Assembly (NCBI GenBank): GCA_963700285.1
Contig: CAVOXA010000005.1
Coordinates: forward strand, 1-64,000
Direction of reading: 5' to 3'
DNA: 64,000 bases
From: an uncultured Chloroflexia bacterium
GTDB taxonomy: Bacteria; Chloroflexota; Anaerolineae; JAAYZQ01
Shown here: positions 1 to 64,000 of the stretch, piece after piece
How the letters are laid out: each line of letters opens with the position of its first letter
How positions within the stretch are numbered: position 1 is the first letter of the stretch
Notes under the pieces: generated by a model
What the model was told of the DNA's origin: nothing
What the model saw: the letters and a program-made list of their open reading frames with translations, nothing else
The model's database searches: none
Position numbers and translations under genes: made by a program

Positions 1-9
1 TACGTCAAT

Positions 10-38
10 TTGACAGAACCAGGCAAAGGTGCTATTAT
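10..38 (+). promoter_or_regulatory. sigma70-type promoter upstream of csp
   Basis: TTGACA (10-15), 17-bp spacer, TG-n-TATTAT (-10 at 33-38). Confidence 0.7.
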
Positions 39-82
39 GTTTTTGTAGGATGAAGTAAGAATCTGGTTTGATCAAAGACGAC

Positions 83-119
83 GAGCGCCCAGGCTTTTAC
101 CAGTCTGGGCGCTCTTTTT
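83..119 (+). terminator. terminator-like hairpin within the csp leader
   Basis: GAGCGCCCAG (83-92) pairs with CTGGGCGCTC (105-114), followed by TTTTT. Confidence 0.6.
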
Positions 120-171
120 ATGCGACAACTGGCGATACCTTCCTCCTAACAACATTTTTGAAAGGTGAAAC

Positions 172-387
172 ATGTCTGAACGAGAAACTGGAACCGTCAA
201 GTGGTTCAATGGAGACAAGGGCTATGGGTTTATAGCCCGGGAGGAAGGCGCTGATGTTTTTGTCCATTTCTCTGAAATCCGAGGCGAAGGCTTTCGGAAC
301 CTGGACGAAGGACAGAGCGTTGAGTTCAACGTCGAGCAGGGCCAGAAGGGACTGCAGGCGACCAATGTGGCCGTGGTAGGCTGGTAA
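172..387 (+). CDS. cspA: cold-shock domain protein
   Basis: GTVKWFN, KGYGFI (RNP1), DVFVHFS (RNP2); 71 aa; AAGGTG RBS. Confidence 0.95.
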
Positions 388-879
388 CTGGCCGATGGAG
401 GGGCCTTGTCTCTGTCGCGACGTCGACGGAGCAAGATGCCCGGCAGGCCAAGCGTGGCTTGAACGGCAGGCAGGTTGATAAGCGGGAGATCAAGGTGGAC
501 AAGTCCAATCCGCAGCGCGACCGTCGAGGAAGTGATGGGGGGGGCTCTGGCTGGTAGGAATTCGACAGGGAGCGTCGGACCCGCAGGCAACAACGAACCG
601 CCGGTGTATGATGTGTCATGAACCGGTGGGACAATCCACTAGCATTTCGATGCGGCGCGGACTGGAATCATTCCAGTCCGCGCTTGCTTGTAGGTCGGAT
701 GCCTGTCGGGCCAGGCCTGACCCTTCCATCATCGTGGAACGTGCATAGCTGCAGGGTATCGGCAATTGCGAGGTATCCTGTTTCGTCTTTCAGTCGTATG
801 ACTCGTTGGCGTACCCTTTGACAAGCTCCTCTCGTAGGACCATCGAGTATGCCCGAACAAGTGCAGTGGAGGGAAAGCC

Positions 880-1377
880 ATGGAATTTTCCGTAGGTGAT
901 AAGGTGGTACATCCGCATCATGGGCCGGGCCGGGTTGCAGGTGTAGAGCGCAGGGATCTCATGGATGGGCCCAAACGCTACTATGTGATCGACATACCGG
1001 GCCAGGGATTGACCGTACATATCCCCGTAGGCACAGCCGATGAGGTGGGTCTGAGGCCTGCCATGTCCCAGTCGAGTCTCCCGCGGGTGCTGAGCATGCT
1101 GCGCGGCAGACCCCGCCTACTGGCAGCGGATTACAGGGAGCGCCAGGAAAAGGTACGCGCCGAGCTGAACACCGGCCAGGTAATGCAGTTGATCCGGGTG
1201 GTGCGCGATCTCACCTGGCACCGGGAGCGGGCGCACTTGACAAGAAAGGACCATGAATACCTCAGGCAAGGCCGGGATCTCCTCGCCGCCGAGATGGCGT
1301 TGGTCTCCAGCGACAGCGTCTCGGATGCGAGCGAGCTGATCACCGCTACAATGGCTGCTGCCGTGGCTGGCCTGTAG
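880..1377 (+). CDS. carD: CarD family transcriptional regulator
   Basis: FSVGDKVVHPHHGPGRV N-terminal RID motif, GLRP linker, LTRKDHEYL..LLAAEMA C-terminus; 165 aa. Confidence 0.9.
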   Translation: MEFSVGDKVVHPHHGPGRVAGVERRDLMDGPKRYYVIDIPGQGLTVHIPVGTADEVGLRPAMSQSSLPRVLSMLRGRPRLLAADYRERQEKVRAELNTGQVMQLIRVVRDLTWHRERAHLTRKDHEYLRQGRDLLAAEMALVSSDSVSDASELITATMAAAVAGL

Positions 1378-1598
1378 CATAGGGCAGTACTCCGCGATGA
1401 ACCAGCTCCAAGTAGGCACCTGGACCGAGGCGATCAGCATGACGCCAAAAGCTTGCAGCGCCGGGGGTTGGCGGGGTGCGGCCAATCATAGACTAGTCCT
1501 GCCGGACGAAGAAGAGTTGGAAACGGAGGAGGTGTTGGTGACTCTGGCCGGGCCAAGGTCCGTTTGGAGCTAGACCGAGATAGGAGTGGAGAGCTGAA

Positions 1599-3089
1599 AT
1601 GAACATTCTACTGATCTATCCCGAGTTTCCAGACACTTTCTGGAGTTTCAAGCATGCGTTGAGGTTCGTGCGCAGGAATGCCTCCTCGCCGCCGCTGGGC
1701 CTGCTGACGGTGGCCGCCATGCTGCCGCCAAGCTGGTCAAAGCGCTTGGTCGATGCCAATGTGACCAAGCTGACCAGCGAAGACTTGGCGTGGGCTGATT
1801 TCGCGTTTGTCAGTGGCATGACTGTGCAAAGGGAATCGGCACATCAGATGATTGCTCGCTGCAAGGAGGCGGGCGTACAAGTTGTAGCTGGAGGACCACT
1901 CTTTACGGTCGAGCATGAGCAGTTTCATGAGGTCGATCATTTCGTGTTGCAGGAAGCCGAGCTAACCCTGCCAGCCTTTCTGGCAGATCTGCGCGAGGGC
2001 CGTGCCGAACGAATCTACACGACGACCGAATTTGCGGACCTGAGCGTGACGCCGGTTCCTCTCTGGGAGCTGGCCGATCTGGGACGCTACTTTTCGATGA
2101 GCATCCAGTTCTCCCGAGGCTGTCCGTACAACTGTGAGTTCTGCAATGTGACGGCGCTGCTCGGTCACCGGCCGCGCACCAAGACCGCCGAGCAGATCCT
2201 TGCCGAGCTGGACGATCTCTATGATCTCGGGTGGCGTGGGGGCATCTTTTTCGTGGATGACAACCTGATCGGGAACAAGAGATGTCTCGAAACGGAACTC
2301 CTGCCCGCCTTGGTCGAATGGAGGAAAGGAAAAAGGCTGGGACTGTTCAGCACGGAGGTCACCATCAACCTGGCTGATGACGAGCCATTGATGCACCTGA
2401 TGGTCCAGGCTGGCTTTGGCGCGGTCTTTGTCGGCATAGAGACGCCGGATGAGAGCGGCCTGGCCGAGTGCAGCAAGAAGCAGAACATGGGCCGTGACCT
2501 GGTCGAAAGCGTGAAACGTCTTCAGCGCGCTGGGTTGCAGGTGCAGGGAGGCTTTATCGTCGGCTTTGACAGTGATACTCCCTCCATTTTCCAGCGGCAG
2601 ATTGACTTTATTCAGGAAAGCGGGATTGTCACAGCCATGGTTGGCCTGCTTCAAGCTCCGCCTGGCACACGCCTGTACGAACGCCTGAAGCAGGCGGGAC
2701 GGTTGCTGGAACAGATGTCGGGCGACAATGTCGATGGCACAACCAATATCGTGCCCACGATGGACTTGGCTACACTGCGCGAGGGGTATAGGCGGATCCT
2801 ACAACACATCTACTCACCAACGCCCTACTACCAGCGCGTCAGGACCTTCTTGGGCGAGTACCGGCCACCCAAGCTGGCGGTCCCACGGGATCTTGCCTTT
2901 GTCTGGGAGATGGGCCTGGCCTTCGTCCGTTCCATCTATCGCCTGGGCATCAGGGGCCAGGAGCGCGTGCACTACTGGAGGCTCCTATGGTGGACACTGT
3001 TCCGCCGTCCCAGGCTATTGCCGCTGGCGGTCACGCTGGCCATCTATGGCTATCATTTCCGCACGATCTCTGAGCAACACATCCTCTAG
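1599..3089 (+). CDS. B12-binding radical SAM protein (HpnP-like, DUF4070 C-terminus)
   Basis: PPLGLLTVAAMLP B12-binding start, SRGCPYNCEFC CX3CX2C motif, FFVDDN, GGFIVGFD; GGAG RBS. Confidence 0.9.
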   Translation: MNILLIYPEFPDTFWSFKHALRFVRRNASSPPLGLLTVAAMLPPSWSKRLVDANVTKLTSEDLAWADFAFVSGMTVQRESAHQMIARCKEAGVQVVAGGPLFTVEHEQFHEVDHFVLQEAELTLPAFLADLREGRAERIYTTTEFADLSVTPVPLWELADLGRYFSMSIQFSRGCPYNCEFCNVTALLGHRPRTKTAEQILAELDDLYDLGWRGGIFFVDDNLIGNKRCLETELLPALVEWRKGKRLGLFSTEVTINLADDEPLMHLMVQAGFGAVFVGIETPDESGLAECSKKQNMGRDLVESVKRLQRAGLQVQGGFIVGFDSDTPSIFQRQIDFIQESGIVTAMVGLLQAPPGTRLYERLKQAGRLLEQMSGDNVDGTTNIVPTMDLATLREGYRRILQHIYSPTPYYQRVRTFLGEYRPPKLAVPRDLAFVWEMGLAFVRSIYRLGIRGQERVHYWRLLWWTLFRRPRLLPLAVTLAIYGYHFRTISEQHIL

Positions 3090-3098
3090 GACCACAGG

Positions 3099-4020
3099 TC
3101 ATGGCCCAGCGAAGAGATGACAGGCTGTGCGGTGGCCTTTGCCCACGGAGGGGAATTGCGGTTCCTGCTCCTCGCAGATCGCGCCGATCTTGGCAAAGCT
3201 TCGGGTGTGAAAGCGGCAGCCGCTGGGCGGATCGATGGGACTGGGTACGTTCCCCTCCAAGATGATCCGCTCCCGGCGGGCGGCCTTGTCCACGGTGGGC
3301 ACTGCCGCTACCAGTGCCTGCGTGTAGGGATGCGCGGGACTGGCGAAGAACTCGTCCGTCGGCCCTTCTTCGACGATCTTGCCCAAGTACATGATCGCCA
3401 CCCGGTCGCTGACGTAATGGACGACACTCAGGTCGTGGGCGATAAAGAGGTAGGTCAGGTCGAATTCCTCCTGGAGTTCGTCCAGTAGGTTGATGACCTG
3501 GGCCTGGATGGAGACGTCCAGGGCGGATACCGGCTCGTCACAGACGATGAACTGGGGGCGCATGGCCAGGGCGCGGGCGATGCCGATGCGCTGGCGCTGG
3601 CCACCGCTGAATTGGTGGGGATAGGTGTCCATGCGGCTTTCGGGGATACCTACGCGTTGCAGCAGGTAGGCGACCTCGTCCTCCAACTCGTGAAAGTCCT
3701 TGATGCCGCGGTTTCTCAGGGGCACGGTGACGATCTGGCGCACAGTCTTTCGTGGATTCAGGAAAGAATAGGGGTTCTGAAAGATCATCTGAATGTAGCG
3801 ATAGAAGCCCAGGCGGGTGCCATCCGGCGGTGCGCCTTCCTTCCCGGCTGACGCGGTCGGTACCGGCGTCGCTTCGGGAGCACGTTTTTGGGCGTGGACG
3901 TCCCACCCCCGAAATAGAACCTGACCCTCGGTAGGCTCGTACAGTCGGGTCAGTACCCGGCCAAAAGTCGTCTTGCCGCAGCCTGACTCCCCCACGAGGC
4001 CGACCGTCTCCCCCGGCCCG
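3099..4020 (-). pseudogene. oligopeptide/dipeptide ABC ATP-binding subunit (OppF/DppF-like), N-terminus deleted
   Basis: [17 protein letters not shown] Walker A, FSGGQRQR, CDEP, PPSGCRFH; no start region, abuts the truncated permease. Confidence 0.8.
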
Positions 4021-4738
4021 AGCTAGTGTGACATAGTCCTGCCGCAGCGTCTCCACCATGCTCGAGCGCAGCACCCTGGCCACGATAGCGGCCACCGAGG
4101 CCCCCAGGACGATCGAGGGCAAGACCAGGTGTCTCAGGCTGCTGACCAGCGCTTCCCAATTCCTGGTGAGGATGCTATCCGGCACGTACATGCCGGTTAT
4201 TTCCTGTAATGGTATGCCGAAATCAATGCGGCCCTGCACGGGTAGCCATCGGAGGCGGACAGAAAAGAGAAGGATCAAGACGATGCCCAACCAGAAGGCG
4301 GGCATTGAAACACCTAGAAAGGCACCGGCCATGCCGAGCCGGTCCACCAGCGAGTACTGCCGCACGGCAGAAATGATGCCGATGGGTATGGCAACGAGCA
4401 GAGCGAAAAAGAGAGCACCCAGGGCGAGTTCGATGGTCGCTGGCAGCCGCTCGGCAATGAGATCGGTCACCGGTTGCCTTTGGACATAGGAGTACCCGAG
4501 ATTGCCACGGATCGCACCCTTCAGGAACAGCCACAGTTGCACGGGGAGAGGTTCGTCGAGGTGAAACTCGTGGCGCAGCTGTTCCTGTTCACCGGCGCCC
4601 ACGGCTCCATCCTGCCCCAGCATGATGTCTACCGGGTCGCCAGGGGGTCAGGCGCATGAAGAAAAAGACCACAATGGCCACGCCAAACATGATGGGGATG
4701 ACCATGAGGATACGTTCCACAACTTTGAGTGTGCGCAT
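4015..4738 (-). pseudogene. peptide ABC permease (OppB/DppB-like), frameshifted and C-terminally truncated
   Basis: MRTLKVVERILMVIP start, frameshift in a C run before GDPVDIMLG, RLPATIELA, breaks off at [11 protein letters not shown] (EAA loop). Confidence 0.8.
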
Positions 4739-4802
4739 AGCCTACTTTTCTGAGATAGGCGCCTGTCTCGGTATTAGAGACCCCGATGCACCGTTGTACG
4801 AT

Positions 4803-4837
4803 GATCAGGGATCGGGTATCATACCCGATCCCTGATC
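4803..4837. other. perfect inverted repeat between the SBP and permease genes (mRNA stability/terminator hairpin)
   Basis: GATCAGGGATCGGGTAT-C-ATACCCGATCCCTGATC, 17-bp arms. Confidence 0.75.
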
Positions 4838-4859
4838 GTTCTGCTTTCCAACTGGGTGT

Positions 4860-6243
4860 CTAGGGCGTGATGCACACGTCGTGCATGTTGATGCGGCTGT
4901 CGGAGGCCGGTTCCCAGTTCGTTATGTCTGCGCGGGCTGCTTCAGCTTCCTCAGGCAGGACCAGAAAGATGGCTGGCGCTTCCTCATAGACGATCTCCTG
5001 GGCCTCGTCGTACAGCTTTTGCCGCTCGGCGGTATCGGGAGTGGTCTCGGCAGCTTTGATCAGCTCGTCAACCCGCTTCAGTCAACATGGCCACAGCCTT
5101 GTCCGGATCGTATGGGTATGGCTCCAGACTCTTGTTCACAAAGTTGTTGTAGGGTGAGAGGGGACCGGGCAGGGCCACCGCGCGCCCGCCATAGATGGTT
5201 TCGATGATCAGCTCCTTGTCTACGGCATAGTTCAGCGCCTGGCGGACCAGTGGGTCATCGAAGGGCGGCTAGGTGACGTTCATCTCCATCCACGTCGGCC
5301 GGGTGCTGGGGGCAGTCAAGAGTTGAATGCCCTTGGTTTGGTCCAGGGTATCGACCAATTCCGCAGGTACAGCCTGGATGATATCCACCTCGCCAGCCAG
5401 TAGGGCTGCTACGAATGTCGATGCTTCGGGGATCACGCGAATGACGACTTGTCGCGCGCAGGCTGGGCCGACCGGTTCCAGGCTGGGAGCCCCACCCCAG
5501 TAGTCATCGAATCGTTCCAAGACGATCTCATCCAATCCCTTGGCCGAAACGAACTTGAAGGGGCCGGTGCCAATGGGGTGCTGGACAAAGCCCTCGGTAC
5601 CCACTTCCTCCAGGTAGTGCTTGGGCACGATCTGCTGATGAACGAGCATCTGCTCTGCAACCGGCCAGGGTCCGCTGAAGCGCATGATGACCGTATAGTC
5701 ATCCACCTTCTCGACCGACTCTAGTGGTGCGATGAGCCCCCCGCGTGGCGAGCTATGGGGCTCGGGATATTCGATCATGTTCTCGCCGATGATGCGCTCG
5801 AAGGTAAAGACGACGTCATCAGCCGTCATTTCTACGCCGTCGTGGAACTTGACGCCCTGGCGAAGCTTCACCTCCAGGGTTTTTTCGTCTATCCACTCCA
5901 TTGCTTCGGCCAACTCGAGGTGTATGCCGCTGCGGGTGTCGCGGGTGACCAGGCCGTCAAACATGTTGCGGGCCACGTTCTCCGATTGCCGGCTGCGGTG
6001 GTCGGCCGGATCCAGAGTATCGGGCGCCTGGGCCATGGCTACAATGATCACGTCTCGCGCGGGAGGCGCCGTAGGCGTGACTACTTTCTCAACTTCGATC
6101 TGGACCGTCTCCTTGATCTCAACTACCTGGGTGACGATCTTTTCTACCTCCACGGGCTCCGGAGGGGCGCCGCAGGCGACCACGAGGGCCAATGGTATCA
6201 GAATCGAGACACAGATCAGCAGGGTTTTCCTTACAAGACTCAT
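4860..6243 (-). pseudogene. family 5 ABC substrate-binding lipoprotein with in-frame TAG and internal deletion
   Basis: lipobox LVVAC, TLDP, LRQGVKFHDG, PIGTGPF; NVT*PPFDDPLVRQALNYAVDK continues past TAG at 5269-5271; AMLTEAG jumps to RVDELIKAA near 5070. Confidence 0.8.
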
Positions 6244-6770
6244 CCTTTCTCTCCTTTCGATTTCTAGGGCGATCAGCGGCTTTGCCAGTGCAGATTGCTC
6301 CGTGCTCAGGTCCTTATGCGGTACCACCTCCTTTCCGTCCTCAACCGCCCTCCACGAGCCTGCCAGTGCGGTTGACGGACCTGTGTCAAGCAGAATCGCG
6401 ACATTGCGAACGTGATGCCTACTGCCCTGGTGTGGACTCGCTGGAGAGAAAGGGCCAATACCCATGCCCAGTAAGCCTGCGGGCTCCGGGCGATCGCAGA
6501 TGCCTGGATCGCTTGCCTTGACTGGGCCTGCGTGCGAAGACCGTGCGCGCGGAACATGTCACAGCTCGAGGAGCCTTTTCTTAGCCAAGGGGGCGCTGTC
6601 GCGATGCTGCTCAACGCATCGTTCCTTCGCACAGCGAAAATGGATCGATCCCTGGCCGACTCATCCATGGTATTCTGTGTCCGTATGTCAAGGAGTTGCA
6701 CAGTATATACTTCTGATGTGCAAGTCTGAAGCCGGTTCGGTAAAAATTTTCATTCTTGGCGGATTCCAGG

Positions 6771-6799
6771 TTGACAGCGGAAATAATTTCTGCTATACT
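6771..6799 (+). promoter_or_regulatory. sigma70 promoter with a palindromic operator in the spacer
   Basis: TTGACA-17bp-TATACT; AGCGGAAAT-A-ATTTCTGCT dyad (6776-6794). Confidence 0.75.
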
Positions 6800-6807
6800 G
6801 CGCCCGA

Positions 6808-7686
6808 ATGGAACCTGCTATGGACGACAAAGGCATCCTGCTCCAGATCCAGAAATCCTTGCTCTCGCTGCCCGATCAGGAGCGCAGAGTTGGGGAGTAT
6901 ATCCTGAGACACCGCCACGACGTCGTGGACTATTCGATTACCCGGCTGGCGGAGGCGTCTGGTACAAGTATGACGACTATTTCGCGGTTCTGCCAGCGGA
7001 TGGGTATTGGAGGATACGGACAACTCAAGATCGCCCTGGCCAAGGAGTGGGGTTCAGCCCAGAACCTGGTCTACGTGGAGATCGAAGCGGGAGACACGTT
7101 GGCCAGTGTGGCCCAAAAGACCTTGGGATCCAATATACAGGCATTGTACGACCTGCAGAAGGCGCTGGACCTGGAGGGTCTCCAACAGGTTGCGGATGCG
7201 CTGTGGCTGGCCGGGCGCGTGGACATCTATGCAACCGGTGGCGCAGGGATTGCCGCCCGCGAACTGCACTTCAAATGCATGCAGTTGGGCCTCAACGCCA
7301 ACGCATTTCTGGATTCGCAGATGCAGGTTATGTCAGCTTCGGCCCTGACCCCTGGTGACGTCGGAATCGCCATTTCCCATAGCGGCAGGCAAGGCCACGT
7401 GGCCGAGGCGCTGAGGCTTGCTTCCTCGGGAGGGGCCAAAACGATTGCCCTCACCAGCTATCCCGATACGCCTGTGGCAAAAGCGGCCGAGATTGTGCTC
7501 TATACGACGTCGCTGGCTGGAATCATGACCTACGATTCACCCCGTGTGCGTACTACCCAGTTGGCGGTGGTGGACGTTGTCTATGATGTCATGCTCATGC
7601 AGGGCAATCCCCCGGTCCGAGACAACATGGCTCGCGTGGCCAGAGCCATGTCCAAATATACGGCGGGACTGGACCCCAGTGCCTGA
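6808..7686 (+). CDS. MurR/RpiR family transcriptional regulator (HTH + SIS)
   Basis: SITRLAEASGTSMTTISRFCQRMG HTH, GDVGIAISHSG SIS motif. Confidence 0.92.
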   Translation: MEPAMDDKGILLQIQKSLLSLPDQERRVGEYILRHRHDVVDYSITRLAEASGTSMTTISRFCQRMGIGGYGQLKIALAKEWGSAQNLVYVEIEAGDTLASVAQKTLGSNIQALYDLQKALDLEGLQQVADALWLAGRVDIYATGGAGIAARELHFKCMQLGLNANAFLDSQMQVMSASALTPGDVGIAISHSGRQGHVAEALRLASSGGAKTIALTSYPDTPVAKAAEIVLYTTSLAGIMTYDSPRVRTTQLAVVDVVYDVMLMQGNPPVRDNMARVARAMSKYTAGLDPSA

Positions 7687-7701
7687 GCCTTGAGGAAAAC
7701 T

Positions 7702-8895
7702 ATGGGCTATCTTACGCTCGCGCTGCAGGGTGATCACTATGCCATGGGACGCCAACACGGTCACCAGGTCCAGAATCTGCGGCCGCAGATCGCCAAGGCC
7801 ATCGAGATCCGGTTCGCGCAGATCGAACGAGACGGCGCTGATGCTCGCTTTGAGCGGCTGGTGCAAGAGACCCACGGCTTGCTCCAGGAGATCGACGCAC
7901 CTTTGGTGGATCTGGTCCGCGGCCAGGCTGAAGCCCTCGAGTTCGAGTTCGACTCGCTGTTTCGCTATGGCTTGGTCACCTATCTACGCGATGACTTGGC
8001 GATCCGCAAGCTCCAGAGCGCCCCAGCACCTCGGTCTCACGTTCCAGGGGACGTGTTGCGCGTAGGGGCGGAACATGGGAGTGAGGGCTGTACCACATGG
8101 GCCGCGTGCGGAGCGGCCACCGCCCAGAATGGGTCCGCCCATCAGAATGGGTCCGCCCATCAGAATGGGTCCGCCCACGGGCAGCCTATCCTGGCCAAGA
8201 ACCGTGATCAGGCTCCAGAATATCTTGCCTCGCAGACTGTGGCCCAGGTGACCCCGCAGTCCGGCTATCGCTATGTGTGTAGCGGCAGCGCCGGCTGCCC
8301 AGGGGTATTCTGTGCCGGGATCAATGAAGTGGGCCTGGCCGTCGGAGACAGCCACGTCTCGTCTACTGACCTGGGGCCCGGGCTGCCCGATTACTCGCTC
8401 ATGATGCATCTCCTGGAGGAGCATGCCGACGTTTCCTCAGCCCTCGACTATTTGCGCTCGGTACCTCGCATGGGGCGCAACAACCTCATTCTGGCCGATG
8501 CGCTGGGCCATATAGCCGTTTTTGAGATCGGCCACGACGGCTACGGCCAGTCCGAGACTTGCGACGGTGTGCTGGTCAGTACCAATCATTTTGTCACACC
8601 CTCGATGCGAGATCACTATGTAGACACGCAGGAGCCTCACCTGAGAGGCAACTCTTTCGCCCGCTACCAGACGGTAGCGCGGGCGCTGGAAGGGGCGATG
8701 GGGCGCGTTGATGTACCCTTTGCCCAACAGTTGATGGCGACCCACGCCGGGCCCCTGGCCTCCCTGTGCCGGCATCCAGCAGAGGATCTTGGGTCGATCA
8801 CGATTTCGGCCAGCATCTTTCTGCCCGCTCGGCGGGCCATGCTCTTTTGTCAAGGGCTGCCCTGCGAGGGCCAATATGATGAGTTTGTGCTGTGA
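7702..8895 (+). CDS. C45 family autoproteolytic Ntn acyltransferase/amidohydrolase
   Basis: GDHYAMGRQHG, EG/CTTW autocleavage site, LAKNRD, GINEVGL, TNHF. Confidence 0.85.
   Translation: MGYLTLALQGDHYAMGRQHGHQVQNLRPQIAKAIEIRFAQIERDGADARFERLVQETHGLLQEIDAPLVDLVRGQAEALEFEFDSLFRYGLVTYLRDDLAIRKLQSAPAPRSHVPGDVLRVGAEHGSEGCTTWAACGAATAQNGSAHQNGSAHQNGSAHGQPILAKNRDQAPEYLASQTVAQVTPQSGYRYVCSGSAGCPGVFCAGINEVGLAVGDSHVSSTDLGPGLPDYSLMMHLLEEHADVSSALDYLRSVPRMGRNNLILADALGHIAVFEIGHDGYGQSETCDGVLVSTNHFVTPSMRDHYVDTQEPHLRGNSFARYQTVARALEGAMGRVDVPFAQQLMATHAGPLASLCRHPAEDLGSITISASIFLPARRAMLFCQGLPCEGQYDEFVL
8120..8177 (+). repeat. 18-bp tandem repeat x3 (QNGSAH) inside the C45 gene
   Basis: CAGAATGGGTCCGCCCAT at 8125 and 8143, third copy at 8161 (17/18). 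Confidence 0.9.
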
Positions 8896-8939
8896 TAGGC
8901 CTGGGCTCCCATCTTGATCTGGAAGAGGTAGGGCCAAGC

Positions 8940-10403
8940 ATGTCAGGAATTGGTCGAGAGGGTCTAAGGGCAGGCTTTTTGTCCTTTCTCACAGAGGGTG
9001 ACATTGCGCGGATCCACGAGGGTGCGCTCCGGATCCTGACGCAGACGGGCATTGTTGTCCATGACGGAACCGCCCTGTCCCTCCTGAGAACAGGCGGGCT
9101 GCAGGGTTTTGCGCCAGGACCGCCGCGTTTACATGCCGGCGCCAGTGGTAGAACAGGCCGTGGCCCAGGCCCCGCAAGAGGTCTGCCTTTACTCCCGCGA
9201 GGGAGAACAGACGATGTCTCTGGGGCCTGGCCGGCTTCACGCGCGTACCTCTAGTGGAGCGACCGGCTTTGTCGATCTGTATAGTGGTCAGTTGCGCGCG
9301 CCTACCAGTCGGGATGCCGCTGCTGCTGCCCGGCTGGCCGATGCCCTGCCTCACGTCCATGGCGTCAGCACGATGGCGGCGCAGCCGGCCGACGTGCCCG
9401 TCACGTCTGTGGACGTGCACACCTTGCGGATCGCGTTAGCCAATACCACAAAGCCCCTGGGCTATGTCTGCCTCAACGAGTCGCTCATCGAACCTGTGCT
9501 GGACATGCTGGCCGTGGCGGTAGGGGGAGAGCAGGCTCTGCGGGAAAAGCCCATCATCACCGCCCTGGCCGAATCCACCTCGCCTTTACGGTTGGTGTCC
9601 AGCCAGTTGTCTGTACTCCAGGCCTTTGCCAGGCGTGGTTTGCCGCTCACACTCCATGCGCATCCGATGGCCGGGTTCACCGCACCGGTGACGCTGAGCG
9701 GCGAGCTGGTGATTACCCACGCCGAGGTTCTGGCCCTGGTGACTATCGCCCAGTTGATCCGGCCGGGCACACCTGTGGTCTATGGTATGTCTTCGTCGGT
9801 GCCGGACATGCGAGGCGGAACCAACCTTTCCGGGGCCGTCGAGATTGGCCTGTTGGGCGCTGCCGTGGCCAGATTGGCCAGACACTGTGGTTTGCCCTGC
9901 GTCATGAGCAGCAGGAACCGACGCCCATGCGCCGGGCGCCCAGTCGGTGATGGAACGGTTGATGACCCTATTGGTCCCGGCACTGGCGGGTATCGACCTG
10001 GTAAACCTGACCACCCTGGACACCAAGATGTCCTTCAGCCTGGAGCAGTTGGTGGTGGACGAGACGCTGCTCAGTGTGGTCGAACGATGCCTGCAGGGGA
10101 TTGCGGTGGACGATAGTACTCTTGCCCTGGATCTGATCCATGACGTCGGGCCGGGTGGCGCGTTCATCACCACCGATCATACCCTGGGACACTTTCGCGA
10201 CGAGTTGCTGGTCCCGGATCTGGTCGACCGCCAGAATAGAGAGTCGTGGCAGGCGGCTGGGGCGCCTGATATGCGTACACTCGCTCGGGAAAAGGCGCTG
10301 TGCATCCTGGCAGAGCATCAGCCTGTACCGCTGGCCGGACGATGTCGTCGTACAACTGGATGAGATCGTTGAGGAAGCAGAGTCTCGAGGGTTGAGCCAT
10401 TGA
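8940..10403 (+). CDS. trimethylamine methyltransferase (MttB/COG5598) family protein, non-pyrrolysine; about 3 frameshifts
   Basis: LSFLTEGDIARIHEGALRIL, PMAGFTAPVTLSG, QLIRPGTPVVYG, DMRGG..GAVEIG, LALDLIHDVGPGGAF, LAEHQP. Confidence 0.85.
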
Positions 10404-10422
10404 TTCGCCGAGAAGGGATGGG

Positions 10423-11747
10423 ATGGAAGCGATGAAGGTCGACAAGATCACCGTCTGTGGAGGAGGAAACGGCGCCCAGACTCTGGCTCCCATCGCCGCC
10501 TGCAATCTGGGCTGCGCCGTGGACCTGTATGCCCCCTTTGGCGACGAAGCCGAGCGACTGCGCACTGGCATCGCCGCCCACGGTGGCCTGGAGGCCACAT
10601 CTCACCAGAGTGGGTTCGCAGTTCAGGCCAAGGCCCGGCCACGCCGGGTCAGCGCCGACCCGGCCGAGGTGATCCCCGGCTCGGGCGTGGTGGTGCTGGT
10701 GCTGCCCGCATTTGCCCACGAGGGCACGCTGCGCCAGATCGTGCCCTTCCTGGACGAGGGAGCCTGGGTCGGGGCTATGCCCGCCCGCGGAGGCTTTGAC
10801 TATTGTGCCGTGCAGGTGTTGAAGGAGCAGGGCCGAGAGGATGTCCGGCTCTTTGGCCTGCAGACGCTGCCCTGGGCCTGTCGCATCGAGGACTATGGCC
10901 AGATCGTCCACGTTCTGGGAGTCAAAAAGATGGTGGACGCGGCCAGCCGGCCGGCCGCACAGATCGGGGAGATAGCGCCGCTGCTGGCGCGGATGCTGGG
11001 CCTGCCCATCGGCCGGACGTCGAACCTGCTGGCTCTGACGTTGGCCAACACCGGGCAGCTCATTCACCCGGGCATCATGTACGGCCTCTTTGCCACGTTT
11101 GGGATAGCGCCTTTTGGGGTCGAGGATGCTCCCCTGTTCTATCAGGGCTTGAGCCAGGAGGGGGCCAGGACTCTGGCCGAACTGAGCGACGACGTGCAGG
11201 CCATCCGGACCCGGCTGGCAGCCTGCGCTGGACCTTTCGGCGGTGCGCCCGCTGTTTGACTGGTTGCTCCAGTCCTACGGCGACGCCATCGCCGATCCGT
11301 CCACCCTGCACAGCGCCTTTGTCACCAACCGGGCCTACGCCGGCCTCAAGGCGCCGGTCGAGATGCGCGAACCTGACCGGACCCACAGCTCGGGTCAGCT
11401 TGTCCCCGACTTCGAGGGCGCGGTACCTGGCCGAGGACGTGCCCTTTGGCTTGGCCGTCAGCCGGGCCATCGCCAAGCTGGCTGATGTGCAGACGCCCAC
11501 GATGGACAGAGTGATCGCCTGGGCCGGCGCCCGGCTGGGCAAGGACTATCTGGGCCGCGATGCAGGCCAGGCCCGCATCCCACAAGCATATGGGCTGGAC
11601 AATCTGGACCAATTGCTTTCTTTCGCTGCCGAAACCGAAAGCCGACTGGCGCGCCGCGTGAGCGCGGGGCCCAGGCATCACAAGAGGATGAGGGACAACA
11701 CAGGAGGAGAAGAATCATGGGGACTGAAGCTGAAACGTACCACATAA
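10423..11747 (+). CDS. NAD(P)-dependent opine (octopine/nopaline) dehydrogenase family protein; frameshifted, 3' end uncertain
   Basis: VCGGGNGA Rossmann, LPAFAHE, QTLPWACRI, IHPGIMY, PLFYQG, RYLAEDVPFGL. Confidence 0.88.
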
Positions 11748-13740
11748 AGCGGCGCGTGCTGGCCGGATCCATCGGCGATTGCGTCCACTCGCTGGGCGTC
11801 GAGACCTTTGCCGAGTGGATGGAAGACCGGGGCGAGGGCTTCATGGCGGTCAAGCTGGGGCCGGCCGTGCCGATCGACGACGTGGTCAACAAGATCCGCG
11901 AATCGCGACCCGAGGTGGTTGCCATCTCGATGCGCCTGGGCGACCTGCACGTGGACAAGCTCATCGCCGAATTCATCGAAAAGGCGGCCCGGTACCGCCT
12001 GCTGCCCCGCGAGAGCGGCATCCGCTACGCCTTTGGCGGGCTGCGCCCGGCGGCCAACCTGGTGCGGGCCATGACCGGCCTGCCGGTGCAGGAGGACAAG
12101 TTCTCGCCGCCGGAGGACCGGCACTTTGACCTGGACGAGATCGCCGAGAACTATGGCGACATCGACGCCTTCCAGGGCTTTTTTGCCCTGGTCGTCGACG
12201 ACTTTATCACCATGGAGGAGCTGGAGGCCTTTGCCCAGGACGCAGCGGTCGCGGCGAAAGAGCAGGAGATCGCAGTGGGCCGACTCGCTGCTGGAGCGCA
12301 TCCGGCAGGTGCGCGAGCTGGAGAACCGGCCCATCATCCGCGCGCACATCGGCATCGCCGCCGACAGCATCGAGCCCACGGTCGAGGGCGTCCGAAATGC
12401 TGGCCGACGCCCAATGCCTGGAGATTGTCTCGCTGGCGCCCGACCAGCCGGCCCAGGAGTACCTGGCCAAGTTCGTGCGCGGCGAAGAGGACCCCGAAAA
12501 GTACCTCAAGGGCCAGGGCGGCGTGCCCATCCGCAGCACCGAGGATCTGCAACGGCTGAAGGCAGGCCACGCTGCGGGGCAACTATCCCATGACCCGCAT
12601 CTATTCCGGCACCGACGAGTTGGTCGAGCTGGCCAAGCTGTACGAGAGTTCCTTCCGCATGCCCTTCCCGGCCGTGCCGATCTTTTTCTACAACGAGCTG
12701 GACGGCCGCGGCCCGATCTCGATCCGCGACGGCTTCGACGAGCACTTTGAGGTCATGCGCTGGTGGGCGTCCATCGACAAACCGGTCGAGATCAATGACC
12801 CCCACCAGTGGCAACTGCGCAACAGCACCGACGACCTGCTGGTGACCGACCACGTCATCGCCGGCGTCGTGGCCCTCAAGATGGGCATCCGGCAGTACGT
12901 GATGCAGATGATGTACGACCTGCCACCCGGCACCTCCGGGCTTGAACGACCTGGCCAAGTTCCAGGCGGCCTACGAGCTGATCGAACCGCTGACCCGCCA
13001 TTTCGACTTTCATATCATCAAGGAGACGCGCGGCGGCCTGTCCGACTTTCCGCCCAACCTGGACAAGGCCAAGGGCCACCTGGCGGTGTCCACCTACTGG
13101 CAGATGTACATGGAGCCCGACATCGTCCACGTGGTCAGCTTTTCCGAAGCCCATCACGAGGCCAAGGCCGAGGATGTGATCGAAAGCTGCGACATTGTCA
13201 AGCAGGTGTTCGAGGATTTCTACCGGCGACGACAAGCCCGACATCTGGCACGATCCGCGCCTGATCGGCCGCAAACGCCAGCTCAAGCTGGGGGCCATGT
13301 ACAACCTGCTGCACCTGGCGCTTCTGGGCGGCTACGAGGGGCCGGTCAACCTGGACAACTTTTTCCAGTGGGCCGTGTCGCCGGAGGAGGCGCCGCCAGC
13401 GCGATCATCCCCGCGAGTGGGAGCGCAACTATGAAACGATGCTGCTCAGCCTCATCGACGAGGCGAACTATCCCACCGGACAGTGCGGCATGGTCAGCGC
13501 CGACACACTGGACCTGGCCTTGCAGGTTGGCCTGTTCCAGGCGCCGCAGATCACCGTTCTGGACAAGCGCTACGAGATGGTGGGCAAGTGCCGGACCAAG
13601 ATCGTGGATGGCGGCTGTGTCATCGACGAGTTCGACGGCGTCAAGGTAGCCGACGAGATCGAGCGGGTGGACCTGGTTCCGCGAGCGGAGCCCCTGGTTC
13701 TTTGACAAGACGCATCAGCCAGGCCGACGAGGATCTGTAC
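11717..13740 (+). CDS. uncharacterised cobalamin-binding enzyme (B12 domain + large catalytic domain); frameshifted, probably continuous with the GlmL domain
   Basis: GSIGDCVHSLG DxHxxG-like motif, then IRAHIG, SLAPDQ, GGVPIRS, RIYSGT, YNELDGRGP, VEINDPHQW, ETRGGL, PDIVHVV, EDVIESC; GGAGG RBS. Confidence 0.75.
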
Positions 13741-15479
13741 ATCACCGAGACGGCCGAGGCGATGGACGAGGACGTCGTGGCCGGTGCGCGACGGCAGGTG
13801 GGTATCCACAACGCATCCGAGCTGGAGAACAAGCGGGTGCTGGTGGTGGACTTTGGCAGCACCTTTTCCAAGATCGGCACCTTTGACACGGCGACGGAGG
13901 AATTCAGCCTGCGCTACGTGCCGACCATCGTCGAAGACCTGCGCGTCTCGCTGGCCGATGGCCTGGGTGTGCAAGGAAGAGTGCCAGCAGCGCGGCGACT
14001 GGGAGCCCCTGGCCAGAGCCATGGCCGAGTTCGACATCAAGCTGCCCTGCTCCAGCGCCAAGGGCGGCCTCAAGATGGTCACCGTCTCGATGGTCAAGGA
14101 GGAGAGCGGTTTTGCCGCCGACCTGGCGGCCCTGACCGCCGGCGCCAAGCTGATCAACAGCTACGAAGGGGTGCTCACCGAGGACGCAGGCGCATGGCCA
14201 TCTACGAGCAGGACCAGCCGGAGATCATCCTCCAGGCCGGCGGCGTGGATTTCGGCGGCGATACCGAGACCCAGTTGCACAACGCCCGCCTGCTGGCCAG
14301 GTACTCCAAGGCGGCCACCTATGCCCGCTATGGCGTGCCGGTGATCTATGCCGGCAACCAGGATATGCCAGCCGACGAGAGTGCGAGATAGCGCATCTAC
14401 AAGGCCGAAGGGGTGGACATCCGCATCACGCCCAACGTCATGCCCGAGATCAACACTTTCCGCATCGAGGTGGTCAACGAGGCCATCCGCGAGCTGTTCC
14501 AGACGATCATCATCCGTGGCAAGGGGTTCGACGTGGTCGAAGAGTACATGAGCGCCCCCTTTATCCCGACGCCACGGGCCGCCTTCCGCGGGATCAACCT
14601 GCTGGCCAAGGGCTACGGCGATGAGCCGGGCCTGGGCAACATCATGGCCCTGGACATCGGCGGGGCGACGACCGACTTTTACTCCAACGTCGGCGACAAC
14701 CCGCTCTACGATTACCAGGGCGACGATCCGCTGCGCAAGGTCAAGCGCACCATCCTCAAGACGCCCAACACGCCGCTGGCCTACCGCCGCGTTGAGGGCA
14801 AGTACGGCCTGGCCTACGATGCCGAGAACATCAAGGAGCTGCAGCGATTCCAGAGCGGCCGCATGCAGCGCGACCTGGAAGCGTTCTTGCTGGACGAGTA
14901 TCCCCGACTTCCATCCGGGGGATGACGCACTTCGGCGCGTTTGTGCAGCGCCTCGACGGCCGGCTGGACCTTGATCTGGATCGCTACCTGAGTTGGCTGA
15001 CGGCCAACCCCCACGCGCTGCCCACCAGCGACGAGGAGAATGCCGTTCGCTCCTTCCTGGCCAGGGAGATCATGGCCGCTACGACCGGACGCAACCTGGG
15101 CTATGTCAAGGAAACCGACACCTATTTTTTGCAGTATGGCGTCAATTTCCTCAACCAGCCCTGCACAACCCTGCTCATCGGCGGCACCATCTATCACAAG
15201 TGCAAGGACGGCGTGGCGTTGCACAGCGATGCCCAGGCAGGTGGGCGCCCGTCTCCTGGCGTCGAAAGGCTGCAACCGCGGAACGACTCTGAGCGCGACC
15301 TGTGGCTCATCGCGGCAGGCACCCAGTACAACGAGGAGGAAAGCTGGATCCTGCGGCCCAGGGGCCCGATCCTTCTGGATGCAGCCTACATGGTCTCGAT
15401 CGTCGGCGGGCTCTACGGTTACATCGATCCGGAGCGGGCGCTGCGGATGCTCAAGCGCCACCTGTTGCCGCTGGAGTAG
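13741..15479 (+). CDS. glutamate mutase L (GlmL/MutL/OraF-type) ASKHA reactivase domain; frameshifted
   Basis: LVVDFGSTFSK, CSSAKGGLKM, PEIILQAGGVDFG, PVIYAGN, NVMPEI, IPTP, LDIGGATTDFYS, RRVEGKYG. Confidence 0.82.
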
Positions 15480-16065
15480 CCGCACCGGGGTTACAGAATT
15501 ATTCTGGTTCTGCGCGCAACAACCGGTTGATCTCGGCTCGACTCCAGGATCTCCAGATCGCCAACGGTACCTGAACCTGGCAGGCCAGTGGTGGCCGCGG
15601 ATATGGCTATCCCTTGTTCCGGGACCAGGGACCAGGTGTCGCCATGGCGACTATGGTCCTTGGCTGCCGCCTGCCGGGTTTCGTAGTGTGCTCCAACTTC
15701 CCTCCTCTTCTTCTATGGCTCGGCACATGTCATGTATCCCTCAACGAAACAAGCTGGCGCCTGCCTTCGTCCTGCGCCAGGAACTTGTGCTTCCGCAAGG
15801 TCCTACATGGATGGATGACACCAGCGCCAGGGGCTGGGAGCAGATAGCTACTTGAACCGTAGCTACCAGGTCGGATGCCCAATCAAGACCCGATCGCCTG
15901 GAAGCTGCACCTGGGGCGAGGCTGACCAGAGGGTCTTCCCGGGATTTGACATGCTGGAGAGCATGTGCCATAATTGCAGCTTCGCTGACCGATGTTCAGC
16001 CAGAAAGGGCAACACTGGCCCAACAGGGCGAATTCGGATGGACTATGTGATGAACGGGAGAGAAT

Positions 16066-16413
16066 ATGATCATTAGGCACGATGCAGTAGACCCGCTTGA
16101 ATTCGACAACTTGAAGATTCTTGACTACACGGCAGGGCAAGATAGTAGTTCCTCTTTCGCCGAGATTACCGTTCCCGTCGGTGTCAGTCACAGGCTTTCC
16201 TGGTCGAATCGGTCAGACAAGTACTATTACATAGCCCGGGGAGATGTGCATTTTAGGGTCAACAAAGAGTCCCACAATCTCTGCGCCGGTGATTTTTGCA
16301 TGGTTCCCAAAGGTGAACGCTTTCGCTACACGAACATCGGTTCAAGAGACGCTGTGTTGATCTTGGTGCATACTCCAAGTTTCAGGCTAGAATGCGAAGA
16401 ATTCGAGGACTGA
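16066..16413 (+). CDS. cupin domain protein
   Basis: YYYIARGDVHF..LCAGDFCMVPKGERFRYTN cupin pattern; metal His residues not conserved. Confidence 0.75.
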   Translation: MIIRHDAVDPLEFDNLKILDYTAGQDSSSSFAEITVPVGVSHRLSWSNRSDKYYYIARGDVHFRVNKESHNLCAGDFCMVPKGERFRYTNIGSRDAVLILVHTPSFRLECEEFED

Positions 16414-16455
16414 TGCACGCCAAATCACTCAATAGTTGAATGAATGTGATTAGAA

Positions 16456-16481
16456 TGGATGCCCGCGAAGGCGGGCATGAC
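16456..16481. repeat. REP-like palindrome half-unit
   Basis: TGGATGCCCGC-GAAG-GCGGGCATGAC; reads GTCAT..GGCATCCA on the minus strand. Confidence 0.5.
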
Positions 16482-16575
16482 ACGATTAGGGACCTGGGTC
16501 ACTGTACCTGGCATTCTTCCGCTGTCGCTCTGATTGCGGCAAGCGGTTCATCATGGTGCCGGCGGGGGATAGCAA

Positions 16576-19023
16576 TTGAGTGGTAGAGACAACAAGATCG
16601 TGCGCACTACGACCTGGTCCGCCGGACCGGGCTGCCATGGCGGCTGTGGCGTGCTGGCCCACATCGAGAGTGGCAAACTGGTCAAGATCGAGGGCGACCC
16701 GGAGCACCCCTGGAACCAGGGCCGGCTCTGCGCCCGCTGCCTGGCGATGACCCAGTACACCTATCACCCCGACCGGCTGACCAGCCCGCTCAAAAGGGTC
16801 GGAGAGCGGGGCGAAGACAAATGGCAGGAGATCTCCTGGGACGAGGCCTTTGACCTCGTCGAGGAGAAACTGGGCAAGATCCGGGAGGAATACGGCCCCG
16901 AGAGCATCATCTTTTCCATGGGCACCGGCCGGGATATCGGCGCCTGGATCTGCATGTTGGCCTACGCTTACGGCAGCCCCAACGTCATGTTTTCCCTCAG
17001 TGGTGTGGCCTGCTACAGCCCCCGCATCTCGGCTGTGGAGACGGTCCAGGGCGACTATTGCATCCTGGATGCGGCACAATGGTTCCCCGATCGCTATGAC
17101 GATGTCCGGTACGAGGTTCCAGAGTGCATCGTCATCTGGGGCTACAACATCCCGGCCACCTGCCCGGACAATGTCTTTGGGCACTGGATCATCGACCTGA
17201 TGAAAAAAGGCACTGAGATCATCTGTATCGATCCGCGGCTAACCTGGTTCGCCTCACGCTCGAAGAAGTGGCTGCCCATCCGGCCCGGGACCGATGGGGC
17301 GCTGGCCCTGGGCTTTCTGAACGTTATCCTCAACGAAGGCCTGTACGATCAGGAGTTTGTTGAGCAATGGACCAACGGCCGCTTCCTGGTCCGGCGCGAT
17401 GGCGGCAAGCTGCTGCGCGCCAGCGACCTGGTCGAGGGCGGGTCCTCGGACGACTTTGTGATCTGGGACAATTCCAGGGCACAGACTGTGATCTGGAATT
17501 CTGGCAGGGCCGAGTTCGCAAGGCAGGACGTAGAACCAGCGCTTCAGGGTGACTTTCATGTCAGTCTCCTAGATGGTCAGCAAGTTTCTTGCAAGACCGT
17601 TTGGGACGCCTTCCGCGAGCGGGTGAATGAGTATCCGGTGGAGCGGGTGGCCGAGATCACCTGGGTCCCTGAGAAGGATATCGCCGAGGCGGCGCGGATG
17701 TACGCCAAGGCCAAGCCCGCGGCCATCCATTGGGGCGTCCCCATTGACATGACCCCCGCCATCACACCCACCACCCAGGCCATCACCGCCCTGTGGTGTC
17801 TGACCGGCAACCTGGACGTGCCCGGCGGGAATGTGATCTCCCGCTATGCCTTTGATGCTGTGGCCTATGCCCTGCCGGGCGCCGAGGGCATCATCAAGCT
17901 AAAGTCTGCGGAAGCTGATGAAAAACGGATCGGGCGCGATCAGTATGGACCGCTGAGGCAGTTCATCTGGCGGGCCCACACCGACCTGGTACTGGACCAG
18001 ATCTTTAGCGAGGACCCTTATCCCATCAAGGGCATGTGGATCCAGACCTGCAACCCCTTGGCCGGCATCGGCCTTGACCCACAGCGATGGCGCGAGGCCC
18101 TGAAAAAGCTGGATTTTGTGGCCGTCGTCGATCTGTTCATGACGCCCACGGCCCAGTACGCGGACGTCGTCTTGCCGGCAGCCACCTTTCTCGAAAAAGA
18201 GAGCGTCAGGAGCTGGTGGGTGCCGCTGCAGACCATCAACAAGGCCATCGAGGTGGAGGGGTGCAAGCCCGACATCGAGATCAACTTTGAGCTGGCGAAA
18301 AGGTTCGACCCGGATTTTCGCTGGGACACCATCCACGAACTGTTTGACGAGATTGTCCAGCCATCGGGCATGACCTTCGAGCAGTTGCAGGAGAAGGGCT
18401 GGGCCTTTCCGCCAGAGGGGCATCCCAGCGCCCCCTATCACAGGTACCAGAAGGGACTGCTGCGCAAGGATGGCAAGCCCGGCTTCCAGACGCCCTCGGG
18501 CAAGGTGGAGTTGTACTCCACCCTGCGTGAGGATTGGGAGCTGGAACCGGTGGCTGACTACGAGGAGCCGCCCTTCACGCCTGTCAGCCAGCCTGAACTG
18601 CTGAAGGAGTATCCGTTGATCCTGTCCACCGGCAGGCGCTCGGCGGTCTATTTCCACGCGGAACACCGCAACATCCCCTGGCTGCGGGAGCTTGATCCCG
18701 ATCCTATCGTCGAGATCCACCCCGATACGGCCAAGTCCCTGGATATCGGCGCCGGGGAGTGGGTTTGGATCGAGAACTGGCTGGGTCGATGCAAGTTCCG
18801 GGCCAAGGTCACGCTGGAGGTCCCACCCTGGATGGTGATGGCGGCCCACGGCTGGTGGTTCCCTGAAGAACCAGCGGAAGAGCCATCCCTCTTTGGCGTC
18901 TGGAAGTCCAACATCAACCTGCTGTTTCCCATGGGCTCCCAGGGCAAAGACGGTCTGGGCGCACCCATCAAGCACATGCTCTGCAAAGTCTACAAAGTGG
19001 GTGGAGGGGGTGAGGCCCAATGA
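16576..19023 (+). CDS. cytoplasmic molybdopterin (bis-PGD) oxidoreductase catalytic subunit, acetylene hydratase/catechol dehydroxylase-like clade
   Basis: WSAGPGCHGGCG..LCARC, HPDRL, GVACYSPR (candidate Cys ligand), RPGTDGALA, DLFMTPTAQYADVVLPAA, GFQTPSGKVE, FHAEHR; no Tat RRxFLK. Confidence 0.9.
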   Translation: MSGRDNKIVRTTTWSAGPGCHGGCGVLAHIESGKLVKIEGDPEHPWNQGRLCARCLAMTQYTYHPDRLTSPLKRVGERGEDKWQEISWDEAFDLVEEKLGKIREEYGPESIIFSMGTGRDIGAWICMLAYAYGSPNVMFSLSGVACYSPRISAVETVQGDYCILDAAQWFPDRYDDVRYEVPECIVIWGYNIPATCPDNVFGHWIIDLMKKGTEIICIDPRLTWFASRSKKWLPIRPGTDGALALGFLNVILNEGLYDQEFVEQWTNGRFLVRRDGGKLLRASDLVEGGSSDDFVIWDNSRAQTVIWNSGRAEFARQDVEPALQGDFHVSLLDGQQVSCKTVWDAFRERVNEYPVERVAEITWVPEKDIAEAARMYAKAKPAAIHWGVPIDMTPAITPTTQAITALWCLTGNLDVPGGNVISRYAFDAVAYALPGAEGIIKLKSAEADEKRIGRDQYGPLRQFIWRAHTDLVLDQIFSEDPYPIKGMWIQTCNPLAGIGLDPQRWREALKKLDFVAVVDLFMTPTAQYADVVLPAATFLEKESVRSWWVPLQTINKAIEVEGCKPDIEINFELAKRFDPDFRWDTIHELFDEIVQPSGMTFEQLQEKGWAFPPEGHPSAPYHRYQKGLLRKDGKPGFQTPSGKVELYSTLREDWELEPVADYEEPPFTPVSQPELLKEYPLILSTGRRSAVYFHAEHRNIPWLRELDPDPIVEIHPDTAKSLDIGAGEWVWIENWLGRCKFRAKVTLEVPPWMVMAAHGWWFPEEPAEEPSLFGVWKSNINLLFPMGSQGKDGLGAPIKHMLCKVYKVGGGGEAQ

Positions 19024-19369
19024 GCAGACAGAAAACCCGAGTACGGCCTGTTGATCGACTATGAGTACTGCACCGGCTGCCATGCCTGCGAGGTGGCCTG
19101 TTCCCAGGAATACAAGCGCCCGGCGGGCATGACGGGGATGCAGGTCATCGAAACGATCCAGAAGACTGCCCAACGACAGGGCCTATCTTGCCTACCTGCC
19201 CTTTCCCACCGAGCTCTGCATCCTGTGCGGCCCCCGTACCAGGCAGGGGCTGCAGCCCGCCTGCGTCCAGCACTGCATGGCCGCCTGCATGAAATATGGG
19301 CGCATCGAGGACCTGGCAAAGGAGATGGGCGAGAAACCGAGAATGGTGCTCTGGTCGCCTCGCAGCTAG
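19020..19369 (+). CDS. small 4Fe-4S subunit of the molybdoenzyme; frameshifted
   Basis: YGLLIDYEYCTGCHACEVAC and, in a shifted frame, CILC..PACVQHCMAACMKYG; ATGA overlap with the upstream gene. Confidence 0.85.
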
Positions 19370-19395
19370 CACTTGCGCTGGTGGGACCTGCCTGC

Positions 19396-20256
19396 TCATT
19401 CCGTTCTGAAGCACGCTTCTTTCATTCTATGCACAAAGACTATGCTCAGGATTGAGGCAAAGACCATGGTCAGCATCGCACTCAGAAACAGTGACCAGTA
19501 TATTCCCAGGTCCGAGGCCTGGGCAAATGGATTGAGAAGGTACTCGACTGCGACCCCGAGGAACATCACCGGGACAAGGTACCAGTAGACCTTGTTCTGT
19601 ACAAAACGATCATTTCTGCTGAACCTGTAAAGATACAGTGCAAAGACTTGGAAGATCAGAAACGCTGTAAGATACCACCCCCCGAAATTCGAGATGGGCA
19701 CGCCGTGGTAGGGGCCGCCATCCTCCCATATCCAGGCGCCATGGATAGTTGAGCTTATTGGGTCAAAACAGAAATTCCACATGACCATGAGAAAGCTGGC
19801 AACAAAGGGAACCAGAACGAGGTCTCTCTTCTCAATGCCTGTGCCGAGATTCCCAAGGAATGTCGTGCCCATGGTCCAGGTCAGGTAGCCAGCCACGAAA
19901 TAGGCAGGCATGATCGTCAGAGGCACGGCACCGATCTTGACGCCGAGTAGGTCCGTATAGTGGTAGTTTCCAAACGGAAATCCTGTGGCTATACTTGCCG
20001 TTTCGGTGGTCCAGGAGATCAGGAATGTGATGCCAAAGAACACAAACAGATTGTCCCAGCCGTACCTTCTGACCCCATGAATGAGAACAAAGGCGAGCCA
20101 GGCCAGCTTTTGAGCGAATTCGACAGTCTCACCGGCGCTGCCAAACAGATCCCACGGATCAAGCAGTGCCAGGCTCCAGTAGATGGCTGCTACAATCACC
20201 AAGATCAGGTTCTGTCTCACTCCTGCTGCGATGTCAGTCTTGTAATCTGCAGGCAT
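19396..20256 (-). CDS. CruF-like (carotenoid 1,2-hydratase family, DUF422) membrane protein
   Basis: E..SIATGFPFGNYHY, GAVPL, DP..W.W..GG.YHGVPISNFGGW; multiple TM helices. Confidence 0.8.
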   Translation of the reverse strand: MPADYKTDIAAGVRQNLILVIVAAIYWSLALLDPWDLFGSAGETVEFAQKLAWLAFVLIHGVRRYGWDNLFVFFGITFLISWTTETASIATGFPFGNYHYTDLLGVKIGAVPLTIMPAYFVAGYLTWTMGTTFLGNLGTGIEKRDLVLVPFVASFLMVMWNFCFDPISSTIHGAWIWEDGGPYHGVPISNFGGWYLTAFLIFQVFALYLYRFSRNDRFVQNKVYWYLVPVMFLGVAVEYLLNPFAQASDLGIYWSLFLSAMLTMVFASILSIVFVHRMKEACFRTE

Positions 20257-20635
20257 TCTGTCGATATTCCATCCCCCTGGGCCGATCAGAGTTGTGTAGG
20301 TTTTTCGATCAAAGGGCCACGAACCCGATATGGGCTACTTTCCGCGGATCAAGCTCAAGCAGGCGAGGCTGTGATTGCCGTTGAGCAAAGTTCCAAGACC
20401 TCCAACTTCTGGTACCAGGCTCGCGTACAGTATAGGGCAGAACCTCCGGAGGGTCAAGCTGGCAATACGCAGCCAGGCTCGGCCAGCGAGGGGATCAGCT
20501 GGTCGCCCAGCAGCGAGCGCAGCCATCAGTCTATGTCCTGGAGGTCGCTGGCAGACCGTCCGAGTGACAGCCGTAGGCAAAGACCTTCTCAGATCTGGTC
20601 CTGACAGCCAGAGAGGGACTACGGTCCAAGGCTGG

Positions 20636-22133
20636 CTATCTGGCAACGGCGTCGAAAGTCGGGCTCAGGGCCGGGTACAGGTCGCGGTAGAGCGGGTATA
20701 GATCCTGGTACGCCGTCCTTGCCAGACCAGGTTCAATACTGCCGGTGGTCTCGATGACGGCTGTGCAGGCAGAGGGTACGTCCGGATAGATGCCAACGCC
20801 AGTGGCCGCCAGCAGCGCCGCGCCATAGGCCGCGCCCTCGGTGGTGTTGACCGTCACCAGCTCGGCGTCCAGCACGTCGGCCAGGATCTGCCGCCACAGC
20901 GGGCTCCTGGCCCCGCCGCCGGAGACGCGCACCTGGCGGATCTCGGCCAGCCCGGCTGCCTTCATCAGCTCAAAGCTGTCGCGCAGGCCAAAGGCCACGC
21001 CCTCCAGCACGGCGCGGGTCATGTGGGCCTGGCGTGTGGCGCACCGTCAGGCCGACGAAGGCACCGCGCGCCAGCGGATCGGGGTGCGGGCGTGCGCTCG
21101 CCGGTCAGGTAGGGCAGGAAGAGCAGTCCCTCGCTGCCGGGCGGCGACCTCGGCCGCCGGCGCCAGCAGCGCGTCGAAGTCCGGTGCCGGGGGCCAGGGT
21201 GTCGCGGTACCAGCGCAGGCTGCCCGCCGCCGAGAGCATGACGCCCATCAGGTGCCACTTGCCGGGCACGGCGTGGCAGAAGGCGTGCAGCCGGCCCTCC
21301 GGCTCGACGATGGGCCGGTCGGTGGCGGCAAAGACCACGCCCGAGGTGCCCAGGCTGAGGGAGACCACGCCCTCGACGACCGCGCCGATGCCCACGGCCC
21401 CGGCAGCCTGGTCGCCGCCGCCGCCCACGACCGGCGTACCCGCCTTCAGGCCGGTCGCCTCGGCCGCCTGCGGCGCTGATCTGGCCGGTCACGGCCGGTC
21501 CCCTCAAAGGTCGGGGGCAGCCAGGCGGGATCGATGCCCAGCGCCTCCACCACCTCGGGCGACCAGTCGCGCTGGCGCAGGTCAAAGAGCACCGTGCCCG
21601 CGCCGCCGGCCTTGTCGGTGGCATAACTCGCCGGTCAGCCTGAAGCGCACGTAATCCTTGGGCAGCAGGATCTGCCGGACCCGGGCGAAGACCTCCGGCT
21701 CATGGTTCTTGACCCACAGGATCTTGGGCGCGGTGAAGCCGGTCAGCGCGTCGTTGCCGGTGATCTGGATGAATCGCTCCTTGCCCAGCCGCGCGCGGAT
21801 CTCGTCGCACTCCGCCCCGGTGCGCTGGTCGTTCCACAGGATGGCCGGGCGCAGCACCTCGCCCGCCGCGTCCAGCAGCACCAGGCCGTGCATCTGGCCG
21901 GTCAGGCCCACGCCCTTGACCTCGGCTGGATCGACGCCGGATTGGGCCAGCACCTGGCGGATGCTGGCGACGGTCGCCTGCCACCACAGGTCGGGGTGCT
22001 GCTCGGTCCACAGGGGCCGCGGCGTGTCGTAGTCGTACTCTGACGAGGCGACGGCCACCACCTGGCCGTCGGCGCGCATCAGCAGCGCCTTGGTGGCGGT
22101 GGTTGAACTGTCGATCCCCAACACGTAGGTCAT
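20636..22133 (-). CDS. xylB: xylulokinase (FGGY family); several frameshifts
   Basis: [55 protein letters not shown]. Confidence 0.88.
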
Positions 22134-22412
22134 GAGACGATTCCTCCGGGTAGAACTTGGCAGTTCTGCGAGGTGGGCTTTCTCCGCACAGTATAGCTCC
22201 AATATATCCCTGGCGTCAAGCTGGTCAGGGTTTTTGACGCCAAGTGAGGTGGCCGGCAAGCTGGCTAGCCATGGTTGCCGGAGCGAGCTTGCTCTGCCCA
22301 TGTTGTTGAGCAAAGCTGCAGGACGTGGTACAATAGGCAGGCCACAGGCAGACTGGTATAGACCAGGGTCCACGGCGGTCCTGGTTCGTTGTTGCACAGC
22401 AGGTTGAATGCC

Positions 22413-25271
22413 ATGGCCATGCCGCTTCTGACAACAAAGCTCCATATCCCGCCCCTGCGGCGCAGCTTGGTCCGGCGCCCGCGCCTGTTGCAGCGCCTGG
22501 GTGGGGGACTGGCCCGGAGGCTCACGCTGGTCTCTGCTCCGGCGGGCTTTGGCAAGAGCACCCTGCTGGTTGAATGGGCTGGCGATCTTCAAGGAGCGGA
22601 TTCCCCGCCGGTGAAGGTGGCCTGGCTCTCGTTGGACTCTGGCGATGACGATCCCGCCCGCTTTTTTTCCTATCTTTCCGCGGCGATTCAGCGCGCCCAG
22701 GACGGCTCAGACCGGAGTGACGGGCAATCGTTCGAACTGGCCGCATCTTTTTCTTTTGAGCCTCATCTCGTTGACCTCATCAACCAGGTCGCTGGCCGGC
22801 CGCATAAACTCTTGCTGGTCCTGGATGACTATCACCTGATCACATCCCCGGCGATTCACGCCGCCGTGGCCTTTTTGATCGATCACCTGTCCGAGAACAT
22901 GCATCTGGTCCTGGCTACCCGCGGTGACCCACCCTTGCCCCTGGCCCGCCTCCGGGCCCGAGGAGACTTGGTCGAGCTGCGCCAGTCGGATCTGCGTTTC
23001 ACAGCCAAAGAGGCAGCCGAGTTTCTGAACGGCGTCGCCGGGCTGGAGCTTTCCCTTGGTGACGTCGCTGCCCTGGAAACACGTACGGAAGGCTGGATTG
23101 CCGGTCTGCGCATGGCGTCCCTGGCTGCCCAAGGCTGGAGGAGGGATGACGTTCGCAGCCTATCAAGGTCTATTCAGACCCTGACCGGGAGCCACCGCTT
23201 CATTCTGGACTATCTGGTGGAAGAGGTGCTCAACCAGCAGGCGTCCGCCGTCCAGCAGTTCTTGCTCGAGACCTCGATTCTGGAACGCCTGACCGCCCCG
23301 CTCTGTGACGCCGTGCGATTCGGCTCTGCCGAATCGCCTAGCACTTTTTCCGAATCTGCTGTGCGATTCGGCCCAGAATCACCGCTGCAGATTGATGCAG
23401 GTCTGGGGTTGCAGCGTGAGCTCGTTGAGGCCCCACGGCCAGAGTTTGACATCCAATCCCCGAGTCAACCGATCTTGCAGTACCTGGAAAACGCGAACCT
23501 ATTCATTGTGCCCCTGGACGACGAGCGGCGCTGGTACCGCTATCACCGCCTCTTTGCTGACCTCTTGCACAAGCGCTTGCATCAGACGCATGGCGGCCTG
23601 GTGCCGCTGCTGCACTTCCGGGCTAGCGAGTGGTACGAGCAGCAGGGGCTGATGGCCGAGGCCATCGATCACGCCCTGGCCGCAGAAGACCTGGAACGGG
23701 CCGCAACCCTGATTGACGTGAGCGTGGAAGCGACCTTTGCCAACAGCGAAATCGTGACCATTCTCCGCTGGGTGGAAAAGCTGCCCGACAGAATGGTGCG
23801 CAACCGTCCGACGCTATGCTTCTACCATGCCTGGGCCCTGCTCATGAGCGGTCGCTCGCTGGAGGCTGTGGAGCAACGCCTGCTGGGTATCACCTCTACT
23901 CAAGACGATGCTGCCGTCAGCGAGGTGATGAGTGGCAGGGTGGCTGCCCTGCGCGCCTACAGCTTGCTCCTGCAGGGCGATATGATGCGGGCGGCAGAGA
24001 TGTGCGCCCAGGCATTAGAGACGCTGCCCGAGAGCGATCAGTTGCTGCGCGGTATCATGACCTGGGTTTCGAGCCTGGCCCAGCTCTTTGAGGGCAGCCT
24101 CCAGGATGGCAGCCAGGAACTCGGAGATGTGGCCAGGATGGGGCAGGAACTCGGCAACCCGCTGATTGCCGTGACGGCTCTCTGCTTTCAGGCCAGGCTT
24201 CAGGTGCGGCAGGGACGGCTGCATCGAGCCAGGGAGATTCTGGAGCGGGCGCTGCTCCTGGCAACCGATCGGCAGGGCCGGCGGCTGCCGATTGCCAGCG
24301 AGGCATTGATAGGCCTGGGCGAACTGTGGCGGGAGTGGAATGACCTTGATGCAGCGGTAGATCACCTGGCCGAGGGCATCGAACTGGCCATGCAGTGGAG
24401 CGAGGTGGCAGCGCTGGATGCCTACGGCCCCCTGGCCCGCGTCAGAGCGGCCCAGGGCGATTGGCGGGCAGCTCAGGAGGCCCTGGAGACGGCCCGGAGC
24501 CTCGCCCTCAAATCCGAGTCCACCGAGGTGGATGATCATGTTGTCGATCTGCATCACGGCCGCTTGCTGATCGCACAAGGCGACCTCGAAGGGGCCAGGC
24601 GCTGGGCGGAGAGGCGGGGGCTGGGTCCCGGTATCCGCAGAACGCCGCCCCCTGAGCGGGATCAGCCCTTCATTGGAGCGCACCTGCGGAAATACGAACA
24701 CGAGGTGCTGGCACGATTGTTCCTCCTGGGGAATCAAGTTGCCGAGGCGCTTGATCTGTTGGAAGAGCTCTTGGCCGAGGTGAGGCAACTGGATCGTGTG
24801 GACCTGATCATTGACCTGCAGATCCTGCGCGCCCTGGCATTCCAGGCTCAGGGCAAGGACGGAGAGGCGATGGTCGCTCTCGCCGAGGCATTGAACCTCG
24901 CCCAACCGGGAGGATACGTCCGCATTTTCCTCGACGAGGGGCCGGCCATGGGCAGGCTTCTGCGCCAGGCTGCTTCCCGGGGCGTTGCTCCCGTCTACGT
25001 AGCAGAGCTGCTGGGGGGCTTTGCGACCGGGTCCATGCCGCCGGCAGGAGCCCGACTGCTCCGTCCCCAACCCTTGATCGAGGATTTGAGCGAGCGCGAA
25101 ATGGAGGTACTGCGGCTGCTCGCCACGGGCATGTCCAATCCCGAGATCGCCGGATCCCTCTATGTCGCCGTAAGCACCGTGCGCTCCCACTGCAAGAGCA
25201 TCTATGCCAAGTTGGACGTGCACAAGCGGTGGGATGCGGTGCAGCGAGCCCAGGACCTGGGTCTCCTCTAG
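22413..25271 (+). CDS. MalT-like LuxR regulator (STAND ATPase-TPR-LuxR HTH)
   Basis: LLTTKLHIP, SAPAGFGKST, LDDYH, RTEGWIAGL, WYRYHRLFA, LSEREMEVL..GMSNPEIA. Confidence 0.93.
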   Translation: MAMPLLTTKLHIPPLRRSLVRRPRLLQRLGGGLARRLTLVSAPAGFGKSTLLVEWAGDLQGADSPPVKVAWLSLDSGDDDPARFFSYLSAAIQRAQDGSDRSDGQSFELAASFSFEPHLVDLINQVAGRPHKLLLVLDDYHLITSPAIHAAVAFLIDHLSENMHLVLATRGDPPLPLARLRARGDLVELRQSDLRFTAKEAAEFLNGVAGLELSLGDVAALETRTEGWIAGLRMASLAAQGWRRDDVRSLSRSIQTLTGSHRFILDYLVEEVLNQQASAVQQFLLETSILERLTAPLCDAVRFGSAESPSTFSESAVRFGPESPLQIDAGLGLQRELVEAPRPEFDIQSPSQPILQYLENANLFIVPLDDERRWYRYHRLFADLLHKRLHQTHGGLVPLLHFRASEWYEQQGLMAEAIDHALAAEDLERAATLIDVSVEATFANSEIVTILRWVEKLPDRMVRNRPTLCFYHAWALLMSGRSLEAVEQRLLGITSTQDDAAVSEVMSGRVAALRAYSLLLQGDMMRAAEMCAQALETLPESDQLLRGIMTWVSSLAQLFEGSLQDGSQELGDVARMGQELGNPLIAVTALCFQARLQVRQGRLHRAREILERALLLATDRQGRRLPIASEALIGLGELWREWNDLDAAVDHLAEGIELAMQWSEVAALDAYGPLARVRAAQGDWRAAQEALETARSLALKSESTEVDDHVVDLHHGRLLIAQGDLEGARRWAERRGLGPGIRRTPPPERDQPFIGAHLRKYEHEVLARLFLLGNQVAEALDLLEELLAEVRQLDRVDLIIDLQILRALAFQAQGKDGEAMVALAEALNLAQPGGYVRIFLDEGPAMGRLLRQAASRGVAPVYVAELLGGFATGSMPPAGARLLRPQPLIEDLSEREMEVLRLLATGMSNPEIAGSLYVAVSTVRSHCKSIYAKLDVHKRWDAVQRAQDLGLL

Positions 25272-25343
25272 CCCTGGGAAAGCAGAGATGTCTGTCTGAT
25301 AGCCTCTACCAGAAGGGTGGGGGCTTGTTTTTCCCCCCTTTCA

Positions 25344-25389
25344 ATCCCCCAGGTGGGTGATGACATCTCACCCGGCCGGAGGCTATAAT
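25344..25389 (+). promoter_or_regulatory. candidate LuxR-box palindrome plus promoter
   Basis: ATCCCCCA-GG-TGGGTGAT (one mismatch) overlapping ATGACA (-35), 18-bp spacer, TATAAT at 25384. Confidence 0.55.
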
Positions 25390-25437
25390 GGGTTCACATC
25401 ACGAGCGGAGCATCGCTCACACCATGGGGTTGGCAGA

Positions 25438-25776
25438 GTGAAATCAAAAAGCACGCAGACGGGCCCAAGGCACCAAGATCCGCGGGCAGTCTATGAGATC
25501 CGCATAGAGGGAGAACTGGACCGGAGTTGGGAGCAATGGTTCAGTGGCCTGACGATTTCGCTCGAGTCAGACAGCGGGCAGATGGCTGCCGCGGCGGGTT
25601 CCACTGAACTGCCTGGCGATCCAGCCGGGCCGAAGCGCACGACGTTCACCGGCGCCGTGGCCGACCAAGCAGCCCTGCGGGGCATGCTGTGCCGGTTGTG
25701 GGATCTGAACCTGACCGTGGTCTCGGTGCGCCGCATTGAGGAGGAGGAATATGGTGGCCAGTCTGGAACATGCTGA
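25438..25776 (+). CDS. small hypothetical protein of a type often found after MalT-like LuxR genes
   Basis: YEIRIEGEL..WEQWFSGLTI..TFTGAVADQAALRGMLCRLWDLNLTVVSV. Confidence 0.7.
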   Translation: MKSKSTQTGPRHQDPRAVYEIRIEGELDRSWEQWFSGLTISLESDSGQMAAAAGSTELPGDPAGPKRTTFTGAVADQAALRGMLCRLWDLNLTVVSVRRIEEEEYGGQSGTC

Positions 25777-27706
25777 CATCTCGGGTGTGCTTTTTACTGC
25801 CGATCCGATAACGGGCAGCCGTATGCGCATGACGGGAAGCTTTGTCAATGGCTCTGACGAGGGCCCGGTCTCGGGGGAGGCAGAGCCCCACAGCTTTGCT
25901 TTCGAACGCCCCAAGGGCCGCTACAATGGCCCGGCCACGCTAAAGCCATACGCCCGCAAGCTTCACAAGCTGGCGGTCCGCCTGGAGGTAAAGCAGGGCC
26001 GCCCCCAGGAGATCGAGTGGGTGGTAGCCGGTGGCCGGATCTCCCTCTTGCGGTCGCGGCCCATCGCCGCGCTCCAGGGCTACGATGCGACGACAGGCGA
26101 CTGGAACGACAGCCTGACCGGTGATTACCTGTGGTCGCGCAACAACTTTGGCGAGGCCCGGCCCGACGTGATGAGCCCCTTCACCTACTCGCTCAGCGAG
26201 AAGGTCTGGAGCGAGATCAGCTTCCTGCCCGGCTACCACCTGTCGGGCAATATCTGCGGCCGCTACTATGCCAACGTCAGTGTTGCCATCTCGATGTCGA
26301 TGGCCATGGGCAAGAGCAAGGACGCTGCGCTGGAGCATGATGAAGGGGCTGCTGGGCAACGTACCGGAAGGTTTGGAGATCCCGCTGGTCCCGCTGCCCC
26401 GTTCGACAATGCTCCTGGCGCTGCCACGGATGATCAGGCTGGGCATGAAGGAGAAAGCGGGCGGCAAAAGGATCCCCGAATTCCTGGCGACGAACCCAGC
26501 TCGCTGCAAGGCGCTGCGGCAGCGGATCCAGGAGACGGGCGACAAGGCCGAGTCTGGCTGCCTTCTGGCACGAGGAGATCATGCCCAGGCTACAGGACAG
26601 CATGTGGATCATGGGCGGCTCCGCGCAGCCCCTCGAGGCCAAGATGAAGCTCAGGGACGAGCTGGTCGATCTGGTGGGCGAGGCCGACGCCAATGCCCTC
26701 TTCTCCAGCCTGAGCAGCGAGGACGAAATGCTGGCCAGCCTGGGTCCGGTGGTCGGCGTGAGCAGGGTGGCCCAGGGCGAGATGAGCCGCGAGGAGTACC
26801 TGGAAAAGTATGGCCATCGCGGCCCGCACGAGGCCGAGCTGTCCGAGCCGCGCCCGGCCGAGGATCCAGCGTGGCTCGACCGGCAACTGGCTGAATACGA
26901 AAAGAACCCCGTGGACGTGGATGCGCTGCTGGCCAGACGCCGAGCCGAGTTTGAGGCCGCCTGGCAGCGACTCCAGGCGCGCTATCCCAAGAAGGCGCAA
27001 AAGCTGCGGCGCCAAGATCGAAGAGGTGGGGCCAGCAGCCCGCCTGCGCGAGGCCGTCCGCGACGAGATCACCCGCTTTCTGTGGGTCGAACGCGAGTGG
27101 GCCCTGCGCGCTGGCGAGCTGACCGGCCTGGGCGATGACATCTTTTTCCTGACCATCGACGAGGTCCTGGCGCTGCTTCGGCGAGGCGACTGACAGCGGC
27201 GACACGAGCACATTCCGGCCCGCAAAGAGACCTATGCCCGCTACCGCGAGCTGCCGCCCTACCCGATGATCATCCGCGGTCGCTTTGATCCTTTCGAGTG
27301 GGCGCCGGACCCGGATCGGCGCAACGACATCTATGACGCCACCGTCGCTGCGTGCCTGCCTCCAGCTCAGACACGATCACCGGTTTTGCCGGCGCGGCAG
27401 GCCGCGTCGAGGGCCAGGTCCGCGTGCTGGACGGGCCGGAGCAGGGCGACCAGCTCCAGCCGGGCGAGATCCTGGTGGCGGTGACGACCAACGTCGGCTG
27501 GACGCCCATCTTTCCCCGCGCCGCCGCGGTCGTTACCGACGTGGGCGCGCCGCTCTCCCACGCGGCCATCGTCGCCCGCGAGCTGGGCATCCCGGCCGTG
27601 GTCGGCTGCGGCAGCGCCACCGACGCGCCTACGCACCGGCGACCGGGTGCGGGTGGATGGCGGAAGAGGCATCGTAGAGGTACTGTGGAAGGCAAACCAT
27701 GCTTGA
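25751..27706 (+). CDS. PEP-utiliser/rifampin phosphotransferase-like protein 1, only the C-terminal part of the ATP-grasp present; frameshifted
   Basis: GAGGAGG RBS, begins at ..SGVLFTADP, IEW..SRPI, WSRNNFGEA, YGHRGPHE, GAPLSHAAIVARELGIPAV. Confidence 0.8.
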
Positions 27707-29337
27707 CGATACCAAGACTGCGACAGCGGAACCGATGAAGGGCTGGAATGATAGTCTGATGGGTGACTATCTATGGTCGAACGTCAATTTCGGTGAGGCG
27801 GTGACGGAGGTGATGACCCCGCTGACCTGGTCGGTGATCCAGTTCACCCTGGATGACTGGGTCTTTTTGCCGGGCTGGTCCACGGTGGGGGTGATTGGCG
27901 GGCGTCCATACCTCAACATCAGCATCTTTGCGACCCTGTTGTACGGGATGGGCCGCAGCCGCCAGGACCTGCTCAACTCCATGGAATCGACCTTGTACAT
28001 GCGCCTACCGGATGAAATGTCCATTCCCACCATCCCGGTATCCCGCGGCACCCTTTTGCGGGGCATGTGGTCCGCGCTGCGGGTTCAGTTGAGACAGCGG
28101 CGCGGCGTTCAGAACCGCCCCGGCGTATGTGGCTGGCAACAGGGCCTGGTTCCAGGCTATCCGCCAGGAGATCCAGTCCCGGGAAATGGCTTCCGATCTG
28201 CGCGACCTTTGGTATTCTGACATCAGGCCCCACATCAAGAACGGTGTCTGGTGCGTACTGGGCAGCGCCTCCCACTCGGTCGACTATACCCAGAAGCTGC
28301 GCCGCCAACTGGTGGCGCTGACCGGCCCCGAGGATGCGGATTTCCTGATCGCCAACTTGAGTGACGAGGATGCGCCGCTGGAAAGCCTTGGGCCGCTGGC
28401 CGGACTGGACAAACTGGCGTGCGGCGAGATTTCCAGAGCCACTTACCTGGAGGACTGCGGTCACCGCGGCCCTCAGGAATTCGAACTCTCGGTGCCACGT
28501 CCGGCGGAAGACCCGATGTGGCTGGACCAGGAACTGGAAAGGATGCGCAGGTCTCCCGTGGATGTGGAAGGGCTGGTAGCAGCACAGCGCCAAGCGTTTG
28601 CGGCTGCCTGGGAGCGGCTTCAGGCGCAGGACCTCCAGGCTTCCAAACGCCTGGGCCGCAAGATCGCGGAGAGCGCCCGGAGGGCGCGCCAGCGGGAGCT
28701 GGCTCGCTCCGCCTATGTGCGGGACCGCTGGTCCATCCGGCTCTTTGCCCTGCGGGCCGGAGAGTTGACCGGCCTCGGGGAGCAGGTCTTTTTCCTTTCC
28801 CTGGAAGAATTGCTGACGTTCCTGGGGGGTGACCAATCGGTGACCGGAGCCATCGGGCAGCGGAGGGAGATCTATCGACAGTACAAAGCCCTGCCGGCCT
28901 ACCCACCCGTCATCCGGGGCCGGTTTGACCCCTTTGCCTGGGCAGTGGATCCGAACCGTCCCACCGATCTATATGATGCCGGTAGAGTTGGCAGCGCGAG
29001 GCCCCAATCTGGCCTTGTCGAGGGCTCGCCTGGATCCGCGGGGATTGTGGAAGGAACCGTACGGGTCATCGACAGGCCCGAGGCCGGCGACCTCCTGCGA
29101 AAGGGAGAAATCATGGTCGCGGTCCAGACGGACATTGCCTGGACCCTGCTCTTCCCTCGGGCGGCTGCCGTTGTCACAGACGTCGGTGCTCCTCTTTCCC
29201 ACGCGGCCATTGTGGCCCGCGAGTTGGGCATCCCGGCGGTCCTGGGCTGTGGCAATGCGACCGCGGTGCTAAGAACTGGTGACCGGGTGCGCGTGGACGG
29301 CGGCCAAGGAACGGTCGAGGTTCTTTATGATTTGTAG
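27699..29337 (+). CDS. PEP-utiliser/RPH-like protein 2, no ATP-grasp; one frameshift
   Basis: WNDSLMGDYLWSNVNFGEA, GHRGPQEFE, GAPLSHAAIVARELGIPAV, RVDGGQG. Confidence 0.82.
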
Positions 29338-29407
29338 AGCAATGAACCTGGGGTTCAACGCTGGGTGCGCCACCCTCAGCTGGTGCAATCACAGATAGAG
29401 GTATGAG

Positions 29408-32112
29408 ATGAATGCAGATTATGGAACATCAGAGTATGTGCTGCCCCTGGCCGACTCCAGGGCTACCCTGGAGTCGGTGGGCGGAAAAGGGGCATCGCTG
29501 GCCCGCCTCGTCGCCGCCGGGCTGCCGGTACCCGACGGCTTTCACGTGACAACCGCCGCCTACCGGTTGTTCGTGGCCGAGAACAACTTGCAGCCGGGGA
29601 TCGAGGCGGCACTGGAACAGGTAGACCTCACCCAGCCGGCCACGCTGGGGAGCGCGTCGCAGGCCATCGGCGAGTTGTTCGCCGCGGCGCAGACGCCACC
29701 CGCCGCTGCCAGTGCCATCGCCCTGGCCTACGCTTCGCTCACACAGGCGGGCGCGCCCGTTGCTGGCGAACAGGCGAGTGGTTCGCCCCAGCAACTGGCT
29801 TTGCCCGTTGCCGTGCGATCTTCGGCCACCGCCGAAGACCTGCCCGAGGCAAGTTTTGCCGGCCAGCAGGAAACCTATTTGAACATCGCCGGCTATGGCG
29901 AGGTATTGGAGGCGATCAAGCACTGCTGGGCGTCGCTGTGGACGGCGCGGGCCATTGGCTACCGGGCCCGGCAGGAGATCAGCCCGGAGAGCCTAAGCCT
30001 GGCCGTGGTTGTGCAAAGCATGGTGCCGGCCGAGGCGGCGGGGATCCTGTTTACGGCCAATCCCATCAGCGGCGGGCGCGACCAGACGGTCATCAGTGCC
30101 TCGTGGGGGCTGGGAGAATCGATAGTGGGTGGAGCGGTCACGCCCGACGCCCTCACGGTGGACAAGGCCACGGGCGCCGTGCTCGACTACCAGATCGCTG
30201 ACAAGCGGGTGATGACTACTCGCACGGCCACTCCGGATGGAGCCAGTGTTGGAACGGAGGAGCAGCCGGTCCCCGATGCCCTGCGGCGCGCCCCGGTGCT
30301 CGACGACAAGGCCGCCGCCGAACTGAACCGGCTGGGCGCCGAGATCGAAACACTGTACGGCATGCCCATGGATATCGAGTGGACCCTGGCGGGAGGCCAG
30401 GTCGCCATTGTCCAGGCACGACCCATCACGGCGCTTCCTCCTGAACCGCTCGTTCCCGAGGAAGCGCTTCAGGGCCCAACAGAATGGCCCATGCCCGATC
30501 CCAAGGGGCCCTATATGCGCGGCAGCATCGCCGATTTCATGCCCGATCCCCTGAGCCCGCTCTTTGCCACCTTGGGGATGCCGGCCATCAATGCCGGGAT
30601 GCGGCAAACGATGGAGGAGCAGATAGGCGGGCGGGTGACCTTTCTGGACAACTATCTCACGACCATTAACGACTATGCCTACCTCTATGTGAGCTTGGGC
30701 TGCCGGGACTGGGGCTGGCTGTTGTTCAGGATGGGGCCGGCCTTGCCGCGCCTGCTGCGCAACGGCGAGCGGCACTGGCGCGAGGTCGCCCGTCCTCGCT
30801 ACGCCGAGACTGTGGCTCCATGGCGCGGAAGGCAGCCGAAGCGATGACCGCGGCCGAACTGCTGGCTGGCGCAGGCGAACTGACCTCGGCCATGGGGCGC
30901 TATCTCACCGCCCTTCAGGTGGACGCTATCGGGACGGCCGCCGGCACCGAGGGGCTTTTCACAGCCGTTTACGACAAGATGGTCAAGCACGAGGGCGATC
31001 CACCGGCCGCGACCCTGCTACTGGGCGCCGACAGCATGCCCATCCGGGCCGAGAAGGCGCTCTACGACCTGGCCCAATGGTGCCGCAATCGCGGCGAGGT
31101 AGCCAGCCTCATTCTGGACATGCCCTCGGACCGGCTGGCGGAGCAGCTCGCGCACGGCGAAGTACCAGCTGGGCAACGGGAACTGGGGCGAGTTTGAGCG
31201 CCGCTTCCAGAGCCACCTGAAGCGCTATGGGCACAGCATCTATGACCTCGACTTTGCCAAGCCGCTGCCTGCAGACGATCCGCTGCCGCTGGTAGAAGCG
31301 CTCAAGCTGTTCATCCGTGGTGAGGGGGTAGATCCGCACGAACGCCAGCAGAAATCGGTAGCACGGCGGGAGGCGGCCATCGGTACCTCGTCCAGCAGGG
31401 TCAAGGGCTTGAAGCGCAGGCTGTTCCGCTGGACACTGAGCTGGGCGCAGAGATTCGCGCTCGTCCGCGAGGATAGTATCTTTGACATCGGCCTGGGTTA
31501 TCCCCGTGCTGCGGGGGCTGCTGCTGGAGTTGGGCCGCCGTCTTGCCGAGTCTGGCGCCATCGCCGAAGCTGAGGACATCTTTTGGCTGGAACGAGCCGA
31601 GGTGGAACGGGAGAGCGCGACGCTGGATGCCCACGGGCTGCCTGGGGACCTGACGGAGCGGGTAGCGGAGCGCCGGGCCACCTGGCGGGTGTACAAGCGA
31701 GCCACGCCGCCGCAGCAACTGCCGCCCAAAGGCCGGGTCATGGGTATCAAGACGGATGCCTTCATGGCCGTGGATGCTGATGATCAGACGGGCGATGTCC
31801 TCAAGGGAGTCGCCGCCAGCCCGGGACAGATCACCGCCCCGGCCCGGGTCTTGCTGGGTCCGGAGGACTTTCGGTCAGATGATGCCGGGCGATGTACTGG
31901 TCGCCGAGATCACGACGCCGGCCTGGACCCCGCTGTTCGCCATGGCGGCCGGCATTGTCACCGACATCGGCGGGCCGCTGAGCCACGGCTCCATCGTAGC
32001 CCGTGAGTATGGCATCCCTGCGGTACTGGGCACAGGCGTCGCTACCCAGCGCATCCGCAGCGGGCAGTTGGTCACGGTAGATGGAAGCGCAGGCACGGTT
32101 AACCTGACATAA
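29408..32112 (+). CDS. full-length PEP synthase/RPH-like dikinase (ATP-grasp, middle domain, His-swivel); frameshifted
   Basis: VGGKGASL, AVRSSATAEDL..SFAGQQETY, SWGLGE, DIEW, QARPIT, YGH, GGPLSHGSIVAREYGIPAV. Confidence 0.88.
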
Positions 32113-32123
32113 CTCACCCTCTC

Positions 32124-32199
32124 GTCATTGCGACGAGTGCAACGAGGAAGCAATCCCGAAGGCAGAAGTGGGGATCGCTTCTCTGACGCCCGCGATGAC
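32124..32199. repeat. REP/RPE-like palindromic element
   Basis: GTCATTGCG..GAAGCAATCCC..GGGATCGCTTC..CGCGATGAC nested inverted repeats. Confidence 0.65.
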
Positions 32200-32246
32200 A
32201 AGCTCGCAACAGTCCAGACGAGAGTTGCGTGCAACAGAGATCCAGA

Positions 32247-33461
32247 ATGAACACCACCAATCGTATGAACGTCCTGATCCTATCACTCACCCTGGCCGTC
32301 GTCATGCTGGGCTTTGGCCTGGTGATGCCCATCTTTCCCTTCTACATCGAGAGCATGGGCGCCAGCGGCAGCGAGCTGGGCCTGTTGATCGCCATCTCAC
32401 CGCTGATGCAACTCGTCTTTGCCCCCATCTGGGGCAACGTCTCGGACCGGCGCGGACGCAAGCCGGTCCTGCTCATCGGCCTGTTGGGCTATGGCGTCTC
32501 GATGCTGCTCTTTGGACTGGCCACCGAGCTATGGATGCTCTTTGCCGCCAGAGGGCTGGGAGCCATCCTTTCGGCGGCGACCATGCCCACCACGATGGCC
32601 TATGTCGGCGACAGCACGTCCAAGCAGGATCGGGGTGGCGGCATCGGCGCCCTGGGCGCGGCCACTGGGCTGGGCATCGTGCTCGGCCCGGCGTTGGGCG
32701 GCTGGCTGGCCATGGATTCGCTCTCCACGCCCTTCTTTCTCACAGCCGCGGTGTGCCTGCTGACCCTGTTGCTGGTCTGGTTCTTTCTGCCCGAGTCGCT
32801 GCCCAGGGAGGCTCGACAGCCGGCGTCCGAGAGGATCCGCCTGGCCGATCAGCTTGGCGAGATGTGGCGGGCCCTGCGCAGCCCCCTGGGCGTGCTGTTC
32901 TTGATGGCTTTCCTGGTGAGCTTTGGGTTGACCTGCTTTCAGGGGGTCTTTGGCCTCTTTGCCTCTCGCCAGTATGGATATGGGCCAAAAGAGGTCGGCT
33001 GGATCTTGGCTGTCATGGGCATCGTGGCCGCGGTCACGCAGGGAGCTCTGACCGGCCCGCTGACCAAACGCTGGGGAGAGGCGGCTGTGATCAGGTTCAC
33101 GCTGCTGGCCAGCGCGGTTGGCTTTGGGTTGCTGCTTACGGCGGACAGCTTGGCTATGGTGCTCCTGACGACCGGGCTTTTCACGCTGCCCAATGCTTTG
33201 CTGCGGCCGGCCGTCATCTCGCTGACCTCCAAGCAGGCGGATGCCCGGCAGGGGGTGGCGATGGGCCTCAACAACTCTTTCAACAGCCTGGGCCGCGTTG
33301 TGGGACCGATGTGGGCAGGCTTTGCCTTTGACGCCAATCCGTACCTGCCCTACGTCAGTGGGGCGGTGGTTATGCTGGTTGGTTTTCTGGTCAGCCTGGC
33401 CTGGCTTACCCAGGAAATGGACCTGAAGGCCGGGCCCCAAGAACGCGGAGTAGGGGCCTAG
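32247..33461 (+). CDS. MFS drug/H+ antiporter (DHA1/TetA-like)
   Basis: GNVSDRRGRKPV motif A, GIVLGPALGG motif C, about 12 TM helices. Confidence 0.9.
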   Translation: MNTTNRMNVLILSLTLAVVMLGFGLVMPIFPFYIESMGASGSELGLLIAISPLMQLVFAPIWGNVSDRRGRKPVLLIGLLGYGVSMLLFGLATELWMLFAARGLGAILSAATMPTTMAYVGDSTSKQDRGGGIGALGAATGLGIVLGPALGGWLAMDSLSTPFFLTAAVCLLTLLLVWFFLPESLPREARQPASERIRLADQLGEMWRALRSPLGVLFLMAFLVSFGLTCFQGVFGLFASRQYGYGPKEVGWILAVMGIVAAVTQGALTGPLTKRWGEAAVIRFTLLASAVGFGLLLTADSLAMVLLTTGLFTLPNALLRPAVISLTSKQADARQGVAMGLNNSFNSLGRVVGPMWAGFAFDANPYLPYVSGAVVMLVGFLVSLAWLTQEMDLKAGPQERGVGA

Positions 33462-33475
33462 GGCGAGTTGGTCGG

Positions 33476-33922
33476 GTGCACTACAATCAGGCTGAAGAGG
33501 CAGCGAGGTTCTATGTTTCCCTCTTTGAGAATTCAGATATCATCGATATTGCACGCTATGGAGAAGCAGGGCCTGGGCTGAAGGCAGTGTGATGATGGTG
33601 ACCTTCCGGCTGGACGGGCAGGAGTACCTGGCCCTGAACGGCGGCCCGATCTTTCAGTTCACTGAGGCCATATCGCTCGTTGTGAACTGCGAGAGTCAGG
33701 AGGAGGTTGACAGGCTCTGGGACCAGCTCTCCGAAGGCGGGGGAGAAGGGTCAGTGCGGCTGGCTCAAGGACAAGGTTGGGCTCTCCTGGCAGATCGTCC
33801 CCACGATCCTAAACGAGCTGATGCAGGACGGGGACCCTGAGAAGGCCAGGCGGGTCACGGAGGTCACGCTGCAAATGGGAAAGCTCGACATTCAGGCCCT
33901 GCAGGCGGCCTACGACCTGTAA
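33476..33922 (+). pseudogene. VOC/PhnB family protein; N-terminus missing and frameshifted
   Basis: QAEEAARFYVSLF, ALNGGP.F.FTEAISL, QEEVDRLW, CGWLKDK.GLSWQIVP. Confidence 0.75.
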
Positions 33923-34279
33923 CAATTGCTAGCCTGTCAAGTACTGCAGATCCGCTCGTGCGCCGCAACCAACTGGGCCAGATCGGGATGAGGCTCGAGT
34001 ATTCCTTGCGGCGCGGAGTGTTCATCTCCTAATTCCTCTCTTGTCTTCCCAGTAACCGGCCCAGGCGACCCAAAGCCCCCTGTGATTCGGCCGTCAATAT
34101 GCTCATTTCCTCCGTCAGGGCGGCAACCTGGCTGCCTGGGCTGCGCAGGAGCGAGGGAACGCGGACGCCGCGGCGCCAATCGCGCCTATGCGTTTGGGCG
34201 CGCTGGTTGACGAGAGGGCGGGTGCCAGGGAGCCAGGCGCGCGGAGGATTCTGGGGGCGACTCTTCCCGCGACCTCCCA

Positions 34280-34381
34280 TCTCAATAATTCTGATGAGAA
34301 GATCCCTGCTTTGGGACGTCTTTTTCTTTGGTAGAATTCATCACTATTCTCGATGCGATTCGGGTGAGGTCTTGGTATACT
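34280..34381 (+). repeat. copy A of a conserved 88-bp terminator/promoter module
   Basis: 73/88 identical, ungapped, to 48176-48263 (hand alignment); TGGTATACT extended -10. Confidence 0.8.
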
Positions 34382-34593
34382 TGTCATGACCGGAGGCAAG
34401 ACCAGTCCGGCAGTATTCTCATGGTGTCTGTCCGTGGCAAGGCCATCTGGGTTGCTGGCCAGCGCAGGTTTGCCAATCCTAGGGCAGATCTGGAGCACGC
34501 AAGTATGCCAGAGATGATCGGCGATAGCCGATAGGCGTACGTTCAGGATAGGATCCATCCTAGACTATGGGCTTGAGAGGAGTCCGATTTACT

Positions 34594-37500
34594 ATGAAGA
34601 AAATTACCTTGCTGCTGATACTCACATTCGTGATTGTGTTGCTCACCGGTTGTCAGGACATTCAAGCTCAACCGAAAACCGTGGCCGTGACCGCCCAGGA
34701 ACCCATGGCGAAGGCAGCGCCCCTGTCGTCAACTGTTGAGACGGCCAATCTGGGCGCGCTGACGGAAAACCCCTGGCAGTGGGTCTCGTTCACCGACCCG
34801 CTGGAGCAGTTCGAGGTCGAGGGGCCTGAGAAGTATGTGCTGACCTTCAACGATGACGGCACGGTCAATATCAAGGCCGACTGCAACAACGCCGCCGGCA
34901 GCTACACGGCCGATAGTGGCAGCCTGAAGATTGAGGTCGGGCCGATGACCATGGCCGCCTGCCCGCCCGACTCGCGCAGCGACGAGTTTGTGGGACTGCT
35001 GGGCGGCGCCGCTCGCTACTTCTTTGAGGAAGGGTTTTTGTACATCGACCTGCTGGCTGACGGTGGCACCATGGCCTTTGCTCCGCCCGCAGAACCGGCA
35101 TCGGCCGGCGATGTGACGTCGTACCCCTGGCTGTGGACCTCGTTCACCAGCCCGGTGGAGCGGTTCAAGGTGGAGGCACCCCAGAACTATGTCGTGACCT
35201 TCAACGATGACGGCACGGTCAATATCAAGGCCGACTGCAACAACGCCACCGGCAGCTACACGGTCGATGGTGGCAGCCTGAAGATTGAGATCGGGCCGAT
35301 GACCATGGCCGCCTGCCCGCCCGACTCGCGCAGCGACCAGTTTGTGGGACTGCTGGGCAATGCGGCTCGCTACTTCTTTGAGGACGCGCAGTTGTACATT
35401 GACCTGTTCGCCGATGGCGGCACGATGCTCTTTGCACCTCTCGGCGAGGCAGAAATGGCCGAAGCCGCTGCGCAGGCCAGCTCCGGCTTGCCGCCCGCCG
35501 AGATCGCCAATGACGAGGGCGGCCCGGCTTTCGTCAGCGGCCAGTGGAACTATACCAGTTACGCCGTGCCTACCCACTTCCTGGAGCCGGTGGTGGCGCT
35601 GATGGATCTGTCCCGCCAGGTCCAGGGCAATTATGAGGAACGGGTACCGCGTACAGGCCAGATTATGGGCACCCTCACCGGCCCTCTAGCGCCATCGCCT
35701 GCCAGCTATCGAGTAGATGTGCCCGTTCTGCCCGGTGGGGAGAGCGCTGACCTGGACAACGATGGCGAGGAGGACACCGGCGTCCAGCTTTACGCACTGG
35801 TGTTCAGCACCAACATGGTGGGGGACTCTTATCTGGAACAATTGGAGCAGGATGGTTTTGCCTCCGTGCTGGCTGATCCCCAGACCGGCGCGATTCGGGA
35901 GGGCACCTTGCTGGTCTATGCGCCCGACGGGGCCCAGGGTTTCCCCAGTACGGCCGGGGCCGACGGGCAGTTCTTCACCGCCGACGACCCAGCGGTCGCC
36001 TTGCCGGCCGGCTACACCCTGGTGACCCTCAGCAGCGACGGCGAGGTCAGCTTCGACCGCGCCCGCGAGGCAAAGATGGACACGCTGGAGCCAGCGGCGG
36101 CGGCCTCGCCTGACTTCTCCGACCAGGGCATTCTGGAAAGCTACAATTCCTTGATTGACCTTCTCTCGGTGCGCTACTCCTACACCGAGTTGCGGGATCT
36201 GGATTGGGAAGAGATCCGGCAGGCGTACCTGCCGCGGGTGCAGGCCGCTGATGAGGCGGACGACATGACCGCCTACTATCTTGCCCTGTTTGACCTGGCC
36301 ATGTCGATCCGGGATGCCCATGTTCAAGTCAACGCTACGGACGCCCAGATGAGAACCGCGCCATACGTCAAATTGGGCGAGGAGTTCAATAGCAACTTGG
36401 GTGCGCAGGTTGTGGAACTCAGCGACGGACGCTTTGTCGTCACGTACCTGGATCCGGAGGGGCCGGCCGCCCAGGCGGGCTGGGAGTTCGGTACCGAAAT
36501 TGTGACAGTGGACGGCGTGCCCATGGGCGAGCGACTCGATGCCCTGCCCCTCACCAGCGCCGAATCAACGCCGGAAGGCATCCGCACGGCGCAACTGGCC
36601 CAGGCGTTGGCCTTCCCGGCAGGAACCGAAACAACGATCGAGTATCGGCTGCCAGGTGAGAGCGAACCACTCAGCGCCACCTTGGCCGCCGGAGAGGGTT
36701 TCGAGACTGTGGCGCCGAGCTCCACACCAGGGCGGGAGGAAATCAGCTTCAAAGAGCTGGACGGCGGATTCGGCTACATCCAATGGGGGGCGTTCGATGA
36801 TCCGTTGTACAAGCTCGCCGTCTGGGAAAAGTTCCTCAGCACATTCCAGGCTGCGCCTGGGATCGTGATCGATCTCCGCGACAATGGCGGCGGCAACCTC
36901 GGTCTGCTTTACACGATGACATCCTTCCTGTTTTCGGCCGAGGAGCCTGCACCCGAACATTGGATCGACTCCTATGTCTACGATGAGCAGGCGAACGACT
37001 TGGTACGGGCTTTCGCGACCGACTATATGCTGAGCTCCCCAAAGCCCGAGTTGACCTACCCGGGTGCAATCGTGGTGTTGGTGAATGAAAACTCGGCCAG
37101 CGCCGCCGAGTACTTTCCCCAGTTCCTGCAGCGCCAGGGGCGGGCCATCGTTGCGGGCGAACATGGTACGGACGGCGCCGGCGGTGTGATCGAGCGCGCG
37201 TCCCTGCCCGGTGGCATCACCTTCCAGTTCACCAAAGGGCGCAACGTCTTTGCCGGCACCGACGAATACAACCTGGAGGGCAAGGGCGTGACCCTGGACG
37301 TGCGGGTGCCCATCACCTTGGAGAACGAGCAGGCCAAACTGGAAGGGCAGGACGTCGTGCTGGAAGAAGCCCTTATCGCCCTGGGCGAGGAGGCAGACCG
37401 GCTGACCCGTGCCAAGCTGGCCGGTGCAACTTGGCAGTTGGCGACAGTATACGAAGCGTCTGGCAGCCAGACCGCGATCGCAGACCCTGAAAACTATACC

Positions 37501-37764
37501 ATCACGTTCGGCGAGGACGGGACGATGGCCATCCAGGCCGACTGCAACCAGGCCAGCGCCGAATACACCTTGGGCACAGCCGGGGCACTGACCATCACAC
37601 CCGGGCCAGCGACTTTGGCAGCCTGCCCTGAGGGCTCGCTCAGCGAGGAGTACCTGCAGTGGTTGGGCTCAGCCACCTCTTTCCAGATCGCTGGCAAGCA
37701 GTTGGTCGTGTCGACGGATCCGGAGAGCGGTGTTCTGGTCCTCGTCTTTGAGCTCGTGGAGTAG
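34594..37764 (+). CDS. lipoprotein with 2x META, S41 peptidase (PDZ-like region) and C-terminal META
   Basis: lipobox LTGC, ADCN..GPMTMAACP repeats, IRDAH, IDLRDNGGG, ENSASAAE, LEGKGV. Confidence 0.88.
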   Translation: MKKITLLLILTFVIVLLTGCQDIQAQPKTVAVTAQEPMAKAAPLSSTVETANLGALTENPWQWVSFTDPLEQFEVEGPEKYVLTFNDDGTVNIKADCNNAAGSYTADSGSLKIEVGPMTMAACPPDSRSDEFVGLLGGAARYFFEEGFLYIDLLADGGTMAFAPPAEPASAGDVTSYPWLWTSFTSPVERFKVEAPQNYVVTFNDDGTVNIKADCNNATGSYTVDGGSLKIEIGPMTMAACPPDSRSDQFVGLLGNAARYFFEDAQLYIDLFADGGTMLFAPLGEAEMAEAAAQASSGLPPAEIANDEGGPAFVSGQWNYTSYAVPTHFLEPVVALMDLSRQVQGNYEERVPRTGQIMGTLTGPLAPSPASYRVDVPVLPGGESADLDNDGEEDTGVQLYALVFSTNMVGDSYLEQLEQDGFASVLADPQTGAIREGTLLVYAPDGAQGFPSTAGADGQFFTADDPAVALPAGYTLVTLSSDGEVSFDRAREAKMDTLEPAAAASPDFSDQGILESYNSLIDLLSVRYSYTELRDLDWEEIRQAYLPRVQAADEADDMTAYYLALFDLAMSIRDAHVQVNATDAQMRTAPYVKLGEEFNSNLGAQVVELSDGRFVVTYLDPEGPAAQAGWEFGTEIVTVDGVPMGERLDALPLTSAESTPEGIRTAQLAQALAFPAGTETTIEYRLPGESEPLSATLAAGEGFETVAPSSTPGREEISFKELDGGFGYIQWGAFDDPLYKLAVWEKFLSTFQAAPGIVIDLRDNGGGNLGLLYTMTSFLFSAEEPAPEHWIDSYVYDEQANDLVRAFATDYMLSSPKPELTYPGAIVVLVNENSASAAEYFPQFLQRQGRAIVAGEHGTDGAGGVIERASLPGGITFQFTKGRNVFAGTDEYNLEGKGVTLDVRVPITLENEQAKLEGQDVVLEEALIALGEEADRLTRAKLAGATWQLATVYEASGSQTAIADPENYTITFGEDGTMAIQADCNQASAEYTLGTAGALTITPGPATLAACPEGSLSEEYLQWLGSATSFQIAGKQLVVSTDPESGVLVLVFELVE
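34771..35439 (+). repeat. 354-bp-period tandem duplication of the META domain
   Basis: 34771-35085 vs 35125-35439 share long identical stretches, e.g. TGACCTTCAACGATGACGGCACGGTCAATATCAAGGCCGACTGCAACAACGCC. Confidence 0.9.
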
Positions 37765-37911
37765 GAGGCTACCGGCCAGCACCACGCCTGATGTCCCAGG
37801 CGTGGTGCTGCGGTAACGAGGCGCGTGGTCAGCACCACCAGCGCACAGGCATCTGGATGCTCAAGAAGGCCGGACGCGAGCAGCTTGTGGGCATTGAGGT
37901 GGCAGAGGGGA

Positions 37912-38430
37912 ATGAACAAATACCTTAGCCTGATCATCATCCTTATCGTCACCACATTCCTGGCCGGATGTAACGAACAGGTAGGTGACTACATGGCTGC
38001 ATCATCGATCAGCAGGGACGGATTTGCCAGGGACGAGAAGGAGATGCGCGAACTAGATGGCCAGGAAGTCAAGATATGGGGATTCGTCGACCACGCCAAC
38101 ATGTATGGGGATGAAGGTGCGAAAGGGGTTCTAGAAGACTGGTGGAGCGGTGATGGGCCGAGTGCCACAACCTGGCGGTTCAACTTGAAAGCCAGAGAGG
38201 ATGATGAAGCGGGGCATTCGTTCCCTGTACATGTGCCCAATGATCCGGGACAGGACGACCTTCTCAACGTGTTTCTTGCGGACGCAAGAGCACAGAAACC
38301 GACAAAGGTCTTTGTGAAGGGAAGGATATTTGCATTTGACGCTCCGACAAATGCCCTTCCCCTGACCGGCCTGTATCTGGAACTGGAGTCTTCATACGAC
38401 ATCCTGCTTGAGCCCCCTTTGGCTCAATAG
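37912..38430 (+). CDS. hypothetical lipoprotein
   Basis: MNKYLSLIIILIVTTFLAGC lipobox; GAGGGG RBS. Confidence 0.75.
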   Translation: MNKYLSLIIILIVTTFLAGCNEQVGDYMAASSISRDGFARDEKEMRELDGQEVKIWGFVDHANMYGDEGAKGVLEDWWSGDGPSATTWRFNLKAREDDEAGHSFPVHVPNDPGQDDLLNVFLADARAQKPTKVFVKGRIFAFDAPTNALPLTGLYLELESSYDILLEPPLAQ

Positions 38431-38482
38431 CTTGCCTACGTTGCTTTGGGATAGCACGTTTGACTTTGAAAGGAGGTGTCTG

Positions 38483-39349
38483 TTGTCTAGCGAACCTGCA
38501 AGAAAAAGGGTAGTCACCTACCTGATCATCGTATTTGTTGCCAGCATTCCCTGGTATTATTTGATTTGGGCTAATGGCGGGCTAGAAGCCCAGGCCGGCG
38601 CCATTTTGGTACTGCCACTCATGTGGTCGCCGGCGTTGGCCGGTTTGCTGACAACCTTCATTTACCAACGCAATCTACGCGGCATGGGCTGGGGATTTGG
38701 CAAACTCAAGTACTATGCCATCGCCTATTTCCTGCCCATCCTCTATGCCAGCATTGCCTACGGCATCGTCTGGATCTTGGGTTTAGGGACGGTGGATACC
38801 AGCGCCTTGGGCGAGGGCTGGATGGTGAGAATTCTTGGGATTCTGACCGGCGGCATTCTGTTGGGGGCACTCCAGGTCTTGGGTGAAGAAATCGGTTGGC
38901 GAGGGTTGCTGGTTCCTCAGTTGGCGAGATTCAATGCATTTACGGCAACAGCACTCATCAGCGGCGTGATCTGGGGCATCTGGCACATACCGATGATCAT
39001 CGGCGGCGGTTACAGCAGCGGGGCGCCCACCTGGTGGGCAATTGCCTGCTTCATGGTACACATTGTGGGCATATCATTTGCCTTTGCCTGGCTGCGGCTG
39101 GCTTCCGGCAGTATCTGGCCCGCTGTAGTGATGCACTCTGTTCACAATGCCTTTATACAAAGTGTTTTGGATGAGATAACCGTCGACACGGGTATCACCG
39201 AGTACTTTGCCACCGAGTTTGGCCTGGCTCTGGCTATCATGGGTGTTGTCGTTGGTTTCATCTTTTGGCGCATAGGGGTTCCATGGGAAAAGGCGACAGC
39301 GCAGGCACCAGCAGTCCCATCCGATTTTGAACCCGGAGACAACCCATAA
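38483..39349 (+). CDS. CPBP (CAAX/Abi) intramembrane metalloprotease
   Basis: GEEIGWRG, WGIWH, MHSVHN; AGGAGG RBS before TTG. Confidence 0.9.
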   Translation: MSSEPARKRVVTYLIIVFVASIPWYYLIWANGGLEAQAGAILVLPLMWSPALAGLLTTFIYQRNLRGMGWGFGKLKYYAIAYFLPILYASIAYGIVWILGLGTVDTSALGEGWMVRILGILTGGILLGALQVLGEEIGWRGLLVPQLARFNAFTATALISGVIWGIWHIPMIIGGGYSSGAPTWWAIACFMVHIVGISFAFAWLRLASGSIWPAVVMHSVHNAFIQSVLDEITVDTGITEYFATEFGLALAIMGVVVGFIFWRIGVPWEKATAQAPAVPSDFEPGDNP

Positions 39350-39507
39350 CGTCCAGCTCGCCTTGACCACCGTCACCGTCAGCATCGAAACGCAGTCAAT
39401 TGGATGGTCGTACCGGGGCCGACGGGCCGGCCAGTGACCGATGTTGCCGTCTTGCTCACAGCCATAAGTGGTGATAGAATGAATATTGTCAACAGGAGAA
39501 ATCAGAC

Positions 39508-40005
39508 GTGATATCGCAAACAGAAAAGACGAACGGCAAACCTCCGTATGTCACAGATCTGGAGGCGGCGTACGGTGCCCCTAGCCAGAATGGCTTTGGC
39601 AGTGCCGTCTTCTACACTGACATGGACCCAGCACAGGAGCTGGAACAGGTAGCGCTGGAGTACTACCAGTACTTTGTTGGCAATCTCTGGGAGCGTTATG
39701 GCAAAGATGCCTGGATGGGGCCGTGGAAAGAGGTCTACACCCGCAAGACCGGTGCGACTCCCGACATTGTCAAGGAGCTACAGGGTATCAGCGATCCCGA
39801 GGCGAGACCGTCGGTGCCGATGGTCCTGGATGTGGTTGAGAATGCGGAGGCTGCGCGGCAGGCCCTGTCGGCCGCCTATGACGACGCAGCCGTGGCTGAG
39901 CTGGCCGTATTTTCACTGGGCGATGGCGAAGCCATGTCCGGCCTTCTCGTCGCCTCCCGCCGAGACACAGGTGAGGCGACGTTTCTGGTCTTTCTGATGG
40001 ATTGA
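39508..40005 (+). CDS. hypothetical protein
   Basis: AGGAG RBS, 165-aa ORF with protein-like composition, fills the gap between genes. Confidence 0.7.
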   Translation: MISQTEKTNGKPPYVTDLEAAYGAPSQNGFGSAVFYTDMDPAQELEQVALEYYQYFVGNLWERYGKDAWMGPWKEVYTRKTGATPDIVKELQGISDPEARPSVPMVLDVVENAEAARQALSAAYDDAAVAELAVFSLGDGEAMSGLLVASRRDTGEATFLVFLMD

Positions 40006-40021
40006 GGGGGCTAGCGGTACC

Positions 40022-41047
40022 ATGACAGCAACGACACCTTCTTCCCATCACAAGGGCCGATCTGGACGGGTGTGGCTCAAGCGCGTCCTGGTCATCGCGG
40101 GCATCCTGCTCCTGGGCGTGCTGGCCGTGATCCTCGTGCTGGGTCTCCTGCCTCTCTCCACCCGGGGGCTTGAGTCCGAGCCTGATCCGGCCGGGAGCTT
40201 CGATGAGGCGGTGGCCCGCTTCCAGCAGGCCCAGCAGGCGGAACAGGGTATCGTCAACGAGGCCAGTGGCTCGCATCTTCTGGTCCACGGCGACACCACG
40301 CCGCGCGCCTACGTACTGGTGCACGGCACCACCAACTCGCCGCTGCAATGGTTGGAGCTGGGCGAGACGCTGCACGCGCTGGGCCACAACGTGCTGATCC
40401 TGCGCATGCCCTACCACGGCCTGAAGAGCCACCGGGTCAGCGAACTGAAGCGGCTCTCCGCCCAGGATTTGAGAGTGTACGCCGACCAGGCGGTCGATAT
40501 CGCTGCCGGTCTGGGTGATGGAATTGTCGTGGTCGGTATCTCGGGTGGCGGCGCCGTGGCCGCGTGGATGGCCCAGAACCGGCCCGAGATCGACCGCAGC
40601 CTGGCGCTGGCGCCCTTTTTAGGCGTCCACGGCGTGCCCGATATCGCTGGCACACTGCTGATGAATGCCTTCTCGCGCTTGCCGAACGTCGTGCTGGACG
40701 ACCCGCTGGAACCACGACGCGACTGGGTCTATCGCGGTGAGGCCACGCGGGGAGTGGCCGCCTTTCTGGCCCTGGGCCACAACGTCAGGCAAGAAGCCAA
40801 GAGAGGCGCCGGTCCAGAGGGCCAGCTAGTCGTCCTGACCACGGCCAGGGACAACACGGCCAATAACGACTCCACGGCCAGTCTCGTCGATGCCTGGCGC
40901 CAGGCAGGCGCAGAGGTGGTCACCTTCGAGTTCGAAGCATCGCTGGACGTCCCCCACAATTCGGTGGATCCGGCAGCCGACGCGGCCAAGAAGCAACTGG
41001 TTTATGACCAGATTCTGGAGCTATTGGGAGAACAGCCCTTGCCGTGA
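40022..41047 (+). CDS. membrane-anchored alpha/beta hydrolase
   Basis: N-terminal TM, LVHG, GISGGG nucleophile elbow, ARDN, VPHN. Confidence 0.85.
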   Translation: MTATTPSSHHKGRSGRVWLKRVLVIAGILLLGVLAVILVLGLLPLSTRGLESEPDPAGSFDEAVARFQQAQQAEQGIVNEASGSHLLVHGDTTPRAYVLVHGTTNSPLQWLELGETLHALGHNVLILRMPYHGLKSHRVSELKRLSAQDLRVYADQAVDIAAGLGDGIVVVGISGGGAVAAWMAQNRPEIDRSLALAPFLGVHGVPDIAGTLLMNAFSRLPNVVLDDPLEPRRDWVYRGEATRGVAAFLALGHNVRQEAKRGAGPEGQLVVLTTARDNTANNDSTASLVDAWRQAGAEVVTFEFEASLDVPHNSVDPAADAAKKQLVYDQILELLGEQPLP

Positions 41048-41068
41048 AGAGCAGAATTGTGGTGATTT

Positions 41069-43858
41069 ATGGAAGATAAGGTCCGTACAGCCTACCTGAT
41101 CAGGTCGTTCGCCTTGGTTGTTGCCGCCATCGGCGTCAATATCGCGCTGGGCCATTTGGTGCAGTATAGCCTGCAATGGCCCCTGTTTTTGGACTCGATC
41201 GGAACCATCCTGGTTGGCGCCCTGTTGGGGCCACTCGCAGGGGCTGTCACCGGAGCGCTCTCCAATATCATCTGGGGGAGTTTGCTGGGCGACCCATCGA
41301 TATTGCCTTATTCCATCACCGCCGCCTTCATCGGCTGGGCCGCGGGCTATGCGGCCTCGCTCGGGGCCTTTAGGCGTTTCTCCACGGTGGAGTTGTCCGG
41401 TTTGCTGGTGGGATTCAGCGCGGCACTGATCTCGGCGCCGATTACGGCTTATCTGTTTGGTGGTACCACCGGTGGCGGCACGGACTATCTGACTTCCTAT
41501 CTGACCGCCACGGGCGCCAATGTTTTGCAGGCGGCCACGATCCAGGGCTTCATCAGTGATCCCCTGGACAAGATGATCTCGTTTGCGATCGCCTGGTTGT
41601 TGTGGCGGATCCTGCATCGCCATTATCTGCCCCCCTCACAGCGCGGCGCCTGGTCCTTCGAATCGTTGGCAGGGTACAGTGTATCTGTGGTGGTCAGCCT
41701 CCTGGCCTTGCTGCTGAGTTTCGTCTTTTTGCCGGCGTTTGGTCGCGGCATCTTCTCTCTCTTTTACGTGGCCGTACTCCTGAGCGCATGGCGGGGCGGG
41801 CTCGGGCCGGCGATATTCACCATGGTGGTGGGTGCACTGGCCAATGTTCTGTTGCTGGTGTCGCCCTACTACAATGCGGCGATCACCGCCGAAGATTGGC
41901 TGCGCCTGGGCATCTTTGTCCTCGTGTCCCTGGCGATCGCCGTCATTGCCGACCAATTGGAAAAGAGCAAGCGGGACCTGCAGAAAGCCTTGCAGGCGGA
42001 GCGCGAAAGCCAGGCTCGCATTCGCGCCATCACCGATGGCGTCAACGAAGCCCTGGTTTTGGTCTCCCCCGACCAGCGCATCCTCGACGTCAACCAGCGC
42101 TTTGTGGAGGTTTTCGGTGTTCCCGTGGAGCGTGTGGCCGGCCAGCGCCTGGAAGACATCCGTACGATGTTCGACCAGGTCTTTGCTAAAGCTGGCGAGC
42201 TCTATGAGCTGGCCCTGGCCAGCAGCGCTGACAGCACGCGGGATGATAAGCGCCTCGTGACTCAGAGTTGGCCCCAGGCGCGCGAGCTTGAGCTCTATTC
42301 CACGCCGGTCAGGGATGAAGAGGGGTTCCTGGGCAGGCTCTTTGTGTTCCGCGATGTCACCCACGAGCGGGAAGTGGACCGCATGAAGACCGAGTTCGTA
42401 TCCCTGGTCTCGCACGAACTGCGAACGCCGCTGACATCCATCAAAGGTTTCACCGAGATGGTGTTGGACGGCGATGCGGGCGAGATCAACGAGGAGGTGG
42501 AGGAGTACCTGGGCATCGTCTACAACAATGCCGAACGCCTGGTGGCGCTGGTGAATGATCTCCTCGATATCTCGCGGATCGAGTCGGGGCGCATCCAACT
42601 CAAATCGGAAACCGTCGATCTGGACGAGGTTGTCCGGATGGTAGTAGCCACGATGCAGCAAAAGATCAAGGAGAAAGGGCAAAGCCTCTCGGTAAGCATC
42701 GACCCAGCGGCCACGAGTGTACTGGGTGACAAAGACAAACTGGTACAGGTGTTGACCAACTATGCCAGCAATGCCTACAAGTACACGCAGGCCGGCGGCG
42801 ACATACGCATTGTGATCAGCAAACGGGGCGATTTTGCCCATGTGGCCGTCATCGACAACGGTTTTGGCATCTCGCCCGAGGACCAGGCGCGGCTCTTCAC
42901 CCGTTTCTACCGCGTGGACAACTCGATGACACGCGAGGTGGGCGGCACCGGTCTCGGCCTCTCCATCGTCAAGCAACTGATCGAGTTGCAGGGAGGACAG
43001 ATTGGAGTGGAGAGTGCGCTGGGTGAAGGTTCCACATTCTCCTTCACAGTGCCGCTTGCGGCAGAAGCCGGCGAACCGCCGGTGGAAGTCGAGGCCGCTG
43101 GCCCTCTATCCGAAATGGGTCAGCCTGGGGCAACCATCCTGGTAGTGGAAGACGATCCCGACATCGCCCGCTTGATCGCTCACCATCTGCAGAAGGCAGG
43201 CTACCAAGTGCGTGTGGCCCATTCGGCAGAGGCGGCGGTGGCTGATATCAAGGAGGACCCGCCTGATCTGGTTACCCTGGACCTCGATCTGCCAGGCATG
43301 CAGGGGGAAGAGTTCGCCAGACGGCTTCAAGCCGACCCTCTCACGCACGAGATTCCGGTGTTGATCGTCTCGGTGCTTGTGGACGACCGCGCCGGGATGC
43401 AATTCGGCGCTTTTGCCCTGTCCAAACCGATTGATCAGGAGGAGCTGTTGGCGACGGTTGGCCGGATGCTGCGAGGGGCTCACCGGGGGCCGGTGCTGGT
43501 CATCGACGATGACGCCGATGTGCGCAGGTTGCTCCAAGCCGCACTGGAGAAAAGGGGGTTCCAGGTTGAGACGGCTGAGGATGGAGAAAGCGGCCTTGTT
43601 CGGGCCGGCGAGCATCACCCGGGCCTGATCCTGCTGGACCTGCACATGCCTGGCATGGATGGCTTTGCTGTGCTAAAGGCATTGAAGGAATCCGAGACGA
43701 CGGCCGAGATTCCGGTCATCGCCATGACCGGCAGCCCTGGCTTAAAGACGACAGCCCGGGCGCGCGTGCTGGCATTGGGCGCCTCTGATTTCATCGCCAA
43801 GCCTTTTGACCTGGACATGCTCGTGGAAGAGATTGGTATCTTTTTGGCTGCTCAATAG
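41069..43858 (+). CDS. hybrid histidine kinase: ECF S-component-like + DUF4118-like TM + PAS + HisKA + HATPase + 2 REC
   Basis: PLFLDSIGTILVGALLGP, DPLDK, SHELRTPL, DNGFG, GGTGLGL, two receiver domains (LDLDLPG, LDLHMPG). Confidence 0.9.
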   Translation: MEDKVRTAYLIRSFALVVAAIGVNIALGHLVQYSLQWPLFLDSIGTILVGALLGPLAGAVTGALSNIIWGSLLGDPSILPYSITAAFIGWAAGYAASLGAFRRFSTVELSGLLVGFSAALISAPITAYLFGGTTGGGTDYLTSYLTATGANVLQAATIQGFISDPLDKMISFAIAWLLWRILHRHYLPPSQRGAWSFESLAGYSVSVVVSLLALLLSFVFLPAFGRGIFSLFYVAVLLSAWRGGLGPAIFTMVVGALANVLLLVSPYYNAAITAEDWLRLGIFVLVSLAIAVIADQLEKSKRDLQKALQAERESQARIRAITDGVNEALVLVSPDQRILDVNQRFVEVFGVPVERVAGQRLEDIRTMFDQVFAKAGELYELALASSADSTRDDKRLVTQSWPQARELELYSTPVRDEEGFLGRLFVFRDVTHEREVDRMKTEFVSLVSHELRTPLTSIKGFTEMVLDGDAGEINEEVEEYLGIVYNNAERLVALVNDLLDISRIESGRIQLKSETVDLDEVVRMVVATMQQKIKEKGQSLSVSIDPAATSVLGDKDKLVQVLTNYASNAYKYTQAGGDIRIVISKRGDFAHVAVIDNGFGISPEDQARLFTRFYRVDNSMTREVGGTGLGLSIVKQLIELQGGQIGVESALGEGSTFSFTVPLAAEAGEPPVEVEAAGPLSEMGQPGATILVVEDDPDIARLIAHHLQKAGYQVRVAHSAEAAVADIKEDPPDLVTLDLDLPGMQGEEFARRLQADPLTHEIPVLIVSVLVDDRAGMQFGAFALSKPIDQEELLATVGRMLRGAHRGPVLVIDDDADVRRLLQAALEKRGFQVETAEDGESGLVRAGEHHPGLILLDLHMPGMDGFAVLKALKESETTAEIPVIAMTGSPGLKTTARARVLALGASDFIAKPFDLDMLVEEIGIFLAAQ

Positions 43859-43957
43859 GCGAACACGGGATACTCGCACAGGTCAGATCTGTGATAGCGG
43901 CCCGGCGATTGAGCGCCTGGCCATAGGGAAAACACCACAAGACTCAGGAGGGAAATT

Positions 43958-44350
43958 ATGTCGATCAAAGTACTTGCTGTAGACGATGAAGACGATGTGC
44001 GCCGTCTCATCCAGATCAAACTCAAGAAAGCTGGTTTCGAGGTTATCACCGCCGTGAATGGCGAAGAAGGCGTGGCGAAATGCAAGTCCGAGAAGCCCGA
44101 TGTGGTGATCATGGACTGGATGATGCCCAAGATGGATGGCCCCACCGCGACGGCCAAGATTAAGGCCGAATGCCATCCCGCTCCCATTGTCCTCATGCTG
44201 ACAGCCAAGGGCGCGGAAAGTGACGTCATACAAGGCCTCGTGGGCGGCGCCGACGACTATATCGTCAAGCCCTTCGCTCCACGCGAGTTGATCGCCCGAG
44301 TCAACGTGGCGCTGGTCAAGGCTGGCAAACAGCCCTTGATTGGCGATTAG
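43958..44350 (+). CDS. single-domain response regulator
   Basis: VDDE, MDWMMP, LTA, KPF; AGGAGG RBS. Confidence 0.92.
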   Translation: MSIKVLAVDDEDDVRRLIQIKLKKAGFEVITAVNGEEGVAKCKSEKPDVVIMDWMMPKMDGPTATAKIKAECHPAPIVLMLTAKGAESDVIQGLVGGADDYIVKPFAPRELIARVNVALVKAGKQPLIGD

Positions 44351-44438
44351 GTCCGGGATCGACAACCCGTTGCCGGCGCTGTCGTACCGGTCCCAGCCAC
44401 CGACAGCACGGCCACTAGCCCTACTCAGGAGAGAATAG

Positions 44439-47400
44439 ATGGACGAGCGACAGGTTCAATCGGATGAGGAGGAGCTCGAACTCCTTGAATACCGGGAGGC
44501 AGCCAGGGAACTTGAGGCTGCCAGGCAGTTGGAAGAAGCCGAATTTATCAGGGAGGGGGATGCTGAGGAAGAGGGCGATCTGGATGAAGGGCCCAGCCTT
44601 GAAACCCAGGAAGCGCCCGCCCACCTCATAGAAGATGACAACGCTCGCCGCCGCTATTGGCAGGCGCAAGGGCTGGTGGAGCTGGAGCAAAGCAACTTTG
44701 CACTAGCTTTGGAGCAGGGCAACGCTGCGCATCAGCGCAGTGCCTATTACCGGCTGGCGGTCTATCATGGGCGCACCATCTCCATCCTGCGCTCGGCGCT
44801 CAGCGCTGGCAATGAGCCGCTGGCCCAGGCCGCCATGCGCAACCTGGCCACCCTGCACCGGGCGATGACGCAGATGCACAAGCAGGCGCCGCATGACGTC
44901 CCGGTGGCGCTGGTCCTGGACCGGTCTGGGCGGGATGAGTTTGCCCGCGACCTGGTGGTTCGGGCCCTGCAGGAAAGCGCAGAACCCCTCGAACTGGACG
45001 GCGTCGTACAGCGGGTGAACGATCTGGATGTGATGGGCGTAGCCAAGGGAACCGTGCAACGGCACCTCAAGGATCTGGCCTCGTCCGGTCATGTGGAAGC
45101 CGTCAGCCAGCGCCCCACTCGCTACGCGCGTACCCAAAGGACCTACGCCGGCATGGAGCTGAATGCTCCCAGCCTGCGCGCCCTGGTGGGACCGGACATC
45201 TACGCCCGGCTGGAGGGAGCAGGGTACGGGGGCCTGGGTGATGTTCTGGGACGACAAAGCTCGTTTCGAGAGGTGTTCAGCCAGGTCACCGGCCTGGGCC
45301 ATACGAGCGCAGCCCTTTTTGTTGACTTGGTCGAGACCTTGCTGGAAGACCGGGCAGTGGAGACCAGCCCCTGGAGCTTCACCGACCTCATTGGTTCGCC
45401 CTACCCGCGGCCCTACCAGTACGAGGCTTACGCGGTTTTCCGGGGCTACGGCTATCACGGACAGCTGGTCGAGGCACCCACCGGCAGCGGGAAGACCATG
45501 ATCGGCATGATGTGCATCCAGGATTGGCTCAAGAGCCTCAGGCCGGGCCAGTCTATCCTAGTTCTCGTGCCTACCAGTAACTACCTGCAGCAATGGTCTG
45601 GTGAGTTGTGCTACAAACCGATCGGGTTGCGTCTGTCGCCGGAGGTGGTCTTTGCCGGGACTCCGAACCAGCTGGAGCGCTTCCAGAAGCGCACGGGCAG
45701 CCATCCGGCCATATTGATGATGACCTACACCGCGCTGGCCCAAGCAGGTTCTGCCATCGGCAAGGGTGGCTTTGACATCGACTCCATCGAGATGTTCCTG
45801 CAAGGGGCCAACGTGCAATACGTCGTCCTGGACGAAGTGCACAAGGTTGCCGAGAATCTGAACAGCGTGTCCTCCGATGTCATCCGTCTCATGCTGGAAT
45901 GGCTGCACGATGGTAGCGTGCAGGGCCTGATCGGCTTCACTGGCACGGCCGAGGCCTACCGGTCCCGCTTTGCCAAATTGGGTCTGCAATTGGTCTATAG
46001 CATCCCCATCGACGAGCTGATCGCTGCCGGCTTCGTCGCTCCCTTTGCCGAGCTGGGAGCCCCGTTCTCCTACTCCGCGCGTGAGCGGCGCATCCGTGAC
46101 TTGCTGGACTCCTACAAAGCACAGACCAGCGCCTTCATGGAGTTGGTGGGCGGTGACCAATTGCGCGCCTGGTTCGCTGAAATCCCCCTGGATGAGCGCG
46201 TGGCCGTCGGCCACGACCTGTTGAACATGTACCAGGGCCGCAAGGACTGGGAGTCTGCCCTGCGGAAGCGCCTGTCCGGATGGGAGTCGGGTGGGAGCCT
46301 GCAACTCACGGAGACGAAGCTGGTGACCATGGTCCAGCTTCTCCGGCGGTGGACCGATGAAGATATGGTGCGCGAAGCGGGCGCCGGCGAGGATGCGTTC
46401 CTGCAACTGGTTGCCGAGATCAACGGTATTCGCTCGCAGTTAGCGGAGCTGATCTACCTGCCTTCGACCCTGAAGCGCTTGCAGATGCCTGGGTTCACTA
46501 CCAACTTCGAGGTGGAAGCCATGCGCCTGGCCTTTGCCCAGGCGACCAACCAGGCTTCTCGCAACGAGGCGGTCAAGGATGGGTTGTCCACCACCATCGT
46601 CGGCCTGTATGAAGGGCTGAGCGAGTGGTACCGGCGCGTTGGAGAAGGCCGGGTGGAGACGATCAAGGCTGTGATCGAAGCGGAGCGGGCCACCCGTGCG
46701 GTGAGCGGCATCATCGTTTTCGACAATGCCCGCCGGATCAACTGGAAGCAGGGCCTGGCCATGCCCGGCTATGAAGGCCTGGGCGGGCTGTACGCCCAGT
46801 TGCTGGGCGACGAGCGCTTCACGCCCTACGCCGTGCTGTCCAGCGAGCAGTATCTGCCCTACGACGAGGAGGATCCGCTGCCGCCGCGCATCTCGACCTT
46901 TGTGGAACAGGAGCTGATGCGTGGCGAAATCGCCCAGGCGATGTTTGATTTGGTCTTCCAGGGGGTGGATTTACCCTCTACAACCTATGAGAACCTGCGC
47001 GATCGTTGGGACGCCCTCATCGATGGCTATATTCCCAGGCTGGGCAACGTGCATGCAGCCCGCCCCGGTGACTTTGGCCGGCGTGTGCTACGTTCCATGC
47101 GGCGGCGTATCCGGGCCGTGGACATGGGCTTTGCCGGAGAACGCTTGCTCTCCCGTATGGACCTGCGCAATATCCACTTTGCCGACCTGGTGGGCACCTT
47201 TTTCGATTATGCCATCATTGCCCGCTACTTCCGCCAGGCCAGGGTCGCGGAACTGGAGCAGGTCAGCGGCGCCCGGCAGAAATTCTTTGTCATCCCCATG
47301 TCCAGCGGCAGTCGCAAGCTGCTGATGTACGACCTCACCTCGCGCATCGTCGACGCCGAGTCGCTGCCCGATCAACATGGTGGTCGTGTCCAGTTGGGCC

Positions 47401-48102
47401 CGCACCGGCTGGAACGTGATTTCCCCCAACGTGCTCATCGACGCCACGGCGACCCGTGATGTCACCGCCTGGCAGCAACTGCGCGGCCGGGCGATACGCG
47501 CCCGGCGTACCTGGACCAACGACTGCTATCGCCTGATCATGGCGCTCATTGGCAGCCAGATGCACGGCCTGGTGGATCACGAGGACATGCCCGAAGATGT
47601 GGCCGACGTTCTGGGACAGGTTGAGCAGCAGCAGGGTGAGATCGTGTTGGACGACCGCCTGAAGGCGCTGCTGGCCGAGGTCACGGAGGCTGAACTGTAC
47701 GGGCGCGTTCAAGCCCGGGGTTTGTCGAGCCTGACGGATGAAGAGCGGACCGAGGTTGCCATCGCCCTCATGCGCCACTATAACAAGGTCACCCACATCT
47801 TTGAGTTGGTGAAGGCCTACGGATCGACCAGCCAGGTAGAGTACAATCGCCCGGAGCGGGTATGGCAGCGCCGGGCCAACATCGCTGCCAAACACGAGTA
47901 CGAGGTTGCCGTCAATCCCTTTAGCGGCCAGAAACTGACAGGCGACGGCCACGCTCCCTTGGTGTATGCCCAGGACCCGCGCGCCGACGTGCCCGCCGAG
48001 CTGCAGCAGCACCTGGTTGAGGCCGTCGACGGCAGCGATGACCGGATCGTCGCTGGCTGGCTTCAGTATAGCCTGCCAGGGGGTGCCCTCAGCGAGCAGT
48101 AG
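44439..48102 (+). CDS. large SF2 DEAD/DEAH-box helicase-like protein; one frameshift near 47370
   Basis: PRPYQ Q-motif, EAPTGSGKT, LVLVPT, LDEVH, GFTGT, ARTGWN (motif V), QLRGRAIR (motif VI). Confidence 0.82.
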
Positions 48103-48110
48103 TCATGATC

Positions 48111-48136
48111 GGGGCCGGGGGACCGGCCCCTTTTCT
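48111..48136 (+). terminator. intrinsic terminator after the helicase
   Basis: GGGGCCGG-GGGA-CCGGCCCC-TTTTCT. Confidence 0.75.
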
Positions 48137-48175
48137 TAGCATCACCTGCGCAAGCATACTCACCGCGAACCGCCG

Positions 48176-48277
48176 TCTCAACAATTCGGATGAGAAGATG
48201 CCTGCTCTGAGGCATCTTTTTCTTTGGGAGAATTCATGGTTATTATCGATGCGGCTCGCGTGAAAAACTGCTAAACT
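48176..48277 (+). repeat. copy B of the conserved 88-bp terminator/promoter module
   Basis: AAGATGCCT-GCTCTG-AGGCATCTT-TTTCTTT hairpin; TGCTAAACT extended -10 at the same offset as copy A. Confidence 0.8.
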
Positions 48278-48424
48278 GGAGTCATCTATGAGCCTTGAGA
48301 GGGTGTCTGGCATGCTGTAGCGCTTCGCTGTCAAGGGACTAGGTAGCAAACGTCCTGGACGTATCCAGCAGCATCGACAACTCCTGTCTCGAACAAATCC
48401 AATCTGCAGAAAGAGGTACCTGAC

Positions 48425-48802
48425 ATGGCATTAGGCTTAATTCTCGGAATCGTCAACTGAGTGGTCCTGAACGCGCTGATCATCTGGATCGTGGGCAAGC
48501 TCAATCTGGGCCTGCGCGTCAGCGGCTTTGGCGGCGCCATCCTGGCGGCCATCATCATCGCCGTCGTGAGCTGGGTCATCGCCTGGCTTCTGGGCCTACT
48601 GGGCATCACGATCGGGGGCGGGCTTCTGGGTGCAATCGTGTCCCTCATCATTGCCGCGGTCGTCTTGCTGATCAGCGACAGGATCCTCCCCGGGCTGGAG
48701 GTCAAGGGTTTCTCGGGAGCGATCATCGCCGCCATCGCCATCGCGGTCGTGCACTGGCTCATCGCCTGTGCGCTCGCGACACTGGGCATGGCCCTTGCCT
48801 AG
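48425..48802 (+). pseudogene. phage-holin-family (4TMS, YvlD-like) membrane protein with in-frame TGA at codon 12, or a shorter CDS from GTG 48461
   Basis: two repeats of G(L)xVxGFxGAIxAA; ATG 48425 with RBS, AAC-TGA-GTG. Confidence 0.7.
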
Positions 48803-48808
48803 GCTTGC

Positions 48809-48851
48809 AAGGGACCGCCCGGCCACAGGTTGGGCGGTCCCCCTCTTTTTT
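48809..48851 (+). terminator. intrinsic terminator
   Basis: GGGACCGCCC..GGGCGGTCCC followed by a T-tract. Confidence 0.75.
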
Positions 48852-49093
48852 GTTACGCCTGGGCTCCATCGTGCCAACCCTGCGGGGGCTTGGGATTCTC
48901 GCAGATCCCTTGAGTAATGGGAGGCAACGAAATGAGTAAGGTCTATTTACAAAGAGCGGGTGCCCTGCCCGATGAGCTATTGGGGCGTGTTGAAGAAGAC
49001 GGCCGAATAATCGCGAATGATCATCACGAAAAGCGATGCGCGGTGGACAAAGATCTGCTACACTCGCATCCAAACTTACAAGAGGTGTCACCT

Positions 49094-51442
49094 ATGAAAA
49101 CGAATCGTTTCTTTTTCTTGGTCTTGGGACTTTTAGTCGTGGGGCTGCTGGTCGCGGCATGCGGCTCGGAGACGCCCACAGCCACGCCGGAGCCACCGGC
49201 GCCTACTATTGAAGTACTGCCAACCGATACAGCCGTGCCAGTTGTGCCTACGGTGCCTCCGCCGACACCCGGCGCGCAGCTAGATGACACCCTGCAGCGG
49301 GTGCAGTCCTCTGGACACATGGTGGTGGGGACGTCGGCCGACTATCCACCCTTTGAGTCCTATAACTCCGACTTCCAGCTCGATGGCTTTGACATCGCCT
49401 TGATGGACGAGATTGCCCGGCGGCTGGGCGTTACGGTCGACTATCACGACATCGCCTTCCAGGGCTTGGGTGACGCCATCCAGTCCAAGCAAGTTGACCT
49501 GGCCATTGCCGCCATCTCGGCAAATCCCGAGCGGGCGCAGGTGATGGACTTTTCCAACGTGTATTACATCAGCGAGGATGGGGTCCTGGCTGGCAAGGAT
49601 TCAAGCATTGCCGCCCTAACGTCGCCAGCCGATCTGGCCGCCTGGCGCGTAGGCGTCGAGCGGGGCTCGGTCTTTGAGGGCTGGCTCGAGAACACGCTGG
49701 TGAGCACGGGCCAGATGCCCCAGACCAACCTGTTCGCCTACGAGAAGGCCGGGGATGCGACGCGGGACCTGCAGGAGCAACGGCTAGACCTGGTTGTGAT
49801 GGATCTTCTGCCGGCCGAGGCGGCGCTGGCTGGGGGACAGCTCAAGCTGGTGGGGCAGGGACTGAACCAGGAGCGGTTCGCGATTGCCCTGCCCAAGGGC
49901 GAAGACACGCTCCGGGATGAGGTCAACCGCATCCTGACCGACCTGCAGAACGAGGGTGTGCTCGCCCAGTTGGCACAGCAATACCTGGGCATCGATCCTG
50001 CCGCGCTTGTCCCCCTGCCGCCAGCCGAGGCTCCGACGCCCACCCCCCAACCAGTTGCAGCGGCGCCCACCCAGGCGCCTGCGGCCCAGCCATCTGCACC
50101 GGCACCTACCCAGGCGCCGGCAGCCCAGCCGGCCTGCAGCGATGCCATGGTCTTTGTCCAACATCTCAACTACGATGACCGGGGCATGTCTGCGCCGGCC
50201 CAGTTCAATCCAGGCGCGCAGTTCACCAAGGGCTGGCGGGTGCAGAACACCGGCACCTGCACCTGGAACACCGGATACCAGCTTGTTTTTGCCAGTGGAA
50301 ATGTGCCGCAGGCCAAGATGGGCGGCAGCCCGGTGAAGGTGGCGCGCCAGGTGCAGCCCGGCGAGAGCTATGACGTCCAGCTCAACCTCGTTGCACCGCT
50401 CAAGGTGGGTACCTACCAGGGCCTGTGGCAGTTGCAGAACGGCAAGGGCCAGGCTTTTGGCGAGCGGCTACCGGTCGGCGTACAGGTGGTTGCCCAGCCG
50501 GCGCCCACGCCGAAACCGACCCAGCCGCCCGCGGCCGGTATCAACTTCAGTGTGAACCGCACGGACATCCGGAACGGCGAATGTGTAGACTTTACCTGGC
50601 GGGTGGACAACGTCAACGCGGTCTATTTCTATCGCGAAGGCAAGAACTGGGAGAACCATGGTGTGGGCGGCGATGGGCGCCAGCAGGAGTGCCCGGCTCA
50701 CACCCAGACCTACAACCTGCGGGTCGTCAAGCGTGACAACTCGGTGGATACCCGGCAGATCACCATCGGTGTCGAAGAGCCGCCCGCTCAGGCCGATGCC
50801 CCCAACATCAAGCGCTTCACGGTCGAACCTGGGACGGTCAACCTCGGCGACTGTGTGGACATTCGCTGGAACGTCGAGGGCAACATCGACAAGATCACGG
50901 TCTGGTTCGAGGGCACGGCTTTGTGGGAAGGCGCGCCGGTGAAGGGGAACACCCAGCACTGCCCGGAGGGCGCCGGACCTGTGGGCTATAGCCTCGAGGC
51001 GACGGCCATCGGCGGGGCTACCAGCCGCAGCCAGCAGACCATCACCGTGGTTGCAGACCAGCCCGTGCCTCAGCCGACGGAGGTCCCCGAGTTCCCAGAT
51101 CCGCCGACGATCGATGGCTTTGGCGTCAGCCCGAGCGAGATTAACGTTGGCGAATGTGTGACCATCAACTGGTCCACGGGGGGCGGCACCAGCTACGTCC
51201 GGATCCTGCGCAATGGCAGCATCATCCTTGATGACGCCGGCTTCAGCGGCCAGGAAACCGATTGTCCGGCGGCGGGCGAATACTACTACCAGTTGGAGGC
51301 CCACAACCCCTACGAGGTGGTGGAGACTCGGGATGCGACGGTCCTGGTCTGGGATTCTTCCCCGGAGATGATCGTCGACCCAACTGAGGAGCCCGCTGAT
51401 ACAGAGGCCATCACCGTCACCGAAACGATCACAAACCCCTAG
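49094..51442 (+). CDS. lipoprotein: polar amino-acid SBP (family 3) + NBR1-Ig-like + three Ig-like repeats
   Basis: lipobox VAAC, GTSADYPPFE..GFDI, FTKGWRVQNTGTCTW, repeated GECV..W modules, Pro/Thr linkers. Confidence 0.85.
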   Translation: MKTNRFFFLVLGLLVVGLLVAACGSETPTATPEPPAPTIEVLPTDTAVPVVPTVPPPTPGAQLDDTLQRVQSSGHMVVGTSADYPPFESYNSDFQLDGFDIALMDEIARRLGVTVDYHDIAFQGLGDAIQSKQVDLAIAAISANPERAQVMDFSNVYYISEDGVLAGKDSSIAALTSPADLAAWRVGVERGSVFEGWLENTLVSTGQMPQTNLFAYEKAGDATRDLQEQRLDLVVMDLLPAEAALAGGQLKLVGQGLNQERFAIALPKGEDTLRDEVNRILTDLQNEGVLAQLAQQYLGIDPAALVPLPPAEAPTPTPQPVAAAPTQAPAAQPSAPAPTQAPAAQPACSDAMVFVQHLNYDDRGMSAPAQFNPGAQFTKGWRVQNTGTCTWNTGYQLVFASGNVPQAKMGGSPVKVARQVQPGESYDVQLNLVAPLKVGTYQGLWQLQNGKGQAFGERLPVGVQVVAQPAPTPKPTQPPAAGINFSVNRTDIRNGECVDFTWRVDNVNAVYFYREGKNWENHGVGGDGRQQECPAHTQTYNLRVVKRDNSVDTRQITIGVEEPPAQADAPNIKRFTVEPGTVNLGDCVDIRWNVEGNIDKITVWFEGTALWEGAPVKGNTQHCPEGAGPVGYSLEATAIGGATSRSQQTITVVADQPVPQPTEVPEFPDPPTIDGFGVSPSEINVGECVTINWSTGGGTSYVRILRNGSIILDDAGFSGQETDCPAAGEYYYQLEAHNPYEVVETRDATVLVWDSSPEMIVDPTEEPADTEAITVTETITNP

Positions 51443-51454
51443 TTTCGCCACCAG

Positions 51455-51485
51455 GGAGGGCGGCAAGGGACACTTGCCGCCCTCC
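51455..51485 (+). terminator. hairpin after the SBP-NBR1 gene
   Basis: GGAGGGCGGCAAG..CTTGCCGCCCTCC; no U-tract. Confidence 0.55.
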
Positions 51486-51517
51486 TAGGCCCAATCAGGA
51501 AGGACAAGACCAGGCAG

Positions 51518-51940
51518 ATGACCCACACCCACCCAGCCAGGCCCGAGCCACATCAGCAGGACATCGAAATTGAAGCGGCCAACTACCTGTCCACAATCAT
51601 TGCCTCCGTACCGGGCATCATGGCCCAGTCGCTGAGGGCCATGATGGAGTCCTTGCCTCCGGTACAGGTCGTGGGTATGGCTGCCGGCTGTCTCTCCGCG
51701 CTGCAGATGGTACGCGACACCCAGGCTGATCTGGTCGTCATCGATTCCAACCTGCCCATCGAGGATGTCTACATGCTGCTGCAGCAAATGAAGCGTGAGG
51801 GGCTGCCGGCTCGCTCCATCGTGCTGGCGGCAACCCGGAGCCATGCGCAACGAGCGCGCGCCGCGGGCGCGGATATCGTGTTCCGCCGCGAGAGTTCCAC
51901 CAGGCAACTCAGCGCGCTTGTGGCCAATCTCGCGGCTTGA
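51518..51940 (+). CDS. atypical receiver-domain protein
   Basis: QVVGMA..ALQMV..DLVVIDSNLP..RAAGAD; lacks the acidic pair and KP. Confidence 0.65.
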   Translation: MTHTHPARPEPHQQDIEIEAANYLSTIIASVPGIMAQSLRAMMESLPPVQVVGMAAGCLSALQMVRDTQADLVVIDSNLPIEDVYMLLQQMKREGLPARSIVLAATRSHAQRARAAGADIVFRRESSTRQLSALVANLAA

Positions 51941-51970
51941 GGTCGGCTGGAGGTTTGAGTCAGTGCGGCT

Positions 51971-52690
51971 GTGACGAGAGGTGGCAAAGCTTTGAACATC
52001 AGGATCCTGTTCGTCGAAAAGGATCTGACCACCGCTGATCTACTGGCCCCCAGCCTGCAACGAGCTGGATATCGGGTGACCGTTGCGCATACCTCGCGCC
52101 AGGCATCGGGCCGTGCACGTACCGCACGGCCGGATCTACTCATCATAGATGTGGCGTCGTTTGGCCCAAGGGGGTACAGCGTCAGCGAGGCGATCCGTGC
52201 CCGCCTGGACGGCGTCGCCAGCATCCTGCTCCTGCCCGAGGGACACGAAAGCGTGGGCAGTAGCGCCGAAGCCTTTCTGACGCCTCCTTTCACCTCACGG
52301 CGCCTGCTGTACCGGGTCAAGAATCTGGCCCGCTCCTTGCCCAACCGCGAGATCCGGGCCGGTAGCCTTGCCCTGGACCCTGACGCGCGCACGCTTCGCT
52401 GGGGTGAGACAACCGTACAACTGCGGCCCAAGGAGGTGGACCTGCTGGCTCTGTTTGTGCGCCGTCGAGGCAAGGTCCTCAGCCGCCAGGAGATCATGGA
52501 GAAGGTCTGGGAGACCGACTATCTGGAGGACACCCGCACGCTCAACGTCCACGTGTGCTGGCTCCGCGCCAAGATCGAGGACACACTCGGTGCGCCGCGC
52601 TGCCTGCGGACAGTCCGCGGCGTGGGTTATCGTTTTGATGTGCCGGAACCAGACGCAGACTTGGCTCCAGAAGACACCGCCGGCTCGTGA
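51971..52690 (+). CDS. OmpR-family response regulator with a degenerate receiver
   Basis: LRPKEVDLL, RTLNVHVCWLRAKIE, TVRGVGY winged helix. Confidence 0.88.
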   Translation: MTRGGKALNIRILFVEKDLTTADLLAPSLQRAGYRVTVAHTSRQASGRARTARPDLLIIDVASFGPRGYSVSEAIRARLDGVASILLLPEGHESVGSSAEAFLTPPFTSRRLLYRVKNLARSLPNREIRAGSLALDPDARTLRWGETTVQLRPKEVDLLALFVRRRGKVLSRQEIMEKVWETDYLEDTRTLNVHVCWLRAKIEDTLGAPRCLRTVRGVGYRFDVPEPDADLAPEDTAGS

Positions 52691-52851
52691 GGATGTCAGG
52701 CACGCAGAAACGAGCTCGTTGCGATACAGCACCATTCGTGGGCCCGGCAAGGCGGGGGTAATCAAGGCGACTATGAACCTTTACGGGTTCGGGACCTTGC
52801 ACTGTTGGCCTCATGCCTGACGTGATAGACTCAATTCTGAAAGGGGACGCC

Positions 52852-53844
52852 ATGACCTCAAGACACAAACGGATTCTTCTGATCGCCGTACCGGCCATTC
52901 TCCTACTGCTGGTCGCGGTCATCGCCGGGACCTACTGGATGATTGGGCCGGCGGTGCGGTGTGAATTGCCTGAACAAGCGACCGCTGAGGCGGGTTGGAC
53001 GGCTCGAACCATCATCTCTGCCGGTCTGGAGCGCTGTTATTCCCTGTATGCTCCACCCACGTACGACTCGTCCCAACCACTGCCCGTTGTTTTTAGCTTC
53101 CACGGCTTCCTGTCGAATCCGGAGAGCCAGGCACTGATCAGCGGCTGGCACAAACTCGCTGACCAGGAGGGCTTTCTGGTGGTTTACCCTCAGGGTCAAA
53201 AGTTCCCCCAGCGGTGGGATTCCGGCGCAACCTGGGGCGATTCGAACGTGGATGACGTCCAGTTCTTTCGCGACATCCTAGATGATCTGTCGTTGGTTGC
53301 CGCAGTGGATCGTTCGCGGGTCTATGTCAACGGCTTTTCGAATGGCGGCGGTATGACGGTCCGCATCGGCTGTGAGGCATCCGACCTGATGGCGGCCATA
53401 GGCACGGTGGCCGCGGCGGTCGTCTCCATGGAGGATTGCAGTCCCTCCCGCTCCGTGCCGGTCATGGCATTTCACGGTACAGCCGACCCCATCGTAAACT
53501 ACGAAGGTGGCGACATGCGCGGCTGGCTGCTGCGCTGGGGGGCAGGCGTCTCGGACGCGCCCACCTACTTTGTGGCCGCCCAGGACTGGGTCGCTACCTG
53601 GGCGGAGAGCAACGGCTGTGATGCCGTGCCGGAGGACATCCCGGCGCAGGGCGACGCGAGCGGCGTGCGCTTCATCGGGTGTGACGAGGATGCTGAGGTG
53701 GTCTTTTATACCATCGATGGCGGGGGACACGCCTGGCCCGGCGGCTGGCCAATCCCCGGCGTGGGCAAGACCAGCCAGGACATCGACGCGACCGAGGAGT
53801 TGTGGAGGTTCTTCCAATCGTATCGCCTGGAAGATCAGCCATAG
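52852..53844 (+). CDS. PHB-depolymerase/LpqC-type esterase
   Basis: FHG, VVYPQG, VDDVQF, GFSNGG, HGTADP, GGHAWPG; N-terminal TM. Confidence 0.88.
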   Translation: MTSRHKRILLIAVPAILLLLVAVIAGTYWMIGPAVRCELPEQATAEAGWTARTIISAGLERCYSLYAPPTYDSSQPLPVVFSFHGFLSNPESQALISGWHKLADQEGFLVVYPQGQKFPQRWDSGATWGDSNVDDVQFFRDILDDLSLVAAVDRSRVYVNGFSNGGGMTVRIGCEASDLMAAIGTVAAAVVSMEDCSPSRSVPVMAFHGTADPIVNYEGGDMRGWLLRWGAGVSDAPTYFVAAQDWVATWAESNGCDAVPEDIPAQGDASGVRFIGCDEDAEVVFYTIDGGGHAWPGGWPIPGVGKTSQDIDATEELWRFFQSYRLEDQP

Positions 53845-53989
53845 ACTACTCCCCTCCCACACTCCCACATCGCTCAACGAGGTAGCCTCCTTTTCCTTCT
53901 TGTGCTATAATCCGCTTGGCTCTTTTCCGTGGCTCAGCTAGAATCCTGTCATGAGGATTTCGTGCATGGTTGTCCGCGAGGTTTGAGAA

Positions 53990-54649
53990 ATGCAAGAGGC
54001 AAGGCTGATCCGGGTGCTGGTGGTGGAGGACCATGCGGTGGTTCGGGAGGGTTTGTGTTCTCTGCTCACCGCCAGGTACGGTGTCCAAGTCGTCGGTCAG
54101 GCCGCCGATGGCTTCGAGGCTGTGGAAAAGGCGGAGGCGCTGAAACCGGACGTGATCCTGATGGACCTGGCCATGCCGCGCATGACAGGACTGGAGGCCA
54201 TCCTGAAGATCCGGGAGAAGGATCCGGATGCCCGCATCCTGGTTCTGACAAGCTTCAGCGAGGACACCAAGGTCTCGGCGGCGATCAGGGCCGGTGCGAT
54301 GGGCTTTCTCCTGAAGGACTCCAGCGTCGATGATCTGGCTCATGCCATCCAGAGTGTGTATCGGGGCAACCTGTCGCTGCCGCAAGGGCTGGCCCAGAGA
54401 ATGATGGCCGGACTCTTTGGCACGGAAGGCGATGCAGCGCCGATGGAGCAACTGACCAGGCGCGAGCTGGATGTGCTCAAGTGCGTGGCACAAGGCATGT
54501 CCAACGCCGAGATCGCCCAAGACCTCTCGATCAGTGTGCCTACCGTGCACTCACACGTGCACAACCTGCTGGACAAGCTGAACCTGACGAGCCGCACCCA
54601 GGCTGCCCTGTATGCGGTCGAGATCGGCCTGGTCACACCCCAGAACTGA
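53990..54649 (+). CDS. NarL/LuxR-family response regulator
   Basis: VEDH, LMDLAMP, LTSF, LLKD, LTRRELDVL..GMSNAEIA. Confidence 0.93.
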   Translation: MQEARLIRVLVVEDHAVVREGLCSLLTARYGVQVVGQAADGFEAVEKAEALKPDVILMDLAMPRMTGLEAILKIREKDPDARILVLTSFSEDTKVSAAIRAGAMGFLLKDSSVDDLAHAIQSVYRGNLSLPQGLAQRMMAGLFGTEGDAAPMEQLTRRELDVLKCVAQGMSNAEIAQDLSISVPTVHSHVHNLLDKLNLTSRTQAALYAVEIGLVTPQN

Positions 54650-57600
54650 GTGGATCGTCCAGCTCTACAGCTCTACCAGGTTGAGCCGATGCTGCGATGC
54701 GCGTGCCATCGCCAGGGCGCGGACGAGATCTCCAGCCGGCCGCCCAGCCGCTCGATGCGCTCGCGCATATCGTCGAGACCATATCCAGACGAAACCTGTT
54801 GCGGGTCGAAGCCGCAACCGTCATCGGCGACCCCCAGATCTACCTTGGAAGCGCTTAGCCATAGCCGCACCGTCACCTCCGAGGCTCCGGCGTGCTTGAG
54901 CGTGTTGTTCAAGGCTTCCATGGCCAGGTAGTAGAGCTCTCTTTCCAGGGCCGGGGGCAGTTCCAGGCTCTCCTTCCGCCTGATAGATGATGGTCGCCTT
55001 CATGCCTGCGCGCCGCTCCACGGCGTCGAAGCGCTGCTCAAGGGTCCGGATCAAGCCCTCTTGCTCCAGCACTTCCGGCCGCAACTCGTACAGCAGCAGA
55101 CGCATCTCGCGCAGGGCTTGGAGTGCGGTGCCCTCCAGCCGACTGAGGCTGGTAATCAGCCGCTCGGTATCCCCTTCTTCGGCAGCATCACGCCCTGACC
55201 GGGCAAAGAGGCTCAGGCTGTAGAGCGACTGGGTGACCGAGTCGTGCAGGTCGCGGGCCAATCTCCCCCGCTCCTCCAACGTGACTGCGGCCTCAATGAC
55301 GCTGGCGCAGCCGGTGGTTCTCCACGCTCACGCCAACTTGCTCGGCCAGGGCCAGCAGAAGTGAGCTTTCATCCAGTGAGAACCCGTGAGGAGAGGCCCG
55401 ATAGTAACTAACCCATCCGCCGGGGATCGGCACCCCCAGGTAGGTCGGAAACCCATCCAGGTGGAGTTGGCGGGGCAGCGCGGCCACCCTTTCCTGATCA
55501 GCGATCACAATGGGTTCCCCGATCTGGTCGAGCCGCCGCAAGAATTCACTGTCAACGACAATGGCCAGCAATCGCTGGCGCATCCCGGGAGGCAGGTTGC
55601 CCTGGGCGGCCAGTGTCAGGGTCGTTCTCTCCTGCGTCGAGAAGGTGGATGCACATGGCATCGCAGGAGCCAAGTTCCAGAATGCGGCCGGGGACCGGAT
55701 CCAGCATGTCCGGTAGGTCCTGCGTGCCGATGGCCAAGGTGGTCAGGTCGAAAAAGGTGGCTAGCTCCCGGGTGCGAGCCGCAATGCGTTGGTCCAGGGT
55801 TTCCAGAACCTCTTCCCGCAGCAGGGCGCTACCCAGAATCCCGACAATGACCTCCAACACCTGGAGGTGCCGCCGGAGATCCAGTTCGGAAGAGGCCAGG
55901 CAATGGCAGCCCAGAAAGCCGATCATCTCCTGCCTGGCATAGACCGGTATCACCAGATGGGATCCGCCGACATCCTCGAAGAGGGAGATCTTCGTCCTGG
56001 CGCACGCGAGCAGCCGGAGACATATCTTCAACGCAAAACCGATCCTCGCTCACGTAGCTCCTCGAGCCAACCAGGCAACTTCTGGCAGCGTCCCGCCCTC
56101 GACGCCATCGAAGATTGGCGCCACCCCGGAGGCACACCATTCGTGGACCCTGCGTACCGTCTGGCCGTCACTCTGCAGGTGAACCAGAAAGACCCGGTCG
56201 GCGCCAACGAGTTCGCCGGTCTCGGCCAGTACGTTGGCAATGGCCTGGTCAAAGTCGGTGGCCTGCATCAATCTTGTGGAGATGGTGGCCAGGCCCTGCT
56301 GGACGACCAGTCGCTCTCGGGTCTCGGCTTCGGCCCGCTGACGTTGATCTACCTCACGCTGGAGGCGTTCGACGGCGTCATTGAGCTCGGCTGTCCGCAT
56401 CCTGGACCCGCTGCTCCAACTGGTCGTGGGCTTCCTGCAGGGCGGCTTCGGCCTGCCAGCGCTGCAGCGCGCTGCCGATCATCTGGGACGCTGTGCGCAG
56501 CACCGTGATCTCCTGTGCGTCCCATTCCCGAGCCGTCTGGCAGTCGTCAAAGCCGACGTAGCCCCACCACTCGTCGCCAAAGTGGATGGGGAAGAACTGT
56601 ACCGACAGGATCGACTGCTCCAGCAGGCTCTTGCGCAGGTCGGGCGTGGAGGCAAAGAGCTCCACGGTTGGCCCACCGCGGGGTTGGCCCGCCTCTAGTG
56701 TCCTGCGATTCTGCTGCGGTGCCAATGACCAGGGCCGTTTTTGGTGGAGGGGGTCGTCAAGATGGCTTGGCAAGCCAGGCACGACCGCCTCGGCCACGAT
56801 GCGGGTGCAGAAACCCGCCTCGGGATCGTGAAAGTTCCGGTAGACATAGGCCCGGCTGGCCTGCACGGCTTCCAGTAGATAGGCGAGCGTTTCGTTCAGC
56901 AGACCTCTGTTCAAGAACTGAGGGTCAACTGCCTTGAGCAGTACTTGCGACGAGGCGGCCAGGGCTTGTTCGTGCCGCACCCGTCGCTCCAGAGCTTGTT
57001 CTGCTCGCTTGCGGGCCGTGATATCCTGCTTGACCGCCACAAAGTGGGTGATTGTACCCAATCTGTCCCGCACGGGCGAGATGATGGCCGATTCCCAGTA
57101 GTAATGCCCATCCTTTCTCTTGTTGAGTAGCTCCCCCTCCCACACCTGGCCGCGGGTGATGGTCTGCCATAGCTCTGTGTAGACCTCTGGGGGCATCTGC
57201 CCCGACTTGAGGATGCGGGGGTTCTGCCCCATCGCCTCCTGGGCCGTATGGCCGGTGATGCGCGTAAAGGCAGGGTTCACAAACTCGATGCGGCCCTCCA
57301 GGTCTGTGACGAGAATCGTGCTGTCACTCTGCTCGACAGCCCTCGAGAGCTTCCGCAACTGCTCTTCAGCTTCTGTACGCTGGGTGATATCCGTAGAGAT
57401 TCCGCCGATCCGGTAGCCTTTTTCGGTCCTGATCGGAAACAGCCGTTGCTCCACATTCCGGATCGCCCCATCGGTGCGCCGGTAGACGGCTTGAAGGGTC
57501 TCGTCCAGCCAGGGGGCTTCTCCCGTATGCAGAGCTCCCACCATCCCGGCTTTCAACCGCTCGTACGTTTCGGCTGTTCTATGTTCATTTGTGACGAGCC

Positions 57601-60600
57601 GGAATTGGACATCCCAGGCAGGAACGCCCAGCACCTCCTGGCGTGTCAGCCCCGCGATCGCCTCCAGGCTAGAGTTCCACTCGATGACGGCGCCTCCCTC
57701 GTCGACCACGAATATGCCATCGGCAGACTGCTCGACGAAGCCACGAAACTTGGCCTCGCTCTGTTGAAGGGCCAGCAAGGCTTGCACCCTCTCGGTGATA
57801 TTCTCGTGAGCGATCGCCACCTGGACGCCTTGAGGGCTCTCAAAGCGGGTCACCCGCATCTCAAACCATCGCTCTTCCCCCGGGCTGTGGCAGGGATACT
57901 GCAGCCAGAACTGGGGACGTTGGCCAGCCATCACCTCGCGGAGCCCCGCGACTACGTCCTGTGCGGTCTGGGCTTCCGCCCCTACTGCCGCCTCGGTTGC
58001 CACCAGGTAGTTGCGGCCTACGCCATCGTCCTCCCAGGCCAGGCTGTTCTGCTTAGCAAAGCGACGCCACGAGGCATTGACGGTCACAATCGTTCCCTCG
58101 CTGTCCAGGATAGCGATATGGGCCGACAGGGAATCGAGTGCGGCCTGCAGGAACTCCTGGGACTGGCGCAAGGCGTCTTCGGCCCGCTTGCGCTCGGTGA
58201 TGTCGCGGATCGCAGCCACCCGGACAGGACGTCCCTGGTAGGGAATCACCCTGACGCGGACTTCGGAGTCAAAGACCGAACCATCCTTGCGCACGCCTTT
58301 CGATTCATAGGGCGTTTCATCTCCCAAGGCAACGTACCCGGCAACCTTGTCGTGAGCTTCGGGGGGGAAGAGCATGTAGACACTCTGCCCGACCAGTTCA
58401 GCCTGGTCGTAGCCGAACAGTTCTAGGGCTGCCTCGTTCGCCTGGAGGATGGTTCCCTGATCGTGGATGACCACCGCCTCGAAGGCTGATCGGAAAACAA
58501 GGTGCCACCAGGGCTGGCTGACGGTAACCCGGATCGACGTCCCGTCCTCATTCCACAAGCCGTCATCATTGGCGGCTTTGACCCGAAAGGTGTAGGTTCC
58601 GGGCGGCACGTTGGTGTACACCGCCTTGCGGTCCCGGGCATCGGTATAGATCCAGTCCCGATCAAAGCCCTCCAGTTGGTAGGCAAAGCGGTTCTTGTGG
58701 GGCTGGCGGTAGTTGAGGGCCGAGAACTCGAAGGCAAAGATATAGTCCTCAGGAGCCAGCTCGATCTGCTCAGCGAAGTTGATGTGCTCCTTGAGCGGTC
58801 CCGACTCGCTGATTGGCACCGGCTGGTTGCCCAGCAGAAAGTCGGTCAGTACCACGGGCGGCAGGTAGGGGTTCTCCTGGATGTCGCCAGGATGAAAGAC
58901 ATTGAAGCCGTTGATGCCGCCAAAGTAGAGCCTGCCCAGCCGGTCCTTGTAGAACGCCCCATCGGCGAACTCGTTGGCCTGTACACCGTCGTGCACATCA
59001 TAGTGGGTGAAGCGCTCTGTGGTGGGATCGAAGCGGTTGATGCCCCGGTTGGTGCTCAACCACAAACACCCGTGATCGTCGACCAGCACGCCGTACACGA
59101 CGTCGTTGCTCAGCCCATCCTTCTCCCGGTAGGCCGTGAACCGTCCGGTCTCTGGGTCGAAGCGATTGAGCCCTCCCCGGGTTCCGATCCATAGATGGCC
59201 CTGCGCATCCTCGGCAATGCAGGTGACATAGTCATGACTGAGGCTGTAAGGATCTCCCTTGCAGTGCCGATAGCGGATGAACCTTGACTCATCCCCAGGC
59301 GCGAATCTGTTGAGCCCGCCATTGGTTCCGATCCACACGCGGCCTGCAGCATCGGTATGGATGGCCCGGACCAAGTCGTGGCTGATGCTGTCCGGGTCAT
59401 TCTCGTCGTGCAGATACCGGACGAATCCCTGAGCCGCATCCGCCCGGTTTAATCTGTTGAGGCCGCCATACGTGCCAATCCATAGGTTCCCCTTGCCGTC
59501 CTCGGCAAGCGCCAGGATGAGATTGTGACTGAGACTGGAAGGGTCGTCTTGTTTGTGCCGATAGCGGACAAAGGTTGGAGGCGAATCCGGGTCGTCGCCC
59601 GGTACCAGCCTGTGCAGCCCAGCACCGGTGCCAATCCACAATCGACCCTGAGCATCCTCACAAAGGGCCAAGACAGCGTTGTCGCCCAAGGGCTGCGAGC
59701 GATTCGCGTCGGGCAGAGCCCGTCCAGTCACCCAGACTGTGCGGATCGTCCTCGCGGTGGCCAAAGTGAACAAACCCGGCCATCGCCTCGTCCGTCGTGC
59801 TCCTGTTCAGCCCGCCACCATAGGTGCCGATCCACAGAAAGCCCTGAACGTCCTCCAGGAATGCAGTGACCGCATTGCTGCTCAGCGCACCCGGCGTCTT
59901 TTGCTCTCTGCGAAAGTGACCGAACGCCCGGGTGCTTCTGTCGAACTTGTTGAGCCCCACCGAGTGCCGATCCACAGGATGCCCTGGGCATCCTCTGCCA
60001 GGGACAGGATCTCGCTGTAACTCAGACTGGCAGGATCGCCTTCCTCGTGGTAGTGCCTGGCGGAATCGCTTCGTTGGTCTGTCGAGCTCGTTGAGCCCAC
60101 GTCCGGTGCCCACCCACAGCGTGCCTGCGGCGTCCTCAAGCAGCGTTGTGACATAGTCGTGGCTCAAGCTATGGGGATTGCCACCCTCATGCTGGTACCG
60201 GACGAACGAGGGTAACTGAGCTGCGGTGTCCAGCGCGTTCAGGCCGCCTGTCTCTGTCCCAATCCACAAGACCCCCTGGGCATCCTCACAAAGGGCAGTG
60301 ACATTGTTGCTGCTCAGGCTGTGCGAGTCTTCCCTTCTGTGCCGGTATCGTGCGAATTCCCCGGTCTCCCGGTCGAGTCGGGCGAGCCCTCCCCCATGCG
60401 TCCCGACCCACAGGGCACCGCGAGCATCCTCCAGGAGGGCCATGACGGTGTTGCTGCCCAGGCTGTGCGGATCTTCTGGATCATGCTGGTAGGCGGTCGA
60501 AGCGTCCAGTCCGCCGATCGAGCCGGTAGAGGCCCTGTCCCACCGTCCCAATCCACAGCATGCCTTGAGAATCCTCAAGAATCGCTCGGACCATGACCCG

Positions 60601-60921
60601 ATCCAGGCCAGGTGGATCCTCTTGATTCGACCGGTAGGGGGTGAACACCTCGGACCTTTTGTCAAATCGCACCAGTCCCCGATCCGTGCCCAGCCACAGA
60701 TCGCCTTCAGAGTCTTCCAGGATGGCATAGATCACGTTGGTGCTGAGGCTGGTCGGGTCGGTTGGGTCGTGGCGATAGACGGTGAATGTATACCCATCGT
60801 ATTTGTTGAGTCCGTCCTGCGTGCCGATCCACAGGAACCCCTGGCTGTTCTGTAGAACCGAATACACGCAGCCTTGAGATAGCCCATCCTGCGAGCCCCA
60901 AACGCTCAAAGCGGGTGACAT
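54633..60921 (-). CDS. giant sensor histidine kinase: Reg_prop beta-propeller + YYY + 4 PAS + GAFs + HisKA_3/HATPase; several frameshifts
   Basis: many (A)ED..G.LWIGT..GL repeats, YTNVPPGTYTFRVKAAN, RDITERK-type PAC ends, ERGRLARDLHDSVTQ, EALNN.LKHA, DDGCGF. Confidence 0.87.
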
Positions 60922-61179
60922 TGCCTTCTACACGTTCGCACTTTGGTTGCCTCCTAGCAAGCAGCGCCGGAACCGCACATCCGAGAGGCGGTTCGCTGAC
61001 CCTGCCATTATAGCACGTCGAGCTGTGTGGGGTCAACTGCGATCTGGGGTCGCAAAGGCGCCGGTTGGACCCTTGAATCGCTACGGCGAGCCAGGCGCCG
61101 GCGGAGAATGGTCCTTGTACAGGCGTGGTGCGCCCTGAAATACTGGCAACGACGGCTTGGGCATCCAGGAGTCACAGAC

Positions 61180-61237
61180 TTGACATCCTCTGCGGCACAT
61201 GATAGAATCCTGCGCCTGTACTAAACGACCGTTCAGT
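61180..61237 (+). promoter_or_regulatory. sigma70 promoter and TetR-type operator
   Basis: TTGACA-17bp-TAGAAT (61203); ACTAAACG-AC-CGTTCAGT dyad at 61220-61237. Confidence 0.75.
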
Positions 61238-61298
61238 CAGGCTGACGGCCCAGCTTGGCTGGGTTGACCTGTTCCCGTGAGAGGCAGAGGAGGCCAAG

Positions 61299-61887
61299 AT
61301 GGTGACAAGCGACCAGGCCGCAGGACGACAATGCATCCTGGAGCAAGCACAACAGCTCTTTTTCGCGCATGGTTATCATGGCGTGTCCATCCGCGATATC
61401 GTCCAGGCCTGCGGGCTGTCCAACGCGGCGCTCTACTATCACTTTGGGAGCAAGCAGAATCTCTACGTAGAGGTGATCAGAGGGTTTGTGGCCAGCGTGG
61501 TCCAGCCGGTGCAGGAGGCGGAAGCGGGCAGCGGCTCCAGCCGTGAGCGACTGACCAGAATGGTTCTGGCGTTCGCCCGGTTTAGCTCCGAGTCACGGAG
61601 CGAGCTTCACACGCTGCTGCGTGACCTCACAGCGTGTGAGGGCGAGGAGATCCAGCAGTTGATCCCCGAGGTGACAGGGCAGGTCCTGTCCCCGTTTGCC
61701 GCGGTCCTGGAGGATGGCATCGCCGCCGGCGAGATACGAGCGGTGGATGTGCATCGTACCAGCTTCTTGCTGATGGGCATGCTCAACTCCCTGGCCGCTC
61801 GCCGCATGCATGGACCTGTGGCCGAGACCACTGGCAGAGGACGTGGATCTGGCAATCAGCACACTATTTGAAGGGATTGGCACATAG
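61299..61887 (+). CDS. TetR/AcrR family regulator; C-terminal frameshift
   Basis: LFFAHGYHGVSIRDIVQACGLSNAALYYHFGSK. Confidence 0.9.
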
Positions 61888-61909
61888 ATGGTAGCGCGCA
61901 GAACAGGGT

Positions 61910-62720
61910 TTGAGGCAAGGCGATGCCGGCACGATACTCAAGCCGTCATCGGAACCGATCATCCAGTTGCGGGACCTGGTCAAGGTCTACGAAACCGGAG
62001 CAGGTGGTTTCACGGCCATAAACGGCATCAACCTGGATATCCACAGGGGAGAGTTCCTGGGGGTCATCGGCAAGTCGGGCGCCGGCAAGACCACGCTGCT
62101 CAACCTGATCTCCGGCGTCAGCGAGATCACCTCGGGTGAGGTGCTCTTTTACGCGGCGTCGATTCCGACGCGCGCGACAATGGCCAGCGAGCAGCGCAGC
62201 GAAAGGCCATCTCGGTGCACGGCATGAACGAGAACGAGCTGGCCGTGTGGCGCGGCAACAACATGGGGATCGTGTACCAGTCCTTCGAGTTGATGCCTCA
62301 ACTGAACCTGGTGCAAGAACATCATGCTGCCCCAGGACTTTTCTGGGCACCTACCGGCCCAGAATCAGCCAGGAGCACGCGCTGGAGCTGCTGGACAGGG
62401 TCGAACTGACCGAACACGCCTACAAGCTGCCGGCGCATACCTCCGGCGGCCAGAAGCAGCGCATCGCCATTGCCCGGGCCCTGGTCAACGACCCGCCGGT
62501 GATCATTGCCGACGAGCCGACCGGCAATCTGGACACGGTGACCACCGAGACGATTTTCCGGATCTTTGAGGCCCTGGTGGCACAGGGCAAGACCATCATT
62601 CTGGTCACGCACGACAACAGCCTGGCCGCTCGCTTTTCGCGGCGGGTGTACATCTCCGATGGCAAGGTTGTGGACAGCTACGACCAGAGCACGTTTTGCG
62701 GCAGAGAGAGAACCCGGTGA
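61910..62720 (+). CDS. ABC ATP-binding protein (LolD/MacB-like); frameshifted
   Basis: [30 protein letters not shown]. Confidence 0.85.
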
Positions 62721-63972
62721 TGCCTCTGCAAGCGATCGAGTCCGTTGCCGTGGCTGCCACGGAACAGTCCGGGACAGGCGAGCGGGCAGGGACGAAGCCG
62801 CAAGCGCCAGGGAACAACGGACCCGCCGTGCAGGCCTCCGAACCGGCACCAGAGCGATGCGGCAATCGTCCTGCGCGATGTGGTCAAGACCTATGTGAAC
62901 GCCGCGGGTGAGTTCCCCGCCCTGAAGGGCATCAACCTGCAGATGTGCTACGGGCAGTTTGTCTCCCTCGTCGGCAAGTCTGGCTGTGGCAAGTCCACGC
63001 TGCTGAACATGCTCACCGGCATCGATCACCCCACCTCGGGCGAGGTGATCGTGGGCGGGCAGAACATCTACGAGATGACCGAAAGCCAGCGGGCGTTGTG
63101 GCGCGGCCGCAACGTGGGCATCGTCTTTCAGTTCTTCCAGCTCCTGCCGACGCTGACGCTGCTGGAGAACACGATGCTGCCCATGGACTACTGCGACGTA
63201 TACCGGACCAGCGAACGACCGCAGCGCGCCATGGAGCTGCTGGCAATGGTCGGGCTGGAGGAGCAGGCCCACCAGCTGCCGGCCTCGGTGTCCAGCGGGC
63301 AGCAGCAGAGCGCCGCCATCGCCCGGGCGCTGGCCACCGATCCGCCGATCATCGTGGCCGACGAGCCGACCGGCAACCTGGACTCGCGCTCGGCGGAGGC
63401 CATCCTGCGCCTGTTCGGAGAGCTGGCCGATCAGGGCAAGACGATTCTGCTGGTCACCCACGATCCCTCCTTTACCAAGGCCACCGACCAGACGGTGATC
63501 CTCTCCGATGGCGAGATCATCGACGAGCTGGTGGCGCGGGCCCTGCCTCTGCTGAGCCATCCGCAGATGCTCGAGGCGACCCACCAGGCCGAGAAGCGGC
63601 GGTATGAGCCGGGCTCGCTGATCATCCAGCAAGGGCAGCAGGTGGACCATTTCTTTATGATCGCCAGCGGAGAGGTAGACGTTGTGCTCAGCAGTCCGGG
63701 CTGTCCGGAGATTTCCCTGGCCCGCCTGGGAGAGGGCCAGTTCTTTGGCGAGGTCGAACTGCTGCACAGCGAGAACTCGATCGCCAGCGTGCGCGCTGCC
63801 GCCACGGGACCGGTCGAGCTGTCGTTGCTGTCCAAGAATGGCTTCCAGCAAGTTGCTGGGAGGATCGCCGTCCACGCGGGAGATGGTGGCCAAAGTGGCC
63901 CAGACGCGCCTGGAGGAGAATCTGGCGCAGAATGGGCCATTCTGGGGATTGCGAATAAGGGGGCACAGATGA
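62720..63972 (+). CDS. ABC ATP-binding protein (LolD/MacB-like) with a C-terminal cyclic-nucleotide-binding domain; frameshifted
   Basis: [33 protein letters not shown], then [32 protein letters not shown]. Confidence 0.82.
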
Positions 63973-64000
63973 AACAGATCGAGGGCGATTCTCAAGGGAG

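Follow-up and report, generated by a model that had tools for sequence, protein, structure and literature searches.

A predicted GlmL-fused cobalamin mutase encoded beside an opine dehydrogenase in an Anaerolineae operon: a candidate route for degrading acidic-amino-acid opines

Few adenosylcobalamin mutase reactions are known. The closest described enzymes are glutamate mutase GlmS/GlmE (Clostridium cochlearium; 1cb7, 6h9e), whose partner is methylaspartate lyase, and the lysine 5,6- and D-ornithine 4,5-aminomutases (1xrs, 8t0v, 3kow). A further B12-dependent family, an orphan since 2009, was predicted by Zhang et al.; the passage of that paper describing it gives an N-terminal B12 domain, a gene always adjoining octopine/nopaline dehydrogenase, an occurrence in Firmicutes and Chloroflexi, and D-Ala:D-Ala ligase and asparagine synthase as neighbours (PMC2667541). 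Opine dehydrogenases (ODHs) include the invertebrate octopine dehydrogenase of Pecten (3c7a) and the metagenomic mODHs, which prefer L-Asp and L-Glu with pyruvate and of which four of six tested favoured Asp over Glu (PMC10787698). The main text of that study makes no mention of B12, a mutase or an operon.

We analysed a window of 64,000 nucleotides from an uncultured Chloroflexia bacterium (GCA_963700285.1, contig CAVOXA010000005.1), for which a first-pass annotation had proposed an undescribed B12-dependent opine or amine catabolic operon. All the genes it named were confirmed in position and strand (Table 1). The system is uncharacterised, as proposed, but its B12 protein/ODH pair had already been predicted: matched by description, the pair belongs to the family in the Zhang et al. 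passage. The neighbours named there are those of loci without a GlmL fusion, and the fusion, importer, hydrolases and MttB go unmentioned in it. Frameshifts interrupt the MttB gene near 9087, 9913 and 10335 and the ODH gene near 11219 and 11415; ODH homology stops near 11630, and the stop position is tentative. Two sigma70-like sites were observed, against 0.5 expected in shuffled sequence.

Table 1. Features of the locus, in window coordinates
Feature	Position	Strand	Basis and remarks
Family-5 ABC importer, second ATPase, C-terminal three quarters	3099-4016	-	PF00005, PF08352
ABC permease B, ends near residue 243 of 336	4009-4738	-	PF00528, PF19300; tblastn with intact L013 permease
Family-5 solute-binding protein	4866-6234	-	PF00496; internal deletion
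Weak sigma70-like promoter toward importer	6702-6730	-	9/12 consensus bases; consensus match only
Strong sigma70-like promoter, directly 5' of rpiR	6771-6799	+	TTGACA-17-TATACT, extended -10; 11/12 consensus bases
RpiR-family regulator	6808-7686	+	PF01418 + PF01380
C45 Ntn amide hydrolase	7690-8895	+	PF03417; NF040521 163 bits vs cut-off 85
Non-pyrrolysine MttB-family protein	8940-10403	+	PF06253; three frame pieces
Opine dehydrogenase, invertebrate octopine-dehydrogenase type	10423-11747	+	PF02317; three frame pieces
Fused gene, N-terminal part: cobalamin-binding Rossmann domain + glutamate-mutase-like TIM barrel	11717-13829	+	Several frame pieces
Fused gene, C-terminal GlmL/MutL (ASKHA) domain	13830-15479	+	PF13941; several frame pieces

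The pieces between 11717 and 15479 form, in intact relatives, a single gene of ~1,223 aa comprising B12 domain, mutase barrel and GlmL. Most of the best 120 homologues listed are single proteins of ~1,220 aa with PF02310 and PF13941, and the top 78 are 79-92% identical to the first 185 aa of the window protein; judged from sequence, the read-through from B12 domain to GlmL is a true fusion. The B12 domain matches PF02310 at E 2e-7, under the curated cut-off of that family, and bears the motif Cys-x-His-x-x-Gly (His codon at 11786-11788). This lower-ligand His is present in 90/94 rows, with Cys before it in 73 and Asp in 17, making the motif a variant of the DxHxxG of glutamate mutase. The GlmL/MutL domain, read in P0001, falls below cut-off in both related models (NF040745, methylaspartate-mutase GlmL, E 1e-75, 255 of 475 bits for the equivalog; NF040744, ornithine Or-4, 165 of 600 bits).

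The barrel fold was taken from a structure model of the orthologue L011 (pLDDT 94). Its best Foldseek match was glutamate mutase epsilon (E 2e-14), with a Z of 27.2 and an rmsd of 3.1-3.4 over ~380 residues against 1cb7_B; lysine and ornithine aminomutases and acyl-CoA mutases ranked next, and no methyltransferase barrel stood among the top fold matches. Atlas features likewise place the mutase at PF06368 clusters (0.93), and a profile alignment to GlmE reached a probability of 97.8 at 12% identity, with Gly68 and Asp96 retained. The protein thus resembles glutamate mutase in its His-on Rossmann domain, its barrel and its GlmL partner, but differs in carrying GlmL within one chain, in its Cys-bearing motif, in an identity of 12-15%, and in having an ODH as partner. 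Several active-site positions are also changed, Lys326 among them. In GlmE we take Arg66, Arg100 and Arg149 to form a carboxylate-binding clamp and Glu171 to bind the free alpha-amine; the corresponding residues here are His200, Gln236, Tyr285 and Pro307. With the arginine positions changed the pocket differs, and a glutamate-type reaction is merely the simplest guess, while proline in place of Glu171 would be expected if the substrate nitrogen is substituted. Five arginines among the barrel residues (R198, R283, R320, R357, R427) are conserved in at least 90% of 94 sequences, which fits a polycarboxylate substrate. Glu466, at least 90% conserved and present in the window, aligns with GlmE Glu330, which contacts the adenosyl group according to the sections of PMC4413051 and PMC3958899 that treat it.

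GlmE itself was considered as an identity and rejected, as neither G000 nor P0001 has a TIGR01503/PF06368 match over cut-off; only the distant P0130, a fusion of mutase and ATP-grasp, passes (27.5 vs 26.6). The expectation that the B12 protein is no orthologue of a characterised mutase therefore stands: by model it has an adenosylcobalamin-mutase fold, without a GlmE family match. In our view it is probably an adenosylcobalamin mutase whose substrate is the opine of an acidic amino acid.

The barrel also resembles the aminomutases (Z 24-26, with 26.2 against 8t0v_A), with which it shares a GxGGxP motif, a conserved Glu and, as in systems with OraF, a GlmL-like helper; an Orr-like racemase occurs in 6/75 fused loci. 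It differs from them in its N-terminal B12 domain and in the PLP-binding Lys, since a Lys 9-15 residues beyond the B12 His is lacking from 69 of the 90 rows that have this His, and the sole near-invariant Lys (403) sits in a barrel helix. The mutase might shift nitrogen, not carbon, on a pyruvate imine or opine, with pyruvate as the electron sink replacing PLP and the ODH supplying or trapping the imine; the net outcome would be glutamate to beta-glutamate, or an N-(1-carboxyethyl) to an N-(2-carboxyethyl) amino acid. We regard such a PLP-free aminomutase as unlikely. In its favour are the near-equal fold scores, the lack of a conserved Lys, the strict coupling to ODH and the single fusion with it, which would suit an unstable imine, and the fact that the alanine half of an Asp opine could be the site of an N shift. 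A weak alignment further sets Tyr285, Tyr314, Arg320, His352 and Glu466 on Tyr160, Tyr187, Arg192, His225 and Glu338 of ornithine aminomutase, and in the same alignment several PLP contacts (Arg109, Ser114, Ser162) appear not to be retained. That mapping is a lead only, however, because the hhalign probability is 2% (two template sequences). Moreover, we know of no ODH that releases imines, and radical migration of nitrogen has little precedent where the amine is secondary and reduced. For part of the aligned residues of ornithine aminomutase we presume the role. Those of the others come from the portion of PMC3958899 that covers them.

The intact ODH orthologue matches Pecten octopine dehydrogenase (3c7a) at E 1e-66, with the PF02317 fold and invertebrate-type motifs, and carries the GxGxxG/A nucleotide motif, catalytic His and Asp and a conserved Arg; the His is found in 52/52 same-type rows. 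Arg111/Gly198 (ArODH numbering) shift the amino acid preference to Asp (PMC10787698). What is new here is that, as aligned, the partner ODH carries both of these residues shown to select Asp/Glu: the pair is found in the window, in 52/52 same-type and in 66/70 other-type ODHs. The window enzyme shares this pair, the fold and the catalytic His/Asp with mODH-45 to -582 (PMC10787698), and on visual comparison mODH-45 and mODH-47 look like partner ODHs of the unfused clade. The tested mODHs are of the CENDH type and the window ODH of the invertebrate type, at 22-33% identity across types, so the residue rule is extrapolated. Unlike the scallop enzyme, the window ODH has Gln and Arg at Glu142 and Gln118. 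In the consulted part of PMC6033044, Glu142 binds the guanidinium group; Gln stands at this position in 50/52 same-type rows, and octopine is accordingly disfavoured as a substrate. These residues point to selection of acidic amino acids, and strombine, alanopine, tauropine and betaines, which had been suggested as substrates, give way to Asp/Glu opines.

We next compared neighbourhoods across related genomes, where flank lengths were unequal among loci. The core is the mutase plus ODH. As anticipated, the neighbourhood of the B12 protein is conserved, with ODH in 64/75 loci of the GlmL-fused type (the remainder truncated) and beside the mutase in 35/38 and 18/20 loci of two unfused sets. One protein, P0091, is a triple fusion of ODH, mutase and GlmL; ten fused loci carry a different ODH type instead, and five hold two types. 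The importer binding protein occurs in 56/75 fused vs 1/58 unfused loci. Some amide hydrolase is present in 50/75 fused loci, and 6/35 of those with long flanks have none. Conversely, AsnB (0/75 fused vs 7/58 unfused), ATP-grasp (0/75 vs 4/58) and a c-di-AMP riboswitch (0/75 vs 12/20 unfused Bacillota loci) were found in unfused loci alone. Two genes by themselves make up the operon at most unfused Chloroflexota loci, and a small unfused sub-clade independently acquired GlmL, importer, C45, MttB or hydantoinase/oxoprolinase. Given the importers and hydrolases on one side and the riboswitch and amide-forming enzymes on the other, a catabolic direction for the GlmL-fused clade is moderately probable.

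The accessory genes are more variable. RpiR is encoded in 37/75 related loci and GntR in others. C45, whose EGCTTW processing site is retained in the window and also seen in relatives, occurs in 37-38 of 75 loci. The proposed deacylation of an imported compound fits this hydrolase slot, but four amide hydrolases alternate there, with C26 gamma-glutamyl hydrolase, GGT and a D-aminoacylase-like enzyme besides C45. MttB, though listed in the first-pass annotation, does not belong to the core, being present in 12/75 loci. Its subfamily orthologue occurs in 10/301 genomes of the window's class, 10/10 with the mutase and 9 within about 13 kb; MttB is accessory yet tied to this type of mutase locus. 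It was rightly called non-pyrrolysine: the residue opposite Pyl334 of 7xcl is Gly, intact orthologues are free of stops at this position, and none of the 9 read there shows an in-frame amber codon for Pyl. Like the non-Pyl MttB superfamily and the glycine betaine methyltransferase MtgB (2qne, 9yce), it lacks pyrrolysine, and it gives a full-length family match (E 7e-61). Unlike MtgB, it has no cognate small corrinoid protein, nor a second methyltransferase, among the conserved clusters of the 75 loci, and the Arg of the GVPSR motif, which presumably binds the betaine carboxylate, is Val. A methyl-transfer route, in which MttB would carry the methyl of a methylated amine to the B12 domain, the barrel would pass it on and GlmL would be a reductive activator, is highly improbable: although the closest sequence matches of the B12 domain include methyltransferase corrinoid proteins and MttB follows the mutase, the barrel models as a mutase, the adenosyl-binding Glu is retained, and MttB is missing from 63/75 loci.

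Our best reading is that the fused clade would break down what an osmolyte pathway builds, with N-(1-carboxyethyl)-Glu/Asp as the compounds concerned. We put forward tentatively, as somewhat short of probable, that the operon imports and degrades, in amide form, a rearranged N-(1-carboxyethyl)-glutamate or -aspartate, which the sister clade may make as an osmolyte. The family-5 ABC system would import the conjugate and RpiR would induce the operon; C45, or elsewhere C26, GGT or the D-aminoacylase-like enzyme, would open a side-chain amide or lactam. The mutase, from its fold and residues, is predicted to perform a PLP-free adenosylcobalamin radical 1,2-shift, in its simplest form N-(1-carboxyethyl)-3-methylaspartate <-> N-(1-carboxyethyl)-glutamate via an N-substituted glycyl radical. 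We hold this exact glutamate-mutase-type carbon-skeleton reaction to be rather doubtful; the tested mODHs more often favour Asp, whose opine leaves no room for a carbon shift of the glutamate type, and the aminomutase fold ties with glutamate mutase within Z 1, both of which count against it. The ODH, with residues tested in homologues, is predicted to oxidise the opine with NAD+ to L-Glu (or L-Asp), pyruvate and NADH, and fused GlmL would, by analogy, reactivate the mutase. In some Anaerolineae, MttB may strip an N-methyl group off a substrate variant, the weakest step. In the unfused sister clade both enzymes would work in the synthetic direction, and their product would serve as an osmolyte or as a counter-ion for potassium, likely under salt stress.

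The hydrolase slot could also serve a new fermentation of glutamate or another acidic amino acid, freed from imported gamma-glutamyl or N-acyl peptides, with no special osmolyte. The ODH would then attach pyruvate as a transient handle, the mutase would rearrange the product, and the ODH would free 3-methylaspartate for methylaspartate ammonia-lyase. The C26, GGT and aminoacylase-type hydrolases and Orr-like racemase agree with this, as do the five loci with two ODH types. This genome has a methylaspartate-lyase-family gene without a GlmE match, and in the class the lyase occurs in 25/301 genomes, 17 of them with the mutase, compared with 4/301 for GlmE. However, that enrichment was counted across kin, the lyase is found in only 6/24 fused-type genomes, does not appear among the neighbours conserved at the 75 loci and sits in operons of other kinds (for histidine utilisation or with another MttB), and c-di-AMP control of the sister clade is left unexplained. 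We therefore judge this fermentation improbable.

We also considered whether the operon in this genome is a decaying pseudogene cluster and not an intact pathway with sequencing errors. Relative to the intact relative L021, the fused gene has 13 one-base insertions and no frame-breaking deletion. Its codon changes are synonymous in 312 cases and non-synonymous in 158, and comparison with four references shows 0-1 new stops. The importer that had been annotated divergently is present but incomplete. Compared with a same-genus genome, ~2.5 kb is absent at 4015/4016, taking the end of permease B, permease C, the first ATPase and the start of the second, which is thereby joined to permease B (77% match to residues 75-373 of the L031 ATPase). 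Near 5077-5096, ~350 bp of the binding-protein gene is absent, and the protein aligns to residues 2-385 and 493-562 of that of L031. The rest of the assembly was searched for the absent DNA and does not contain it. With the importer broken in the assembly, the window copy may be impaired. These deletions (a short microhomology, CCCC, marks one of them) and the concentration of ~13 frameshifts in the large gene, with none in neighbours such as C45 and a molybdoenzyme, speak for decay. Against it, every break is a one-base insertion, synonymous changes exceed non-synonymous ones 2 to 1, 21/21 key family residues checked are retained, and rpoC of the same genome is also broken over frames (rpoB is intact). 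Decay is thus an improbable explanation, and the frameshifts look like assembly errors. The question touches only the window copy; dozens of relatives have an intact system.

The mutase family is present in 118/301 sampled genomes of the window's class and in 83/401 genomes of a Bacillota phylum, and in that class is far commoner than true GlmE (4/301). The tie of its partner ODH to enzymes shown in 2024 to form N-(1-carboxyethyl)-Asp and -Glu (PMC10787698) names makeable candidate substrates, so that a direct bench test is possible. A widespread B12 aminomutase class without PLP, in which pyruvate attached by way of the ODH would be the disposable electron sink of a radical nitrogen shift, divided into a c-di-AMP-controlled clade making a tricarboxylate osmolyte and a GlmL-fused clade importing and fermenting it, is quite unlikely; if true, it would imply a hidden production-consumption cycle of an undiscovered tricarboxylate osmolyte in anoxic sediments and digesters. 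Should the two-clade model of synthesis and degradation be true, it would bring to light an unknown osmolyte and its anaerobic sink.

The genes that the first-pass annotation assembled into an undescribed B12-dependent opine/amine catabolic operon were all located on the expected strand of contig C5, which belongs to a 7.05-Mb assembly and has close homologues mostly in Anaerolineae. Its apparent read-through from the B12-binding gene into GlmL proved to be a true fusion, as most homologues listed are single chains of ~1,220 aa carrying both PF02310 and PF13941. The divergent importer is present but incomplete: a same-genus genome has ~2.5 kb and ~350 bp of sequence that the window lacks, and this DNA was not found elsewhere in the assembly. 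No riboswitch was detected in positions 1-22000 of the window.

Features of the window, with the operon and its promoters first and neighbouring or internal features after
Feature	Position	Orientation	Basis or remark
RpiR, C45 hydrolase, MttB-family gene, opine dehydrogenase, B12-binding gene into GlmL/MutL pieces	6808-15479	+	
Family-5 ABC importer		divergent, opposite to the 6808-15479 genes	
Sigma70 promoter, near-consensus	6771-6799		consensus match
Second, weaker sigma70-like promoter		facing importer	consensus match
cspA thermoregulator-like leader	61-417		48.9 bits, under gathering score of 78
B12-binding radical SAM protein with DUF4070	1599-3089	convergent on importer	intact
18-bp tandem repeat in C45 gene	8125-8177		perfect, 2.9 copies; in-frame QNGSAH repeat just past processing Cys; part of insertion absent from same-genus genome
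Cupin	16066-16413	downstream of operon	(almost) confined to same-genus genome
Molybdopterin oxidoreductase	16576-19023	downstream of operon	(almost) confined to same-genus genome
Sugar-kinase-like gene	about 20600-22600		frame-broken like the mutase gene; family assigned by eye

Alignment to the intact fused gene of a related locus (L021) shows 13 one-base insertions in the window copy. Its codons differ by 312 synonymous and 158 non-synonymous changes, and no more than one stop has been gained. Extra bases at 12392, 12938-42, 13392, 13679, 13713, and 14905 are absent from the contigs of relatives, which are other strains. Elsewhere in the same assembly rpoC is split and rpoB is unsplit. Among sequencing runs, no RNA dataset was listed as a carrier, and none contained more than 0.11 of the sequence words. 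We read the frame breaks in the fused gene as probable assembly errors.

Gene content, fusion, linkage, and residue patterns were all observed features, the first of which we counted at 75 loci surrounding fused homologues. An opine dehydrogenase (ODH) was found at 64 loci, and the remaining 11 stop inside the gene or less than 1 kb upstream. It adjoins the fused gene at 60 of the 61 loci scored by script, and at the remaining one, L035, it in fact directly precedes the fused gene; in the homologue P0091 it is joined with mutase and GlmL into one protein. At 10 loci a CENDH-type ODH replaces the invertebrate octopine-dehydrogenase type found in the window, and 5 loci have both, so the function rather than a particular ODH gene is required. 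The locus L035 (5701-13800) also places an unfused mutase gene, lacking GlmL, directly upstream of RpiR, ODH, and the fused gene, such that both mutase clades are adjacent.

An importer binding protein occurs at 56/75 loci and an amide hydrolase of any kind at 50/75, rising to 29/35 where flanks are long. The hydrolases comprise C45 (37), C26 of the gamma-glutamyl hydrolase type (9), GGT (5), and a D-aminoacylase-like amidohydrolase (3), with C45 and C26 never sharing one of the 75 loci. Binding-protein clades in a FastTree phylogeny track hydrolase type, although kinship alone may account for this agreement. DarA-like genes follow C45 at four fused loci (L043, L047, L052, L068).

Of the partners listed for the B12 protein in the first-pass annotation, ODH and GlmL held, C45 is one of four exchangeable hydrolases, and MttB appears at 12/75 loci. 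MttB is accessory, yet no chance neighbor: 10 of the 301 class genomes carry a close orthologue, and every one of these has the mutase (background 118/301), with the two genes within about 13 kb in 9 of the 10 and one orthologue beside an unfused mutase. The window's genome has many MttB-family paralogues (41 tblastn matches, including fragments), several in tandem on contigs C1 and C5. Radical SAM, CarD, cupin, and molybdoenzyme flanks were rejected as members of the system, as they occur at 0, 0, 1, and 2 of 75 loci, respectively.

The acidic-opine specificity of the ODH is predicted from its residues. An ODH model reached a pLDDT of 95. The intact ODH orthologue has scallop octopine dehydrogenase as its closest match (E 1e-66), wherein Glu142 binds Arg (PMC6033044); here this residue is Gln. 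Double mutation identified Arg111 and Gly198 as the residues that give an ODH its preference for acidic amino acids, and the hot-spring ODHs of that study pair pyruvate with L-Asp, L-Glu, cysteate, or homocysteate (PMC10787698). B12, mutases, and operons are nowhere mentioned in its main text. The Arg111/Gly198 pair is present in the window ODH, in 52/52 ODHs of the same type, and in 66/70 of the other type at fetched loci. Compared by eye, mODH-45 and -47 closely resemble the ODHs that accompany unfused mutases. Given this residue pair and the tested pyruvate enzymes, the opine is likely N-(1-carboxyethyl)-Asp or -Glu. Among second, CENDH-type ODHs, those of loci L020, L021, and L030 have Cys or Leu in place of the acidic-substrate Arg, and that of L030 is without the catalytic His; these extra copies are possibly decaying or retuned.

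A mutase fold was predicted by modeling the first 655 residues of the L011 orthologue from a 94-row alignment (pLDDT 94), which yielded a Rossmann domain and a TIM barrel. Its best matches were glutamate mutase epsilon (Z 27.2) and lysine 5,6-aminomutase (26.2), which are tied, followed by ornithine aminomutase (24.3) and acyl-CoA mutases (~19). PDB sequence searches matched the B12 domain alone, and no NCBIfam model covers the barrel. In a profile alignment to GlmE of glutamate mutase, with family positions in model numbering, Arg66, Arg100, Arg149, and Glu171, functional residues of GlmE, become His200, Gln236, Tyr285, and Pro307. Conserved Arg198 and Arg283 lie on strands 1 and 3, two residues before the corresponding positions, and Arg320, Arg357, Arg427, Glu347, and His460 are likewise conserved. 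The barrel, rich in arginine, suits a tricarboxylate such as N-(1-carboxyethyl)-Asp or -Glu. GlmE Gly68, Asp96, and Glu330 are retained, the last of which touches the adenosyl group (PMC4413051, PMC3958899). The B12 motif CxHxxG occurs in 73/94 rows with no conserved Lys after it in the 94 rows, and all 21 checked residues are kept in the window pieces. The modeled enzyme is predicted to work like a class I mutase, and its residues set it apart from both glutamate mutase and the standard PLP aminomutases.

A glutamate-mutase-type carbon shift is favored because an N-substituted glycyl radical would be well stabilized and Glu171 is gone. In the main rival reading, it is the nitrogen of a pyruvate imine that would migrate; some ornithine-aminomutase residues are retained in a weak alignment. 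In the proposed pathway of this operon, the importer would take up a conjugate, its amide or lactam would be hydrolyzed, the radical 1,2-shift would return the plain opine, and oxidation would release pyruvate and Glu or Asp. A methylaspartate-lyase route further downstream is weakly supported: the lyase occurs in 25/301 class genomes, 17 of them with the mutase, but in only 6/24 fused-type genomes and is not linked to the operon. The window's genome, which has no glutamate mutase match, carries a gene of this lyase family at C14:392968-394353 (L177), where its neighbors encode a beta-keto acid cleavage enzyme, a 4Fe-4S protein, and an MttB. Histidine lyase and urocanase accompany such a gene in a different genome.

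The fused proteins group into a single clade with support 1.0, next to the unfused proteins of ~545 aa, and comparisons between clades are tallies rather than tests because flanks are unequal and the genomes are kin. ODH is present at 35/38 Chloroflexota and 18/20 Bacillota unfused loci, the importer at 1/58. Unfused loci also have AsnB (7/58) or an ATP-grasp gene (4/58, one on the opposite strand), and P0130 is a mutase/ATP-grasp fusion. A c-di-AMP riboswitch lies directly upstream at 12/20 unfused Bacillota loci. Such riboswitches control osmolyte and potassium genes. Neither AsnB nor ATP-grasp was found at the 75 fused loci, nor was the riboswitch, for which Rfam was applied to 7 Bacillota fused loci. 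A separate GlmL, accompanied by importer plus C45, by MttB, or by hydantoinase/oxoprolinase, has been acquired in one small unfused sub-clade. Several unfused loci have small P-II-like or DarA-like genes and Na/H exchangers (L092, L094, L095, L099, L131, L141). Since one clade has amide-forming enzymes and the other amide-breaking enzymes plus an importer, these patterns suggest that the two clades make and break down one compound class.

The first-pass annotation knew of no characterized pathway combining these parts. We found no characterization of the mutase in the open full-text literature, a scope outside which most subscription papers fall, but the mutase-ODH pair was already predicted in 2009 in PMC2667541, its sole description there. 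The proposed opine mutase system is now open to direct testing.
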